Shown here in pieces: positions 1-64,000 of a stretch of DNA of 64,000 nt. The notes under the pieces are model-generated. The model was not told where the DNA came from. It saw only the letters and a program-made list of their open reading frames with translations, and did no database searches. The DNA is from Clostridia bacterium (GTDB taxonomy: Bacteria > Bacillota > Clostridia > Christensenellales > CAG-138). The position numbers and the translations under genes are program-made. The DNA is taken from positions 2,440 to 66,439 of the forward strand of contig JAUNBP010000004.1 in NCBI GenBank assembly GCA_030526995.1, written 5' to 3'. Every line of letters begins with the position of its first letter. Positions within the stretch are counted from its first letter, which is position 1.

Positions 1-933
1 TCTTACAAGAAGGTATGTGATTACTATGGAGTACCAGCATCTACTGCATCTATTGGTCCCATAATGCGGAGACGGATTCAATATCGCGAATCATTATTGC
101 TACCTTTTAACACGCCTGAAAAAATCGGCATTATAGGGATAACCTTTTACAGTAATTCCTATACAATTGTTTTTGCGTTGAGAGAAGACGATATTTATTG
201 CATAGATATACTGCCAGATACATACGAAGAAACCCTACTGACCATCCTGCGTAATTTCGATACAACAAAAGTCAAAACGGTCTATGTTGACCCCGTTGAC
301 GGAATGTTGAGTGCAGCTTCTCGTGCTTTCCCTGGCGCGAAGTTGGTGGTGACGGATGAATGCCTCCTGCGATACGCAAAGGATGCTATGCTTAACGTCA
401 TCCGTGAGGATGGGAAGCGCTTTCCTGTGAAATTCAAGGACAATGTATTGACCATTCCCAACAAACATATAACAAGTGACTATGAGCGCAAGCAAGTAGA
501 TGCTGGAATGAAAAGCCGTCCCCGCTTAAAATCGGCTTATGATAAACATCAGAAACTCATGGAGCTTCTGCAGGGCAAATGGTCGTATGGGAATCTTGTA
601 AAATGGATACATGGTATACCAGATGATTTGCCTGAATTTCTCCCACTCGTCGATGCTGTCGAGATGTTTGAAGCGCAAATCCGGCAATTCGAGGATATGG
701 AAAGGCCGCCGGACTTCTATCCGACAGCCATCCAAGCGGTAAGAGAAGCATTCCGAGGAATGCCACACTGTATATTTGATGTACTGAGGGCAAGGTGCTT
801 TCTTACTATTAATCATGACACCATTGAAGAAGATGGTCAAAAATATCGGCTTGGGATTCAAAAATCCCGACTTGTCAAAAACATGAATGAAATTTCCAAG
901 AATATCAGGGAGGCACGGGAATATGGACTCTAA
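1..933 (+). CDS. ISL3-family transposase-like protein (5' end outside window; catalytic site possibly degenerate)
   Basis: Frame 1 is open from nt 1, with no stop before the listed Met at 64. The layout resembles the ISL3 DDE core and C-terminal helices (VYVDPVDGMLSAASRAFPGAKLVVTDECLL; FRGMPHCIFDVLRARCFL), recognised from memory. The expected first Asp motif (GIDEF-like) reads IIGITF. The stop overlaps the hsdM start. Confidence 0.4.
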   Translation, partial: SYKKVCDYYGVPASTASIGPIMRRRIQYRESLLLPFNTPEKIGIIGITFYSNSYTIVFALREDDIYCIDILPDTYEETLLTILRNFDTTKVKTVYVDPVDGMLSAASRAFPGAKLVVTDECLLRYAKDAMLNVIREDGKRFPVKFKDNVLTIPNKHITSDYERKQVDAGMKSRPRLKSAYDKHQKLMELLQGKWSYGNLVKWIHGIPDDLPEFLPLVDAVEMFEAQIRQFEDMERPPDFYPTAIQAVREAFRGMPHCIFDVLRARCFLTINHDTIEEDGQKYRLGIQKSRLVKNMNEISKNIREAREYGL

Positions 934-2713
934 TGAAAAAATCAAGGCGGTTGGCATTAATATTCAAGAGAAGGCAAACCTCATCTGGAATGTAGCAAAC
1001 TCACTTTTCGGAGCATACAAACCGCATGAATACGGTCTTGTTATTCTGCCAATGGTAGTAATCAAGCGTTTTCACGACTGTTTGCTGCCTACGCATGAAA
1101 AGATTCTGGAAACCTACGAAAAAATCAAGCACCTTGCGGTGCGGGATGGTTTTCTGTATTCAGCTTCAGGCTATCACTTTTACAATACCAGCCCATTTAC
1201 TTTTGAGCGATTAAAGACTGACCCGGAAAACATAAAGGCAAACTTTGAGGCGTACCTGGCAGGGTTCTCCGACAATATTGCCGATGTTCTGGCCCGCATG
1301 GGATTCTACAATCAAATCGACCGCATGAGTGATGCCGGAGTTTTGTACCAGGTCATTAGTGACTTCTGCGAGGACAACGCAGATATGAGTCCTGACAAGA
1401 TTTCTGCAATCGACATGGGCTATGTGTTTGAAAATCTTGTCCAGAGATTCTCTGAGAGCTACGATGAAGAGGCAGGTTCCCACTTCACCAGCCGAGACAT
1501 CATCTATCTGATGTGTGATATGCTGACGATGGAGGCAGACTTCTCCGACCCCGATGCTCCTGCCAAGACCGTATATGATATGGCGATGGGAACAAGCCAG
1601 ATGCTCACCTGTATGGAGGAGCGAATCAAGGCTCTGGACAGTGAGGCGGACATCATCTGCTATGGGCAGGAAATCAATCCATTCACCTTCGGTATTGCCA
1701 AGGCGGATATGCTCATCCGTGGCGGCGACCCGAACAATATGCAGTTCGGAAATACGTTGAACGACGATAAGTTCTCCGGCTACACCTTCGATTACTGCAT
1801 TTCCAACCCCCCCTTCGGTATTGATTGGAAGCGCGAAGCGACGGACATTGAAAAGGAATACAAGCTGGGCGATGCCGGACGCTTTGGCGTTGGTCTCCCG
1901 GCAAAGTCTGATGGTCAAATGTTGTTCATGCTAAACGGCATTGCAAAGTTGAAAGACACCGGCCGCATGGCAATCATACAGAACGGCTCATCCCTGTTTA
2001 CCGGAGATGCGGGCAGCGGCCAGAGCGAAATCAGGAGATACATTATTGAGAATGACTGGTTAGATGCCATTGTGCAGTTGCCGAACGACAGCTTTTATAA
2101 CACGGGCATTGCGACCTACATCTGGGTCATCACGAAAGATAAGCCGCAGTCCCATCGGGAACACGTCCTATTGATTGATGCCAGTGGCTGTTACGAGCAG
2201 CGCAGGAAGCCTATCGGCAACAAGCGTGTGGACATCACCGAGGTCTGCCGAAATCTAATCATTGAGGCTTATGGCGATTACACCAGCCGCACTTACACAA
2301 CCACCATTGTGGACGGCAAGACCATCACAGTCAAAAGCAAGAGGATGGAGTCAATTGCCCTTGGCTACAATAAAATCACGGTGGAGAGTCCCCGGCTTGA
2401 TAAGGACGGCAAGCCGGTTCTGAAAAAGGGAAAGCCGATAGCGGATACCTCCAAGCGAGATACGGAAGTTATTCCTCTGGACGAAGATATGGATGCCTAC
2501 TTCGAGCGAGAGGTTTTGCCTTACCGCCCGGGTGCATGGATTGATAAGGGCAAAACGAAGGTGGGTTATGAAATTCCGTTTACCAAGACTTTCTACGAGT
2601 ATTTGGAAATGGAGCCTGCCGATGAAATAGCGAAACGCATTAAGGCACATGAGCGTAACTTGATGACAAAGCTACAGGCACTATTTGGAAACGGCGGTGA
2701 GCAGGATGAATAG
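923..2713 (+). CDS. hsdM: Type I restriction-modification system, N6-adenine DNA methyltransferase subunit M
   Basis: It has the NPPF catalytic motif (CISNPPFGIDWK) and an HsdM-like N-terminal region. GGGAGG lies about 10 nt upstream of the ATG at 923. The stop overlaps the hsdS start, and hsdS and hsdR follow. Confidence 0.9.
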   Translation: MDSNEKIKAVGINIQEKANLIWNVANSLFGAYKPHEYGLVILPMVVIKRFHDCLLPTHEKILETYEKIKHLAVRDGFLYSASGYHFYNTSPFTFERLKTDPENIKANFEAYLAGFSDNIADVLARMGFYNQIDRMSDAGVLYQVISDFCEDNADMSPDKISAIDMGYVFENLVQRFSESYDEEAGSHFTSRDIIYLMCDMLTMEADFSDPDAPAKTVYDMAMGTSQMLTCMEERIKALDSEADIICYGQEINPFTFGIAKADMLIRGGDPNNMQFGNTLNDDKFSGYTFDYCISNPPFGIDWKREATDIEKEYKLGDAGRFGVGLPAKSDGQMLFMLNGIAKLKDTGRMAIIQNGSSLFTGDAGSGQSEIRRYIIENDWLDAIVQLPNDSFYNTGIATYIWVITKDKPQSHREHVLLIDASGCYEQRRKPIGNKRVDITEVCRNLIIEAYGDYTSRTYTTTIVDGKTITVKSKRMESIALGYNKITVESPRLDKDGKPVLKKGKPIADTSKRDTEVIPLDEDMDAYFEREVLPYRPGAWIDKGKTKVGYEIPFTKTFYEYLEMEPADEIAKRIKAHERNLMTKLQALFGNGGEQDE

Positions 2714-4034
2714 CACGGGGCATTATGACGAGATGAAAGACAGTGGCATCCAGTGGATTGGAATCGTTCCTGCCCATTGGAACGTTCGGACGCTATATCA
2801 GCTTGTCACGCGGGTGAACAATAAAAATTCCGACCTTGCCGAGCAAAACCTGCTCTCCTTGAGCTACGGAAAAATCAAACGCAAGGACATCAACACCAAT
2901 GACGGTCTGCTGCCGGCATCGTTTGATGGGTACAATGTCATCGAGAGCGGCGACATCGTTCTGCGTTTGACGGATTTACAGAACGACCGCACCAGCTTGC
3001 GGGTAGGACACGCCACGGAGCGCGGGATTATTACCTCGGCCTACACGACACTCCGCCCTATCAACTCCGCCCATTCCAGATACCTTTATTATTTGATTCA
3101 TGCCTTTGATATCAAAAAAGGATTTTACGGCATGGGGTCTGGTGTGCGGCAGGGATTGAACTACAGCGAGGTCAAGGAGCTACGAATAGCCATTCCTCCG
3201 CAAGCCGAGATGAATGCCATTGTGGCGTTTTTGGATGATAAGTGTGTCAAGATTGATGAGTTGATTGAGAGTGTCAATACTACAATCGAAGAATATAAAA
3301 GTTGGAAAATGTCCCTAATATTCAAAGCCACAACTATGGGCAACAATAGTGATGCAGAAATGGTAAAGTCAACTATTCCTTGGATTGAACGACATCCCTC
3401 GCACTGGCACACATTACCAATGAAACGTGTTATTCTATCTCGCGACAGTGGTGCTTGGGGAAATGAATCAAATGGAGATGTCAATGACAAAGTTTGTATG
3501 AGAATTTCCGATTTTGCATTTGAACAAGGCCGTTTCAAAGAATCCGTAGATTTGTTCACGGTGAGGAACTATAACCAATCAACCATTGATAAGTTGTCTC
3601 TTAAGTATGGAGATATCTTGGTTGAAAAATCTGGTGGTGGAGAAAAAACACCCGTTGGAAGGGCTGTTATGTTCAATCTTCCTATTGATGCGCTATTTGC
3701 AAATTTTATGGATAGACTGAAGATTGATTCGAACATCGTTACACCCGAGTTTTTTGAGTATTACTGGCGTGGTATGTATTTTAGATCCGTGACTTCGGCT
3801 TACATTAAACAAACCATCGGATTTCAAAACCTAAACCTCGCAGGTTTGTTAAACTCGGAGTTTGTTTTAGTTCCACCCAAAGATGAGCAATGTGCTATTG
3901 TTAGCTATTTAGACGATTTGGGCACGCAAATCGATACACTTGTTGAAAATAAGAAAAACTTACTTTCTGAGCTGGAAATATACAAGCGTTCCCTCATATA
4001 CGAAGCCGTAACCGGCAAAAGAAAGGTGGTGTGA
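2706..4034 (+). CDS. hsdS: Type I R-M specificity subunit S (two target-recognition domains)
   Basis: It sits between hsdM and hsdR. It shows two-TRD architecture with conserved coiled-coil spacers (central ...[14 protein letters not shown]..., C-terminal ...[19 protein letters not shown]). The ATG at 2706 overlaps the hsdM stop. Confidence 0.85.
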
Positions 4035-4036
4035 CT

Positions 4037-7000
4037 ATGAGCGAGAACAAGGGTTTCCAAGAGCGAATGCAGGCATATCAAGATGCTGCGCATCGCATGG
4101 ATGAAAGCGAGAAAAACTTTGAATCGTTTATCGAGTCCTATCTAATATCCGAAGAAGGCGGCTGGACAAAAGCTACTGATGCTGGACTGCGCAGCGAAGA
4201 AAGTCGCGGACTGAATGTGGATATTGTGACGTTGACCGACTTTGTCAAGGTTACCCAGCCGATGGCTTGGCGGCGCTTCGAGCGGATGTGTACCATCAAT
4301 CCAGTGCGCCAGTTCTATAAGTCTTTCGAGAATGCCGTCACCCAGGACGGTTTGATCTCCGTGCTTCGCTATGGATTTAAGCACCGTGGCATTGCTTTCC
4401 GTGTGTGCTATTTCAAGCCGGAGTCCGAATTGAATGACCTTGCAACAAAGCATTATCAGCAGAATGTCTGCCAGTGCATCCGCCAGTGGCACTATTCTGA
4501 GCAGAACAACAACACCATCGATATGGTGCTTGCCATCAACGGCATCCCGGTCATCGCCATTGAACTGAAAAACCAGCTGACCGGGCAGTCCGTGGATGAT
4601 GCAAGGAAGCAGTGGGCATATAACCGCAATCCCAAGGAGCCTGCATTCGGATTCAACAAGCGCATCCTGGCTTATTTTGCCTGCGATTTGTACGATGTCT
4701 ATATGACCACCCGTTTGGAAGGTCCCATGACAAATTTCCTACCTTTCAACCAGGGCAGCAACGGTGCGGGCAAGGACGGTGGAGCGGGAAATCCGAAGAA
4801 TGAGAGCGGTGGCTATGTGACCGCTTACTTCTGGGAGAATGTTCTGCAAAAGGATAAGCTGCTGGATATCCTCCAGAAATTCATCAGCTACGAGAAGTCC
4901 GAGAAAAAGGAAATCCTCCCAGATGGTTCTACTAACATTAGGACTTCCGAAAAAATCATCTTCCCCCGCTACCACCAGTTGGATGTCGTGCGGAAGCTGG
5001 TTGACCATGTCCGAGAAAACGGTCCGGGGCACAACTATTTGATTCAACATAGTGCGGGTTCCGGCAAGTCTAACTCTATCGCATGGACAGCCTACCGCAT
5101 GGCAAGCCTGCACGATGTCAACAACGAGGCAGTTTATGACAGTGTGATTGTCGTTACCGACCGCCGTGTTCTGGATCAACAGCTTCAAGCCACCATCTCC
5201 AGCTTTGACCATACGCTTGGAAGTGTAGAGACAATTGATGACAAGAAAAGCTCTGCCGATCTCCGTGATGCTATCAACAAGGGCAAGCGCATCATTGTTA
5301 CCACCCTGCAGAAGTTTCCTGTCATTTATGAGCAGGTGGAATCCGCAGTGGGCAAGCACTATGCCATTCTTGTAGATGAGGCGCACAGCAGCCAGACCGG
5401 GCAAGCAGCAATGAAGCTGAAAGCAGCACTTGCAGATGTATCTGACGCTTTGCAGGAGTACGCTGAACTGGAGCAGAAGGCCATAGAGGAAATCGAAGCC
5501 AAGGACATCATGGTGCAGGATATGTTGAAACAGGGACGCCACAAGAATCTCAGCTTCTTCGCCTTCACCGCTACACCGAAGAGAAAAACACTGGAGATTT
5601 TCGGCGAACCGCAGCCGGACGGTTCTTTCCATCCTTTCCATATTTATTCCATGCGTCAAGCAATCGAAGAGGGATTTATCCTTGATGTTTTGGCTAACTA
5701 CACCACATATAAGATGTGCTATCAGATTGCCAAGAACGTGCCGGAAAACCCGGATGTTCCGACTTCCAAGGCGGTGCGTACCATCCGCCGCTATGAGGAG
5801 CTGCATCCGCATAACCTCCAGCAGAAGGCGGCTATCATCGTGGAGACCTTCCGGGATGTCACTAAAAAGAAAATCGGCGGTCTTGGAAAGATGATGGTGG
5901 TTACGGCATCGCGTCTTGCTGCCGTCCGCTACTACCACGAAATCAAACGGTATCTTGAGCAGAACAACTATGATGACATAGAAATCATGATTGCATTCAG
6001 TGGAAGTCTGAAAGACCCGGATGATCCCAGCAGCCCGGAGTACACTGAAAGCTCTATGAATGTGGACAGAAACGGCAATCGGGTCAAGGAGAGCCAGACA
6101 AAAAGTGTGTTCCACGATGAGGGAGACATACTGATTGTTGCAGAAAAGTACCAGACTGGATTTGACGAGCCGTTGCTTCACACCATGATTGTGGACAAGG
6201 AGTTGCGGGATGTGAAAGCGGTGCAGACTTTGAGCCGCCTGAACAGAACCTATCCCGGCAAAATCGACACCTATGTATTGGATTTTGTGAATGATGCGGA
6301 GCGTATTAAGGAGGCGTTCCTGCAGTTCTATCAGGAAACCAGCCTAGATGAGGAGATTAACTTTGATCTGATATACACCACACAGAAAATTCTGCGAAAT
6401 TTCCATGTCTACACGGAGGCTGATATTGCTGCGGTTTCGGATATTTATTTTGACCCGGACATCCGCAAGGCAAACGCCACACAGGGCAAAATATCCAACA
6501 TCCTGAAACCTGTGGCCGATAAGTACAATCAGCTGAACCAGGAACAGAGATACCAATTCCGTCGGGAAGTCAGAGCGTTTGTGAAGTGGTATAACTACAT
6601 TTCACAGATAACTCGGATGTTTGACAAGGAACTGCATCAGGAATATATCCTCTGCTCCTACCTCACAAGACTGCTTCCGTCCGACCCGGTTCTGCCGTTT
6701 GACCTTGACAATCGTGTGAAGCTCGAATACTATCGTCTTGAGAAAACATTTGAAGGTTCTATCGAATTGCAGACGACTTCCAGCTCTTACAAGCCGACTC
6801 AGCCCAAGCGTGCCGGCGGGCAAAAAGAGCGCACCAGTCCTTTGGATGAGATTATCGCTCGTATTAACGAGGAATTCTTCGGTGACTTCACCGATGCAGA
6901 CCGCGTTATGGTAGACACCCTTTATACTAAAATGCGGAAGGACTCCAAGGTTAAAAAAGCGGCAAAGAGTAATGACCGACAAGTATATGAGCGTAGTATC

Positions 7001-7153
7001 TTTCCTAGTATCTTCGACACGACTGCTCAGCAGGCGTATATGGATGATATGCAGGCGTATGAACAGCTGTTTTTGGACGCCGAAAAATATCGCATCATTC
7101 AACAGGCACTTGCGGAACGGCTGTATAGAGAACTTCATGGAGAGACGAAGTAA
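4037..7153 (+). CDS. hsdR: Type I restriction endonuclease subunit R (SF2 helicase/nuclease)
   Basis: Walker A is [10 protein letters not shown] and the DEAH box is [12 protein letters not shown]. The product is 1038 aa. AAAGGTGG lies 7 nt upstream of the ATG at 4037, so the GTG at 4031 is too close to the SD to be the start. Confidence 0.9.
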
Positions 7154-7168
7154 AGTGGAGGAAAAGCG

Positions 7169-9001
7169 ATGGCAATTAATATTGCACCAGAATCTATAGA
7201 TACAGCGCTGGATATTTTGATGCGTGAGGTCCGTGACGGAAAGGAGCAACTACCAGAGTTTCAGCGTGACTGGACTTGGGATGATGGTAGAATAAGGGGC
7301 ATACTTGCGAGCCTATCCCAAGGTTACCCTATGGGCGCAATCATGCGGTTGAAGTATGGCAACGAAAATATAAAATTCAAGTATCGAACTTTTGAGGGGG
7401 TAAATGCTCCTGGAGTTACGCCGGAGTTTCTCGTGCTTGATGGGCAGCAGAGGCTTACTTCTATGTATCGTGCAACGATGGCAAAGGATGCCGTTGTTAC
7501 TAAGACCGATAAGGGGAAGGCAATTCAACGATTTTATTATCTCGACATGAAACTGTGCCTTGACGAAAGTCAAGATCGCTATGATGCTGTTATTGCCGTT
7601 CCTGATGATAAAAAAGTGAAAACGGATTTTGACCGTAAAGTTTTACTGGATTTGTCTACCCGAGAACTGGAATACGAGCACGAGATGTTCCCCATCAACA
7701 TCGTTTTCGACAGCAGCGCCAGAGAGGATTGGGCAGATGGGTATAAGGAATATCACAACTACGAAAAAACATACATGGAGAGGTATAAGCAGTTCCGCAC
7801 CGATGTGATAGAAACCATCACTGGGTATAAACTGCCAGTTATCACACTTGGCCGGGATACTCCCCGTGAAGCGGTTTGCAAGGTTTTTGAAAATGTCAAT
7901 ACGGGCGGAGTCTCGTTGACAGTGTTTGAGCTGGTAACAGCAACTTTTGCCACATATGAATTTGACCTTCGAAAGGACTGGGAGGCTTGTCGTGACATTA
8001 TTTGGGGCAAGGGAGAGCCGTTAAATACCGATGTTATGCATGGCGTGGACGAAACTGCATTCTTGACAACGGTCACTCTATACAGCAGCTATTTGGCCGA
8101 TACTATGACGACCTGCAAAAAGAAAGACGTGCTTGCACTTCCGTTTGATGCATACCAGTCAAACAAGAAAGCAGTTCTTGAGGGATACAAAATGGCCCGA
8201 AAATTCCTGTTTAGCCAATACGTGTTCCGCAGGAGAGATCTGCCATATACCACGCAGTTGATTCCGTTGGCCGCCATTTGTGCCGTGATTGGTAAAAGCA
8301 CCTTCAATCTTCCACAAACGCAAAACATCCTCAAGCAATGGTATTGGTGTGGAATTATGGGTGAAATGTACGGTGGTGCTAACGAAACAAGATATGCAAA
8401 CGATATAGAAGATGTGGTTGCTTTGATAAAGGGCAAGCCAAGTGCGAACAGAACAATGGGTGCTGCCTATTTCTCCGCCACACGGCTGATTTCACTCCAA
8501 ACAAGAAACAGTGCTGCCTATAAAGGAATCATGGCACTTGTCTATCGGGCACAGTGTAAAGATTTCATGCAGGGAACAACGATGGACATTGTGAAGAGTA
8601 TGGATGAGTCCCCAGACATACATCACATATTCCCAGAAGCCCACTGCATGAAAAAGGGCTATAGCAAAGATAAATGGAACTCCATCATCAACAAGACACC
8701 CTTGCTCCCTGCTTCTAACCGTCAGATTGGTGGCGAGGCGCCGAGTGTATATAGCCAAAAAATCATGAAAAGTGCTCAGATTGACGAGGCAGAATTACAA
8801 TTGCGAGTGGAGTCTCACATGGTAAACTTCGATGCGTTTATCCATGATGATTTTGATACATACTTCATTGACCGAGCAAAAGCGATTATGAAAGTCATTG
8901 AATCAGCGATGGGTAAGGCTATATCCGACAAGGCATCGGAGCAGACCATTAAGATTTACGGAGTTGACCTTGAGGACAAAGCGGTCAACTTAACTTTTTA
9001 A
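7169..9001 (+). CDS. GmrSD-like type IV (modification-dependent) restriction enzyme, DUF262 + DUF1524 domains
   Basis: The N-terminal DUF262 signatures are LPEFQRDWTW and LDGQQRLTS. The C-terminal His-Me/HNH-like DUF1524 signature is DIHHIFPEAHC...NKTPLLPASNRQIG. It starts 15 nt after hsdR. Confidence 0.8.
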   Translation: MAINIAPESIDTALDILMREVRDGKEQLPEFQRDWTWDDGRIRGILASLSQGYPMGAIMRLKYGNENIKFKYRTFEGVNAPGVTPEFLVLDGQQRLTSMYRATMAKDAVVTKTDKGKAIQRFYYLDMKLCLDESQDRYDAVIAVPDDKKVKTDFDRKVLLDLSTRELEYEHEMFPINIVFDSSAREDWADGYKEYHNYEKTYMERYKQFRTDVIETITGYKLPVITLGRDTPREAVCKVFENVNTGGVSLTVFELVTATFATYEFDLRKDWEACRDIIWGKGEPLNTDVMHGVDETAFLTTVTLYSSYLADTMTTCKKKDVLALPFDAYQSNKKAVLEGYKMARKFLFSQYVFRRRDLPYTTQLIPLAAICAVIGKSTFNLPQTQNILKQWYWCGIMGEMYGGANETRYANDIEDVVALIKGKPSANRTMGAAYFSATRLISLQTRNSAAYKGIMALVYRAQCKDFMQGTTMDIVKSMDESPDIHHIFPEAHCMKKGYSKDKWNSIINKTPLLPASNRQIGGEAPSVYSQKIMKSAQIDEAELQLRVESHMVNFDAFIHDDFDTYFIDRAKAIMKVIESAMGKAISDKASEQTIKIYGVDLEDKAVNLTF

Positions 9002-9100
9002 TTATTTCACACCTTTTAACGATTGCTTTTTATTTACACCGCAAGGGGTACACCACAACGGCAATGGGCAGCAATTGACAATAACTGAATAACAAAAACA

Positions 9101-9145
9101 AGGGCTTCCAAAGTCAGCGATTGACCACGGAAGCCCTTATTTCAA
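9101..9145 (+). terminator. Putative intrinsic terminator after the GmrSD-like gene
   Basis: The stem is AGGGCTTCC (9101-9109) paired with GGAAGCCCT (9129-9137), with an inner GTCA/TGAC helix, followed by TATTT. The loop is long, so confidence is only moderate. Confidence 0.4.
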
Positions 9146-10590
9146 GCCTTTTTCAGCACTTTTCGGCTGGAGAGGGCTTTCTCTATTGTATCAAAATCTG
9201 CATTTACATAGACCCCGCCTGCGGCAGTGGCGGTATGTTCGTTTCCTCCGCCGATTTCACGGAGCAATACGGCGCAAGCGCCAACACCGTTATGACCTTT
9301 TTCGGGCAGGAGAAGGTGGACTATAACGCCAAGCTCTGCCTAATGAACATGGCTGTCCATGGTTTGAATGCGAAGATTGTTTCCGGCGACGAGGCCAACA
9401 GTTTTTATCACGATGCGCACAATCTGGAGGGCTGCTGCGATTATGTCATGGCTAATCCGCCGTTCAACGTGGATAAGGTCAAGAGCGAAACGGCGCAAAA
9501 CGCCGGACGGCTTCCCTTCGGGCTTCCCGGCGTGAACAAAAACAAGGAAATAAGCAACGCCAATTATCTTTGGATCTCCTATTTTTACGCATATCTGAAC
9601 GAAGCAGGCAGAGCCGGGTTCGTTATGGCGTCCTCGGCAACGGACAGTCAAGGCAAGGATAAGGAGATAAGAAAACAACTTATAGAAACCGGTCATGTGG
9701 ACGTGATGATGTCGGTCAGCAACAATTTTTTCTACACCAAAAGCCTGCCCTGCTCTCTGTGGTTCTTTGATAAAGGCAAGGCGGGAGCCATCCGCGATAA
9801 GGTTCTGTTTATAGATTCCCGTAACTACTATACAGCCGTTGACCGAACCCTCAACGAGTGGAGCGAGTGGCAGATGAAAAACCTGAACGCAATCGTGTGG
9901 CTGCACCGCGGGGAGACGGAGAAGTATCGTGCTTTGCTCGATGAATATAACAACGAACTAAAAAACCAGTTCAAAATAATTGATTGGCAAGCCGATATGA
10001 TGTCACGGATGACCGACAGTTATTATTATGTGCCATTGCTCACATATGCACAAGGGTTTCAGTCAACCTGCGATTGCATTAGTTCCGTTTGGGATTGTAT
10101 GGCACAGGAATCGGCAATTAATGGTTTTATGTCAATGCAGACTGCACAGGTGAAGGCTTTTGTAAACAGCGTAGATGAACAACTGCAAAACAAGCCGAAA
10201 TCGGAATGGACCGGTTTTGCGCAAAGCTACGGTGTTTCAAAATGGCGTGGATACAAAAAATCCGTACTCCAATTGCTCGATCATCAAACAGAGCAGCTAA
10301 AAGACTTGCTCTCGATAATTGAGGAAGCTCGTTGGCTGACCGACAAATTTGGAGATGGCGTATATGCGGATATTCCGGGGCTTTGCCGTGCGGCAACGAT
10401 TGCGGAAATCAAAGAAAAAGGCTGGTCGCTGACGCCCGGCGCCTATGTCGGAGTTGCTCCCGCCGAGGACGACGGCGTGGACTTTGCAAGCCGCATGAAG
10501 GAGATACATGCAGAGTTGCTCACCTTGCAGGAGGAGTCGAACAGGTTGATGAAAACCATCTCGGAGAATATGGAGGAGATGGGGTTATGA
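9121..10590 (+). pseudogene. hsdM: 5'-truncated type I methyltransferase subunit M (N-terminal about 150-200 aa missing)
   Basis: Recognisable HsdM homology starts at SAM motif I (IYIDPACGSGGMF) only about 30 codons into an ORF with a TTG start. NPPF (VMANPPFNVDKV) and the long C-terminal region are present. No HsdM N-domain or FxTP region is seen upstream; the upstream 120 nt is a terminator-like hairpin. Confidence 0.7.
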
Positions 10591-11759
10591 TTTTTTTAAA
10601 TAAAGTAATGCTAAACCCGCATGTGTCTTTAAAAAAGGGCAAACAATACCCGTTTGTCGAGATGGCAAATGTTGGATGTTTCAAAAGGGAACCCGAAAAA
10701 GTTACTATGAAGACGTTCGAATCTGGTGTTAAATTTGAAGATGGAGATACAGTAATAGCAAGAATAACCCCTTGCTTACAAAATGGAAAAGGGTTTTATT
10801 GTCATGGAATAGGTAAGGGATTTGGTTCAACAGAATTTATTGTTTTTAGGCCACGAGATAAAAGTGTTTATGGCAAGTATCTCTATTACTTAATGCAAAC
10901 CAATGACATGCGCGAAAGTCTAATTAAATCAATGGTTGGAGCAACAGGCCGCCAGCGAGTTAACAATGATGTGTTTAACAGAATTGATGTGAATTTTCCT
11001 CTATTTGAAATCCAGCATCGCATTGCCGACATTCTTTCCGCCTACGACGACTTAATTGAAAACAACCAGAAGCAAATCAAGCTGTTGGAGGAAGCGGCGC
11101 AGCGGTTGTATAAGGAATGGTTCGTTGACCTCCGCTTCCCCGGCTGGGAAACCACGCCCATTGTAGACGGCGTACCGGAGGGGTGGGAGAAAAGAATCGT
11201 TAGTGATTTCGGTGAAATAATTACAGGGAAAACTCCTTCCACAGCAAATTTGGATTATTATGGCGGGAATATCCCTTTTGTTACTATACCTGATATGCAT
11301 GGACAAATATTTACATTAGCAACTGAAAAGACATTGACCAAAGCAGGTGCGAATACACAGGAAGGAAAATATCTTCCTAAAAATGCAGTAATGGTCTCAT
11401 GCATTGCTACGGTCGGTCTTGTGAATATTGCAGCAGAAATTTGTCAAACAAACCAACAGATAAATTCTGTGATTCTTAATGAAGAAAAGGATTTGTACTT
11501 CTTTTATGAATCAATGAAACGCATAAAAACTCTATTAGACGGTGTTGGTAGCAATGGTGCAACTATGACTAATGTTAACAAGACTAAATTCAGTAATATT
11601 AACGTGCTGTATCCAACAGAAGCGTTAGTGAGCAATTATCACGATTTTTGCTTGACTATCTTTGAAAAAATATTGAGTTTATCTGCATCTGTACGAAAAG
11701 CACAACAAGCCCGCGACCGTCTGCTGCCCAAGCTGATGAGTGGAGAATTGGAGTTTTAA
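10587..11759 (+). CDS. hsdS: Type I R-M specificity subunit S
   Basis: The ATG at 10587 overlaps the stop of the truncated hsdM (ATGA). There are two TRDs with a central conserved region (IADILSAYDDLIENNQKQIKLLEEAAQRLYKEWFVDLRFPG) and a C-terminal ARDRLLPKLMSGELEF. Confidence 0.85.
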   Translation: MIFLNKVMLNPHVSLKKGKQYPFVEMANVGCFKREPEKVTMKTFESGVKFEDGDTVIARITPCLQNGKGFYCHGIGKGFGSTEFIVFRPRDKSVYGKYLYYLMQTNDMRESLIKSMVGATGRQRVNNDVFNRIDVNFPLFEIQHRIADILSAYDDLIENNQKQIKLLEEAAQRLYKEWFVDLRFPGWETTPIVDGVPEGWEKRIVSDFGEIITGKTPSTANLDYYGGNIPFVTIPDMHGQIFTLATEKTLTKAGANTQEGKYLPKNAVMVSCIATVGLVNIAAEICQTNQQINSVILNEEKDLYFFYESMKRIKTLLDGVGSNGATMTNVNKTKFSNINVLYPTEALVSNYHDFCLTIFEKILSLSASVRKAQQARDRLLPKLMSGELEF

Positions 11760-11760
11760 A

Positions 11761-12420
11761 ATGGATAACTTCTTAAAATGGGCGAGTGAAAATAGTGCGG
11801 TTATTAATCTTATAAGCGTTGTTATTGCTTTATTGTCATTAATCGTTACAAGCCTATTAACGGTCTTGATAATAAAGCAAACAACTCACCTTAATCGTAA
11901 GCAAGTGCAAATGGAGCAGGAGATAAACACACAACAGGTACAGATGCAGAAACGTCAATTATGCGTCGATACATATCCGTATAAACGCGAGATTTATGCT
12001 AATTTATTCGCTGTTTTTGCTGTGTGCCAGGGCTTGACTCAAACGGTTAAGCTCGAACAGTTGCTGTTAATGGATTGTGAAAAAGTGTTTTCATACTATA
12101 AGTTTATTCAAGAAGCAAGCGTGCCAGATGTTAAAGCAGTGTTTTGGAGCTTGAGAGAAGCCCAATTTGTAATGACAACCGACATATCTTCTGCTATACT
12201 GGAAATACGGCAAAAATTTGACGATATGTGCGGTTGCTTTTGTTCGCTCGATGCTTTATCTAAAGTATTGAAAACGGAGAAATTGTCGACAGAATTGGAA
12301 AAAATCAAAAGGCACAATGTAACTCAAGGATTACGGCTGTGCAATGAAATACTTGCGTATTCGGACTATATGGAGTCAGTTATGCCAGATGCCATGAACA
12401 TCGGCGGGATAGAGCGGTAA
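11761..12420 (+). CDS. Hypothetical membrane-anchored protein (219 aa) embedded between hsdS and hsdR
   Basis: The ATG lies 1 nt after the hsdS stop. One N-terminal hydrophobic helix (AVINLISVVIALLSLIVTSLLTVLII) is followed by a predicted helical soluble region. No family was recognised. Confidence 0.6.
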   Translation: MDNFLKWASENSAVINLISVVIALLSLIVTSLLTVLIIKQTTHLNRKQVQMEQEINTQQVQMQKRQLCVDTYPYKREIYANLFAVFAVCQGLTQTVKLEQLLLMDCEKVFSYYKFIQEASVPDVKAVFWSLREAQFVMTTDISSAILEIRQKFDDMCGCFCSLDALSKVLKTEKLSTELEKIKRHNVTQGLRLCNEILAYSDYMESVMPDAMNIGGIER

Positions 12421-12509
12421 ACTCCTCAGGTCTTGTAGCGAAGGACTGGAAAAGGCTTAAAAAAGCAAAAATATCATTTATAAAAAAAGAGCATCAGTGA
12501 GGATAATTT

Positions 12510-15500
12510 ATGAGCTACGAATACTCCGAAAACATATTGGTGCAGAACAGCGCTGGAAATGTCTTGCATGACAGGTTGGACTGGGATGTTGTGTACGCTT
12601 ACAATACCGAGGTGTTGGGCGAGAACGGAACCTTGGGGCGGCGCTCGTACAAGGAAATTGTGTTAGTGCGGTATCTGAAAAAGGCGCTGTTTGCTCTAAA
12701 CGACTGGATGACGGAAGAGTATGCTAATTTTGCAGTCAAAACGCTTTGCGCCTACACCGCCTCTGCCTCTTTAATGCAGACCAACGAGGAGAAGTATTTT
12801 ATGCTCCGTGACGGCATTCCTATACAGGTGAAGAAGTCGAACGGCACGTATGAAACAAAGTATGCCCGTGTATTTGATTTTGCAGAGCCTGAAAACAATC
12901 ATTTTCTCGCCGTCAAGGAGATGAAAATTCACGGGGAGCTGTATCGCCGCCGCACCGACATTGTGGGTTTTGTCAACGGTATTCCCCTGCTGTTCGTCGA
13001 GCTGAAAAAGCAGACGGTGGATGTGAAAGCCGCCTATGACGGCAACTATACGGATTATCTGGATACCATTCCGCAGTTGTTCCGATTCAACGCCTTTCTG
13101 ATGCTCTCCAACGGTTTGAAGGCAAAGGTCGGAACGATGGGCTCGAAATATGAGTTTTTCCACGAATGGAAGCGTCTTAAAGAAGATGAGGCAGGTGCGG
13201 TCGACTTGGAAACCATGCTGCTCGGCATTTGTGACAAGCATAATTTTATGGACTTGTTTGAAAACTTCATCCTCTTTGACCATTCGGGCGGCAAGACTGC
13301 GAAAATTCTTGCCCGCAACCATCAGTATCTCGGCGTCAATGAAGCTGTGGCGTCCTACAAGGCAAGGAAGTTGAAAGACGGCAAGCTCGGCGTGTTCTGG
13401 CATACACAAGGCAGCGGGAAAAGCTATTCGATGGTGTTTTTAGCGCAAAAGATTCGCCGCAAATTTGCCGGCTCTCCGACCTTCGTTATTCTGACCGATC
13501 GGGACGAGCTGAACAAGCAAATTTCCGACACCTTTGAAGCCTGCGGCTGCCTAAGCGGGGTAAAAGCAAGCAGCTTTATTCCGGAAAACGGTGCCAAGCT
13601 GGAAGCCATGCTGCGGGGCAATCCAAGCTATATCTTCACGCTGATACACAAGTTTAATCAGCCCAACCCAACGCCCATCGTGCCAAACCATGATATCATC
13701 ATCCTGTCGGATGAAGCGCATCGGACGCAAAACGGAATCTTTTCGGACAATATGTGCAGGATGCTCCCAACGGCTTCCCGAATCGGTTTTACAGGCACTC
13801 CGCTTTTCAGATACGATAATATCACTGAACGCACCTTTGGCAGCTATGTTTCGATCTATGACTTCAAGCGGGCTGTGGACGACGGCGCAACCGTGCCCCT
13901 ATACTATGAAAATCGAAGCGATATGCTCGGCATTGAAAATCCCGATATCAACGACGAGTTGTTAAATGCAATCGAAGCAGCGGATTTGGATGTGAGCGCA
14001 CAAGCAAAGCTCGAATCCGAGCTTGCCAAGGACATTCATATTATCACGGCAACGCCGCGCCTCGATGCCATCGCAAGGGATTTTGTCGAGCATTACTCCG
14101 AGCTTTGGACAACCGGCAAAGCCATGTTTGTCTGCGTAAACAAAGTAACCTGTGTGCGCATGTACAACCTTGTTGAGCATTACTGGCAGAAAAAGATTGC
14201 GGAGCTTGAAGTCAAGCATTCGGTGGCCTCGCAGCAAGAAGCGCTGGAGCTTGAACGCAAAATTGCATGGATGAAAGAAACCGAAGCGGCGGTAATAATC
14301 AGTCAGGAGCAAAATGAAATCCAAACATTCAAAAATTGGGGACTGGACATTTTGCCGCATCGCAAGAAGATGGAAACGCGGGAGATGGACAAGGAATTCA
14401 AGGATCCCGATAATCCGTTTCGCATCGTATTCGTCTGTGCAATGTGGCTGACCGGTTTTGACGTGAAAAGCCTTGCCACCGTTTATTTGGACAAACCTCT
14501 GAAAGCCCATACGCTGATGCAGACCATTGCCCGTGCCAACCGTGTGTGCGACGGAAAGAGCAACGGGCTTATCGTGGATTACATAGGAGTTGTAAAGGCT
14601 TTGCGGCAGGCGCTGGCGGACTACACCTGCGCGGGCGGCGGCAAGGGCGCAAATGATCCCATACCCGATAAATCGGAGCTTTTGAAAAAGATTGCCGACA
14701 CAATAATCAGCATCGAAAAGCATATGGCGGAGAACGGTTTTTCACTGAAAGCCTTGGTTGAGGCAGGCGATTTTGCAAAGCTATCATTGGTGGCGGCGGG
14801 TGCCAATGCAATGTGCGCAACGGACGACATAAAAAAGAGGTTTGAAATTCAGGCAAGAGAGCTTTTCCGTATGTTCAAATATGTTGAAAAGCGCGAGGTA
14901 TCGGACGAAACCCACCGTTACAAAAACGCCGTCAGCGCGATTTATGAGCAAATGCAGCAAAAGCGCATTCGCTCCGATAACTCGGCGCTTATGGCGAACA
15001 TTAACGAGATCGTCGGCAATTATATTCGGGTTGAGCGAGCCACGGACAGCCCTGCCGAAAGCAAAAAGTTCGATATAAGTAGTATAGATTTTGACCGACT
15101 GCGTAAAGAATTCGAGCGAGTTAAAAATAAAAATCTGCTGATGAAGGATTTGCAGTCGCTTGTCGAGGAACGCCTTGCCAAAATGTTGCGAGATAATCCT
15201 TTAAGAATAAACTACTATGAAAGATACCAAGAAATTGTGGACGAATACAATAAGGATAACAAGAAGGATGAAATCTCCGTTGTGTTTGAAAATCTGATGA
15301 AGCTGGTGGGTGAGCTGGACGACGAGCAGAAGCGATATATAAAAGAAGGGTTCAACAGCGACGAGGAGCTTGCAATCTACGATCTGCTTTTCAACGATTC
15401 CCTGTCAAAAGAAGATATTAAAAAGGTCAAGGCACTGGCTCAGAATATGCTGTCGAGAATCAAGGCCCGCATATGCGAGCTTGACCGCTGGACGGATAAG

Positions 15501-15641
15501 GAAGAAACTCGTGCAATCATTGATACGATGATTCGTGATATGCTGTTTACGGACCTGCCCACAAGTTATGACGATACGGCGCTTGGGCGATACCGCCAGC
15601 AGGTATTTGAATATGTATATACGGCATATCCGGCAGCGTAG
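12510..15641 (+). CDS. hsdR: Type I restriction endonuclease subunit R
   Basis: Walker A is HTQGSGKSYS and the DEAH box is IILSDEAHRTQNG. It has helicase motif VI-like QTIARANR. The product is 1043 aa. Confidence 0.9.
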   Translation: MSYEYSENILVQNSAGNVLHDRLDWDVVYAYNTEVLGENGTLGRRSYKEIVLVRYLKKALFALNDWMTEEYANFAVKTLCAYTASASLMQTNEEKYFMLRDGIPIQVKKSNGTYETKYARVFDFAEPENNHFLAVKEMKIHGELYRRRTDIVGFVNGIPLLFVELKKQTVDVKAAYDGNYTDYLDTIPQLFRFNAFLMLSNGLKAKVGTMGSKYEFFHEWKRLKEDEAGAVDLETMLLGICDKHNFMDLFENFILFDHSGGKTAKILARNHQYLGVNEAVASYKARKLKDGKLGVFWHTQGSGKSYSMVFLAQKIRRKFAGSPTFVILTDRDELNKQISDTFEACGCLSGVKASSFIPENGAKLEAMLRGNPSYIFTLIHKFNQPNPTPIVPNHDIIILSDEAHRTQNGIFSDNMCRMLPTASRIGFTGTPLFRYDNITERTFGSYVSIYDFKRAVDDGATVPLYYENRSDMLGIENPDINDELLNAIEAADLDVSAQAKLESELAKDIHIITATPRLDAIARDFVEHYSELWTTGKAMFVCVNKVTCVRMYNLVEHYWQKKIAELEVKHSVASQQEALELERKIAWMKETEAAVIISQEQNEIQTFKNWGLDILPHRKKMETREMDKEFKDPDNPFRIVFVCAMWLTGFDVKSLATVYLDKPLKAHTLMQTIARANRVCDGKSNGLIVDYIGVVKALRQALADYTCAGGGKGANDPIPDKSELLKKIADTIISIEKHMAENGFSLKALVEAGDFAKLSLVAAGANAMCATDDIKKRFEIQARELFRMFKYVEKREVSDETHRYKNAVSAIYEQMQQKRIRSDNSALMANINEIVGNYIRVERATDSPAESKKFDISSIDFDRLRKEFERVKNKNLLMKDLQSLVEERLAKMLRDNPLRINYYERYQEIVDEYNKDNKKDEISVVFENLMKLVGELDDEQKRYIKEGFNSDEELAIYDLLFNDSLSKEDIKKVKALAQNMLSRIKARICELDRWTDKEETRAIIDTMIRDMLFTDLPTSYDDTALGRYRQQVFEYVYTAYPAA

Positions 15642-15740
15642 GCGGAGCGGACTTGGGGGCTTGAGATCGAACATGTTGTATTCGAATATCTTCGAGATAA
15701 TTTAGCCACAATCAAAGCAACTATTGAGAGAGGTTTGAAT

Positions 15741-17354
15741 ATGAATGATGCAATACATCAAGGAAAAGTCATAAAGTACCTGAGAGACTATCCAAATGTA
15801 GGGGTCTTAATACCAATATATGGAAAGATGTCGAAGCTTGGGACTGATGCTTTTTTTCAATGCTGTTTAGCACCAATTGAACTTGTTAAGGAAGAGATGA
15901 AAACGGATTGTACGAATAACTGGAGTAAGTGTACCCCGGGCTTTACGCAATGCACGTCTGGGGATGACAGTCAAATCGTCTATCATCGATTTGGCAACGG
16001 GGATGGCTTTGAGCCACTTATTATAGAACGAAATTTCGATGGACTTGGTATTGATAATAGTCTTGAAGTATCCGAAGAATTCAGGCTTATTAACAACCTC
16101 TGTTTTGACCGTGTAAAGAACGAATATGTCGATCCGGAAAACGAAACAACTGTAGTCAAAATCGAAAATGGATTGGTAACAATTCACAAGAACTATTTAA
16201 AAAGATTTTTAGCGGTAAAACAAATGTCGCTCCTTGTTCATCTTAGCAGTCGCGCTCACAACGATGGTGTTGACCCTGAAATAGAGCAAATAAGCAAGCC
16301 GATTTGTCTTGACGGAAAAAACACAACTATATCTTACGGCATAGATCATTTTGCCAAGTCGGAGAGGAATTACTCAAGTATTTATGCGAAAATGTTTATT
16401 AATGGGTGCAATCTATGCGATTGTGGGTACTGGCCCTATTCAGAAAGGCAAAGGAAATATGAAGAATTCATTGTAGGTGTTGATAATTCCGGGAAAGATG
16501 TTACTTTTACATCAGATCCCAATCTGCTAAATGGACACGGTAAAATGAATGAGAATTCACCCCACTATTTTACACCGATATTCTTTAAGCGTGCTGTTCT
16601 GCAAAAGTATTATGACTCTCCAAAAAAATATGAAATCGGTGGTGGGTTCCTGCGTTGCGGCAACAAGTGGCTTTTATACATTGACAACCAAAGTGCGGAT
16701 TATGTCGTTGCCTATCTGGGCGATCTGGGCAGGGATTTACCGTCGCAAAGTGAACAGCAACACTGGTGGCAATACAATATAAGCATTGATGGTGAATTAA
16801 GCAGGGCAAAATGGCAGCGTGATTTTGGCGGAAAGTTTACTGACCCTGATTCACCGGTTTTTCTGTTTCAGGAAAAATACAAATTAGTAAACGAACTGTA
16901 TGAGGAACAGCTCGGATGGACATTATTCTTGCCCCTCAATACCGATGATACATATAATTTTACCGGACTGCGCATTCCTTTGAGTAATGCTCAGCCGGAG
17001 TTCGATATGCAGATTCTTTGCCTGGTCAAGGTGCTTATCGATTCATTTAATGAGAAGGAACTATCCGCAGCTTGCGACAATAACGCATCGACTCCCAAAC
17101 ATAGTATAGGGAAATTTGAGCAATTTCTGAAGGTTAAAGGGGTGAAAGATTATGAAACCCATATCCGTTTTCTGAGAGACTTACAAGGACTTAGGTCAAC
17201 CGGAATAGGTCATCGCAAGGGAAAATACTATGTAAAAACCGCTAATAAATTCGGGTTGCCGGAAAAAGATTTCAAAACAGTATTCATTGAAATCATTGGT
17301 AAAGCTACGGAGTTTCTAAGCTATGTTCAGGACATTGTGCATGAAATACATTAA
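15741..17354 (+). CDS. Hypothetical protein (537 aa), no recognised family; C-terminal R-x5-H (HEPN-like?) motif
   Basis: It is a long AT-rich ORF with GAGAGAGG upstream of the ATG at 15741, about 100 nt downstream of hsdR on the same strand. The C-terminal helical region contains LRSTGIGHRKG (nt 17193-17213). Confidence 0.65.
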   Translation: MNDAIHQGKVIKYLRDYPNVGVLIPIYGKMSKLGTDAFFQCCLAPIELVKEEMKTDCTNNWSKCTPGFTQCTSGDDSQIVYHRFGNGDGFEPLIIERNFDGLGIDNSLEVSEEFRLINNLCFDRVKNEYVDPENETTVVKIENGLVTIHKNYLKRFLAVKQMSLLVHLSSRAHNDGVDPEIEQISKPICLDGKNTTISYGIDHFAKSERNYSSIYAKMFINGCNLCDCGYWPYSERQRKYEEFIVGVDNSGKDVTFTSDPNLLNGHGKMNENSPHYFTPIFFKRAVLQKYYDSPKKYEIGGGFLRCGNKWLLYIDNQSADYVVAYLGDLGRDLPSQSEQQHWWQYNISIDGELSRAKWQRDFGGKFTDPDSPVFLFQEKYKLVNELYEEQLGWTLFLPLNTDDTYNFTGLRIPLSNAQPEFDMQILCLVKVLIDSFNEKELSAACDNNASTPKHSIGKFEQFLKVKGVKDYETHIRFLRDLQGLRSTGIGHRKGKYYVKTANKFGLPEKDFKTVFIEIIGKATEFLSYVQDIVHEIH

Positions 17355-17578
17355 TCTCAATCCAATCAAGCACAAAACAAAGCATGGGTAGAATAAAATC
17401 GCACATTTGACAACCAAAAACTGGGGAGTATAGGTTTGGAATCAAATAATCCCCGTCTTGAATGTAATCGATGTTCGTAGCCATAAAACTCACCTCCTGT
17501 CATCAGCGTAACCGGAGGTGAATTGAAGTGCAAATATGCGAATTGGTTTTGAACTAACGGACATCGGTCGCACGACCC

Positions 17579-17950
17579 TCACATTCCAACCAACTTCTTC
17601 ACCGTGTTTGCAGTTCTGATTGTAAGCTTGGGGGCGATGGAGGTGGTTGCGGTTTTGGCCCACCAGTTTGTTTTTTGGTAGTCCGTGCGGCTGTAAGACC
17701 AGAAGATTGCATCGCCGCAGGCCGTTATCCTTTCCAAGCCCTCCTTGGGTTCGCCGAACTCGAAGAGGACGTCGGAAACAGTTGCGGGCGGCATAATGAA
17801 AATCAGCGTGTCGTAGATTGCCTTATCGTCCGTTCCCCACCAGGAGAGAGCCGTTTTCAAGATGGCTTCGAGCCGTTCCGTGGCGATATCAAAAACGGGA
17901 ACGGCGGCGCCGAATTGTGCCATTATAGCGGCTTCAATTCTTGCCGTCAA
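17579..17950 (-). CDS. Hypothetical protein (123 aa)
   Basis: Its composition is protein-like, whereas the antisense 99-aa ORF is Arg/Gly-rich. It starts 29 nt downstream of ptsI on the same strand. No family was recognised. Confidence 0.45.
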   Translation of the reverse strand: MTARIEAAIMAQFGAAVPVFDIATERLEAILKTALSWWGTDDKAIYDTLIFIMPPATVSDVLFEFGEPKEGLERITACGDAIFWSYSRTDYQKTNWWAKTATTSIAPKLTIRTANTVKKLVGM

Positions 17951-17978
17951 TTACACCGTGTCCACATAAATTAAAAAC

Positions 17979-19676
17979 TTACAGTGCCTTTATCATCTGC
18001 ATTATTTCGGTTTCGGTGCGGGCAGTGGCGGCGGTGGTGGCGAGGGCTTTCGCCTCGGCGGTTGTGATTTTACAGAGCGCCGCCTTAATTTTGGGTATCG
18101 AGGCTGCGTTCATGCTGAACTTTCTAAGCCCCAAGCCGAGCAGGACTGCGGCGGCGTTCGGGTCGCCTGCAAGCTCGCCGCAGACAGAGATGGGTTTATT
18201 TGCGGCGTTGAACGCGGTAATTGCCGTGCCCAAAAGCCTTATCATTGCGGGCGAAAGGCTCTGGCAATAGCGGTTGAGCGCGGGATTCATCCTGTCCACC
18301 GCCATCGTGTACTGTGCAAGGTCGTTGGTACCTATGCTTGCAAAGTCCACCTCCTGTGCCGCAAGGTCGGAAATTAAGGCAATCGAGGGAATCTCTATCA
18401 TTATGCCCGTCTTTATGTTCTCATCGAAGGGGATGTTTTCGCTTTTAAGCTCGTTTTTCGCCCGATTTAGCGCCGCCTTGGCACGGCGTATATCGTCGAT
18501 GCTGCCAACCATAGGGAACATTATCCAAAGCGTGCCGTATGCCGAAGCCCTGAGCGCCGCCCGAAGCTGGCAGTTAAAGATGTCGGGACGGGACAGGCAC
18601 AGGCGCAACGCGCGGTTGCCCAAAAAGGGATTGTTCTCCTTTGGAAGCTCCATATAGGGCAGGGTCTTATCCCCGCCTATGTCCAAGGTGCGAAGCGTTA
18701 CGGGTCTGCCCGCCGACCGTTCCAAAACGGTGCGGTAAGCTAAGAACTGCTCCTCCTCGGTGGGCAGATGGTCGCTGTCCATATACAAAAACTCCGTGCG
18801 GAACAGCCCCACAAAGTCGGAATAGGCGGGGATTTTGTCCCCTGCGCTTCCGATGTTTACGCCTATGTCTATTCTCACGCCGTCCTTTGTAAGCGGCTCG
18901 CACTCGGTAAACCGTGCAATCTCGCTCTGGAATCGAAGGAAGTCCCTGCGCTTGGTTTGAAAGTCGGAGATAGTATTTTCATCCGGCTCCGTTATCACCT
19001 CGCCCGCAACCGCGTTTAGCGCAAGTGTGGACGCGGGTTTAATCCTTTGCGTGACGTTCTCCACCCCCAGCACGGCGGGAATGCCGAAGCTGCGCGCAAG
19101 AATTGCCGAATGGGAGGTCGGACTGCCCGTTTCGGTAACGATGCCCAAAACGTGATCCCTGTCCATGGATGCGGTGTCGGAGGGCAGCAGGTCGTGCGCT
19201 ATTATGATAACGCCCTCGGGAAGTGCGGCAAGGCTGCACATGGGTTCGTTTGCAAGGCAGCGCAAAAGGCGGTTTTGCACGTCCCTAAGATCGGCCGTCC
19301 TTGCGGCTATCGCAGAATCGCCCACCTTGGAGAGCAGGGCGATAAAGTCCGAAAAGGCCTGCTGCACGGCACTTTCGGGCAGGAGCCTGTCTTCGGTTAT
19401 CAAAAGCTCCATCTCCTCCAAAAGCTCCTCATCGGACAGCATCTGAAGGTGGGCAGAAAATATCTTCGCCTTGTCCTGCTGTTCGGGCGGGAAGGAGGCG
19501 ACAAGCGCTGCAAGCTCGTTTTGTGCGCGCTCCATCGCATCAAAAAGAAGGGAAAGCTGCTCCTTCTCCCGTCCTTTTTGAAAGGTTCCGCCCTTGCCCG
19601 AATAGGTGTAGGGCCTGTATAAAAATGCCTTTCCGACGGCATAGCCCTCGGAAACGGGTGTTCCGTAAAGTATCAT
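17979..19676 (-). CDS. ptsI: Phosphoenolpyruvate-protein phosphotransferase (PTS enzyme I)
   Basis: The active-site region is GSPTSHSAILARSFGIPAV, and the C-terminal PEP-utilising barrel has IGTNDLAQY. The start was trimmed to the ATG at 19676 (MILYGTPVSEGY). Confidence 0.9.
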   Translation of the reverse strand: MILYGTPVSEGYAVGKAFLYRPYTYSGKGGTFQKGREKEQLSLLFDAMERAQNELAALVASFPPEQQDKAKIFSAHLQMLSDEELLEEMELLITEDRLLPESAVQQAFSDFIALLSKVGDSAIAARTADLRDVQNRLLRCLANEPMCSLAALPEGVIIIAHDLLPSDTASMDRDHVLGIVTETGSPTSHSAILARSFGIPAVLGVENVTQRIKPASTLALNAVAGEVITEPDENTISDFQTKRRDFLRFQSEIARFTECEPLTKDGVRIDIGVNIGSAGDKIPAYSDFVGLFRTEFLYMDSDHLPTEEEQFLAYRTVLERSAGRPVTLRTLDIGGDKTLPYMELPKENNPFLGNRALRLCLSRPDIFNCQLRAALRASAYGTLWIMFPMVGSIDDIRRAKAALNRAKNELKSENIPFDENIKTGIMIEIPSIALISDLAAQEVDFASIGTNDLAQYTMAVDRMNPALNRYCQSLSPAMIRLLGTAITAFNAANKPISVCGELAGDPNAAAVLLGLGLRKFSMNAASIPKIKAALCKITTAEAKALATTAATARTETEIMQMIKAL

Positions 19677-19680
19677 ACGG

Positions 19681-20568
19681 TCAGTCCTCCTTATCAAAAA
19701 AGAGTTTAAAGATGGCTTTTGCCGCACCGCTTTTATCGGCGGGAGGGGCAATATAGTCCGAAATGCGCTTGATCTTCTCGTCCGCATTGCCCATAGCAAC
19801 GGAGAAGCCCGCAGCTTGCAGCATTTCATAATCGTTCTGGCTGTCGCCAAAGGCTGCAACCTCGGACGGTGCAATGCCTAAAAAATTGCAAAGCGCCGAA
19901 AGCCCCGTAGCCTTGGAAACGCCATGGGCCGTAATCTCCAAATCGTCGCCCCGCGTGGTGAGCGCAAAAAGCCCGTAAATCCTGTTCACCTCGTCGAGAG
20001 CCGTTGCACAGTCCCGCTTGTTCGGAAAGAAGCTGTTTATTTTGTAAATCGGCTCCTTGGTTTTTAAGAGCGTGCGGGAAAACCACGGCGTTATCTTGGA
20101 CGAGGAATAGAACTCCGCCTTAATCTCCTCCCGTTCCTTTTTGGAAACATTGCGCGTAATGCGGTGCAGGCCGCGCCACGAGAGCAGGATGCACGATTCT
20201 AAAAACGCACTGCTTTCCCCGTGATGCCGCTTGACGCAGCTTACGGCTTTTAAAGCAAGCTTTGGCGAAATGGCAACCCGCTGCAAAACGTTTCCGCTTT
20301 CAAGTTCGATGACGCAGGCTCCGTTTGACGAAATTACATAGTCGAAGCAGCCGAGGTTCAATAGCTTCGGCGGCACGGTGGGCTGCCCCCGCCCCGTGGC
20401 AATCGCAACGGTTATTCCACTGCGGTGTAGCTGCTGTAACGCCAAAACGGTTTCTTCGGATATTTTGCCGAAGTTCAGCAGCGTGCCGTCCAAATCGAAG
20501 GCAGCCAGCCTGTATTTTGTCTTATCGAACGCCTTACTCACCAAAGCCCGCTTCCACCAACGCCGCAA
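19681..20568 (-). CDS. HAD-superfamily Cof-type hydrolase (sugar-phosphate phosphatase-like)
   Basis: HAD motif I is AFDLDGTLL and motif IV is FGDSQNDYEML. The start is uncertain: the ATG at 20568 overlaps ptsH, and an alternative GTG lies at 20541. Confidence 0.8.
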   Translation of the reverse strand: MRRWWKRALVSKAFDKTKYRLAAFDLDGTLLNFGKISEETVLALQQLHRSGITVAIATGRGQPTVPPKLLNLGCFDYVISSNGACVIELESGNVLQRVAISPKLALKAVSCVKRHHGESSAFLESCILLSWRGLHRITRNVSKKEREEIKAEFYSSSKITPWFSRTLLKTKEPIYKINSFFPNKRDCATALDEVNRIYGLFALTTRGDDLEITAHGVSKATGLSALCNFLGIAPSEVAAFGDSQNDYEMLQAAGFSVAMGNADEKIKRISDYIAPPADKSGAAKAIFKLFFDKED

Positions 20569-20809
20569 GTTCCTCTACGGCAGCTCTTTCATCCGCGCCC
20601 TCGGCGGATATTTCTATGCTCGTGTCCTTTACAATGCCCTCCGCCAAAAGGCGCATTATGCTCTTGGCGTTCACAGGCAAAGAATCGGGGACGTTTAGGT
20701 TCTTTACAAACACCTTGGACTCAAACTCCTTGGCCTTCAACACGAAGTCGGAGGCGGGTCTTGCGTGAAGCCCGCTGATGTTTTTTACGGTCGTAGTCTT
20801 ACTGTACAT
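20534..20809 (-). CDS. ptsH: Phosphocarrier protein HPr
   Basis: With the start at 20809 the N-terminus is MYSKTTTVKNISGLHARPAS, which places the phosphorylatable His at position 15. Confidence 0.85.
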   Translation of the reverse strand: MYSKTTTVKNISGLHARPASDFVLKAKEFESKVFVKNLNVPDSLPVNAKSIMRLLAEGIVKDTSIEISAEGADERAAVEELAALVEAGFGE

Positions 20810-20814
20810 AGCCT

Positions 20815-22362
<1,548 letters not shown>

Positions 22363-22376
22363 CTACCATAAGATGG

Positions 22377-23693
22377 TTATGCTTGCTGCGCTTCCTTTTC
22401 CGCAGCTTCCTTTTCTACGAGCTGCTTGTCATAGACCTTGAAGAACGGCCCGAATACGAAGAAGCCCACGACGATTCCGATTACGGGAATAAAGAGGTTC
22501 TGCCATGCAAGCGAGCCTAAGAACTCGCCTACGCCCATGGGCATTAATGTCATCATCAGGATATAGGCGGGCTTAAAGAAGCCGATTAAGTAGCCTACCC
22601 AGACTAAAAGCATCGTGATAACCGGAGTCAGGATGTAGGGGATTGCCATGATCGGGTTATACATTATCGGGAAGCCGAAGGTGACAGGCTCGTTGATGCC
22701 AAACAGCCCCGGGATGAGGGCGGCCTTGCTGACGGCTTTCAGCTGTTCCGACTTTGCCCTAAGCCCCCGTAAGACAAGACCGAAGGTGTTTCCGGTTCCG
22801 CCTGCACAGGCCATCGTCATAAAGAGCAAGGAGGGATAGAACACCGCAGGCTCGCCTGCTGCAACGGCGGCGGAGTTGGCGGCTATGTTTTGCATCATAA
22901 CTGCCATAAGGCCAACGGCCGCCACCATGGTGCCATGGATGCCGAAGCACCAGAGCAGACATACAAGCAGTGCGATAAGCAGCATGCCGGGTACGGAGTT
23001 TATTGCCATAAGCGGATAGCCCAAAAGGACGGTTATCGCATAGGGCAGGTTCATCGAAAGCGTGGAAGTAACCAGCGTGTTGAGCCCGTGCCAGAGCAGT
23101 ATGTTTACAAACAACGGAATCATAGCGTTGAACGCATCCTGCAAAAACGGAGGAACGACGTCGGGCATCTTGATTATCAGCTTTTTCTTTACAAAAAGGT
23201 TTGTAATCTGAACGCTGACAAGGCCGATGATGATGGCGACGAACATACCGACTGCGCCTAAGGATTCGGTGTTCAGCGCGGTGACCGTGGTTGTACCGTC
23301 GGCAAGAACATAGGTTGTTACCGGCGAAGCCGTGACAAGGAAACAGGCCAAGGCAGTGATTCCGCCCTGAATTGCCTTTAATCCCTTGCTCTTGGAGTAG
23401 GTATAGCCGATGATGAACACGATGAATACCGACAACAATCCGGTGGTACCGTTATAGATTGTGATGAAGAATTTGTAGTACCCGCTGTCGGTGGTGACCC
23501 AGTTGAACAGCGTCGGAATGGTGGCAAGCAGTTGGAACAATGCACCCACCATAATAAGCGCCATTGCGCTCATCATGCCCGCCATAATGGCGTTTACCCC
23601 CTTGTTCTGCGAAAGCTTTTGCCCGCCCTTTTGCAGACCGAGCATAAACTTGCTTTCAAAGAAGCTCTTTTTTTCTTTCTTTCCCTTTTCCAT
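22377..23693 (-). CDS. PTS cellobiose/lichenan-family EIIC permease
   Basis: It is a 438-aa polytopic membrane protein with EIIC(Lac/Cel)-like sequence, adjacent to EIIB and EIIA. Confidence 0.85.
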   Translation of the reverse strand: MEKGKKEKKSFFESKFMLGLQKGGQKLSQNKGVNAIMAGMMSAMALIMVGALFQLLATIPTLFNWVTTDSGYYKFFITIYNGTTGLLSVFIVFIIGYTYSKSKGLKAIQGGITALACFLVTASPVTTYVLADGTTTVTALNTESLGAVGMFVAIIIGLVSVQITNLFVKKKLIIKMPDVVPPFLQDAFNAMIPLFVNILLWHGLNTLVTSTLSMNLPYAITVLLGYPLMAINSVPGMLLIALLVCLLWCFGIHGTMVAAVGLMAVMMQNIAANSAAVAAGEPAVFYPSLLFMTMACAGGTGNTFGLVLRGLRAKSEQLKAVSKAALIPGLFGINEPVTFGFPIMYNPIMAIPYILTPVITMLLVWVGYLIGFFKPAYILMMTLMPMGVGEFLGSLAWQNLFIPVIGIVVGFFVFGPFFKVYDKQLVEKEAAEKEAQQA

Positions 23694-23717
23694 TTGTTTT
23701 ACCTCTCTTTATTTATT

Positions 23718-24026
23718 TTATTTTTTGTTTTGCAGAAGCGAATCGACCAGCTTAAAGATGTTTTCGGCGTTGCCGATGGCGTAATCATAGGGTGCCATAG
23801 CACCTACGGGCATTCCACCCGACCCCTCGGTTACGGCAGCCTTTTGATAGGACACCTGCGGCCCCAACAGGATTACATCGTACTCTTGGCACACATCCCG
23901 ATAGGAAGCCGTGCTTACCGCCTCAATCTTTTCAAGGTTTATGCCCTTTTCGGCGGCATACTTTTCCAACTTTTTCATCAGCATGCTCGTGGACAGACCC
24001 CCGGCGCAGATTAACAGAATTTTCAT
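23718..24026 (-). CDS. PTS cellobiose-family EIIB
   Basis: It is 102 aa, and the N-terminal MKILLICAGGLSTS carries the active-site Cys. Confidence 0.85.
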   Translation of the reverse strand: MKILLICAGGLSTSMLMKKLEKYAAEKGINLEKIEAVSTASYRDVCQEYDVILLGPQVSYQKAAVTEGSGGMPVGAMAPYDYAIGNAENIFKLVDSLLQNKK

Positions 24027-24036
24027 TACTACCTCA

Positions 24037-24366
24037 TTACCTCTCTTTCAATTTTTCATAGACTTCGACCAGCTCATAAATGAGCTCCTTGCTTAAAGTT
24101 GCCGCCATCAAATGATCCTGCGCGTGGGCGATTAAAATGTCCGCTTCCTTGACCTCGCCCTTTGCAAACATTTGCAGCAGCGTGCTGTGCATTTTGTGCG
24201 CCTCGGCTTCGGCCTCGTCCGCAGCCTTTAACAGCTTTTTGGCTTCTTCAAAATCGCCGCCTTTGGCCTTGGACAGCGCCGCAAACGAGGTGCTTTTTGA
24301 GGCACCGGCGTTGGCAATGATAGTCATTGCAATTTCTTCAAGCTTTTCGTTTATCTCCATAGACAA
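24037..24366 (-). CDS. PTS lactose/cellobiose-family EIIA
   Basis: It is a 109-aa helical protein with a conserved His region (AHKMHSTLLQ). Confidence 0.8.
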   Translation of the reverse strand: MSMEINEKLEEIAMTIIANAGASKSTSFAALSKAKGGDFEEAKKLLKAADEAEAEAHKMHSTLLQMFAKGEVKEADILIAHAQDHLMAATLSKELIYELVEVYEKLKER

Positions 24367-24383
24367 CCTCCCTTCTGATTTTT

Positions 24384-26975
24384 TTAAATCTTTCTTATTA
24401 TCGTTATGATGTTTGCTATTTCATCGTCGGTAAAGATGATTCCGAACGCCTTTTCCAGCGGACGGAGTATGGACAGAACCTTGTCAAAGTCCTTCTTGTA
24501 CCGCTGCATAATCTCGTCCTTTCGGATGTTCTTAGGCAGAACCCCTCCCGAAAGCAGACGGTTTGCGGCGCAGGCAAGGTGGATGAACAGTCCCACCTCC
24601 GAATCCAGCGAAAGCGGAGCAACCTCTAAATTCAGCCTGTCGATGACGGGCGGCAGGGCCTTTTTCAGCTTTTTGATGCTGATATGTTCCAACTGCTCCC
24701 CGAGGTAGGTGTAGACCTCGTTGAAATCTATCTCTGACTTTTCGACCCGCTTCAGTTTCAATATTTCGGGCAGCTCCGCCTTGGGAACGCCCAACACATC
24801 GGAGACGGGGACGAACGGAATTGCGAACAGCTCGGGGTTAAAGGTTCCGACAACGCAGTGGATGATACCCCCTTGCATAATCTTTTTGAACTCCTCCCTC
24901 AACATATCGCGATCCGACATCGCAAGGGGAATGACGTCCATATCCGTGAGCTTGCCGTACTTTTGAATGTAGTTTTTAAGCTCCTCCGCCCCGCCCTCGC
25001 CGGTGGAGCAGAGTGTTATGATTACGCGGCGGACATTGAGGTTTCCAAAGTTCAAGTGCCCGATAACGCCTTGGTAGACCGAGTCGATGTTGCCCTCCAG
25101 CGCCGCCTTTCGCGAAAACTCCACGCCGATTGTCGTAAGCGGAATCGGAAGCTGACGGATTATTAGCCTTTCCTCGGTTTCAATCGCATCCAAAATCGTC
25201 CCTATAAAGTGCATATCGTACACCACTATCACGCCGTTGCCACGGTCTATCCTGTGCAGCACCGTCTTTAGCTCGTCATACACGCCCTCGGTTTCCTGTC
25301 CGGACGGAATTTCATAGTAGTACACATTGTCCTGCTTGGTTATGGCAAGCACCGCATCAGCCAGTGCCTTTGCGACGCCCTCGCCCAAAAAGGCATACAG
25401 GATAACGGGCTTTTTGGTAGTGTCGGTCATCGGTGCCTTGTAGCATAAAAACATCGTTATCAAAACGACCTCGTCCACGGGGAGCGTTATTCCAAACTCC
25501 TGCTCCACGCTGTGAGCAAGCTGCAAGCTCAGGGTGTATTCCGCTTTCCAGTTTTCGAGTATCTCCGCTATCTGCACGGACGTGACGGTGTTGATGCCGT
25601 CCTTGCGGTTGACGGCAGCGTTTAGGTGCAGGCACAGCCCGTAGAATACCGAGGCGGGGAAGGTGACATTCAGCTTCGGCGCGGCGTCCGAAAGGAACTG
25701 CTCGACCATTTGAATGATGCGCCCGTCCACCATCTTTTTAAGCTGGTCCTTGTTGACGACGAGATGAATCAGGTCGCTCTGATAGCGGTGGAATATGCTT
25801 TCAAGCTCGGCGCTTAAAACCGTGTGAATCTCATTTTCCGCCATGCCGCGCTTGGAAAGCTCGATGGCCCTTCGGTCAAGGTCGTCGTACATACTCTTTT
25901 CTTTGAGCTTGTCACGGTCTATTGCGCTCATTGCCATCGTGTGAGCGTCGAAGGAATAGCTGTAATCGGCGGGGATTATGCGCTCTATCTCGTCGTGCCT
26001 CGCCTTGTAATGCAAAAAGCCCTTGCGAACATAATGCTCAAAGTCCCCGATATAGACCGAAAAGACCTTGGCGGAGCTTCCGTGCTCGCGAACGAACACG
26101 TTGGCGCAGGCTATCTTTATATCCACCTTGAGCTGCATAACGTTCAGGTCGCAGTCGTATAAAAGTAGGCAGCGGAGCAGCTCGGCGCTTATCGTAAGCG
26201 TTCGATTGAGCCTTGCGGCTTCGAGCGTGAAAAACGCCTGAATTATCTCAAAGCGTTCGGAAAGGGGGCGTTCCGATAAAAGCGGGAGGTCGATGACAAT
26301 GGGAGCCTTGCGCGCTAAGTCCTCGCACACGGAACGGTTTTGCGTATCGCAAGCGGCGATGACCATGGGTCCCTCTTCATCGCTTCCGATTCTGGTGCGA
26401 AGCAGGCCTCGTACCCCGGCGGGAAGCTGTTCCGCATTGTCAATCAAAAGAACGCCCCGAGCCGCCCTCTCCCAATAGCCGTCCTCGGCGGCGTTTCCGA
26501 ACAGCTTGTCCGTGAAATGAGAGTCCTGCCCCGCATACTCCTTGCAGTCGAACACGATATAGGGCGCGTCGGCGGGCAAAACTCCGCTTTCAACCGCAAA
26601 GCGGTAGATGAGCGAGGCAAAAAAGCTCTTTCCGGTTCCCGCCGCACCCGTAATCAAAACATTCAAGCTCTTGTCGGGATATAGCACGGCAGCCTTGGCA
26701 AGCTGAATCGCCCGCTTGAGGCTGCCTTGTGCACCGATTAAGTTGTCAAAGCAATCCTTGGCCGTATTTCCTTTCGGAATGTAGTACAACACCGGGCGGC
26801 CATCGGTCTTGCCGATGCGACCCTCCCGAACCAGCGAATTGAGTATCGCGCTCATATTCGGCCGCTGCATCTCAAATGCGTCCGTCAATGTCTGCGTCGA
26901 AACACCGCTTTCATCCTCGGACATATGTAACTTTATAAACTCGTAGACCCGTTCTTTGTAAGATTTCATGTGCAT
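24384..26975 (-). CDS. LevR/CelR-like PTS-regulated transcriptional activator (HTH, AAA+, PRD, EIIA-Man-like, EIIB-Gat-like, PRD)
   Basis: Walker A is GAAGTGKS and Walker B-like is VLLIDNAE. It has PRD-like helical segments and an EIIB-like Cys motif (ITLCSTGEGGAEEL). The GAFTGA sigma-54 contact loop is not present; that position reads LFGNAAEDGYWE. Confidence 0.75.
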   Translation of the reverse strand: MHMKSYKERVYEFIKLHMSEDESGVSTQTLTDAFEMQRPNMSAILNSLVREGRIGKTDGRPVLYYIPKGNTAKDCFDNLIGAQGSLKRAIQLAKAAVLYPDKSLNVLITGAAGTGKSFFASLIYRFAVESGVLPADAPYIVFDCKEYAGQDSHFTDKLFGNAAEDGYWERAARGVLLIDNAEQLPAGVRGLLRTRIGSDEEGPMVIAACDTQNRSVCEDLARKAPIVIDLPLLSERPLSERFEIIQAFFTLEAARLNRTLTISAELLRCLLLYDCDLNVMQLKVDIKIACANVFVREHGSSAKVFSVYIGDFEHYVRKGFLHYKARHDEIERIIPADYSYSFDAHTMAMSAIDRDKLKEKSMYDDLDRRAIELSKRGMAENEIHTVLSAELESIFHRYQSDLIHLVVNKDQLKKMVDGRIIQMVEQFLSDAAPKLNVTFPASVFYGLCLHLNAAVNRKDGINTVTSVQIAEILENWKAEYTLSLQLAHSVEQEFGITLPVDEVVLITMFLCYKAPMTDTTKKPVILYAFLGEGVAKALADAVLAITKQDNVYYYEIPSGQETEGVYDELKTVLHRIDRGNGVIVVYDMHFIGTILDAIETEERLIIRQLPIPLTTIGVEFSRKAALEGNIDSVYQGVIGHLNFGNLNVRRVIITLCSTGEGGAEELKNYIQKYGKLTDMDVIPLAMSDRDMLREEFKKIMQGGIIHCVVGTFNPELFAIPFVPVSDVLGVPKAELPEILKLKRVEKSEIDFNEVYTYLGEQLEHISIKKLKKALPPVIDRLNLEVAPLSLDSEVGLFIHLACAANRLLSGGVLPKNIRKDEIMQRYKKDFDKVLSILRPLEKAFGIIFTDDEIANIITIIRKI

Positions 26976-27479
26976 ATCCTCCTGTTCGGATTATACACTC
27001 ATTTTATTTATCGACACAATAGCGCATCAAAAAACAAAAATCAAACGCAGTAGTGTATGATAGTTTGCAGACTTTTCATACACTATTTACCGATAATCCC
27101 AAGCTCTCAAGCCTGATTTGTGCAATTTATATTGGGCTTTTGACTGAAAAATGCGATAAACCCGGAATTAGTGTATGCCCCGCACACGATAATCGTATAA
27201 AGTGTATATCCTCGCCCCTAAATTTTGACAGTGACACCCAATGTATAAAAAACCGCAGACCGCCCTATACCTTCAACTTTGCATCGAGAGGGCAGGGGTC
27301 TTACTCATACTCAATCCATTAACCAGACCCCACGGATAAAAGCCATCAAGTTTGACTTTCATTTGCAGTCCTCCAAACATTTATAAATGTGCTTTAACGG
27401 TAAATGACTTTCTACCACCACTAAAAAACGCCGTAATTACGCCGTTTTCCGGCAAATCCTTTAAGGGCACTTATGCCAG

Positions 27480-27507
27480 AAAAAAGCAGCCGCAGGGCTG
27501 CTTTTTT
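27480..27507. terminator. Strong bidirectional intrinsic terminator hairpin
   Basis: AAAAAAGCAGCC (27480-27491) and GGCTGCTTTTTT (27496-27507) form a perfect 12-bp stem around a GCAG loop, with an A-tract and T-tract on either side. Confidence 0.7.
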
Positions 27508-27510
27508 CAA

Positions 27511-27673
27511 TGAAATTTGCCCTTCGGGCAAGTGAAATGGCTTCGCCATGAAATATTTGCAGGGCAAATGTGAAATGTGCTGTGGCACATAGGGCAAATT
27601 TTATTTCATATCGAACGAAGTGAGATATTTCATGCCGAGCGCAAGCGAGATATTTCATATTGCACTGCAATAT
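27511..27673. repeat. Array of short perfect hairpins punctuated by TGAAAT / ATTTCA
   Basis: Five perfect hairpins are present. They are TTGCCC-TTC-GGGCAA (27517-31), ATGGC-TTC-GCCAT (27537-49), ATTTGC-AGG-GCAAAT (27555-69), ATGTGC-TGTG-GCACAT (27575-90) and ATATTGC-ACT-GCAATAT (27657-73). TGAAAT precedes the left-hand units, and ATTTCAT recurs at 27604, 27628 and 27653. Confidence 0.7.
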
Positions 27674-27786
27674 TGGGATGCTATAATATTTGTGCGGGTG
27701 ACAGATCGGACACGTTTGAAAAGTCGCTTCGGCAAGTTTTTTATGGAATCGGGGGAAAGTTTATTATTAGTTTGACAAAATAGGGT

Positions 27787-28233
27787 TTATAGGGTGAACT
27801 TGAAAATACACTTCTGTGTTTCGCCTTCGTTTATACGCATGTCACTGTCTTCGGGCAGTTCCGCTATGCCGAGATAACTTCCTTGCAGATACTCACAGGT
27901 TTTCCGAGATGCCCAATTATCGGGGTTGCAGGTGATATACAAATAAGGCATATCGTGCTTTTGCGCTAAGGAAAACAGGAGCTTACACGCCTTTGCGGCA
28001 TAATGATGCCCTCTGTACTCCTCTTTAATGGCATATCCGATATGCCCACCATAATAAAGTCCGTCCGTATATCCGATTCGCAAATCACATTCGCCCATTA
28101 TATCTCCCTGCAAATTGCATATCTGAAAATGATACGCAGGCACCCAATTTCTACTTGGGTCTGCATCGGCTAATTTCTTGACGACTAATTTAATCTCTTC
28201 GTCTTTTAGAAAATTGGTGTCCAAAAATTGCAT
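27787..28233 (-). CDS. GNAT-family N-acetyltransferase
   Basis: The acetyl-CoA binding region is GYAIKEEYRGHHYAAKACKLLFSLAQ. The ATG at 28233 was chosen over the upstream TTG at 28305. Confidence 0.75.
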   Translation of the reverse strand: MQFLDTNFLKDEEIKLVVKKLADADPSRNWVPAYHFQICNLQGDIMGECDLRIGYTDGLYYGGHIGYAIKEEYRGHHYAAKACKLLFSLAQKHDMPYLYITCNPDNWASRKTCEYLQGSYLGIAELPEDSDMRINEGETQKCIFKFTL

Positions 28234-28364
28234 ATAGCGCACCCTACCTTGATAAATTCCAATTTGGCTGTCATTTATTCTATGATGATTATAGCGAAGT
28301 GTCAATCCAACCTGCCATGCCTATAAGGAAGGTGCCTTAAAGGGCTGTCAAAAAGGTTGCTCTG

Positions 28365-28859
28365 CTAATCCACTATGCTCTTTATAACCAGAAACATGGC
28401 GATATACGCAAGCACAACGGCTACAACAATAATAATTGTACGACTTTTTTGCCGTCTTAATATGTTATCATATTCGTCTTGGTTTTCTTTGTATATTTCT
28501 TGTACTACCTTTTGGTCTATCTGCTCGTCTGATGATAAGGCGTTGCTCTTATCTTTCTTCATCAAATATTTCCTGTACTTTAGAAAATCTTGATTTGAAA
28601 ACCCGAGGAGCCATTTGGATAATTCATCCTTGTAGGTTTCAACATCTTCCGATTTACGTGACTTGAGCACGGGTTTTCCGTTCGCTGACGAGAACTTTGA
28701 GGGAACTTTGGGCGGAATTTTTAATATTGCCCGTGATGCGAACATCAGCGGCGCAAAAATAATCACCGTAAACACAGCTCCCGGTCGCAACAGTGTCATG
28801 AGCAGCGACCCGACAAACGCCATTCCAAAAATCGCAAGTATTTTCATTCCTTTTGACAT
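28365..28859 (-). CDS. Hypothetical membrane protein (164 aa)
   Basis: It has two N-terminal hydrophobic segments and one C-terminal hydrophobic segment, and is AT-rich. No family was recognised. Confidence 0.5.
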   Translation of the reverse strand: MSKGMKILAIFGMAFVGSLLMTLLRPGAVFTVIIFAPLMFASRAILKIPPKVPSKFSSANGKPVLKSRKSEDVETYKDELSKWLLGFSNQDFLKYRKYLMKKDKSNALSSDEQIDQKVVQEIYKENQDEYDNILRRQKSRTIIIVVAVVLAYIAMFLVIKSIVD

Positions 28860-29196
28860 GTAATTTCCCCTCCTTTATCTCAACCGCTTTTGCGGTTAAA
28901 TCCCCTCTCTCATACCCTTGCTTGCAACGACCTCGAATAAAAGGCTTGACAGCGACCAGTGAACCTTCGCAGCGTGTTTTGTATAATAATAACACAACTT
29001 TTAGAAAAATCAACAAAAAAGTCATTTTTTGTAATAAATCATGAACCGCAGAATTTTGCAGGCAAACGGCAAAAACGGCATGGTAGCGGGCTTTTTGTGA
29101 GTTTTAGAAGTTGTGTTTTGTTTGATTCAGGTATTGGTTCAGGGGCTTAAAATGCATGAATTGTTTGTCGGGTGAGGTGGCGGTTTGGTGGGGGCG

Positions 29197-29327
29197 GCGG
29201 GCGGATGGTATCCGCCCCTACGGGGGGCGGTGCGTTGGTTGAGTTCACCGTGGGCCGGCAACCATGATATCCGACCGTACGGGAGGGTGGGCGGTGGGAC
29301 GGATAATATTCGGCCGTGCGGCGGGGC
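29197..29327 (+). repeat. GC-rich REP-like palindromic units, three copies (one intact, two degenerate)
   Basis: The intact unit GGGCGGATGGTATCCGCCCCTACGGGGGG forms the hairpin GGGCGGAT/ATCCGCCC. Degenerate copies lie at about 29252-29287 and 29297-29326. The same unit recurs at 35118-35195. Confidence 0.7.
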
Positions 29328-29408
29328 GGTTTTTGGGGGTTTTGAGGGGATTTTGGGTTGGGTGGTAGAAGTTCTACCGAAATTCGATAAATATCTTATA
29401 GCGATAGA

Positions 29409-29437
29409 GTGAAATTGTTGGGAGGACGTGGTATAAT
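29409..29437 (+). promoter_or_regulatory. Putative sigma-A promoter of the six-gene operon
   Basis: An extended -10 (TGgTATAAT, 29429-29437) has a GTGAAA -35-like hexamer 17 nt upstream. GAGG lies 7 nt before the ATG at 29490. Confidence 0.4.
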
Positions 29438-29489
29438 TTAATCAGGCAAGAGGGGCGGCCGAGGCGCCGCATCGGAATCGAGGTTATTT

Positions 29490-30395
29490 ATGAAAGACGC
29501 TACTCTCCAACTTATTGCAACGCTTCCGTCCGTTTCGAGTCGAAGCAAGATTCAGGCCATGCTCGAATGCGACCTCATCTGCGGGGTGAGGTTGAACACC
29601 GGCGCATTCAATCCCTTCGATGAGACGGATACGGTAGGTTGGCTTGCCGAACAGTGCAGAATTTATAACAAGCGTTTTTGGGTGGATCTAAAGTGCCGCC
29701 AGCTGCGGGTCACTCGCTGGGCTGCGCCGGAGTATCAATGCATCGAGGTGAATCACACGCTCTCGGTCGATCTTCCTGCACAGCTCAGCCTGAGGGGGGA
29801 GGCGCCGCTCGATATCGTAAACATAAGCGGCAACCGAATCACGGTAAATCCCCTGCCCAAATATGCCGTAGGCGAGGGACAGTCGGTAAACGTGATAGGT
29901 AACAATTTGCAAATCCACGGCTACCTCATTGAAAAGGATATTAGATACTTGCAGGCCTGCCGTGCGCTGGACGTTTGCGACATCATGGCCTCCTACGCCG
30001 AGCTGCCGCAGGATGTGGATGAGATTTTGTCCTATCTGCCTAACGCCTCAATCACCTGCAAGATTGAGTCTATAAAGGGGGTTGACGCCATCTATGGCTT
30101 CGTTGACAAGGGTTGCAACCTCATGGCGGCGAGGGACGACCTCTACATAGAATCGGGCTTCTCCCCCGCCCTGCTTGCAATGACAAAGCGCATCGTTGAA
30201 GCGGACCCTGACGCCATCTGTGCGTCGCGCATCTTTCAGTCGCTTGAACGCAACGAGCGGGTGAGCCTCTGCGATTTTTCGGACTTGGAACTGATGTGCG
30301 CTTACGGATACCGACGGTTCATGCTCAGTGACCGCATATCCATCAACCACTTGGAGGCGGCATGTAGGGCGTGGCGGAGCTTTTTGGGGGTGTGA
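29490..30395 (+). CDS. Pyruvate-kinase-like barrel (A+B domain) protein lacking the C-terminal regulatory domain
   Basis: It is collinear with PK motifs. LIATLPSVSS matches IIATLGPAS, VDLKCRQLR matches DTKGPEIR, EKDIRYLQ matches the tekD..di motif, CKIESIKGV matches AKIEN, and LMAARDDLYIE matches MVARGDLGVE. It is only 301 aa. Confidence 0.6.
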   Translation: MKDATLQLIATLPSVSSRSKIQAMLECDLICGVRLNTGAFNPFDETDTVGWLAEQCRIYNKRFWVDLKCRQLRVTRWAAPEYQCIEVNHTLSVDLPAQLSLRGEAPLDIVNISGNRITVNPLPKYAVGEGQSVNVIGNNLQIHGYLIEKDIRYLQACRALDVCDIMASYAELPQDVDEILSYLPNASITCKIESIKGVDAIYGFVDKGCNLMAARDDLYIESGFSPALLAMTKRIVEADPDAICASRIFQSLERNERVSLCDFSDLELMCAYGYRRFMLSDRISINHLEAACRAWRSFLGV

Positions 30396-30399
30396 ACTT

Positions 30400-31764
30400 A
30401 TGGACGGACGAGCGGTACTGACCTGTGGAATGAACTACGGCGATGAGGGCAAGGGGAGCTTTGTTGATTGGCTTGCCGAGGGGGGCGCTCCCGTCATAAT
30501 GAAGTACAACGGCGGGGCGCAGGCCTCGCACACGGTGGCCTCCCCAAGCGGAACGGTTCACCGCTTTGCCCAGCTCGGCTCGGGCATGTTCCACCCCGAT
30601 TGCAGCACCGTGCTCTGCGAAAACTTTACGATGGATCCCTTCAGCTTGGCCGTTGAATGCGAGGTCTTTGCCGAAAAGCTGAACCTGCCCGCCCAACGGG
30701 TTCTCGACAGGGTTACGGTACACGAAAACTGCCTGACCGTTACAAGGCTGCATCGCTGTATAAATCGGGTGGAGCTGGAGCAGCTTGCCTTACAGCGCAG
30801 CAGCGTGGGCACGGGGGTTAGCACCGCAGCGGCGGTTTTGGCTCAACACGGGATAGGGCTTCGTGCGGGTGAGCTTCAAACCCCGATACTGCGGGAGCGG
30901 TTGATGCTTCTTCAGGAGATACTGGAGCAGCGCCTGTCCATGGGCAGCTTCACCTACAATCCTGCGCTTGTCGAGGAGCTTGCCCGTGTGCGGGGACGCA
31001 ACGGGCTTTTGCATATGCTTCGCGAATACGATACCCTGTTTCAAACCTACCGCATCCGCACTGTGTCAAGCCTTGAAGCCTTTGAGGGCAGGCACCTCGT
31101 ACTTGAGGGGTCGCAGGGGCTTTTGCTGGACAGGAAGTACGGCATCCTGCCGCACACAACGCAGCTCGACACCACCGCCCTTTGGGGGAAGCGAGCCTAT
31201 CCAAAGGCAAGGGCGGTTGGAATTGTTAAGGCCTTTGCAACGAGGCACGGCGTTGGTGCCTTCCCGACCGAGGATGCAGAGCTGTCCGCCCGTCTCGACG
31301 ATCCCAATCAGGAGATAGGCAGGTACAACGGGCGCATTCGCTTTGGCCACTTCGATGCGGTTCTGACCCGATACGCCCAAAGAGTAAACGGCGTAGATGA
31401 GCTGCACGTGTCCTGCTTGGACAGGCTTACGGGCCTGCCCGAGCTTAAAATCTGCGTCGGCTACAGCTTTAACGGTGAGCCCGACGAGGACTTTGACCGT
31501 CTGTTCGCTTGGGAGCCTTCAAAAATCGGCGTGATTATTCGGGAGGTGCTGAGTTTGGGGAGCAAGGCGGACTTGTATCTTAGCCGCTGCACGCCGCTGT
31601 ACCTAAGCCTTCGCAGCTGGGATGAGGACATATCCGCTGCAAAGTCCCTTTGTGAGCTGCCCAAGAACTGCCGCAGCTACCTTGACGAACTCGAACGCTG
31701 CACCGAGATTCCCGTTACGGCGGTGTCCGTAGGTGCTACTCGCTGCAAGAAACTGAAGCGATGA
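30400..31764 (+). CDS. Adenylosuccinate synthetase (PurA) family paralog
   Basis: The P-loop is NYGDEGKGSFVDW, and YNGGAQASHTV matches GGxNAGHT. LVLEGSQGLLLD matches EGAQGxxLD, FATRHGVGAFPTE matches TRVGxGPFPTE, and NGRIRFGHFD matches TGRxRRxGWxD. The ATG at 30400 is 4 nt after the upstream stop. Confidence 0.75.
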   Translation: MDGRAVLTCGMNYGDEGKGSFVDWLAEGGAPVIMKYNGGAQASHTVASPSGTVHRFAQLGSGMFHPDCSTVLCENFTMDPFSLAVECEVFAEKLNLPAQRVLDRVTVHENCLTVTRLHRCINRVELEQLALQRSSVGTGVSTAAAVLAQHGIGLRAGELQTPILRERLMLLQEILEQRLSMGSFTYNPALVEELARVRGRNGLLHMLREYDTLFQTYRIRTVSSLEAFEGRHLVLEGSQGLLLDRKYGILPHTTQLDTTALWGKRAYPKARAVGIVKAFATRHGVGAFPTEDAELSARLDDPNQEIGRYNGRIRFGHFDAVLTRYAQRVNGVDELHVSCLDRLTGLPELKICVGYSFNGEPDEDFDRLFAWEPSKIGVIIREVLSLGSKADLYLSRCTPLYLSLRSWDEDISAAKSLCELPKNCRSYLDELERCTEIPVTAVSVGATRCKKLKR

Positions 31765-31806
31765 GGAGCCCTTGCCCTTCATTGGAGTCAAATACAGGAG
31801 GTAAAC

Positions 31807-32379
31807 ATGAATCTTGAATTTCTAAAAACCGCCCCCAAACCGTTCTTTATCCTGATTGCGGGAGCCTCGTGCAGCGGAAAGACGACGCTCGCACGCAAGC
31901 TCGCAAACGAGCTTGAGGCCTATGAGCCCCTTCTGCTCTGTCAGGACAACTGGTTTTGTGACCTACCCAACATCCCCCGTGCCGCTAACGGCTATCTCAA
32001 TTTGGAGTGTGCGGAGGCGTTTTGCTTGGAGGAGTTGCGCACTGCCGTGTTGCAGCTCATGCAGGGGAAGGACATCCTGTTGCCGCAGTACGATGTGGCT
32101 GCCAACAGGCGCAGCGGGCTTCAAACGGTTGCCTCCCGCCCCGTCGTGATATTGGAGGGGCTGCACACCATCCTGCTGTTTCATAGGATGCTGCAAAACC
32201 GCCACTCCATCTTTGTGAACACGCCCAAGCAGGTCTGCTGCGAGCGGCGGGTGCTTAGGGACACGAGGCTGTTTGGCATCGACGCTGAGCGGGTGAGAAC
32301 ACACTTTAACGAGGTAATCTATCCCTTCTACGCCCCGTACATCGCCCCGCAAAGGGAGATGGCGGATGAGCTGGTATGA
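31807..32379 (+). CDS. Uridine kinase / phosphoribulokinase-family P-loop kinase
   Basis: Walker A is IAGASCSGKTTLARKL. It also has CQDNWF (the sqDxfY region), VVILEGLH and ERRVLRD, which are typical of the Udk/PRK family. Confidence 0.65.
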   Translation: MNLEFLKTAPKPFFILIAGASCSGKTTLARKLANELEAYEPLLLCQDNWFCDLPNIPRAANGYLNLECAEAFCLEELRTAVLQLMQGKDILLPQYDVAANRRSGLQTVASRPVVILEGLHTILLFHRMLQNRHSIFVNTPKQVCCERRVLRDTRLFGIDAERVRTHFNEVIYPFYAPYIAPQREMADELV

Positions 32380-32400
32380 GAAATAGAAACGGAGGCTGCT

Positions 32401-33444
32401 ATGACACGTAATGACCTGTACAAACTTTTGATACGCTGCAAACGCCCGCATGAATTTTTCGGCGCAGTTGCAGATGAGGATGCGCTTAAGAAGCTGTACT
32501 TCAGCTTTGCAAAGCTGTTGCATCCCGACACGGCTTCTTCGGATGAGAAGTACATCTCGGAGGAGGCGATAAAACGGCTTAACGAGCTGTACGATATGGG
32601 AAGAAAGGAGCTTTTGGACGGCATCTATTCCGTAAGCAGCGTTACGGCAAGGTATAGCTCCATGAGCCCGCTGTTCTCCCTGAATATACGCAGTAAGGAG
32701 TATCACTTCTATGAATACATATTCGACGGGGAGGTTGCGGATGTCTACCGAGGCGTGTGCAACGGGCAGGTAGTCTGCCTCAAACATGCAAAGCTCTCCG
32801 AGGATGACGCACTCTTGGAGGCGGAGTACGATACGCTGATGCAGATTGCGCACGTCCTTCTGCCCGTGATGCGCGAAAAGCTCACAATCAACGGCACCAC
32901 TGCCCTTATCATGGACGAGGTGGAAGGCGTTATGCTTACGGAGATTATTGAGCAGTACCCCTCGGGTATCCCCGTTGAACACATCCCTTGGATATTGGAG
33001 CGGTTGTTCAGCGTGGTGGGTTATCTCCACTTTAACAAGATTGTTCACGGGAATCTGACCTCGGAAAACGTGATGCTCAACAAGGCAAACCACAAGGTTT
33101 CGACCGTGGGCTTTTCGTTCCATATCCCCAATGCGGATTCCCCCGACAGTAGATATAAGACCCGAAATCCACGCTACTGTGCGCCGGAAATCAGCAAGAT
33201 TGCACGGGTAACCCCCGCTGCCGACATCTATTCCATAGGCAGAATTGCCATCGAACTGCTCGGCGGCGACCTTGACACGAACACGCTGCCCTCAAGCATT
33301 GACCCTCGTTTGCGGCTCTTCATCGGAAAACTGACAGAGCCCAATGTGAGCAAGCGACCCTATGACGCATGGCGGTTGTGGGATGAACTCATTGCCCTTC
33401 GGCAACAGGTATTCGGACCCAAACGGTTTATACCGTTAATATAA
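32401..33444 (+). CDS. J-domain (DnaJ-like) fused to a Ser/Thr-kinase-like domain that appears catalytically dead
   Basis: The N-terminus has an intact HPD (FAKLLHPDTASSDEK). The kinase fold retains VCLK (VAIK Lys), CAPE (APE) and DIYSIGRIAIELLGG. The catalytic loop reads HGNLTSEN instead of HRDLKxxN, and no DFG Asp is present (STVGFSF). Confidence 0.7.
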   Translation: MTRNDLYKLLIRCKRPHEFFGAVADEDALKKLYFSFAKLLHPDTASSDEKYISEEAIKRLNELYDMGRKELLDGIYSVSSVTARYSSMSPLFSLNIRSKEYHFYEYIFDGEVADVYRGVCNGQVVCLKHAKLSEDDALLEAEYDTLMQIAHVLLPVMREKLTINGTTALIMDEVEGVMLTEIIEQYPSGIPVEHIPWILERLFSVVGYLHFNKIVHGNLTSENVMLNKANHKVSTVGFSFHIPNADSPDSRYKTRNPRYCAPEISKIARVTPAADIYSIGRIAIELLGGDLDTNTLPSSIDPRLRLFIGKLTEPNVSKRPYDAWRLWDELIALRQQVFGPKRFIPLI

Positions 33445-33464
33445 AACATAAGGAGGAACTTATT

Positions 33465-34412
33465 ATGGGTGGAGCAAGTTATGACAGAGATGTGTACAGT
33501 TCAAGCAGCACGGGTAGTTGGAGCGGCAGCACCGTATCGCATAAGGTGTTGAGCAAGTCAAGTCTGGATTCCTGTATGTTGCCAACGGACAGGATAATCG
33601 AAAGTACCGCTAAAACGCCGATTGTGATTCTGTTGGACGTGACGGGTTCAAACATCGCCTTTGCGAGAATTGTGTACGACAAGATGCCCATGCTTTACGG
33701 GCAGATTGAACAGCAGGGCTACTTGGAGGACTTCGATATCTCCGTGTGCGCCGTGGGCGACGCCTATTGCGACAGGTACCCTTTGCAGGTTGCGGACTTT
33801 GCCAAGGGTGCTGCAATCGATGACTGGCTGAGTCAGCTCGTATTGGAGGGCGGCGGCGGAGGGCAGTTCTGCGAGTCCTATGAATTGGCGGCCTACTATA
33901 TGTACCGAAATACGCGCTTTCGCGCAGACGCCAAGCCCATCCTGTTCTACATCGCCGACGAGGCGCCGTATGACACGGTCAACCCCGCACAGGCAAAGGC
34001 CATTGTGAGCGATGAATCCACGTTCAACGGCGATCCCTTCCCGCTTCTGCGCGAGAAGTTTGGGGAGCGGGTGTTCCTGCTAAAGCGGCCCTACAATGAT
34101 GCAACGGAGATTGCATGGAGCAGGTGCCTGCCCTCGAAGAAGTACCAACAGATAATCCGTTTGGGCAGCGGGGAGGAGCGCTCGGTAGTCGACCTGATAC
34201 TCGGCATCATCGCCCTCATGTACGGAACTCGCTCCGTTTCGGACTATAAGGTGGATATGATCAATCGCGGTCAGGACGATGAGAGGGTTCGCTCGGTTAC
34301 CAAAAACCTGAATCCGCTTGAAAAATCGCTCGCCTTAATTCAGAACGTTTCGGGGCTCGATGCGCTGAAAAACGCCTCTAAGCGCACTTCGTCACCTTCG
34401 AAACGGCTGTAA
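33465..34412 (+). CDS. von Willebrand factor A (vWA)-like protein
   Basis: The MIDAS-like start of the Rossmann strand is PIVILLDVTGSN. It is followed by GGGGGQFCESYELAAYY and the FYIADEAPYD strand, in the usual vWA order. Assignment is by pattern only. Confidence 0.5.
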   Translation: MGGASYDRDVYSSSSTGSWSGSTVSHKVLSKSSLDSCMLPTDRIIESTAKTPIVILLDVTGSNIAFARIVYDKMPMLYGQIEQQGYLEDFDISVCAVGDAYCDRYPLQVADFAKGAAIDDWLSQLVLEGGGGGQFCESYELAAYYMYRNTRFRADAKPILFYIADEAPYDTVNPAQAKAIVSDESTFNGDPFPLLREKFGERVFLLKRPYNDATEIAWSRCLPSKKYQQIIRLGSGEERSVVDLILGIIALMYGTRSVSDYKVDMINRGQDDERVRSVTKNLNPLEKSLALIQNVSGLDALKNASKRTSSPSKRL

Positions 34413-34458
34413 GGTCAAAACGGTGGATTTTTCCTCACTGTAAGCGAAAGGAGTTTGT

Positions 34459-35046
34459 ATGCTGAATATTCCGTCGTATGCGTATATTAACCGCATTGAG
34501 AGCCGAATAAGTTTCGAGAAGTTTCCCGAAAGGAGATTGGAGTGGTCGAGAATCTGGTTGGGCGCCTTTGAGGACTTGCGCAATAACCGCTTTTATCAGA
34601 TGGATGACGGCACGCTGCTGTTCCAAAAGATAGCGGGGGCGTCCACCGAGGCCAAGGGTGAGCTGGTTAGGGAGTTTGGAGACGGGCTTGTTTTTGTCAA
34701 CTCCGATCCCAATGCCGGTATGATAATTAATGCGCTTGCTGCGGTTTATGCCACGAGGAAGGGGAAATTTCCCCTTCCCATCCCCGCAGAAAACGATTAT
34801 TCCGTATTTGTGTCAAGCGTTGCGGGCTTTCCGAATTGCGTTATGCTTGCCCTGCTCGACCATATAGAAAAGCACAATCCCGAATATGCGGGGGAAACGG
34901 TTCCTAAAAAGCAGCTTTACAAGATTCGGCTTATGCAGGATATGCCGCAGGATGCCCTCAATGCGTTTTGCGAAAAGCTAAAGTTGGTGCCGGAGTTCTG
35001 CCCGTGGGCGGAAACAAGGCTCTATACCGCCGATATGCCGTATTAA
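34459..35046 (+). CDS. Hypothetical protein (195 aa), last gene of the operon
   Basis: It is on the same strand, 46 nt after the vWA-like gene, with protein-like composition. No family was recognised. Confidence 0.5.
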   Translation: MLNIPSYAYINRIESRISFEKFPERRLEWSRIWLGAFEDLRNNRFYQMDDGTLLFQKIAGASTEAKGELVREFGDGLVFVNSDPNAGMIINALAAVYATRKGKFPLPIPAENDYSVFVSSVAGFPNCVMLALLDHIEKHNPEYAGETVPKKQLYKIRLMQDMPQDALNAFCEKLKLVPEFCPWAETRLYTADMPY

Positions 35047-35075
35047 TAAGGGGCGGGCTCCGTTTTTTATGCATG

Positions 35076-35098
35076 AAAAGTCACTTCGGTGGCTTTTT
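35076..35098 (+). terminator. Intrinsic terminator of the six-gene operon
   Basis: AAAAGTCAC-TTCG-GTGGCTTTTT forms an 8-bp stem with one G-U pair and a UUCG loop, followed by a T-run. Confidence 0.6.
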
Positions 35099-35117
35099 GT
35101 CGAATGTAGGGTGAAAC

Positions 35118-35195
35118 GGGCGGGCGGATGATATCCGCCCCTACGGGGGGTGGGGTGTTCCGGGCGGGCGGAGGGTATCCGCCCGTACAGGTGGG
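35118..35195 (+). repeat. GC-rich REP-like palindromic units, two copies
   Basis: GGGCGGGCGGATGATATCCGCCCCTACGGGGGG (35118-35150) is almost identical to the unit at 29197-29227. A second copy, CGGGCGGGCGGAGGGTATCCGCCCGTACAGGTGGG, lies at 35161-35195. Both have the same orientation as the upstream copies. Confidence 0.7.
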
Positions 35196-35226
35196 TAGGG
35201 TGTTTCGGGTGGGCGAAATAGTTCGC

Positions 35227-37002
35227 TTAGGCGAGCCATTCGGCTTGTGAGTCCCACATTTTGGCGTAGAGGCCCTGCTTTTTCAAGAGCTCCTCGTGGG
35301 TGCCGATTTCGGCTATCGTGCCATTGTCCATGACAACTATTCTGTCGGCTATTTTACAGGAGCCCAGTCGGTGGGTGACGATTATTGCGGTGTTGTCCTT
35401 GGCTATTTCTGCAAATCGGTTGTAAACCCTCGTCTCCTCCATGGGGTCTATGGCAGCGGTGGGTTCGTCCAAGATTATCAGCTCGTGGGTGCGGTACAGG
35501 CCCCTTGCTATCGCTATGCGCTGCCACTGTCCGCCGGAGATGTCGGTGCCGCCGAACTCCTGGGAAAGCAGGGTTGAAACGCCATCGGGGTAGGAGCCGC
35601 AGTCGAGTTCGACGTTGCCTTGGGTAAGAGCGGTTGAAAGCCCCTCGCCGTCTTTGTCGCTGCGGGAGAAATCGCCTATGCGCACGTTCCTTTCGAGCGT
35701 CATCTTGTACCTGCCGTAGTCCTGAAACACCGTGGAGGTTCCTTCAAACAGCTTATCGGGGTCGGCGTTTTGTGAGTTTGCGCCACCGATATATACAGCG
35801 CCCGCGCTTGGCGTGTACAGTCCCATGATGAGCTTTACGAGCGTGGACTTGCCCGCGCCGTTCATGCCGACTATTGCAAGCGTTTCCTTGGGACGAATCG
35901 TCAGCGAAACGCCCTTTATGCTCTCTGTTTCGGAGCCGGGGTAGGAAAAATGCACGTTCTCAAGCCTTACGCCCTTGTCGAGGTCAACGCTTTCGTTGCC
36001 CTCCCTCTCCTTCATATCCAAAAGCTTTAATACGTTCGCCGCCATCGGCGTGGTCTCTAGGACCGCACCGAGGTTCGATATGAGCATCTCCTCCATCCGC
36101 GAGAACATTCCCGAAAGCGAGGTGAACACCGCCGCAAATATGCCCACGCCGATAAAGCCCTTCAAAAGCGAGTCCACGAGCATCATTAAAAGCAGCCCGT
36201 AGAAAACGAAGGTCATAACCTGCAGCGCCAGTTCGACCGCCGCTACCTTGCCCTCCTTCTTCCATATCTCGCGGTTTAGAAGCCTTATCGCCTCGCGGTA
36301 CCTTCTGCGGAAGAAGTGGAAGGCGCCCAAGAGCCGAGTTTCCTTGAAAAACTCCCTTGCTCCCATGCAGTTTTCGTAATGCTCGTACCTGCGGCGTATA
36401 GGTGCCGCCTTGTCCTCTGTAAGCCTGCTCTGCTTCATCTTGTAAAGCTGAGACAACAGCACCGGAATGAACACGATTATCGGCATTATCGCAAGTATCG
36501 GGCGCAGGGTGAAGAGGTAGATTGCGATTATTATGAAGAACGGAAGATAGCCGAACACGATGAGAAGCAGTATGTTTACCAGCGACACCCCGCCGCCTAA
36601 GCCCTGCTCCGCCTTGTTTATGGCGTCAAGCGTTTCGGGCTTTTCCATCTCTATCGGGGACAGCCTGTTTATCTTTTCTATGACTTTTATCGACATCTTG
36701 GTGGCGCAGCGGTTTACGCAGTCGCCTATCCTCGAATTGACATAGCTGTTCAAAAACGGGGTCGCAACCGCAATCAGTATGCCCATGGCGAGCCAAAATG
36801 CAATCGTCGTCCACTCCTGCCCGTTGTAGGTTTCAATCGCGGTATAGAGCTGTGCATTGACTATCGTAGTTATCGCAAGGGAGGCGCACAGTGCAAGCTC
36901 GACGATTACGAGGATAATCATTCGCTTGGGTATCGCCTTGAACGAATATTTTCCGAAGCGCAGGGCTACCTTTAAGGTCGAATAGGGCTTATTCTTCTTC
37001 AT
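35227..37002 (-). CDS. ABC exporter, fused permease/ATPase
   Basis: An N-terminal 6-TM domain is followed by Walker A (GMNGAGKST), the signature (ISGGQWQRIAIAR) and Walker B (LIILDEPT). The ATGA overlaps the upstream partner. Confidence 0.85.
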   Translation of the reverse strand: MKKNKPYSTLKVALRFGKYSFKAIPKRMIILVIVELALCASLAITTIVNAQLYTAIETYNGQEWTTIAFWLAMGILIAVATPFLNSYVNSRIGDCVNRCATKMSIKVIEKINRLSPIEMEKPETLDAINKAEQGLGGGVSLVNILLLIVFGYLPFFIIIAIYLFTLRPILAIMPIIVFIPVLLSQLYKMKQSRLTEDKAAPIRRRYEHYENCMGAREFFKETRLLGAFHFFRRRYREAIRLLNREIWKKEGKVAAVELALQVMTFVFYGLLLMMLVDSLLKGFIGVGIFAAVFTSLSGMFSRMEEMLISNLGAVLETTPMAANVLKLLDMKEREGNESVDLDKGVRLENVHFSYPGSETESIKGVSLTIRPKETLAIVGMNGAGKSTLVKLIMGLYTPSAGAVYIGGANSQNADPDKLFEGTSTVFQDYGRYKMTLERNVRIGDFSRSDKDGEGLSTALTQGNVELDCGSYPDGVSTLLSQEFGGTDISGGQWQRIAIARGLYRTHELIILDEPTAAIDPMEETRVYNRFAEIAKDNTAIIVTHRLGSCKIADRIVVMDNGTIAEIGTHEELLKKQGLYAKMWDSQAEWLA

Positions 37003-38843
37003 GCGTACCACCCCCTCTGGCTCTCGTACATCTCGGCGTAAAGCCCCTGCTCCTTCATAAGCTGTTCGTGGCTGCCCTTTTCCACTGCCCTGCCGCCGTC
37101 GAGCACGAATATCTTGTCGGCAAGCTTTGTGGAACCCAACCTGTGGCTTATGAATATCGTCGTTCTGTCCTTGGAAATGTCTCTAAAGTTCACATATACC
37201 TCCGCCTCGGCAAGCGGGTCGAGCGCTGCCGTGGGTTCATCGAGAATCTTTATCTCGGACGGGCTGAATATCGATCTTGCCATGACTATGCGCTGCCATT
37301 CGCCGCCCGAAACGTCGGTGCCGTCCGCCTCTATCTTGCCTATGTGCGCATCAAGTCCTATCCTGTCCACGAGGTGTTTTAAGCCCGCAAGCCTGACCGC
37401 CGAATCCATCCTCTCGTTTCTTAATGACTCGCCGTCCTTCCATGCGCCCACATCGCCTATCATTATGTTCTCATCCAGCTCGAGCTGGTACTTTGCAAAA
37501 TCCTGAAACACGCAGGCGAACCAGCCCTTGAGTTCTGATAAGTCGTAGGTTTTAAGCTCCCTGCCGTTTAGGAGTATCTCGCCCTCGTAGTCCCTGTAAA
37601 GCCCCAAGAGCAGCTTTGTAATCGTGGTCTTGCCCGCCCCGTTTATGCCTACGAACGAGTAATGCTTTCCGCTTTCGATATTAAAGCTCAGCCCGTCAAG
37701 CACCCAATTTTCGGTGTTCGGATATCTAAAGCGCACGGAGCGAAACTCCAAGGAGCGGAAGGGCTCATCGCTGCGCTTGGGTATTTCAAGCGCGCCCTCC
37801 TGTTCGGGAAGGGCGATAAGCGCCGTTACGTCCTTCATGTAACCGAAGTATTTTGCAAGCTCCTGCGAAAGCCAAGAGACCTGCCAGCGCATCGAGCTTA
37901 TCATGGTGGCAATCGCACCCGTGAGTGCTATGAACATGCCCGTGCTTATGCTGCCCTGAAGCGTTGCCACGAGCAAAAACACGGAGGATATCACGCTTGC
38001 CGCCGTCATCGTGAGCGAGCTTATGTTCATATATCGGAACTGTTTTTTGGTTACTGCAAACTGTACGTCCATCGCCTCGGTCATGTTTTTATCGTAATCC
38101 TTGGAAAGCTCGTAGGTATAATCGAACACCGTGCGCTCCGCCGTAGTCTCCCTTGAACTCATGATGTCGGCAAGGTACATAGCCCGCCTGCGCTTTTCCG
38201 CCGCCTCTCGGTTCTCGTCGTATATGCGCTTGCCGCCCCTTAGCGACACGAATAACATCGGTATCAGCGTAATCGTAATTACTATGCCTACCCACCATAT
38301 CTCGGTCGTGATGAGCGTGATAAGCGAGATGAACGAGATTACCGTACTCGCTGCCGAAATGAGCGTTAAAAAGGTCTGATAGGTGACCTCCTCGGGCGTT
38401 TTGTACTCGAACGGGGGCGCGAACACCCTTTGAATCAAATTCCAGTCGTCGGTGTTTTCTATGCAGCTGTAATCGAGCATTCCCCGCTTTAGCATGAGCC
38501 TGGGTCTTAGCCACGCCCGAAGTCCGTTGACCGTGCGAATCTTTGCAAGGGCGCTCGTCTTGCTCGTGAGCATATTCGCCGCAGCTATCAAAAGCACAAA
38601 CAGTATAGGAAGCAAGAGCCTTTCCATGCCCTCGGCATAATTCGCCGCTCCCTCCTTGACAAGGGCGATTGCGCTGTCCACGAAGTTGGCGGTTGCAAGC
38701 GCCATGAGCGTTGGCACCACTGCGGTTATCGCTGCTATTGCTATGCGCAAAAGCGCAGCCATGGGCGCTGCTGCAAGCGAAAAGTATAGGCTGTCGAATA
38801 TCGTGTATTTGCGTTTTTTCAGGGGTCGGTTGTCGGCTTTCAT
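36999..38843 (-). CDS. ABC exporter, fused permease/ATPase (heterodimer partner)
   Basis: It has Walker A (GINGAGKTT), the signature (VSGGEWQRIVMAR) and Walker B (IKILDEPT). Confidence 0.85.
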   Translation of the reverse strand: MKADNRPLKKRKYTIFDSLYFSLAAAPMAALLRIAIAAITAVVPTLMALATANFVDSAIALVKEGAANYAEGMERLLLPILFVLLIAAANMLTSKTSALAKIRTVNGLRAWLRPRLMLKRGMLDYSCIENTDDWNLIQRVFAPPFEYKTPEEVTYQTFLTLISAASTVISFISLITLITTEIWWVGIVITITLIPMLFVSLRGGKRIYDENREAAEKRRRAMYLADIMSSRETTAERTVFDYTYELSKDYDKNMTEAMDVQFAVTKKQFRYMNISSLTMTAASVISSVFLLVATLQGSISTGMFIALTGAIATMISSMRWQVSWLSQELAKYFGYMKDVTALIALPEQEGALEIPKRSDEPFRSLEFRSVRFRYPNTENWVLDGLSFNIESGKHYSFVGINGAGKTTITKLLLGLYRDYEGEILLNGRELKTYDLSELKGWFACVFQDFAKYQLELDENIMIGDVGAWKDGESLRNERMDSAVRLAGLKHLVDRIGLDAHIGKIEADGTDVSGGEWQRIVMARSIFSPSEIKILDEPTAALDPLAEAEVYVNFRDISKDRTTIFISHRLGSTKLADKIFVLDGGRAVEKGSHEQLMKEQGLYAEMYESQRGWYA

Positions 38844-38980
38844 ATCATTTCCTTTGAGCTTATGCGCTCGTTTTATTTGCCGTCATTATATAACGTGCTG
38901 AACGCTATTACAATCGACAATCGGTTGAAAACGAAAAAAAGCCTCTCATCCAACGGTTGAGAGGGCGGTTGAAGTCCGTG

Positions 38981-39733
38981 CTATCCCCTGCTGTTCTTTA
39001 TCCTGTCTGCAACCATGAACATGAACTGGGAGTTGGAGGGCGTTGCCCGCATGGGATCGTAGGTGTTGCCGAAATAGTCCTGCAAGACGTTTATATCCGC
39101 CCTCGACCATGCGCAATCTATGGCGTGGCGCATGGCATGTTCTATGGAGGAGGCGTTTGTCTTGTAGGTCTCGCCCAGATAGTCGTATATGTGCCTGCAG
39201 ACCGATAGCTTTATCGGGGTGGTCAGGGCTGCAATCGTCTTTATACCCTCCCGAAGGAAGCGAAAGCCTATCAGGTACGGCGGGATTCCGAGTTCAATCA
39301 AGCTGCTCGACGCCGCCTTCTCCAATGCCCTCGGAGTCGTCGGGGTGTAGACGTCCTGCTCGCTTTGCAGCGCACACAGCGACCACACCTGCGAGGCGAG
39401 CACGTTGCAGTCTATCGGCTTTATAAAACAATGGGCTATTTCGTCCCTTATATGCGGTATCTGAGGCAGGGACAGCCTGCTTGCAAGCGCAAAGAACAGC
39501 GGCTTGCGTTTGTAGGGTATCCGAGCTGCCACGCTTATCACATCGGTTCCGTCCACCTGTGACAGCTCCAAATCGACAATCAGTATATCGGGGGCGTCCC
39601 TTGATAGCAGCTCAAGCGCAGCAGGGCCTTGGCTTAGATGGGGCAGCCACCTAAGATTGCCCTGACGCTTTACAGCCACCGACAATGCCTCGGCAATCGC
39701 ATAGTCCTCGGTTAAAATTCTAATCGTTTTCAT
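38981..39733 (-). CDS. Spo0A-like response regulator (REC + Spo0A C-terminal DNA-binding domain)
   Basis: The C-terminal domain resembles the Spo0A signature (ELGIPPYLIGFRFLREGI...SSIEHAMRHAIDCAWSRADINVLQDYFG...PSNSQFMFMVADRI). The REC domain has ED, D (IVDLEL) and K (IKPI). The ATG at 39733 follows GGGGAGG. Confidence 0.6.
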   Translation of the reverse strand: MKTIRILTEDYAIAEALSVAVKRQGNLRWLPHLSQGPAALELLSRDAPDILIVDLELSQVDGTDVISVAARIPYKRKPLFFALASRLSLPQIPHIRDEIAHCFIKPIDCNVLASQVWSLCALQSEQDVYTPTTPRALEKAASSSLIELGIPPYLIGFRFLREGIKTIAALTTPIKLSVCRHIYDYLGETYKTNASSIEHAMRHAIDCAWSRADINVLQDYFGNTYDPMRATPSNSQFMFMVADRIKNSRG

Positions 39734-39894
39734 AGTCCTCCCCTTTTCGGGCAAATTTCGCTGTGTTACGATTATAATACAGACAACGCCCTTTATGAAG
39801 GGTGAAAACAGTGCGGATTTTATCGAATTGCTTGAAAAAACTGTGAACAAAGCCCCACCTCTGCCTGCGTTTTGCGGTTTTTTGGGGGCTTGGG

Positions 39895-41019
39895 CTAACC
39901 TTTCCGTCTTTCGTTGTCCCTTTGTGAAAACTGATAGAGGGTGCAGACCTTGCCGCCGTTTGTGAGCTTGCGCCTTCTGTCGGCGCGCCTGCCGTAAACC
40001 CTTTCAAAGTCGTTCATTGCGGTGATTATATTGACCCGCCAAGACTTAAGCGAATCGAAGGTGGTTCGCATGAGTTTGTACAGCCTCTCTACCTCATGGC
40101 GGTTCATCATTCTGTCGCCGTAGGGCGGGTTGCATACTATCACGCCGTTTTCCCACTCGGTTGAAAGCTGCTCTATGGGTCTTACAGCCCAGTTTATCAT
40201 AACTCCCGCCTTTTTAGCATGCTTCTTGCAAAGGTCTATGCTGTGGGCGTCGATGTCGCTGCCCAATATCAAAAGCGGGCGGTGGGTTATGCTGTCCCTC
40301 GCCTCCTCCCTTGCGGGTGCAAAGACGTCCTCGCCTATAAAATGCCACCTTTCTGCGGCAAAGCTGCGATTCAGCCCCGGCGCCTGATTCTTGGCTATCA
40401 TGGCAGCCTCTATGGGCATGGTTCCCGAGCCGCACATTGGGTCGATGAGCGGGGTGTCGGGATAGAAGTTGGAGAGCAGGAGTATTCCTGCGCCGAGGGT
40501 CTCGGACAGCGGTGCTGCAACGTTGTAGGTGCGATAGCCCCTTCTTGCAAGCCCCGCCCCGCAGCAGTCCAAGGCAAGCGTTGCCTCGTCTCTTAGCATC
40601 CCCACCTCGACGATTATCTCCTCGCCGCTCTCGCTCATCGTGTTGATGCGATAAGCTCTTTTGAGGTTTTCGACTATCGCCTTTTTGACTATGCTCTGAC
40701 AGTCCGAGACCGAGAACAGCCCGCTCTTTGCCGATTTTCCGTTGACGTGAATCCTGCTTTGCGGGCGAAGATACTGCTTCCAATCGAGCGCAAGCGTGCC
40801 CTCGAACAGCTCTTCAAAGCTCGAGGCGGTGAAGCTGCCCACCTCCAAAAGCACCCGCTCTGCGCTTCTTAACCAAAGCAGGGCTTTTGCCATCGTATCG
40901 TATCCGCCCAAGAAGTACACCCGCGCGTCCAGCGTCTTTTCGACCTCTATGTTCATCTTTTTAAGCTGGAAGGCTACGGTGGATTCCAAGCCCAGCTTGC
41001 AGGTTACAATAAATCTCAT
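39895..41019 (-). CDS. THUMP-domain class I SAM-dependent RNA methyltransferase (RlmL/YpsC-like)
   Basis: An N-terminal THUMP-like region is followed by DPMCGSGT (motif I) and CNPPYGDR (motif IV). Confidence 0.75.
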   Translation of the reverse strand: MRFIVTCKLGLESTVAFQLKKMNIEVEKTLDARVYFLGGYDTMAKALLWLRSAERVLLEVGSFTASSFEELFEGTLALDWKQYLRPQSRIHVNGKSAKSGLFSVSDCQSIVKKAIVENLKRAYRINTMSESGEEIIVEVGMLRDEATLALDCCGAGLARRGYRTYNVAAPLSETLGAGILLLSNFYPDTPLIDPMCGSGTMPIEAAMIAKNQAPGLNRSFAAERWHFIGEDVFAPAREEARDSITHRPLLILGSDIDAHSIDLCKKHAKKAGVMINWAVRPIEQLSTEWENGVIVCNPPYGDRMMNRHEVERLYKLMRTTFDSLKSWRVNIITAMNDFERVYGRRADRRRKLTNGGKVCTLYQFSQRDNERRKG

Positions 41020-42734
41020 TTTAAGTCCTCAAAGTTTGAATCGTCGAACAGCAAAAATATCTTTGACAAGGCGTTGTTCAGCCGTCTTAGGGTCACGCCG
41101 TACATCTCGCAAATGTCGTCGGGCGTGTGCGGAAGCTGCGTTGCATGGAACGCCATAAGCGAAACCGCCGCCGCAAAGGCCTGCTCCTGATCGTGCGTGA
41201 GGCGGGGGTAATCCCCCTTAAGCTCCTCGACGTAGTACAGGAATATGCGTGCCGCAACGTCTGCTACGGCTCCGCCCAGCCCCTCGGAGGAGATGGTTTC
41301 CAAAATCAGCGCCAAGACGTTGCGATAGGGCACGGGCATATCGCCCGGGAACTCTATCTGACCCATAATCCCGTACTGCCAGACTCCATTGTAGAACATT
41401 CCGTAAGGCTCCTTTGCACCCATCTCCCGCAGGGCAAAAAAGGCGTGCTTTTTCGACTCGTCGCTGCAATCGGTTCTCATGAGAAAGTCCCTGAGGATGG
41501 CCTCCGCTTCCAAGTCCTTGGTGTCCGCTAAAAAGTCTATGGTCTCCGACCTCAAGGTGTCCACGCGGTAGCGCATTATCCAGCGCATGAGCCTTCTTAG
41601 GCGCTCATCCCTTTTCCATATATCGCTCCGCTTTTCGACCCTTTTTTTCAGCGCCTCGCTGACATAGGTCCAGCGTTGCAGGCACTCGGCAACCGGTGTA
41701 GTATAGCTTATCATCCAATCGCCGCTGTCTATCGGCTCTTCGGAGGACGTGAGGGCAAGGTAGTATTCGGCAATCGTGTCGTACTCGTCGATTGCAAGCA
41801 GGCGCCGATAGATTTCCCTCGCCTGCTCCCGCTTGCCCGTCATAAAGCAGCATATCGCCGTGTGATGCAGTATCGTGGTATCGTAGGGCAGGATTACCCT
41901 CTCCTGCTTCAGTATCTGAGCCGCCTTTTCATAGTCCCCAAGCTCCAAATAGGTCAGCGCAAGGTTGTTAAGCTCATCCAGCTCATAGCTCGCCTTTACG
42001 GGGATTCGCTTCATCGTTTCCTTTGCCTGAAGCATCTTGCCCTTTGACTTGTAGACGAGGGCAAGCATACATATGGCCTTGATGTTCTTGCTGTCACGCT
42101 TCAAAATCCTAAACAGCCGCTGCTGCGCCTTGTCGCTCTCGCCCGAGGCAAACTGGGCAAGCGCAATGTTTATCTGAAGCACGAAGGACTCGGGGTACTG
42201 CTTTTCGAGCTTTTGATAGGCCTTGATAATCTCGGGATAGCCCTTTACAATGTCCATCGATTTGATTCGGTGTATGTCCTCGATGAGCTGAATGTCCTCG
42301 CCGTTTTTCAAGCCCATCTGAGCCGAAATCTCCTCATCGTCGTCCAAAAGGTCAAGGTAGTCCTCGGCGTCCTCCGCATATGGACCGTCCGGCTCTCGGC
42401 TTAGATACAGCTCCAAAAGCTGCCTTGCCGCCGAGAAGTTTTCCAGCGCAAGGTGGTTGCTCGCCATGCCGAACAGCACCTCGCTTGAGTCCTGCTCTGA
42501 GTCTATCATCATCAAGACCTTGTTGCTCTCCTCGAACCGCTGCATCTTGTTGAGCTGCTCGGAAAGGGCGATTGCAATCTCGGCATTTTGCGGCTCCTTG
42601 GCGTACGCCCTGCGCATGGATTGGAGCGCACTTATATCATCGTTCTGCTCCAAATACCGCCTGCCCCTGCGAAGGAAGAACGAGGCATCCCGCTCAAAGG
42701 TTAAAATCTTGCCGCTGTTTTCGTTTTCGCTCAT
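41016..42734 (-). CDS. TPR-repeat protein
   Basis: Repeated 34-aa helical TPR-like units occupy the N-terminal half. Its ends overlap the neighbouring genes in the operon. Confidence 0.6.
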   Translation of the reverse strand: MSENENSGKILTFERDASFFLRRGRRYLEQNDDISALQSMRRAYAKEPQNAEIAIALSEQLNKMQRFEESNKVLMMIDSEQDSSEVLFGMASNHLALENFSAARQLLELYLSREPDGPYAEDAEDYLDLLDDDEEISAQMGLKNGEDIQLIEDIHRIKSMDIVKGYPEIIKAYQKLEKQYPESFVLQINIALAQFASGESDKAQQRLFRILKRDSKNIKAICMLALVYKSKGKMLQAKETMKRIPVKASYELDELNNLALTYLELGDYEKAAQILKQERVILPYDTTILHHTAICCFMTGKREQAREIYRRLLAIDEYDTIAEYYLALTSSEEPIDSGDWMISYTTPVAECLQRWTYVSEALKKRVEKRSDIWKRDERLRRLMRWIMRYRVDTLRSETIDFLADTKDLEAEAILRDFLMRTDCSDESKKHAFFALREMGAKEPYGMFYNGVWQYGIMGQIEFPGDMPVPYRNVLALILETISSEGLGGAVADVAARIFLYYVEELKGDYPRLTHDQEQAFAAAVSLMAFHATQLPHTPDDICEMYGVTLRRLNNALSKIFLLFDDSNFEDLK

Positions 42735-43621
42735 TCGTGTCTCGCCTCCGTCAAAAGCTCGGTCAACTGCTCCCTGTCAAAAAAATATTTCTTGTTGCAA
42801 AACTGGCAGGTAAGTTCCGCCTGTCCGTCCTGCTCTATTATATCACATAAATCCTTTTCGCCCACCGAAATCAACGCCTTTTCGAGCCTATCCCTGCTGC
42901 AATCGCAGACAAAGCCCGTGTCCTTTGTTTCGACAATGCGAAAGTTCAAGCCCTCAAATATCGCCTCAAGCGCAGCCTCAATAGGCTCGCCCTCCGCCAA
43001 GCTCGAAGTGAACTCGGCTATCTTGGCTATCCTTTCGCTTACCCTGTCCACCGCCTCGTCGGGGCAGTTCGGCAGGGCGCTTATAAAGAGCCCGCCGCCC
43101 GCAATCACGGTGTTCGTGTCCGCCCTCAGCTGCACACCCAAGTAAACTATCGACGGCTGCTGCTCCGAGGTAAGAAAATATTGGGCAAAGTCCTCGGCAA
43201 TCTCGCCCGAAACCAAGTTGCAGGTTCCCACGTAGGGCTCCTTCATCGAAAGGTCGGATATCACCGTGAGCTTGCCGCCATGCCCAACATAGCCGCCCAC
43301 ATCTATCTTGCCGTCGGGCTTTAGCGGCAGCTCGACCTCGGGGTTGGGCGTGTAGCCCTTGACCGTGCCATCGGGCTTTCCGCTGCAGACCATATTGCCC
43401 GCAAGCCCATCGCCTGCGATTATCGTGGTAAGCCTGCTGTCCTCATCCTTGAGCCTTGCAGCCATCATTGCGGTCATCATGAGCTGCCTGCCCAGCGCCG
43501 CCGTTGCCACCCTTGAAAGTCCGTGCGTCCTTTGTGCCGTCTCTATCATGCCCGCTGCGCTTATTGCACTTATTCTTATAGTGTCATCCAAGCATAATCC
43601 GCTTATAATCCTATCCATCAT
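42731..43621 (-). CDS. hslO: Hsp33 redox-regulated chaperone
   Basis: The C-terminal zinc centre is CDCS...CQFC, on an Hsp33-like core. Confidence 0.85.
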   Translation of the reverse strand: MMDRIISGLCLDDTIRISAISAAGMIETAQRTHGLSRVATAALGRQLMMTAMMAARLKDEDSRLTTIIAGDGLAGNMVCSGKPDGTVKGYTPNPEVELPLKPDGKIDVGGYVGHGGKLTVISDLSMKEPYVGTCNLVSGEIAEDFAQYFLTSEQQPSIVYLGVQLRADTNTVIAGGGLFISALPNCPDEAVDRVSERIAKIAEFTSSLAEGEPIEAALEAIFEGLNFRIVETKDTGFVCDCSRDRLEKALISVGEKDLCDIIEQDGQAELTCQFCNKKYFFDREQLTELLTEARHE

Positions 43622-44355
43622 CTTCTCCTTGCAACGTATTGAATACGCTGACCGTTCTTTTGGGGTTCTTCCCTTGTAAACGCCTCAAAGGACGCCGTAT
43701 GTTCAAAGCCGCATTGTATAAGCAGCTCCTCTATCTCCTCCCTGCGATGCGCACGCTGTAGGTGCTTTTCTCGGAATCTGCGGTACAGCTCGCCCTCCTT
43801 AACAAAGAAGCTGAGCTCCATGAGTATCAGGCGCGAACGGGCGTCGTAACTGTTGGTCCACAGGTAGGCATAGTCCTTTTTGTCCTCTCCTATGAAGCGG
43901 TTTCCAAGCACCTCCGCTAACTTATACTCGGTCGAGCAGTCGAAGAGCAAAAGCCCACCCTCCTTGAGGTTTCGCCATGCCGATTTGAAAAAGGCAGCCA
44001 CCTCGTCAAGGCTTAGAAGGTAGTTCACGCCGTCGCAGGAACAGTTTATAACGTCGACGGGCCTGTGCAGGGAGATGTTTTTCAAATCCTGCCGCACAAA
44101 CGGGATGTTAAGCCCTCGGCTCTTCGCCTTCTTTTGCGCTTCAAAGAGCATTTCGGGCGAGAGGTCGGAGCCCGTAAGCTCATAGCCCCGCTCGCAAAGC
44201 CTTATGGTGAGGCTTCCGCTGCCGCAGGCGCAGTCGAGCAGCCGCTTGCCGCCGCCGTACTGCTCGATGAGGCTTGAAATATAGTCAGCCCAGCCGTCGT
44301 AATCGACGTCATGCATCATTATATCATAGTATTCCGCAAACGCTCCGTATTGCAT
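43618..44355 (-). CDS. Class I SAM-dependent methyltransferase
   Basis: Motif I is LLDCACGSGSLT. Confidence 0.7.
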   Translation of the reverse strand: MQYGAFAEYYDIMMHDVDYDGWADYISSLIEQYGGGKRLLDCACGSGSLTIRLCERGYELTGSDLSPEMLFEAQKKAKSRGLNIPFVRQDLKNISLHRPVDVINCSCDGVNYLLSLDEVAAFFKSAWRNLKEGGLLLFDCSTEYKLAEVLGNRFIGEDKKDYAYLWTNSYDARSRLILMELSFFVKEGELYRRFREKHLQRAHRREEIEELLIQCGFEHTASFEAFTREEPQKNGQRIQYVARRR

Positions 44356-45278
44356 CAGTCCAGCTCCCTTGCTATCTTCATGAGCCTGTCGAGGCGGTGG
44401 TTCATGCCCGATTTTTGTATGCCCGCCATGGTCGCAAGGTCGCCTATCGTTGCCTCGGGGTGGTTTAACCTGAGCTGAGCCGCCTGAATCAACGAGCGGG
44501 GCAGCTTGGATATGTCCGCCCTGTCCATAATCTTCCTTATCGCCTGCATCTGCCTTGCCGACGCTGCAGCCGCCTTGTCCATGTTTGCATTCTCGCAGTT
44601 GGAGGTGCGGTTTAGGTAGTTTCTGACCTCCTTCTCAACCCTGACGCTCTCAAGCTCCATCGCTCCTACGTTTGCGCCTACGCAGGCCAAAAAGCCCATA
44701 ACGTCGTCCCCGTCCTTTAGGTAGACTATAGCTCGATTCTTTCTCTGTGCGGACTTGGCATTGAGCGTAAATTCGTTTATCAGGGCGCAAAGCTCCTCTG
44801 CAAACGCCTCGTTTTTGCAGACCATCTCCAAATGGTAGCTGCGCTTGGGGTTTGTACAGCTCCCGCTGCCCAAAAAGCAGCCCCGCAAAAAGGCTCGCCT
44901 GCATTCGTCGGTTGAAATCAACTTTGTAGGCACGCCCGAACGGAAGTGAAGCCCCTCGCCGTCCTCGGAGATTGCGCCGCTTAGAAGCAACAGCTTTTTT
45001 ATGTCCTCACCATCGAGCGTTAACACCATGAGCGGGGTTCTCCTGTGCTCCCTCTCCTTCATCTCCAAGGCGGAGTCGAGCTTGAAAAGCCCCGAGGCAA
45101 GCGAAAGGATGTGCCTTGCCACCGCCAAGCTCTCGGTTTGGCAGACTATAGCCGCCCCGCCGCCGAGCCGAAGCGAACCGCAGGACAAGACAAGCCCCGA
45201 AAGCTGCGAAAGCCGCACCCTCGAATCCTTCAGCCTTATCCGCAGAAGTTCTTCTTTTACCTTGGAGGAAAAACTCAA
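44355..45278 (-). CDS. whiA: DNA-binding protein WhiA
   Basis: The N-terminus is MSFSSKVKEEL, followed by a LAGLIDADG-like region and a C-terminal HTH. It has the conserved rapZ-whiA neighbourhood. Confidence 0.85.
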   Translation of the reverse strand: MSFSSKVKEELLRIRLKDSRVRLSQLSGLVLSCGSLRLGGGAAIVCQTESLAVARHILSLASGLFKLDSALEMKEREHRRTPLMVLTLDGEDIKKLLLLSGAISEDGEGLHFRSGVPTKLISTDECRRAFLRGCFLGSGSCTNPKRSYHLEMVCKNEAFAEELCALINEFTLNAKSAQRKNRAIVYLKDGDDVMGFLACVGANVGAMELESVRVEKEVRNYLNRTSNCENANMDKAAAASARQMQAIRKIMDRADISKLPRSLIQAAQLRLNHPEATIGDLATMAGIQKSGMNHRLDRLMKIARELD

Positions 45279-45279
45279 A

Positions 45280-46173
45280 TTAAATCTCCTTATTCGCTAT
45301 CCTTGCCTCTATGTCCTCAGCCTCGAAGCGGAGGTCTCGGTGGTATATCCTGACAGCCTGTCCCTTTGCCCTCATCCTGCGGGCAAGGTCCTCCACCGCC
45401 GCAACCGAGCGGTGCCTGCCGCCGGTGCAGCCGAAGCACACCCTCAAAATGTGCTTTTCCTGAGCCTCGTACAGCGGGAGCATCTTTAGGATGTGTCCCT
45501 CGACCACGTCCATAAACTCCACAGCCTCCTTGTGGGAGAACACGAAATCGTGTACCTCCTTGCAAAGCCCCGAAAGCTCCCGCAGCTCCTCGATGTAAAA
45601 CGGGTTCTCTATAAAGCGCATGTCCAGCACTATGTCCGCATCTATGGGCACGCCCCGCTTGTAGCCGAAGCTCGAAATGATGAGCGAAATCTTTGCCTCC
45701 TCCATCTCGGGCAGCAGCTTTGAAATCATGCTCGAAAACTTGCGGGGCAGAATGTCGCTCGTGTCCACGGTGTAGGTGGCTATGTTCCGCATCGCCTGCA
45801 AGAATATCCGCTCGCGGCGAACTCCCGACTCCGCCTCTCCTGCCTCGCCCAAGGGGTGACGGCGGCGGGTCTCGTTGTAACGCTTTCTCAGCACATCGTC
45901 CCTTGCGTCCAAGAACAGCACATCGTACGGGGTGTCGAGCTCTTCTATCGCCGAGATGACGGCGCTCGAGTTTCTCGATAGCAAACTTTCCCTGCTGTCT
46001 ATCGTAACCGCCGCCCGCTTTATCTCGGGCTGGGCGTTTTTACATAGGCTTACAAACTCCTTTAGCATTAGCGAGGGGAGGTTGTCCACGCAGAAAAAGC
46101 CCAGCTCTTCCAACGAATTTAGGGCGAGCGACTTTCCGGCTCCGCTCATGCCGCTGACGATAAGAAGATACAT
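45280..46173 (-). CDS. rapZ: RNase adapter / nucleotide-binding protein RapZ (YvcJ)
   Basis: Walker A is GMSGAGKS and the C-terminal motif is CTGGRHRSV. Confidence 0.85.
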   Translation of the reverse strand: MYLLIVSGMSGAGKSLALNSLEELGFFCVDNLPSLMLKEFVSLCKNAQPEIKRAAVTIDSRESLLSRNSSAVISAIEELDTPYDVLFLDARDDVLRKRYNETRRRHPLGEAGEAESGVRRERIFLQAMRNIATYTVDTSDILPRKFSSMISKLLPEMEEAKISLIISSFGYKRGVPIDADIVLDMRFIENPFYIEELRELSGLCKEVHDFVFSHKEAVEFMDVVEGHILKMLPLYEAQEKHILRVCFGCTGGRHRSVAAVEDLARRMRAKGQAVRIYHRDLRFEAEDIEARIANKEI

Positions 46174-46183
46174 ACTCTCCTCC

Positions 46184-47065
46184 TTAAATATCCTTTACTT
46201 CCCGCTCGAGCAAAACGCCCGTCTTTTCAAACACGGTCTTTTGCACGTAGTCGATAAGTTTATAAACATCGTCTGCACTTGCGTTTTTATCGTTTATGAT
46301 AAAGCCCGCATGTTTGTATGACACCGACGCCCCGCCTATCCTTGCGCCCTTCAAGCCGCAGCGTTCTATCAGCTCGCCCGCAAAATGACCCTCGGGTCGC
46401 TTGAACGTGCTTCCCGCCGACGGGTACTCCAAGGGCTGCTTGCTGCGCCTCTTTTTAAGGCAGTCCTCCATGACCTGACGTGCGGTGCCCTCGTCCTCTT
46501 TCAGCTCGAACACCGCCTCAAAGACTATGCATTCGGGGTAGGCAAACCTGCTTTTCCGATATCCCAAGTCCGTGCTTGAAACCTCGATATCGCAAAATGC
46601 CCCGTCCTTGAATACCCTAACCCTTCTAAGAACGTCCCCAATCTCGCCGCCGTATGCGCCCGCATTCATGGCACAGGCGCCGCCCACCGTCCCCGGGATT
46701 CCGCAGAGCCGCTCAAGCCCCGAAAGGTTGGCCTTGACGCACCGCTTTGTAAGGGAGGTAAGCTGCTCGCCCGCACTCGCCCGAACGAAGGTCCCGTTGA
46801 ACTCCGCCTCAAAATGCGGCTTGTCGAACACCAATACCAAGCCGCTATAGCCCTTATCCCTCGCTAAAACGTTGGTGCCGTTTCCAATCAGGGTGCAGGG
46901 CAGCCCGCTTGCCTTGCAGACGGCAAGCGCAGAAGCGAACCGCTCCTCATCGCTTATTCTAAGAACAAAGGCAGCCTCTCCGCCCACCCTCATGCTCGTA
47001 AGCGATGACAGCGGGACGTTTTGTACGGCTCCGAGCGCCATGAGATCATTCACATAACTATCCAT
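46184..47065 (-). CDS. murB: UDP-N-acetylenolpyruvoylglucosamine reductase
   Basis: It has an FAD-binding PCMH fold and the C-terminal GGASVSYKHAGFIIN motif. Confidence 0.85.
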   Translation of the reverse strand: MDSYVNDLMALGAVQNVPLSSLTSMRVGGEAAFVLRISDEERFASALAVCKASGLPCTLIGNGTNVLARDKGYSGLVLVFDKPHFEAEFNGTFVRASAGEQLTSLTKRCVKANLSGLERLCGIPGTVGGACAMNAGAYGGEIGDVLRRVRVFKDGAFCDIEVSSTDLGYRKSRFAYPECIVFEAVFELKEDEGTARQVMEDCLKKRRSKQPLEYPSAGSTFKRPEGHFAGELIERCGLKGARIGGASVSYKHAGFIINDKNASADDVYKLIDYVQKTVFEKTGVLLEREVKDI

Positions 47066-47086
47066 GTTATCATTATACCAAACTCT

Positions 47087-48073
47087 TCACAAAAGCACAA
47101 CACCGAGTCTTTGAATAAATCTTTCCCCCGCCGCTGCATCGCCGCCTGCGGCAAGTGCGGCATCCGCCCAAAGCGCCTCCTTGTTGGAGTAGTATTCAAA
47201 GGGCTCCACCGTGGTAACGGTCGAATAGGCGGTTTTTAGCTCTACAAGCAGCCTCGAGGAAAACTCCTGCTCAACCCCGCTCTTGGCACAGAACGCCCCT
47301 ATGCTTGAAAGCTCCTGCTGCGCCTTGTCCGAAAGCAGCCACAAAAAGAACTGCTCGCACCAATACGCCTTGTCTGCGCTCGTGCCCTTGGCTATGCCGA
47401 GATAGCAGACCTGCTCGGTGAAATTGTCCACCGCCTCTACGCTCAGATTTACAACCTTCTCGGCTCTTATGCAATCGCCTACGGAGCGCAGGTCCAAAAC
47501 CGCATTTTGATACCTGTTGTCGGAAAAGCCTGCAGCGTCGCTTATGCCGAGCCTGCCGAGGCGGGCTGCGGAAAACTCGGAGGCGCAGAGCGTTTCCCCG
47601 TCCGCCCCCTGCTCGTTTTTGCAGGCGGCGTAGCCCGAATACAGGTAGGGAACCGCCTGCTCAAGCGCACGCAGCCCCTCTACAAAGCCGCCGTAATCCT
47701 GATTGAGAAATTGAAGCTGCTCTCGGTACACGCTGCCCGCAAAGAATGAAAAGGCGTCGGGGGTTCGCCCATACTCCAGCCGCTCCTTATAGTCCTCCTC
47801 GCTCATGCCTATGACCTCGATGAACACGCCCCGATTATTCCGCTCAAACGCCTCCGCCTGCGTTTGAAGATAGTAGGTTACGCTGCCTTGGTAGGTCTTT
47901 GCGCTGACTATGTGATACAGCGTTATCGTGCCCTGCCACTCGGGTTTTTCAATCTGAAGCTGCTCCAAGTAGAAATCGACGCCCACTGCCTCCAAGAGTT
48001 TGGAGGGCGACAAGACCAAAAACAGCAGGATTGAAACGCAAACTATGATTCTGAAAGCACCGATTTTTCTCAT
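47087..48073 (-). CDS. Hypothetical secreted/membrane-anchored protein (solute-binding-like?)
   Basis: The start was trimmed to the ATG at 48073 (MRKIGAFRIIVCVSILLFLVL signal/anchor), because the longer ORF would overlap spoIIAA. Confidence 0.5.
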   Translation of the reverse strand: MRKIGAFRIIVCVSILLFLVLSPSKLLEAVGVDFYLEQLQIEKPEWQGTITLYHIVSAKTYQGSVTYYLQTQAEAFERNNRGVFIEVIGMSEEDYKERLEYGRTPDAFSFFAGSVYREQLQFLNQDYGGFVEGLRALEQAVPYLYSGYAACKNEQGADGETLCASEFSAARLGRLGISDAAGFSDNRYQNAVLDLRSVGDCIRAEKVVNLSVEAVDNFTEQVCYLGIAKGTSADKAYWCEQFFLWLLSDKAQQELSSIGAFCAKSGVEQEFSSRLLVELKTAYSTVTTVEPFEYYSNKEALWADAALAAGGDAAAGERFIQRLGVVLL

Positions 48074-48190
48074 GTTTAAGCCTATGTGACAAAGCCTGTC
48101 CGCATTCGTCAAAGCCCGTCCTTCTTCTTCAAAGGGTTGCGGAATCTGCCGCGGAATATCGTGTAGTGACAACTTTTCGGAGGTCAATTT

Positions 48191-48496
48191 ATGGAATTGA
48201 ATGCTACAAAGCGAGGGCCTCGCCTTACGGTGCAGCTCTTTGGAGAACTCGACCATCACAGTGCGGAGCGCACCCGCATTATGATGGATACCATGCTTCA
48301 CGATGTGTCCGTGCGCGAGCTTATGATAGATATGTCGGGCGTGACCTTTATGGACAGCGCAGGCCTCGGCGTTATCTTAGGCAGGTACCGCACGCTGAAC
48401 CTTCGAGGCGGCAAACTTATCGTTTGCGGCGTGTCCCAATCGATTGACAGAATTTTCAAAATGTCGGGGCTGTACGCCCTGATTGAAAGAGTTTAG
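48191..48496 (+). CDS. spoIIAA: Anti-sigma-F factor antagonist (STAS domain)
   Basis: It is a 101-aa STAS protein with the FMDSAGLGV phospho-Ser region, upstream of spoIIAB-sigF. Confidence 0.85.
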   Translation: MELNATKRGPRLTVQLFGELDHHSAERTRIMMDTMLHDVSVRELMIDMSGVTFMDSAGLGVILGRYRTLNLRGGKLIVCGVSQSIDRIFKMSGLYALIERV

Positions 48497-48505
48497 GGGG
48501 TTGTA

Positions 48506-48940
48506 ATGAACCGTAACGAAATGGAATTAAAGTTTTTAAGCGTATCCCAGAACGAGGGCTTTGCACGTGCCGTGGCAGCCGCCTTTGCCTCGCAGCTCAA
48601 TCCCACCGTTGAGGAGCTGTCCGATATCCGCACCGCCATCTCCGAGGCCGTGACCAATGCGATAATCCACGGCTACGAAAACCGACCCGACGGCTGCATT
48701 ACGATGCGCTGTGAGATAGACGGCAACAAATTTACAGCCACAATCTCGGACAAGGGCTGTGGCATAGCCGATATAAGCCTTGCCCGCAAGCCCTTCTACA
48801 CGACAAGGCCCGAATTGGAACGCTCGGGCATGGGCTTTGCGGTCATGGAGGCTTTTATGGAGGAGGTAGAGGTCTCCTCCACCGTCGGAAGCGGAACCAC
48901 CGTCGTGCTGCAAAAAACGATACGCCGAATCGATGCCTGA
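48506..48940 (+). CDS. spoIIAB: Anti-sigma-F factor (serine kinase)
   Basis: It is a GHKL ATPase with an N-box (EAVTNAIIHG) and a G-box (SGMGF). Confidence 0.85.
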   Translation: MNRNEMELKFLSVSQNEGFARAVAAAFASQLNPTVEELSDIRTAISEAVTNAIIHGYENRPDGCITMRCEIDGNKFTATISDKGCGIADISLARKPFYTTRPELERSGMGFAVMEAFMEEVEVSSTVGSGTTVVLQKTIRRIDA

Positions 48941-49625
48941 CGCTCTCACCGCCCTTAAAGCGGCACAAAGCGGGGACAGCGACGCCGAGCAGGCCTTTGT
49001 TGCGGAGAACCTCCCCCTCGTTCATTCGGTATGCAAGCGCTTTTTGCACCGAGGGGTCGAATACGAGGATCTCGTGCAATTGGGCTCCATAGGGCTTATA
49101 AAGGCAATCCGCAGGTTTGACGCCTCCTTCAACGTGTGCTTTTCAACCTATGCCGTGCCGCTGATTGCGGGCGAAATCAAGCGCTTCTTGCGCGACGACG
49201 GCATGATAAAGTTTTCGAGGGGGGCTAAGACGCTTGCCTATCGAATCGATAAGCTCTGCGAGGAGAACGGGAACATGAGCGTGGAGGAACTTGCTGCCGC
49301 CCTAAAGGTTAGCAAGGAGGAGGTTGCAATTGCCATTGCAAGCCGAAACTCTGCCCTGTCCTTGGACGGGGCTGCCACCGATGAGGGAGCAACGCTGCTC
49401 GACTTTTTCGGCTCCTCCTCCTTCGAGGAGGAAGCGCAGGACAGGCTTTTTATAGAACAGCTCCTGTCCTCCTTGCAGCCTCGGGAAAGGCTGATTGTGC
49501 AGCTTCGCTTCTTTCAAAACAAGACCCAGACTCAGGTTGCCGAAAGGCTCAACATTTCCCAAGTTCAGGTCTCCAGATTGGAAAGAAAAATCCTGCTCTC
49601 ACTTCGAAAGCAGGCAAGCGGTTAA
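48933..49625 (+). CDS. sigF: Sporulation sigma factor F
   Basis: It has sigma-70 regions 2-4 (DLVQLGSIGLIKAIRRFD; ISQVQVSRLERK) and sits third in the spoIIA operon. Confidence 0.85.
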   Translation: MPDALTALKAAQSGDSDAEQAFVAENLPLVHSVCKRFLHRGVEYEDLVQLGSIGLIKAIRRFDASFNVCFSTYAVPLIAGEIKRFLRDDGMIKFSRGAKTLAYRIDKLCEENGNMSVEELAAALKVSKEEVAIAIASRNSALSLDGAATDEGATLLDFFGSSSFEEEAQDRLFIEQLLSSLQPRERLIVQLRFFQNKTQTQVAERLNISQVQVSRLERKILLSLRKQASG

Positions 49626-50296
49626 TCCTTTTTTTTCGGCTCCTTCAGCTCCTTTTCCTCGCCCCGAACGAGCCGCTTGATGTTCGGAATATGCCTTAAA
49701 AGCACGAGGATGCTCACCGCCACCACAAAGTATATCAGGTAGGGATACTCTATCTTGAATTGCGGCGCCATTATCAATAGTCCGGTGAACATGGGAAACA
49801 GCACGGCTCCCATTACCGAGACGAACGAAACACGCCTTGAAAACAGGAGTATGATAAGCCCGCATACCGTCGTAAACGCTGCCGAAAGCGGACAAATCAT
49901 CCACATATATGCCAGTGCGCTTGCGGCTCCCTTGCCGCCCTTGAATCCGAAAAACGCCGGAAAGCAATGTCCTATCACGACCATGAGCCCTGCAATGTAG
50001 CCGCCCATCATCAATGCGTCCTCGGGGTTGACGTTGAGCTGCAAAAGCGAGCCTATCCACTGCCCCAAAAGCACGGCGCCCACGCATTTTATCGCATCGC
50101 CCACAAAGGTCAAAAGCCCGAACAACTTGCCGTACACCCGAAGCATATTCGTGCTTCCCGCATTGCCGCTGCCGTGCCGCCTTATGTCGTCCTTGAAATA
50201 GATTTTGGATATTATGACCGCAATTTGGAGATTGCCGAACAGATAACCCATCGCAGCAACCGCCAATATCGCCCATATGTTCCAATCTCCAATCAT
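49622..50296 (-). CDS. plsY: Glycerol-3-phosphate acyltransferase PlsY
   Basis: It has the motifs GSGNAGSTN and FKGGKGAA and is a polytopic membrane protein. It is paired with der as usual. Confidence 0.85.
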   Translation of the reverse strand: MIGDWNIWAILAVAAMGYLFGNLQIAVIISKIYFKDDIRRHGSGNAGSTNMLRVYGKLFGLLTFVGDAIKCVGAVLLGQWIGSLLQLNVNPEDALMMGGYIAGLMVVIGHCFPAFFGFKGGKGAASALAYMWMICPLSAAFTTVCGLIILLFSRRVSFVSVMGAVLFPMFTGLLIMAPQFKIEYPYLIYFVVAVSILVLLRHIPNIKRLVRGEEKELKEPKKKD

Positions 50297-50297
50297 G

Positions 50298-51620
50298 CTA
50301 CCCCTCGTCTCTGACCTTATTTCTGAACAAAAGCAGTATCGGCGTTCCCCTAAAGCCGAAGGTCTTTCTAAAATAGTTCTCCAAGTAACGCTTATAAGAG
50401 AAGTGAACGAGCGTGTCGTTGTTTACAAACAGCACAAAGGTCGGCGGCTGCACCGCAACTTGGGTTGCATAATACAGCCTCAAACGCCTTCCGTTATGCG
50501 CCGGCGGCTCGACCATGATAATGGCCTCGTTCAGCGCATCGTTTAGGGCGCCTGTCGTCACCCGCTTTTTCGACTCCTCGTAGACCTCCCTCACCTGCTC
50601 CAATACCTTATGCACCCGCTGCCCGCTTTTTGCAGATATGAACAGAAAAGGGGCATAATCCATGAACGCAAGATCCGTTATCATGGCCTTTTTGAACTTT
50701 TCCATGGTGTGGGTGTCCTTTTCAATCAAATCCCACTTGTTGACAATTATAACGCTCGCCTTGCCCTCCTCGTGGGCATAGCCCGCTATCTTTACGTCCT
50801 GCTCGCTAAGGCCCTGCTCGGCGTCGCAGACTATCAAAACGACGTCCGCCCTGCGCACCGCCGCAAGCGAACGAATGACGCTGTAACGCTCTATGCTCGC
50901 ATCCTCGATTGCACGCTTTCTGCGGATGCCGGCGGTGTCCACTATCACATACCTTTGACCGTCTCTTTCAAACGGGCTGTCTATGGCGTCCCTCGTGGTG
51001 CCTGCAATCTCGCTTACAATCGACCTCTCCTCGCCCAAGAGGGCGTTTACAAGGCTCGACTTGCCTACGTTGGGCTTGCCCACGACCGCAATGTTTATGC
51101 GCTCGTCCTCGCCCTCGTCCTCGGCTTTGGGAAAGTTTTTGCAGACCTCGTCGAGCAAGTCGCCTATGCCTATGCCCTGCTCGCCCGAAACTATCAAGGG
51201 CTCGCCCAAGCCCAGCTCATAAAACTCGAATATGGCATCGTTGAATTTAGGAGCGTCGAGCTTGTTGACCGCAAGCACTATCGCCTTTTTGCTCTGCCTA
51301 AGCTGTTCTGCAACCTCCCTGTCGGCGCTCGTAAGCCCCTCCCTGCCATCGACCAAAAAGACTATGACATCGGCCGTATCTATCGCAAGCTCCGCCTGCC
51401 TTCGCATCTGCACCGCAATCGTATCAAGGCTTGCGGGCTCTATGCCGCCCGTGTCTATCAGGGTGAACTTATAATCGAGCCACTCGGCATCACAATAGAG
51501 CCTGTCTCGGGTCACGCCCGGCGTGTCCTCGACTATTGCAAGTCTTCTTCCCACCAATCGGTTGAACAGGGTCGATTTTCCCACATTGGGTCTGCCCACT
51601 ATCGCTACTAACGGTTTCAT
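50298..51620 (-). CDS. der: Ribosome-associated GTPase Der (EngA)
   Basis: It has two tandem G domains (GRPNVGKST; GKPNVGKSS) and a KH-like C-terminus. Confidence 0.9.
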
Positions 51621-51720
51621 AAATTCTCCTTATCCTCACTCCGCCTGCGCCCATAAACGGCGCAGCCGAGCGCAGCCTTCCTTGATTAACATCTTATCAC
51701 AAATGAACCGTTTTGTAAAA

Positions 51721-53628
51721 CTATTCCACAACCGACCAAGTCGTGTAGGTTTGCGGGCTGTAGGCTCCGGTGTTGCCGAGATAATACGCCAAAAAGCCCG
51801 CCGCCCTTATGCGGTAGGGCAAAGACAAGGTCTCAAGCCCCGAAAGCTCAAACTCTATCGTCCTGTCCGCCCAAGTGCCCATGTCCTCTTCGAGGTATGC
51901 CGAAAGCAGGCTGCCGCCCTCGCCCTTTTCGGCAACTATGACCGTGAAAACCTCGTTATCGCCAATCTCGACCCCGTAGGTATGCTCCATGTACACCACC
52001 CGCTCGCCCTCGGTTTCCTTGGGGTTGAGCCGATAGTTTATTCCGTAAACCGAATATACAGCCTCGTCCCCCTCTATGTTTACGGCATAGGCTTCAAGCC
52101 ATGCCCTAAGCTCCCTGCCCGTTAGGAGCGTAAGCGTAATGCTTGGGTTGTCTATCTCAAAGCCGTATATATCTCGAACGGTGAGTGCGCCCGAGTGCAG
52201 CGTTTCGGTTAGATTAAGGTAGGGATAGGCTATTGAAATTATCTCCGAAGGGAGGTCCGAAAGGTTTTCATCCCGCCACTGTTCGACCGCCCAAATGTGG
52301 CTTTTGTGAAGCAAGGTCATCCAATCGGAGGGGATGAGCTGATTGTAAATCGGAGGAATGGAGCTTTGGAGCATTCCGAGCCTCGTGCTACCTATGTCCG
52401 AAAACTGCTCTGCAATGGGCGAGAGCTTTTGATAGAGCGGATAGTTGGGGTCTATTTCCATGGTATCTATACAGCCTATCGAACATATCGCATAGCCGTC
52501 TATGGTGTGATAGCTTATCTCGGCGTGGCAGACGGTCTGCACCTCGGCTCCGGTGCCTATGACGGCAACCTCCATGCCCCTGTTGTTCTCGATTGCGACC
52601 TGATGGTCCAAGATTGAATGCCCGCAGATTACGAGGTCTATGCTGCCGGTGTTTTCAACGAGGGCTCTGACGCTCGAATCGTAGTCCCCGCCCACGAGCG
52701 CATCCGCCTCAACCGCACTGTGCGCAAGCACTATGATAAAATCGCAGTTGGCTGTAAGCTCCTGCTCGTAATAGCGGTACATGTCGAGCATTGAGCGGAT
52801 TTCAACCCCGCCCACTCCGTAAAACTCGTCGGAGTATTCCAAGTTGGAATCCGAAAGTCCGATAACGCCCACCCTTACGCTCTCCCCAAAGCTGTTTTGA
52901 AACTCCTTTATAATGTAGGGCGAGCAGTCGTTCCACGGCGCATTTTCAGCCTCCGCCGTCGTTGCGTCGTTTTTGATGTAGTTTGCCGTAATAACCGATA
53001 TGCCCGAGGCCTTTAGAGCGTCAACCTGCGTTCTGAGCTTCTGCAAGCCCTGTGAAAAGTCCTCGTTTCCGAGCAGCACTGCGTCGTAGTCCATATCCGT
53101 AAACACGGTCGTCATTGGATATAGCTCCGAATCGGAGCTTATAAAGTTGCTTCCGAAAAAGCCGTTGCCGCCATCCAAGATTAGGTTGTTCTCGGTGTTT
53201 GCCCGCACCAAGTCGATGTAAGCCGCCGTGTGCAAGGCGCTGCCGGTGAGCTCCCCCGTTATTGTGTCGTAGGGCCATGCCTCGCCCTCCATATCGGCGG
53301 TGACTATGACCGTAAAGTTTACAACGCAGGGGCCGATTACCTTTTGCACCTTTGCCAAGTATCTGAGAATCACCGAGGCGTCGTTGGAGGAGATGTCCCC
53401 GTTGCCGTCCACATCGGCAAGCGCAAGCTGTTCGGGAGACAGGGTCTCCAGCTTTACAAGGTGGCGCAAAAGCAGCGCCGCATCGGCTGCATCCAGCTCG
53501 CCGTTGCCGTTCAAATCGCCCATGTTCGAACGGGCATATGCAAAACTGCCCGCGCTCACAAAGAGCAGCGCGAGCAGTGCAATAATTATTCCGCTTGCAA
53601 TTAACTTTCTGCGCAAGCCGTCCTCCAA
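51721..53628 (-). CDS. Secreted dockerin-containing metallophosphoesterase / 5'-nucleotidase-like protein
   Basis: A signal peptide is followed by dockerin Ca-binding duplicates (DLNGNGELDAADAALLLRHL; DVDGNGDISSNDASVILRYL). It then has calcineurin-like motifs (ICGHS) and a C-terminal 5'-nucleotidase-like region. Confidence 0.65.
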   Translation of the reverse strand: MEDGLRRKLIASGIIIALLALLFVSAGSFAYARSNMGDLNGNGELDAADAALLLRHLVKLETLSPEQLALADVDGNGDISSNDASVILRYLAKVQKVIGPCVVNFTVIVTADMEGEAWPYDTITGELTGSALHTAAYIDLVRANTENNLILDGGNGFFGSNFISSDSELYPMTTVFTDMDYDAVLLGNEDFSQGLQKLRTQVDALKASGISVITANYIKNDATTAEAENAPWNDCSPYIIKEFQNSFGESVRVGVIGLSDSNLEYSDEFYGVGGVEIRSMLDMYRYYEQELTANCDFIIVLAHSAVEADALVGGDYDSSVRALVENTGSIDLVICGHSILDHQVAIENNRGMEVAVIGTGAEVQTVCHAEISYHTIDGYAICSIGCIDTMEIDPNYPLYQKLSPIAEQFSDIGSTRLGMLQSSIPPIYNQLIPSDWMTLLHKSHIWAVEQWRDENLSDLPSEIISIAYPYLNLTETLHSGALTVRDIYGFEIDNPSITLTLLTGRELRAWLEAYAVNIEGDEAVYSVYGINYRLNPKETEGERVVYMEHTYGVEIGDNEVFTVIVAEKGEGGSLLSAYLEEDMGTWADRTIEFELSGLETLSLPYRIRAAGFLAYYLGNTGAYSPQTYTTWSVVE

Positions 53629-55724
53629 GGTTTAATAGGTATGCTGAGCCACCCCGGGGTCCATGAGTTTTTAATCGTCATCGTGGCAGTCATATCGGGT
53701 ATGGCGTTGTAATTTACGGAATCGCCCAAGAACTTTGCGGTGACGATATAGGTTCCCTGTGCGCTCTGAGCTGTAAACGGAAGGTCTCCGAGCCAATAGG
53801 AAACGCTGACGTCCTCGGGCAGCGTGCCCTGTATCTCAATCGAGAAGTATTGAAGCTGATTCTCGTTATTCTGTTCAAACTCCCCGTTCGGGAAGGTGAT
53901 GCCCGACATATCGTAGGTCGCCTTCGCTATCGTAAGCGTTCCGGTTACGTTGTCGCCCGTAAGCTCGTAGCCGCTGTTGGTGAGGCTTATTTCGTATGTA
54001 TAGGTGCCCGCATTCTGGGGCGTTACCTCCAAGCCGCCGCTTAGGTACTTTACCTCAAAGCCCACGCCCTCCACCGACGGGGTGGCGGTTATCGCCTTGC
54101 TCTCGCCGTCATAGGTCTGGGTGAGACCGCTTACGGTGAAGCTCACCTTGAGCTTGCTTATCGTAAGCGTTGCGGTCATATCGGGTATAGCGTTGAAATT
54201 ATCCGCATCGCCTGCAAACTTGGCGGTAATCTCGTATTCGCCCAAGTCGCTTGTTCCGCTGAACGCCTCATCGTTGTACCAATAGGAGACCGTGACGCCC
54301 TCGGGCAGCGTGCCGGAAATCGTTAGAGTGCGGACTGTGGGGTTTTGCGGGTCGCGCTCAAAGGCTGCATTTTCAAAGCTCACGCCCGTCATATCGTAGG
54401 TCGCCTTCTCTATCGTGAGCGTTCCCGTCACGTTGTCGCCCGCCGCCTTGTAGCCTGCGGTCGTGACGATGATGTCATAGCGGTAGGCTCCGGCATTTAT
54501 GGGCGTTGCCGCAGCGCCGTTTTGCGTGTACTCAATCCGATATTCCACTGCCGCATCGGTGGCGGCGACGATACCCTTTTCGGTGCCGTCATAGGTGTGG
54601 GTGAGGCCTTCTACGGTGAACCCAACCTCGATTAGGTCGGCCTCCTCTATCGTGAGTACCGCATTCATATCGCCAATCTCATTGTAGTTGTCATAATCGC
54701 CCGCAAACTTGGCGGTGACCATGTATCTGCCAAGCTCCCGCTGCGGGGTGAACTCCGTTTCACCGAGCCAGTAGGAGACCGTGACGCCCTCGGGCAGCGT
54801 GCCCGAAATTTCAATCGAGTAGGTCTCGTTTGGGTCTTGGAGGTTTTGCACATAGGTGGCGTCCGAGAAGGTCACGCCCGTCATATCGTAGGTCGCCTTC
54901 TCTATCGTGAGCGTGCCGCTAAGGTTGGTTCCGCTCGCTATGTAGGTCGAATGATCTATGCTTATCTGATAGTCGTAAACGCCTGCCGCAATCGGGGTTT
55001 TAACCTCGCCGTTTTGCGAGTAGACAATGCTAAACGGAGCGTCGGCAACCGAGGGAACCGCTGTTATGCTCTTTTGCGTGCCGTCGTAGGTCTGAACCGT
55101 ATCGGAAACTTCAAACGTCACCGCAACCGTGCCTACGGGTACCACCGGACAGTTGGGGAGCTGCTCTTGAAGCCCTACCCAATCTTCCTCTGAATCTGCG
55201 GGATAGTAGATGACGGTTCCGTCGGGGATGCCCGCTTCGACTATTCCGTCGATAAGCCCGCACTCAAAGGTTATTGAATTTAGCTCCAAGCCCTCGAATG
55301 CGCCTGCCTTAATCGACACCACCGGATGTCCGGTGAGCGTTTCGGGAATCACAATGTCCTTTGCTTCGCCGTTATAGCCGGTAATCTCCGCCTCGTTGGC
55401 TTCGGGGATGAAGGAGAAGTCCTCGGACTCCTGCTCGAACACGAGTTCAACCTTGTCGTTGAGCTGGACGATGAATCTAAGCACATGCGCAGCGTCCGCA
55501 GCCGCTATGCTTCCGTCATGGTCCAAATCGCCCAAGACCTCCTGCGTGTAATCGAATTCATCAATCTGAACAACATCTCTTAAAATCAGGGCGGCGTCGT
55601 TTGCCGTAACCTCGTTGTTGCCGTCCGTGTCGCCCATGATGCCCGTCACCGCCATGCCTACGCTAAGCGGCAGCATTATAAGTACGAGTCCTAAGAACAA
55701 TATCAGCCATCTTTTAATATTCAT
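53601..55724 (-). CDS. Secreted dockerin + leucine-rich-repeat + tandem Ig-like (MBG-type) repeat protein
   Basis: A signal peptide is followed by a dockerin pair (GDTDGNNEVTANDAALILR; GDLDHDGSIAAADAAHVLRF) and a BspA-like LRR segment. Three units of about 160 aa follow, each containing ...TYDG..K...GTLTIEKATYDM...GTLPEGVTVSYW... Confidence 0.65.
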   Translation of the reverse strand: MNIKRWLILFLGLVLIMLPLSVGMAVTGIMGDTDGNNEVTANDAALILRDVVQIDEFDYTQEVLGDLDHDGSIAAADAAHVLRFIVQLNDKVELVFEQESEDFSFIPEANEAEITGYNGEAKDIVIPETLTGHPVVSIKAGAFEGLELNSITFECGLIDGIVEAGIPDGTVIYYPADSEEDWVGLQEQLPNCPVVPVGTVAVTFEVSDTVQTYDGTQKSITAVPSVADAPFSIVYSQNGEVKTPIAAGVYDYQISIDHSTYIASGTNLSGTLTIEKATYDMTGVTFSDATYVQNLQDPNETYSIEISGTLPEGVTVSYWLGETEFTPQRELGRYMVTAKFAGDYDNYNEIGDMNAVLTIEEADLIEVGFTVEGLTHTYDGTEKGIVAATDAAVEYRIEYTQNGAAATPINAGAYRYDIIVTTAGYKAAGDNVTGTLTIEKATYDMTGVSFENAAFERDPQNPTVRTLTISGTLPEGVTVSYWYNDEAFSGTSDLGEYEITAKFAGDADNFNAIPDMTATLTISKLKVSFTVSGLTQTYDGESKAITATPSVEGVGFEVKYLSGGLEVTPQNAGTYTYEISLTNSGYELTGDNVTGTLTIAKATYDMSGITFPNGEFEQNNENQLQYFSIEIQGTLPEDVSVSYWLGDLPFTAQSAQGTYIVTAKFLGDSVNYNAIPDMTATMTIKNSWTPGWLSIPIKPWRTACAES
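53657..55133 (-). repeat. Three tandem in-frame coding repeats of about 480 nt
   Basis: Protein-level repeats are visible in the 707-aa ORF: TLTIEKATYDMTGV occurs twice, TLTIAKATYDMSGI once, and AKFAGD/AKFLGD follows each. Confidence 0.7.
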
Positions 55725-55831
55725 TGTATTTCCTCCGAAAGTTTCTATACCTTATTATAAACGCTCCTGCGCCCTATTGCAAGCCCAAAAGCAAAACAGC
55801 CCCGCTTTTTTTATGCGAGGCTGTTGGAGAA

Positions 55832-56443
55832 TTATGACAGTTTTTCGGGTTCTCCGTACTCAATTCCGAAGGTTTCCACCCGAATGCTCTCAATCACCTG
55901 ATCGGTTAGAGGCTTGTCATTCGAATCGGTTTCCACCGCAGCTATCGCATCGACTACCTCGATACCCGAGGTCACCACGCCAAAGGCGGCATACTGCTTG
56001 TCCAAGAAGGTGGAGTCCGCATGGCAGATAAAGAACTGGCTGCCTGCCGAATCGTATGATGCGCTCCTTGCCATCGAAAGAACTCCCCTTACATGGGAGA
56101 TGCTGTTGTCAACACCGTTGTCCATGAACTCTCCCTTAATGGTGTACCCGGGACCGCTGTAACCCGTTCCGTCGGGGCAGCCGCCCTGAATCATAAAGCC
56201 CGAGATGACCCTGTGGAAAATCAAGCCGTCATAGTAGCCGCTGTTGGCAAGCGAAATGAAGTTCTTGACCGATTCCGGAGCCTGGTCCGGATAAAGTTCA
56301 AGGGTGATGACTCCGCCGTCCGCCATCGTTATCGTGGCTACGGGGTTTTGGGATTGATCCGACACAGCTTCTTCCTCCTCCTTATTGCAGCCTACCGCCG
56401 TTAAAAGCAGTATTGCGAAGATTAAACATAAAGCTCTTTTCAT
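55832..56443 (-). CDS. Cyclophilin-type peptidyl-prolyl isomerase lipoprotein
   Basis: It has a lipobox (LLTAVGC) and a cyclophilin core (FHRVISGFMIQGGCP). Confidence 0.85.
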   Translation of the reverse strand: MKRALCLIFAILLLTAVGCNKEEEEAVSDQSQNPVATITMADGGVITLELYPDQAPESVKNFISLANSGYYDGLIFHRVISGFMIQGGCPDGTGYSGPGYTIKGEFMDNGVDNSISHVRGVLSMARSASYDSAGSQFFICHADSTFLDKQYAAFGVVTSGIEVVDAIAAVETDSNDKPLTDQVIESIRVETFGIEYGEPEKLS

Positions 56444-56459
56444 ACAGCCTTATCTCCGC

Positions 56460-57371
56460 TTACTCGATTCCGGTAAGCTCGATTCCGATTTCCTTTGCGT
56501 ATATCTTTAGGAAATTCTCGACAATCGGGGAGCGGAATTTCTTTTTGAGCGTTAAAATCCACAGCGTCGGCATCGGTGCAAGCTTCTCCTCGAGCGGAGT
56601 GTAGGCAAGGTTGGTGTAGCCCTGCTCGGCTATCGTGCCCTCGGGGACTATCGCAACGCCTACGCCGTCGGCGGCTGCCTGCAAGGTGGTCTTGGTGCTG
56701 TTGTTGCAGATGCAGCGGAAATGCGGGTTGACGCCCGCCCGCCTTATCAGGGTGCGGAGCTGTGCCGAGCCCTCGTTTATCATTACCAAGGGAACCTCGG
56801 AAAGCTCCTTGGCGCCTGCTTCCTTGTTCTTAAATGCCTTCTCGTACTCGGAGCCCTTAAGATAGGCGGCAACCATGCGATTGCGGTTTTGGTAAACCAC
56901 TTCGCAGTGTTCGCCCGGCTCACTCGTGCTGCGGATGAAGGTTGCCTCCACCTCGCCGGTGAGCATGGCGCGCTGCAAAACGTCGTTCGTAGCCTCGGTT
57001 ACCCTGATGTCGACCCCGTCATACTCCTTGGCAAACATTCCCAAGGCACGGTACAGGGTGGGGTTGATCTCCGAATGCCCAACGCCTATTCTCAAGGTGC
57101 CGCTGACGCCCGCAAAGCTGCTGGCAATCTCGTTCTTGGCCTCGTTCTCCATCTCGATGATGGCCTTTGCCTTATTGTACAAAACTCTGCCCGAATCGGT
57201 GAGTTCCAACCTGCGGGCACCCCTATAGAACAGTCTCGTTCCGTAGATTTGCTCGAGCGTTTTAATCTGGTTGCTGAGCGCCGGCTGAGCGATGCGCAGC
57301 TTTCTTGAGGCTGCAGTCAGGCTTCCTGATTCCACGATAGCTACATAATTGTAATAATACTTTATGTTCAT
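56460..57371 (-). CDS. LysR-family transcriptional regulator
   Basis: It has an N-terminal wHTH (GSLTAASRKLRIAQPALSNQIKTLE) and a C-terminal substrate-binding domain. Confidence 0.8.
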   Translation of the reverse strand: MNIKYYYNYVAIVESGSLTAASRKLRIAQPALSNQIKTLEQIYGTRLFYRGARRLELTDSGRVLYNKAKAIIEMENEAKNEIASSFAGVSGTLRIGVGHSEINPTLYRALGMFAKEYDGVDIRVTEATNDVLQRAMLTGEVEATFIRSTSEPGEHCEVVYQNRNRMVAAYLKGSEYEKAFKNKEAGAKELSEVPLVMINEGSAQLRTLIRRAGVNPHFRCICNNSTKTTLQAAADGVGVAIVPEGTIAEQGYTNLAYTPLEEKLAPMPTLWILTLKKKFRSPIVENFLKIYAKEIGIELTGIE

Positions 57372-57538
57372 TCTTTTTCTCCTTGCTTTAATTTCTACTA
57401 ATTATAACGAGTCCGCTATAAAATAATCAATAGCTTAGACGAAAGTTCACAACTTTATCATTATTTCTCCGCTTTTTAGGAACATATTGCGCCGAAATTC
57501 TCCTTGTCAAGCGATTAGTCATTGGATATAATGGGCTC

Positions 57539-58303
57539 ATGAACAATTTGTTGGACTCGATTACAGGTTTTAACCCGCTCTCGTACAGCGCCTTTTCCAT
57601 TTACGGCGTGATAGCCGTATATGTGGCTGCGCTGATTCTCTGTATTAAAAAGAAGCAGGAATGGATGCGCATCCTTCCCTGCATGATATTCTCATTTCTC
57701 GGGCTCATCCTCGGCGCAAAGCTGTTCGGCGCCATCTCCTACGCTCCCTACTATTACAAATATGTGGGCAGCGACTTTTGGGATATGGTTTCCAAGTCCG
57801 GCATCGTATTCTACGGTGGGCTGATTGGCTATCTCCTGTCCCTTGCCCTGCTGCTGCCCCGCCTCGTCAAGCCCGATTGCAGAACCGCCTTTGATATCAC
57901 TGCCGTTACCATTCCCCTGTTTCACTGCATCGCAAGGGTCGGCTGCTTTTTCGGCGGCTGCTGCTACGGGCTGCCCTACGACGGTGCGCTCTGCGTTAGG
58001 GTAATTTCCCACGGGGTTGAATCGACCCACTTTCCCATCATGCTTGTGGAGTCGGGCTTTAACCTCCTGCTGTTTATCGCCCTTCTAATCCTGCTTTTCA
58101 AATCCAAACGGCTCTTGGGCAAGCTCACCTACGTCTATCTGCTGTTCTACTCCGTATTTCGGTTTATCATAGAGTTTTTCCGAGGCGATGAGATGCGGGG
58201 CGTGTTCGGGCCGTTCTCGTTTTCGCAGTATATCAGCCTTGGAATTTTAGTCTTTCTTGTAATAAAATATGCCCGCCAAAGAAGGAATGCTTCCATCACT
58301 TAG
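57539..58303 (+). CDS. lgt: Prolipoprotein diacylglyceryl transferase family protein
   Basis: It is a polytopic membrane protein with an ARVGCFFGGCCYG motif typical of clostridial Lgt-like proteins. Confidence 0.6.
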   Translation: MNNLLDSITGFNPLSYSAFSIYGVIAVYVAALILCIKKKQEWMRILPCMIFSFLGLILGAKLFGAISYAPYYYKYVGSDFWDMVSKSGIVFYGGLIGYLLSLALLLPRLVKPDCRTAFDITAVTIPLFHCIARVGCFFGGCCYGLPYDGALCVRVISHGVESTHFPIMLVESGFNLLLFIALLILLFKSKRLLGKLTYVYLLFYSVFRFIIEFFRGDEMRGVFGPFSFSQYISLGILVFLVIKYARQRRNASIT

Positions 58304-58323
58304 CGGGCATTCTCATTAAGCCC

Positions 58324-60162
58324 TTAACTCAACTCAAACATGCCCATGTAGAGCTGGTAGTACTTGCCCTCCTGTTTTAGAAGGTCCTCGTGGTCGCCCC
58401 GCTCGATAATCTCGCCGTGCTCCAATACCATTATCGCATTGGAGTTTCTGACCGTGGACAGCCTGTGTGCGATAACGAACACGGTTCTGCCCTTCATGAG
58501 CCTATCCATGCCCTTCTCGATAAGTGCCTCGGTCCTCGTGTCTATCGAGCTTGTGGCCTCGTCGAGTATCAGCACCGGAGGGTCGGCAACCGCAGCACGG
58601 GCTATGGCAAGCAGCTGCCTCTGCCCCTGCGAGAGGTTTGCGCCGTCCGCCGTCAACACCGTATCATAGCCCTGCGGCAGATGCCTTATAAAGAAGTCTG
58701 CATTTGCGAGCTTGCAAGCCGCCACTATCTCCTCGTCGGTGGCATCCAATTTGCCGTAGCGAATGTTGTCCTTTACGGTTCCGGTGAACAGGTGGGTGTC
58801 CTGCAAAACCATGGACAGCGACCTTCTAAGGTCGTCCTTTTTGATATCCTTGACGTCTATTCCGTCATAGGTTATCCTGCCCTTTTGCACGTCGTAGAAC
58901 CTGTTTATCAGGTTGGTTATCGTGGTCTTGCCCGCACCCGTGCTGCCGACAAAGGCTATCTTTTCGCCGGGCCTTGCGTAGAGCGAGACGTTCTTTAGTA
59001 CCTCGGTGGTTCCGTCGTAGCTAAACGTTACGTCGAAAAATCTCACGTCGCCCCTAAGCGGAATCTCCTCGCCGTCACAAACCCAGACCCAAGAGCCTCC
59101 GTCCTTCTTTTTCAGCGTGACCTTGCCCTCGTCAACCTCCTCAGGCTCGTCGAGCAGGGCGAAGATGCGCTCTGCACCCGCAAGGGCGTTCAAAATGACG
59201 TTCACCTGCTGCGAAACCTGTGTAATGGGCTGTGCAAACTGCCGTGAATACTGCAAAAATGCGCCCAAGGTTCCGACGTCCATTATCCCCATTTCGCCGC
59301 CGTGTATCATCATTGCCGTGCCCAAGACCGCCACGAGTGCGTAGAGGATGTAGTTCATGTTGCCCATTATGGGCATTAGAATCATCGAATAGGTGGTTGC
59401 GCTCGTTGAAGAGGTTCTAAGCTCCTCTGCCAACTTTTCATAGTCGGAAACCGCCTTCTTCTCACGGTTGAACAGCTTAATCTCACGCTGCCCCTCTATG
59501 TATTCCTCGGCAAAGCCGTTGGTTCCCGCAAGCGCCGTCTGACGCTTTCTGAAAAACTTGACGCTGCGCTTGCCGAGCTTTGTAACGACCAAAAGCATCA
59601 CCGCAAATGCGCCCAAGACCACGAGCGTGAGCTGCCAGCTCATTGCAATCATGAACGCAAGCACGCCGATTATCGTAAGCCCGCTTGTAAGCACGTTGGG
59701 CAGCGCCTGCGACATCATCTCTCGAAGCGTGTCGGTATCGTTGGTGAACCTGCTCATAATCTCGCCGTGCGTCCGCTTGTCAAAGTATTGCAAAGGCAGC
59801 CTCTGAAGATGCCCGAACATCTCCTTGCGTATCCTAAGCAGCGTGCTCGTTGAAACGTTTAGGAGCAGCCTCTGCCCCAAGTAGTTGCAGCCTGCGCCCA
59901 CGATGTAGATTGCCGCAAGCGTTGCCACGAGTTTGAAAAACGCCGTAAAGTCGCTCGAACCCTCGGTAAACAGGCGCACCGCCTCGTTGAGTATCGGCTT
60001 TAGCATGTAGGAGCCGAGCACGGTTGCAACCGCTGCGATTATCAGGGCTATTCCAATAATCAAAAGGATCCAGCGGTGGGGTTTTAGATAGGATGCAAGC
60101 CTTATAAAGGTCTTTTTCATATCCTTGGGTTTGTTGAATTGTTTGGTTCTCGGGCCTGCCAT
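58324..60162 (-). CDS. ABC exporter, fused permease/ATPase
   Basis: It has Walker A (GSTGAGKTT), the signature (LSQGQRQLLAIAR) and Walker B (VLILDEAT). Confidence 0.85.
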   Translation of the reverse strand: MAGPRTKQFNKPKDMKKTFIRLASYLKPHRWILLIIGIALIIAAVATVLGSYMLKPILNEAVRLFTEGSSDFTAFFKLVATLAAIYIVGAGCNYLGQRLLLNVSTSTLLRIRKEMFGHLQRLPLQYFDKRTHGEIMSRFTNDTDTLREMMSQALPNVLTSGLTIIGVLAFMIAMSWQLTLVVLGAFAVMLLVVTKLGKRSVKFFRKRQTALAGTNGFAEEYIEGQREIKLFNREKKAVSDYEKLAEELRTSSTSATTYSMILMPIMGNMNYILYALVAVLGTAMMIHGGEMGIMDVGTLGAFLQYSRQFAQPITQVSQQVNVILNALAGAERIFALLDEPEEVDEGKVTLKKKDGGSWVWVCDGEEIPLRGDVRFFDVTFSYDGTTEVLKNVSLYARPGEKIAFVGSTGAGKTTITNLINRFYDVQKGRITYDGIDVKDIKKDDLRRSLSMVLQDTHLFTGTVKDNIRYGKLDATDEEIVAACKLANADFFIRHLPQGYDTVLTADGANLSQGQRQLLAIARAAVADPPVLILDEATSSIDTRTEALIEKGMDRLMKGRTVFVIAHRLSTVRNSNAIMVLEHGEIIERGDHEDLLKQEGKYYQLYMGMFELS

Positions 60163-60163
60163 C

Positions 60164-61897
60164 TTATGCCACCCCCTTCTGCTGTGAATGATAAACCTCT
60201 TGATATATCAGGTTGTTTTTGAGCAGTTCCTCATGCGTGCCTACGGCGTCAATCCTGCCCTCGTTCAAGACGATTATCCTGTCGGCATCCATGACCGAGT
60301 GGATTCGCTGCGCAATTATAAACTTTGTCACGCCCGCAAACTGCGTCCTAAACGCCTCCAATATCGAGGCATCGGTAGCCGTGTCCACCGCCGAGGTGGA
60401 GTCGTCCAATATCAGAATCTTGGGCTTTTTGAGCAAAGCCCTCGCTATGCAGAGCCGCTGCTTCTGCCCGCCCGAAACGTTTACGCCGCCCTGACCCAAA
60501 TCGGTCTCGTAGCCCTTTTCAAAGCCCATGATAAAGTCGTGGGCGCAGGCAGCCTTTGCAGCCTCTTCAAGCTCCTGCTGCGTAGCGTCGGGCTTGCCCC
60601 AGAGGAGGTTATCCCTAATCGTGCCCGAAAACAGCACATTCTTTTGCATGACCATGCCTATGCTCTCCCGCAAGGCTTCGGTGGAATACTCCCTAACATC
60701 GTGTCCGCCTACCAAAACCCTGCCCGAGTACACGTCGTACAACCTCGGTATCAGCTGCACCAGCGAGGTCTTGCCGCTGCCGCTGCCGCCTATGATGCCT
60801 ATCGTCTCGCCGCTTTTAATGTGCAGGTCTATATCGGTTAGCGTGAGATTGTTGGGGTCGTCGGTGTAGGAGAAGTTGACGCTGTCAAACACCACGGAGC
60901 CGTCCAAAACCTCGATTTTAGAATCGGTGTTTTCATCGATCGCGGGAACCTCGTCCAAGACCTCGACAACGCGCTTTGCGCTTGCTGCCGAAAGCACCAT
61001 GTTGATAAACACCATGGATATCATCATCAGCGACATCAAAACGCTCGTGATATAGCTGAAAAAGCTCATCAAGGCGCCCGATTCCATGCCGCCTACGGCA
61101 ATCTTGCCGCCGCCTATCAATGCCACCGCAACTATGCAGCCGTACATTATCAGCTGCATGATTGGGGAGGTCAGTATCAAAATTTTCTCGGCACGGAGCT
61201 GCGCCTTTTTAACGCCCTCGGCGCTCTCGTTGAACTTCTTGCGTTCGTAATCCCTGCGCACAAACGCCTTGACAACCCTTATGGCTATCAAGTTTTCCTG
61301 TGCCGATGCGTTCAAAGCGTCGTACCTTTTCAGCATCTCGATAAAGCGGGGATAGGTCTTTAACGCAATTATCGCAAGCGAGGTTGCAAGCAGCGGGATT
61401 GCCAAGAGCAGTATCAGCGAAAGCTCGCCGGATATGCCTATCGCCATTATCGTGGCGGTTACAAGCATGGTCGGGCTTCGCATCATCATGCGCAACGACA
61501 TCATGTAAGCCTGCTGCAAATAGGTTATATCCTGCGTCAGCCTCGTAACGAGGGAGGGCGTGGTGAACTTGTCGGTGTTCTTGAACGAAAAGTTCTCTAT
61601 CTTTTCAAACAACGCCATGCGCACGTTCTTGGCAAAGCCCATCGCCGCCTTTGAGCCGAAGCCCGCCGAAAGCGAGCCGAACACCAAGGCGCCTAAAGCC
61701 ATCAAGACCATTAAAACGCCCATTTTTATGACGTAGTTGATATCGCCCGTTGCAATGCCAACGTCAACCATCTTGCCCATGAGCATCGGGATTGCAACCT
61801 CTAAAAGCACTTCCAATATAATAAATATCGGCGTGAAGATTGAGACTAACTTGTATTCTTTGACATACGAAAGCAGTCTCTTTACATAGTAAATCAT
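60164..61897 (-). CDS. ABC exporter, fused permease/ATPase (partner)
   Basis: It has Walker A (GGSGSGKTS), the signature (VSGGQKQRLCIAR) and Walker B (ILILDDST). Confidence 0.85.
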   Translation of the reverse strand: MIYYVKRLLSYVKEYKLVSIFTPIFIILEVLLEVAIPMLMGKMVDVGIATGDINYVIKMGVLMVLMALGALVFGSLSAGFGSKAAMGFAKNVRMALFEKIENFSFKNTDKFTTPSLVTRLTQDITYLQQAYMMSLRMMMRSPTMLVTATIMAIGISGELSLILLLAIPLLATSLAIIALKTYPRFIEMLKRYDALNASAQENLIAIRVVKAFVRRDYERKKFNESAEGVKKAQLRAEKILILTSPIMQLIMYGCIVAVALIGGGKIAVGGMESGALMSFFSYITSVLMSLMMISMVFINMVLSAASAKRVVEVLDEVPAIDENTDSKIEVLDGSVVFDSVNFSYTDDPNNLTLTDIDLHIKSGETIGIIGGSGSGKTSLVQLIPRLYDVYSGRVLVGGHDVREYSTEALRESIGMVMQKNVLFSGTIRDNLLWGKPDATQQELEEAAKAACAHDFIMGFEKGYETDLGQGGVNVSGGQKQRLCIARALLKKPKILILDDSTSAVDTATDASILEAFRTQFAGVTKFIIAQRIHSVMDADRIIVLNEGRIDAVGTHEELLKNNLIYQEVYHSQQKGVA

Positions 61898-62319
61898 TTT
61901 TCCACCTCGATTCCGCTAATTATCTTATCCAACAGCCCCACCAAAGTATGCAGCTCCTCCTCGGAAAGCGACGAAAAGCAGCGCCTGTCCATCTCGTCAA
62001 ACGCCTCCCTGCACTTTTGCGAGAGCAGCCTGCCCCGCTCGGTTGCGTAGAGCCTGTTTATCCTTCGGTCGTTTTCGTCGGCGCAGCGACTTATAAGCCC
62101 CGACTGCTCCAAGCGCTTGCAGCTTGCGGCTATCGTCGGCGCCGTCACTCCCCTGCCTATGGCAATCTCGGACTGTATGCAGCCGTCGTGTTCCTTGATA
62201 AATTCGAGAATCGGGAGCTGCCCAAAGTGCATACTGTCGTCGCTGGTCAGCTTCCATATCATATCCTTTCGCAGCTTGGTTATCTTCATCAGCCGCTTTC
62301 CTATCTCCTTATATTCCAT
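61894..62319 (-). CDS. MarR-family transcriptional regulator
   Basis: It is a 141-aa wHTH protein with DENDRRINRLYATERG (the wing). The ATGA overlaps the ABC gene. Confidence 0.8.
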   Translation of the reverse strand: MEYKEIGKRLMKITKLRKDMIWKLTSDDSMHFGQLPILEFIKEHDGCIQSEIAIGRGVTAPTIAASCKRLEQSGLISRCADENDRRINRLYATERGRLLSQKCREAFDEMDRRCFSSLSEEELHTLVGLLDKIISGIEVEK

Positions 62320-62404
62320 CGTTCCTCCGTTAGTTAATCGACTTATTGTTAGTCACCTAACTATTATAGGAGCATAAGGCGGGCTTGTCAAGCCATGAAT
62401 TTGT

Positions 62405-64000
62405 CTATTTTGTGAATTGTTCTACCTGCCAGAGCTTATTGCGATCTATCAAAAGCTCCAAGACCGCGCCCTCGTCCGAATGGCTCTCCTTCAAAAGTGT
62501 GCCCAGTCCCCTTATCGCCGCTGCGCTGCCGTATTTTTCGTACGGAATTGTAAGCGTCACTCGCACCGACGCCTCGTTGAGCTTTGCTTCGACAAGCTCT
62601 AAAAGCTCCTCAAGCCCTACACCCGACGCTGCGCTTATGCCTATGTTCCCGTTTTTGAAGTTTGGCAGCTCATCTACGAGATCTGTTTTATTATATACGT
62701 TTATTCTCGGCGTATCTATCGCATTTAGGGAGGTTAGAACCTGTTCTACGACCCGCATTTGAACGTCGTAATGCGGGCAGGAGATATCGATTACATGGAG
62801 AATCAAGTCCGCCTCCCTCACCTCCTCCAAGGTTGAGCGGAACGCCGAGACGAGGTCGTGCGGCAGCTTGTTTATAAAGCCTACGGTGTCGGAGAGCAGG
62901 CATTCAGCCCCGCTTTTTAGGGTCAGCTTGCGGATGACGGGGTCGAGGGTAGCAAACAGCTTGTCCTCGGCGAGCACGGAGCTTTCGGTCAAGCGGTTCA
63001 AAAGCGTGCTCTTTCCGGCATTGGTATAGCCCACGAGCGCAACTATCGGCAGTCCCTTTTTGCTGCGGGCACTGCGCTTTAAGGCACGCTGCTTTTCCAC
63101 GGTTTTAAGCTCCTGTTCAAGCTCGAACACCCTGCGCCTTATTCGGCGTCTGTCCACCTCGAGCTTCTTTTCGCCGGGGCCTCTCATGCCGACGCAGGAG
63201 GCGCCCTGCCTTGAAAGCGCAAGCCCCATGCCCAAAAGTCTCGGCAGCCTGTACTTAAGCTGCGCAAGCTCCACCTGCAGCTTGCCCTCGCTCGTATTCG
63301 CCCTTGCAGCGAAGATGTCGAGTATCAGCATCGTGCGGTCGATGACCGGCAGCGCAAAAAGCTCCTCGAGGTTTCGCATTTGAACTGCGCTCAGTTCATC
63401 GTCAAATATCACAACGTCCGCCTCGACCGCCCTTGAAATTAGGCGAAGCTCCTCCGCCTTGCCCGAGCCTATGTAGGTGGCGGTGTCTATGCCCCGCCTG
63501 CGCTGCAGCTCCTTATGCACCACGACAACGCCTGCGGTGTATGCAAGCTGCTCCAGCTCGCCAAGCGAATCATAGCCCTCGTTGCCCTCGATTCCGACCA
63601 GAACCGCCCGCTGCGGCTGCACCTCGGCAACCTCGTACGCCGAGGACTTTAGCCTGTTGTCCGCCTCGTATATCGCCTCATAAAGCCTTTTTTGCGGCAG
63701 CTCGAAATAGCGGTAAGGCCCGTATATCAGGGGCACATGCTCGCCCTCCGAAGTGACCTCCACAAAGCCCGTGCATACGCTTGTGGGCTTGCCCTGCGCC
63801 ACGCCCACGGCCGTCATTGCATCGAAACGCTTGGCGTTCAATGTGCCTATATCTACCTCGCTCAAAATGCCGCTGCCGTTGGGGTGGGTATGCACGCAGC
63901 GCACGCCGCAGAGCCTGTCGAGGCTTCTCGCCATGTGGATATCGGGCATGGAGACCGTGTTGGCGTCGCCTATTGAGACGTCCTCAATCCGCCCGCTTCG
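62405..64000 (-). CDS. hflX: GTPase HflX with an N-terminal JAB/MPN (RadC-like) domain; 5' end outside window
   Basis: The HflX N-domain has LQVELAQLKYRLPRL, and the G domain has GYTNAGKST and DTVGF. The reading frame stays open upstream of the Met at 63949 to the window edge. The N-terminal region carries a canonical JAMM motif, HTHPNGSGILSEVD (HxHx7Sx2D). Confidence 0.75.
   Translation of the reverse strand, partial: RSGRIEDVSIGDANTVSMPDIHMARSLDRLCGVRCVHTHPNGSGILSEVDIGTLNAKRFDAMTAVGVAQGKPTSVCTGFVEVTSEGEHVPLIYGPYRYFELPQKRLYEAIYEADNRLKSSAYEVAEVQPQRAVLVGIEGNEGYDSLGELEQLAYTAGVVVVHKELQRRRGIDTATYIGSGKAEELRLISRAVEADVVIFDDELSAVQMRNLEELFALPVIDRTMLILDIFAARANTSEGKLQVELAQLKYRLPRLLGMGLALSRQGASCVGMRGPGEKKLEVDRRRIRRRVFELEQELKTVEKQRALKRSARSKKGLPIVALVGYTNAGKSTLLNRLTESSVLAEDKLFATLDPVIRKLTLKSGAECLLSDTVGFINKLPHDLVSAFRSTLEEVREADLILHVIDISCPHYDVQMRVVEQVLTSLNAIDTPRINVYNKTDLVDELPNFKNGNIGISAASGVGLEELLELVEAKLNEASVRVTLTIPYEKYGSAAAIRGLGTLLKESHSDEGAVLELLIDRNKLWQVEQFTK

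Follow-up and report, generated by a model that had tools for sequence, protein, structure and literature searches.

A widespread vWA and PurA-like gene module of phages and bacteria, with a possible role in purine-nucleotide conversion

We describe a gene module that is widespread, is absent as a described system from the databases and papers searched, and is represented by its Firmicutes version in the 64,000-nucleotide stretch of Clostridia DNA analysed here (the window). A vWA protein and a PurA-like enzyme make up its invariant core, and a pyruvate-kinase-like (PK-like) enzyme usually accompanies them, while a Udk-like kinase and a J-domain pseudokinase are lineage-specific additions. Tentatively, we propose that the module is a chaperone-coupled, autonomous unit for the conversion or supply of purine nucleotides.

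The initial annotation of the window had reported six co-directional genes with gaps of 4–46 nt, and six plus-strand ORFs (29490–35046) agree with this, the gaps from g1 to g6 being 4, 42, 21, 20 and 46 nt. The features of the locus are as follows:

29196–29334, no strand: three copies of a ~41-nt palindrome-containing repeat in the upstream flank (repeat comparison)
29409–29437, plus: promoter-like site, GTGAAA, 17-nt spacer and TATAAT with an extended −10 TG (10/12 matches)
29490–30395, plus: g1, truncated pyruvate-kinase-like enzyme (PF00224, pyruvate kinase barrel, E = 2e-9)
30400–31764, plus: g2, PurA-like GTP-dependent ligase of the vWA-linked 'WQG' subfamily (PF00709, E = 1e-70)
31807–32379, plus: g3, Udk/PRK-family nucleoside kinase-like protein (PF00485, PRK/Udk family, E = 1e-16)
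32401–33444, plus: g4, J-domain (about residues 1–75, HPD at 41–43) fused to a pseudokinase (Pkinase, E = 1e-18, and a weak DnaJ match)
33465–34412, plus: g5, MIDAS vWA protein (AF2 and Foldseek vWA fold; phrog_2971, 1e-32)
34459–35046, plus: g6, lineage-specific ORFan (gene-like codon usage and a ribosome-binding site)
35047–35098, plus: terminator-like double hairpin followed by a U-run (MFE −19.1 kcal/mol, z = −3.3)
35119–35203, no strand: two copies of the same ~41-nt repeat in the downstream flank (repeat comparison)

In line with the suggestion that these genes share one promoter-like element and one terminator, a promoter-like site is found upstream, 53 nt from the ATG of g1, and a terminator-like hairpin downstream, but promoter-like sites are no more numerous in the region than in shuffled controls and the upstream site is a consensus match only. 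A consensus terminator scanner made no call on the double hairpin. The core of the flanking repeat, GGGCGGATNRTATCCGCCC, is confined within the window to the two flanks of the cassette, with ~0.02 matches expected by chance. A restriction island lies about 12 kb from the cassette.

Five of the six genes form the unit. The sixth, g6, is probably co-transcribed with the cassette, but its proposed membership of the system is contradicted by its distribution: it matches only itself among 5.8e9 proteins, and none of the related loci examined carries it. Its single-sequence AF2 model (pLDDT 33) is uninformative. By contrast, g1–g5 are co-inherited across related loci well beyond the source strain. 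They are colinear in 31–34 of 35 Firmicutes-type loci (species-level gut MAGs), whose neighbourhoods share these five families only, and they co-evolve, with pairwise-identity matrices correlating at r = 0.73–0.94.

The core pair extends well beyond this group. At least 358 viral contigs in IMG/VR carry the vWA gene, and in 77 of the 80 viral loci sampled the PurA-like gene lies next to it. The pair is present in ~200 cluster C mycobacteriophages, as well as in Rhizobium, Vibrio and human-faecal phages, and, according to a published genome announcement, every phage of the C1 subcluster conserves the kinase and PurA-like genes. The order vWA-PK-PurA is found in MAGs of Myxococcales, Patescibacteria and Planctomycetia, and one of two gammaproteobacterial loci shows vWA-PurA only. 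The PK-like gene is present in some phage versions but missing from most, and GTP recycling therefore cannot be essential to the core. Pattern-limited scans of 185,579 species representatives found only tens of carriers. An enrichment near defence or mobile genes, as initially envisaged, was not observed: the cassette flanks in MAG loci are housekeeping genes. The phage neighbours of the pair include genes of nucleotide and NAD metabolism, and nucleotide-related accessory genes comprise AAA_28+CYTH, a second Udk-like gene and a NUDIX fusion.

The three enzymes were rightly called divergent paralogues rather than equivalogs, with scores of 42–202 bits against cut-offs of 180–432. The g1 product (~300 aa) has the A barrel of pyruvate kinase with a shortened B lid, lacks the C-terminal allosteric domain and reaches 42 bits compared to the 306-bit equivalog cut-off. 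Nonetheless, the residues for PEP binding, metal binding and phosphoryl transfer are kept in the family alignment (R34/N36, D66/K68, R70–R73, K191/E193, D217 and S246), the metal and PEP residues being invariant, and the enzyme therefore looks active. Also in contrast to pyruvate kinase, its translation is coupled to that of the PurA-like enzyme: the two genes overlap, by 8–23 nt, or abut at every gene-called locus.

Although the longest g2 ORF runs from GTG 30328, a start at ATG 30400 is favoured by homologues and by database entry P0001 (454 aa). The protein shares the fold of PurA (EC 6.3.4.4) and keeps the P-loop GDEGKG with the catalytic Asp13, together with His41, Gln224 and the guanine-specifying Asp333. 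Across the vWA-linked PurA-like enzymes D13, K16, H41, Q224, T239 and D333 are invariant, and these enzymes accordingly look active. At 187–202 bits, g2 nevertheless reaches only about half of the NCBIfam purA cut-off (near 400). The aspartate loop GATTGRRRRTGW of PurA is rebuilt as x(W/Y/F)(Q/N)G-x(F/I/P)RxG, T129 is changed to V/C and V273 to H, and R143 is lost. The aspartate loop, the IMP loop and V273 are replaced alike in the Firmicutes, Patescibacteria, Myxococcales and phage copies, and N38 is replaced (Q/H) in all copies except that of a Vibrio phage. Unlike PurA, the vWA-linked enzyme is always encoded beside the vWA protein. Like phage PurZ of the 2-aminoadenine pathway, it is a phage-borne PurA homologue that would have altered substrate use, but the PurZ model scores these proteins at 31–54 bits (g2: 31) against a cut-off of 300, PurZ carries Ser where they retain Asp13, and their partner is the vWA protein, with no DatZ, MazZ or DpoZ neighbours in annotated phage records. 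Judged by their residues, the vWA-linked enzymes would be neither PurA nor PurZ, having kept the catalytic residues and rebuilt the aspartate/IMP pocket. From this shared pocket and from scores far below both cut-offs we infer that their substrates differ from those of PurA.

The remaining two additions differ in their spread. Found in 31 of 35 Firmicutes-type loci, g3 scores 97–103 bits against NCBIfam udk (cut-offs 180–220); it was not found at the phage, Myxococcales or Patescibacteria loci examined, and is a Firmicutes-specific addition. The J-domain and pseudokinase calls for g4, like the vWA call for g5, were confirmed by profile, motif and AF2/Foldseek evidence. A profile of g4-family N-termini matched only J-domains in the PDB (72 matches, best 1e-7), and hhalign aligned it to the E. 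coli DnaJ J-domain with 90% probability. In place of HRD the family has HGN (outliers have HGA or HGS), and in place of DFG it has GFS or DYS, which points to a pseudokinase throughout the family. Phage versions have even more degraded kinase motifs and retain HPD in 30 of 31 copies. This retention of the J-domain motif where the kinase domain has decayed suggests a protein-remodelling theme. A remodelling partner indeed recurs, as a J-domain in Firmicutes and phages and as a Cdc48-like AAA ATPase in Patescibacteria, where it adjoins the vWA gene and its family is present in 14 of 23 loci.

The vWA protein g5 (AF2 model, pLDDT 83) has integrin beta I-like and vWF A3 domains as its top Foldseek matches (E = 6e-8, probability 1.0) and has no match in Pfam, NCBIfam or PADLOC. 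Its family (1202 clusters at E ≤ 1e-10) has an invariant MIDAS motif, DVTGS. The N-terminus, MGGxSYDRDVY, is also conserved, KRL stands at the C-terminus, and MG opens the sequence in 106 of 146 representatives. With a mean pairwise identity of 0.60 the vWA protein is the most conserved component of the cassette, and hence not a fast-evolving sensor.

In the conversion unit that we tentatively propose, the Udk-like kinase would turn a salvaged nucleoside into an NMP. At the expense of GTP, the PurA-like enzyme would phosphorylate a purine nucleotide on its 6-oxo group, and an amine, predicted to be not L-aspartate but perhaps ammonia or a small amine, would then displace the phosphate. This step would interconvert or derivatise purine nucleotides outside the normal PurA/PurB logic. 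With PEP, the PK-like enzyme would recharge the released GDP, or other NDPs, to NTP, allowing the ligase to run independently of the nucleotide status of the cell. The initially proposed route to a modified NTP is conceivable, but to end in an NTP it would need an NMP kinase step, which is missing. The vWA protein would be an obligatory non-catalytic partner, scaffold or regulator of the enzymes, possibly in a physical complex, and would be assembled or reset by a general protein-remodelling ATPase: in Firmicutes and phages the host DnaK, recruited through the J-domain of the pseudokinase, and in Patescibacteria the Cdc48-like AAA ATPase.

Parts of this arrangement resemble known systems. Rubisco activase CbbO/CbbQ and NorD/NorQ are vWA-AAA+ activase pairs, in which a MIDAS vWA adaptor and an ATP-driven remodeller serve an enzyme. 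The Patescibacteria loci similarly pair the vWA gene with an AAA ATPase, but the module has no MoxR-type ATPase, its client enzymes would be nucleotide enzymes, and the remodeller in the window would be indirect, through the J-domain. Eukaryotic purinosomes assemble with Hsp70/Hsp90 and J-proteins; the likeness, purine-nucleotide enzymes with Hsp70 co-chaperone-dependent assembly, is an analogy only, as component homology is limited to PurA and the J-domain. TerY-P triads, reportedly described by Anantharaman, Iyer and Aravind in 2012, are said to combine a vWA protein, a Ser/Thr kinase and a PP2C phosphatase. Here too a vWA protein is encoded beside a Hanks-type kinase fold, but the kinase would be catalytically dead and bears a J-domain, there is no PP2C phosphatase, and g5 matches neither Pfam vWA nor the TerY model.

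Modules of vWA plus kinase or vWA plus ATPase, such as TerY-P triads and vWA-MoxR systems, are typical of prokaryotic conflict systems. A role in anti-phage defence or phage counter-defence is accordingly an alternative to which we give some weight, while considering it rather unlikely. On sensing an invader or a defence signal, the vWA protein and its chaperone partner would activate the two enzymes, which would deplete the purine pool by using up IMP, GTP and PEP or poison it with a dead-end N6-substituted analogue. In phages they could instead restore the adenine nucleotides lost to ATP-deaminating or ATP-cleaving host systems. The patchy distribution across phyla, carriage by both phages and cells, NAD-salvage genes adjoining the Rhizobium phage pair, the restriction island in the window and generic PADLOC matches of the g4 kinase domain to defence-system kinases are all consistent with this. 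Nevertheless, PADLOC has no model for g1, g2, g5 or g6, the flanks are housekeeping genes with synteny stable across 6–8 species, the supposed sensor evolves slowest, and no nuclease, pore-forming or NADase effector is present. Conservation throughout the C1 subcluster and adjacency of the vWA and PurA-like genes in nearly all sampled viral loci are unusual for defence cargo, and a simple sensor-plus-defence role is hard to square with how common the module is in lytic and large phages. As anticipated, profile libraries and searchable papers place the cluster in no characterised pathway or defence system, and no defence model, riboswitch or searched paper matches the module.

It appears improbable that the module, after the fashion of PurZ, makes a non-canonical purine (deoxy)nucleotide for DNA or RNA. 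In such a pathway an unusual N6 substituent would come from the PurA-like enzyme and the triphosphate from the PK-like enzyme. PurA homologues that make non-standard purines have precedents in PurZ and ToyG (10.1101/2025.10.22.683976), and the rebuilt amine pocket, the abundance of the module in large phages and the kinase-type enzyme encoded alongside fit such a scheme. However, D13 is kept, cellular carriers would need to modify their own chromosome or RNA, and the vWA protein and J-protein are given no role. Moreover, neither DatZ/MazZ/DpoZ-like genes nor a dedicated polymerase turned up in the neighbourhoods inspected through annotation or Pfam, the 80 IMG/VR loci having been scanned for the five cassette families only. 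Finally, that these are merely clustered housekeeping purA, pyk and udk genes is very hard to credit. In its favour are the apparent catalytic competence of the enzymes, the housekeeping flanks and a possible dependence on salvage in some carriers, labelled Patescibacteria, Tenericutes or Bacilli MAGs. Against it, the scores are one-tenth to one-half of equivalog cut-offs, the aspartate- and IMP phosphate-binding residues of the PurA-like protein are replaced, and the PK-like protein has no C domain. The three genes also show tight linkage to those for the pseudokinase and the vWA protein, are carried by hundreds of phages and, in the pattern-limited scans, were found in only tens of species representatives.

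The conversion unit itself faces further objections. It does not explain why salvage enzymes should need a vWA partner, a J-protein or two or three vWA paralogues, and among eukaryotes, relatives of the vWA protein occur as fusions with U-box E3 domains, which points to protein targeting rather than metabolism. If the tentative reading is correct, phages would use this chaperone-coupled purine-nucleotide unit during takeover, and some bacteria would use it too.

Six genes run in the same direction on the + strand between positions 29490 and 35046 of the window, separated by gaps of 4, 42, 21, 20 and 46 nt. They encode, in order, a pyruvate kinase-like protein (PK-like, g1), a PurA-like ligase (g2), a Udk-like kinase (g3), a J-domain pseudokinase (g4), a vWA protein with a MIDAS site (g5) and an ORFan (g6). 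The initial annotation had proposed all six as a candidate system. We found this to hold for the first five genes (hereafter the cassette), which recur together elsewhere, while g6 drops out, being missing from all related loci. The start of g2 is the ATG at 30400, as in its database entry (454 aa) and in every homologue; a longer reading frame from the GTG at 30328 is unsupported and was discarded. Two signals border the six genes:

29409-29437, promoter-like site with an extended -10: matches the consensus, at a frequency here not above that in shuffled sequence
directly 3′ of the g6 stop codon, double hairpin followed by a U-run: dG -19.1, z -3.3

Rfam gave no riboswitch or leader RNA ahead of the cassette, either in the window or in four related loci, and no second paralogue of purA, pyk or udk is found within the 64-kb window. 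Antisense to g3 and g4 runs an ORF of 386 aa (31963-33123, - strand), almost certainly no more than a shadow of the coding strand, whose GC3 is high. The codon usage of g6 is gene-like. A homology search returned no homologue of g6 besides itself, tblastn against all loci was also empty, no Pfam or NCBIfam family and no PADLOC profile matches it, and its AF2 model, built from a single sequence, is unusable (pLDDT 33).

A palindrome-containing repeat of about 41 nt (core GGGCGGATNRTATCCGCCC) is present in three copies upstream (29196-29334) and two copies downstream (35119-35203) of the six genes and is absent elsewhere in the 64 kb, where chance would give about 0.02 matches. Possible roles are to delimit an inserted unit or, as a REP-like element, to stabilise the transcript. 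Some 12 kb before the cassette, and separated from it by a sugar operon (PTS, glycosyl-hydrolase-1, LevR-like), lies a restriction island of low GC (0.41-0.50; window 1-17400). Its genes and two further features of the window are:

887-2713, HsdM-like methylase of the restriction island
4031-7153 and 12510-15641, two type I HsdR-like helicase-nucleases of the restriction island
7169-9001, GmrSD-type endonuclease of the restriction island
27508-27581, + strand, Gut-1 RNA motif (RF01706, 60.4 bits against a gathering score of 50), intergenic, upstream of a GNAT gene
38981-39850, - strand, response regulator with a Spo0A C-terminal domain (PF08769, E 1e-23)

The Spo0A C-terminal domain in this response regulator suggests that the organism comes from an endospore-forming Firmicutes lineage.

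Most members of the PurA-like and vWA families come from Clostridia and Bacilli of gut and rumen that have not been cultured. Around three distant homologues the order PK, PurA, Udk, kinase, vWA is identical, and the flanking genes are housekeeping genes (for example ctsR-clpC, ffh-rpsP, rny and eno). Scanning one genome per GTDB species with a vWA alignment gave 35 loci, in which a cassette gene was scored as present when it lay on the same strand and at most 5 kb from the vWA gene. Thereby, the PK-like gene was found in 33 loci, the PurA-like gene also in 33, the Udk-like gene in 31 and the J-pseudokinase gene in 34. In every locus with gene calls, the PK-like reading frame runs 8-23 nt into the PurA-like one. 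Clustering of neighbouring ORFs yielded the five cassette genes as the only recurrent families, the next commonest being present in 8 loci. The pairwise-identity matrices of the five proteins correlate strongly with one another (r 0.73-0.94), indicating that the five genes are inherited together. Since only cassette genes recur and the flanks are housekeeping genes, we rejected a defence-island context, and the enrichment near defence or mobile genes envisaged earlier was not observed.

The closest sequenced relative of the window cassette (L050) carries an additional gene (4908-5300), for an unknown 130-aa protein, after the PurA-like and before the Udk-like gene, and a vWA protein of 504 aa with an internal insertion; it ends with an AAA_28 (NadR-like kinase) + CYTH protein (8574-9680) where the window has g6. 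Eight loci (L005, 5916-6590, and seven related Bacilli-type loci) carry a gene for a NUDIX/NrtR-type regulator about 500 nt upstream of the cassette, which may regulate it or may be a mere syntenic neighbour.

The PurA-like enzyme g2 matches adenylosuccinate synthetase by profile search (PF00709, E 1e-70) and scores far below the cut-offs of the PurA equivalogs (187 bits vs 395.6 for TIGR00184; 202 bits vs 402 for NF002223). Relatives reach 89-145 bits against a PurA cut-off of about 400, and all vWA-linked PurA-like proteins fall at 89-202 bits for PurA and at 31-54 bits for PurZ, where the cut-off is 300. The catalytic and GTP residues D13, K16, H41, Q224 and D333 are invariant in 35 of 35 g2-family members, and most phage and Patescibacteria copies retain them. 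These residues are common to PurA and g2, whereas the substrate sites differ: the L-aspartate site (T300, T301, R303, R305) has become an aromatic-(Q/N)-G with a single Arg, the IMP phosphate contacts are altered (T129 to V/C, N38 to Q/H, R143 lost) and V273 is also substituted.

One derived signature is common to the vWA-linked PurA-like proteins of Firmicutes, Patescibacteria, Myxococcales and phages. It combines N38 to Q/H (N is retained in the Vibrio phage protein), T129 to C/V and V273 to H with a loop, x(W/Y/F)(Q/N)G-xxR, which is one residue shorter than the ATTGRRRR it replaces. This shared, rebuilt substrate pocket makes it likely that these enzymes perform new purine-nucleotide chemistry. 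PurZ carries Ser14 in place of the catalytic Asp (10.1101/2025.10.22.683976). At this position, Asp13, the vWA-linked proteins differ from PurZ in keeping both the Asp and GDEGKG; together with the low score of g2 against NF038379 (31 bits vs 300), this led us to reject a PurZ identity for the g2 family.

The two other enzymes are likewise divergent paralogs, as the initial annotation had proposed: g1, g2 and g3 are all far under the NCBIfam equivalog cut-offs. g1 has a pyruvate-kinase barrel (PF00224, 37.6 bits vs a gathering score of 30, E 2e-9) and reaches 42 bits against the pyruvate kinase equivalog TIGR01064, whose cut-off is 306. Compared with pyruvate kinase it is shorter (301 aa), has a reduced lid and lacks the C-terminal domain (no PK_C match). 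The PEP, metal and phosphoryl-transfer residues are kept in its family, with R34, N36, K191, E193 and D217 (the catalytic Lys/Glu/Asp and the Arg-x-Asn motif) invariant. g3 matches PRK/Udk (E 1e-16), with P-loop and fold present, and stays below the Udk equivalog cut-offs (97.6 bits vs 220; 103 bits vs 180).

By sequence, g5 has no match in Pfam, NCBIfam or PADLOC, and a vWA-profile search of the PDB by sequence alone gave noise; the fold was seen with a structure model. The AF2 model, built from 26 homologues (pLDDT 83, pTM 0.83), matches integrin beta I-like and vWF A3 domains in Foldseek (probability 1.0), and the MIDAS residues D58, T60, S62, D99 and D165 are invariant in the family, so that g5 has a vWA/MIDAS fold. 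It is the best conserved of the five cassette proteins (mean identity 0.60), belongs to an unannotated PHROG family and is labelled "hypothetical protein" wherever named. An exhaustive profile search gave 1202 clusters at E<=1e-10. Among the Met-starting representatives listed, 106 of 146 begin with MG, mostly in the peptide MGG..Y(D/E)R(D/P)V. Some eukaryotic members, known from marine protist transcriptomes (MMETSP), carry a fused R3H+U-box, U-box or NUDIX domain; the fusion proteins P0306, P0266, P0275 and P0283 retain the N-terminal MGG..Y(D/E)R.

The J-domain and pseudokinase calls for g4 were confirmed, as was the vWA call for g5. In a profile search, g4 matches protein kinases (E 1e-18), with a sub-threshold match to DnaJ. 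A profile of 19 family N-termini finds exclusively J-domains in the PDB (72, best 1e-7), and hhalign against E. coli DnaJ gives a probability of 90%. The HPD motif is invariant in this 19-sequence alignment, is replaced in 3 of the 34 Firmicutes-type copies of full length, and 30 of the 31 phage J-domain copies among the IMG/VR loci returned have it. Accordingly, the N-terminus is a genuine J-domain by its sequence, and recruitment of DnaK is predicted. The kinase motifs are dead in every family member (HRD to HGN/HGA/HGS; DFG to GFS/DYS) and have decayed further in phage copies, where the VAIK Lys is also absent. Both the HRD catalytic Asp and the DFG Asp of active Hanks-type Ser/Thr kinases are missing, which marks the domain as a conserved pseudokinase.

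The module extends far beyond the Firmicutes-type cassette. By tblastn of phage genomes, about 200 cluster C mycobacteriophages (Bixzunavirus) match the vWA protein. For example, phage Rizal encodes a protein with the J-motif HPD and a kinase fold bearing HGA (gp250), the vWA protein (gp251) and the PurA-like protein (gp253). The kinase and PurA-like genes are reported to be conserved in all C1-subcluster mycobacteriophages, with no function given (PMC9476963). In a subset of the cluster C mycobacteriophages (for example ErnieJ, Cane17 and Yassified), the match to the vWA gene is split into two parts some 1.4 kb from each other, and a feature between or overlapping the parts is annotated as HNH endonuclease; the split match and this annotation suggest a mobile insertion (intein or homing element) within the gene. 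Rhizobium, Vibrio and human-faecal phages (176-207 kb) have the PurA-like gene directly 3′ of the vWA gene, J-kinase, vWA and PK-like genes occur in a phage of 485 kb, and a 139-kb IMG/VR contig has all of these plus the PurA-like gene. Scanning IMG/VR with a phage-type vWA alignment gave at least 358 viral contigs; among the 80 loci returned, 77 have an adjacent PurA-like gene and 31 also a J-domain protein.

The broad vWA alignment was too divergent to seed genome scans, and clade-specific alignments were used. A second vWA clade gave 23 loci in Myxococcales, Patescibacteria, Planctomycetia and Gammaproteobacteria MAGs, mostly with vWA, PK-like and PurA-like genes in this order and without J-kinase or Udk; one Gammaproteobacteria MAG has a vWA-PurA-like pair. 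No counterpart of the J-pseudokinase was found in the Patescibacteria loci. Upstream of vWA these encode an unknown but conserved protein (about 228 aa) and an AAA ATPase of about 650 aa (L062 3218-5876, L066, L068-L071), which is nearest to the Cdc48/VCP D2 domain. Patescibacteria loci often have two or three vWA paralogues, and in five of them glutamine-dependent NAD synthetase (NadE) neighbours the vWA region.

The cassette is therefore conserved beyond the strain, in most of the 35 species-level loci, and its vWA/PurA-like core in phages and further phyla; the earlier interpretation is partly supported, the module being far wider than seen in the window. The module is conserved and co-evolving, and at its invariant core a MIDAS vWA protein is paired with a PurA-like ligase whose amine/nucleotide pocket has been rebuilt. 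In cellular genomes the pair is usually joined by a catalytically plausible mini pyruvate kinase. A link to protein remodelling recurs, through a J-domain that would engage Hsp70 or through a Cdc48-like AAA ATPase.

Taken as a whole, we tentatively prefer to read the module as an autonomous purine-nucleotide conversion unit. The PurA-like ligase would perform PurA-type chemistry with an amine other than aspartate, the PK-like enzyme would recycle GDP or NDPs at the expense of PEP and, in Firmicutes, the Udk-like kinase would feed in nucleosides. The vWA protein could act as scaffold or regulator of the enzymes, assembled or reset by DnaK or the AAA unfoldase. Known analogies are vWA-AAA activase pairs and chaperone-dependent purinosome assembly.

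Conflict systems typically have vWA-plus-kinase or vWA-plus-ATPase architectures, and such architectures, along with the patchy phyletic pattern, could fit defence, or a phage counter-defence rebuilding adenylates. We consider this somewhat less likely: the prevalence in lytic and large phages, housekeeping flanks, stable synteny and slow evolution of the vWA protein make a metabolic or takeover role a better fit than classic defence. The TerY-P triad, for comparison, needs a vWA protein, an active kinase and a PP2C phosphatase, whereas the cassette kinase is inactive; no PP2C phosphatase is found in the window cassette or the conserved neighbourhood. PADLOC v2 has no match for g1, g2, g5 or g6, and generic P-loop and kinase matches only for g3 and g4.

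A PurZ-like route to a modified base is improbable, as the expected partner genes are missing from the annotated neighbourhoods. Still less probable is a protein-tagging ligase, in which the GTP-activated C6 of a purine nucleotide would be joined to a protein amine instead of aspartate. The U-box fusions of protist vWA relatives and the unfoldase links keep this idea alive. One candidate for the amine is the Gly at the N-terminus of the vWA partner, in its near-universal MGG..YDRDV peptide. Reading or removal of the nucleotide tag would fall to an unfoldase or chaperone, either DnaK recruited by the J-domain or, in Patescibacteria, the Cdc48-like AAA ATPase. If true, proteins would here be modified post-translationally in a new way, comparable in prokaryotes and viruses to tagging with ubiquitin or Pup. 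Plain housekeeping genes are hardly credible, given the low scores, altered pockets and phage distribution.

As had been suspected from the window, the system matches no description in the profile libraries and literature searched (open-access full text and bioRxiv), where one genome announcement merely lists the phage genes. Knowing the function would affect the annotation of thousands of genes currently labelled "adenylosuccinate synthetase". It would also bear on phage takeover of host nucleotide pools and on possible counter-defence. Among the carriers of the module, cluster C mycobacteriophages are tractable to genetics and would suit experiments on it. The recurring Hsp70 and Cdc48-like links suggest an unrecognised coupling of nucleotide enzymes to protein-remodelling machines.
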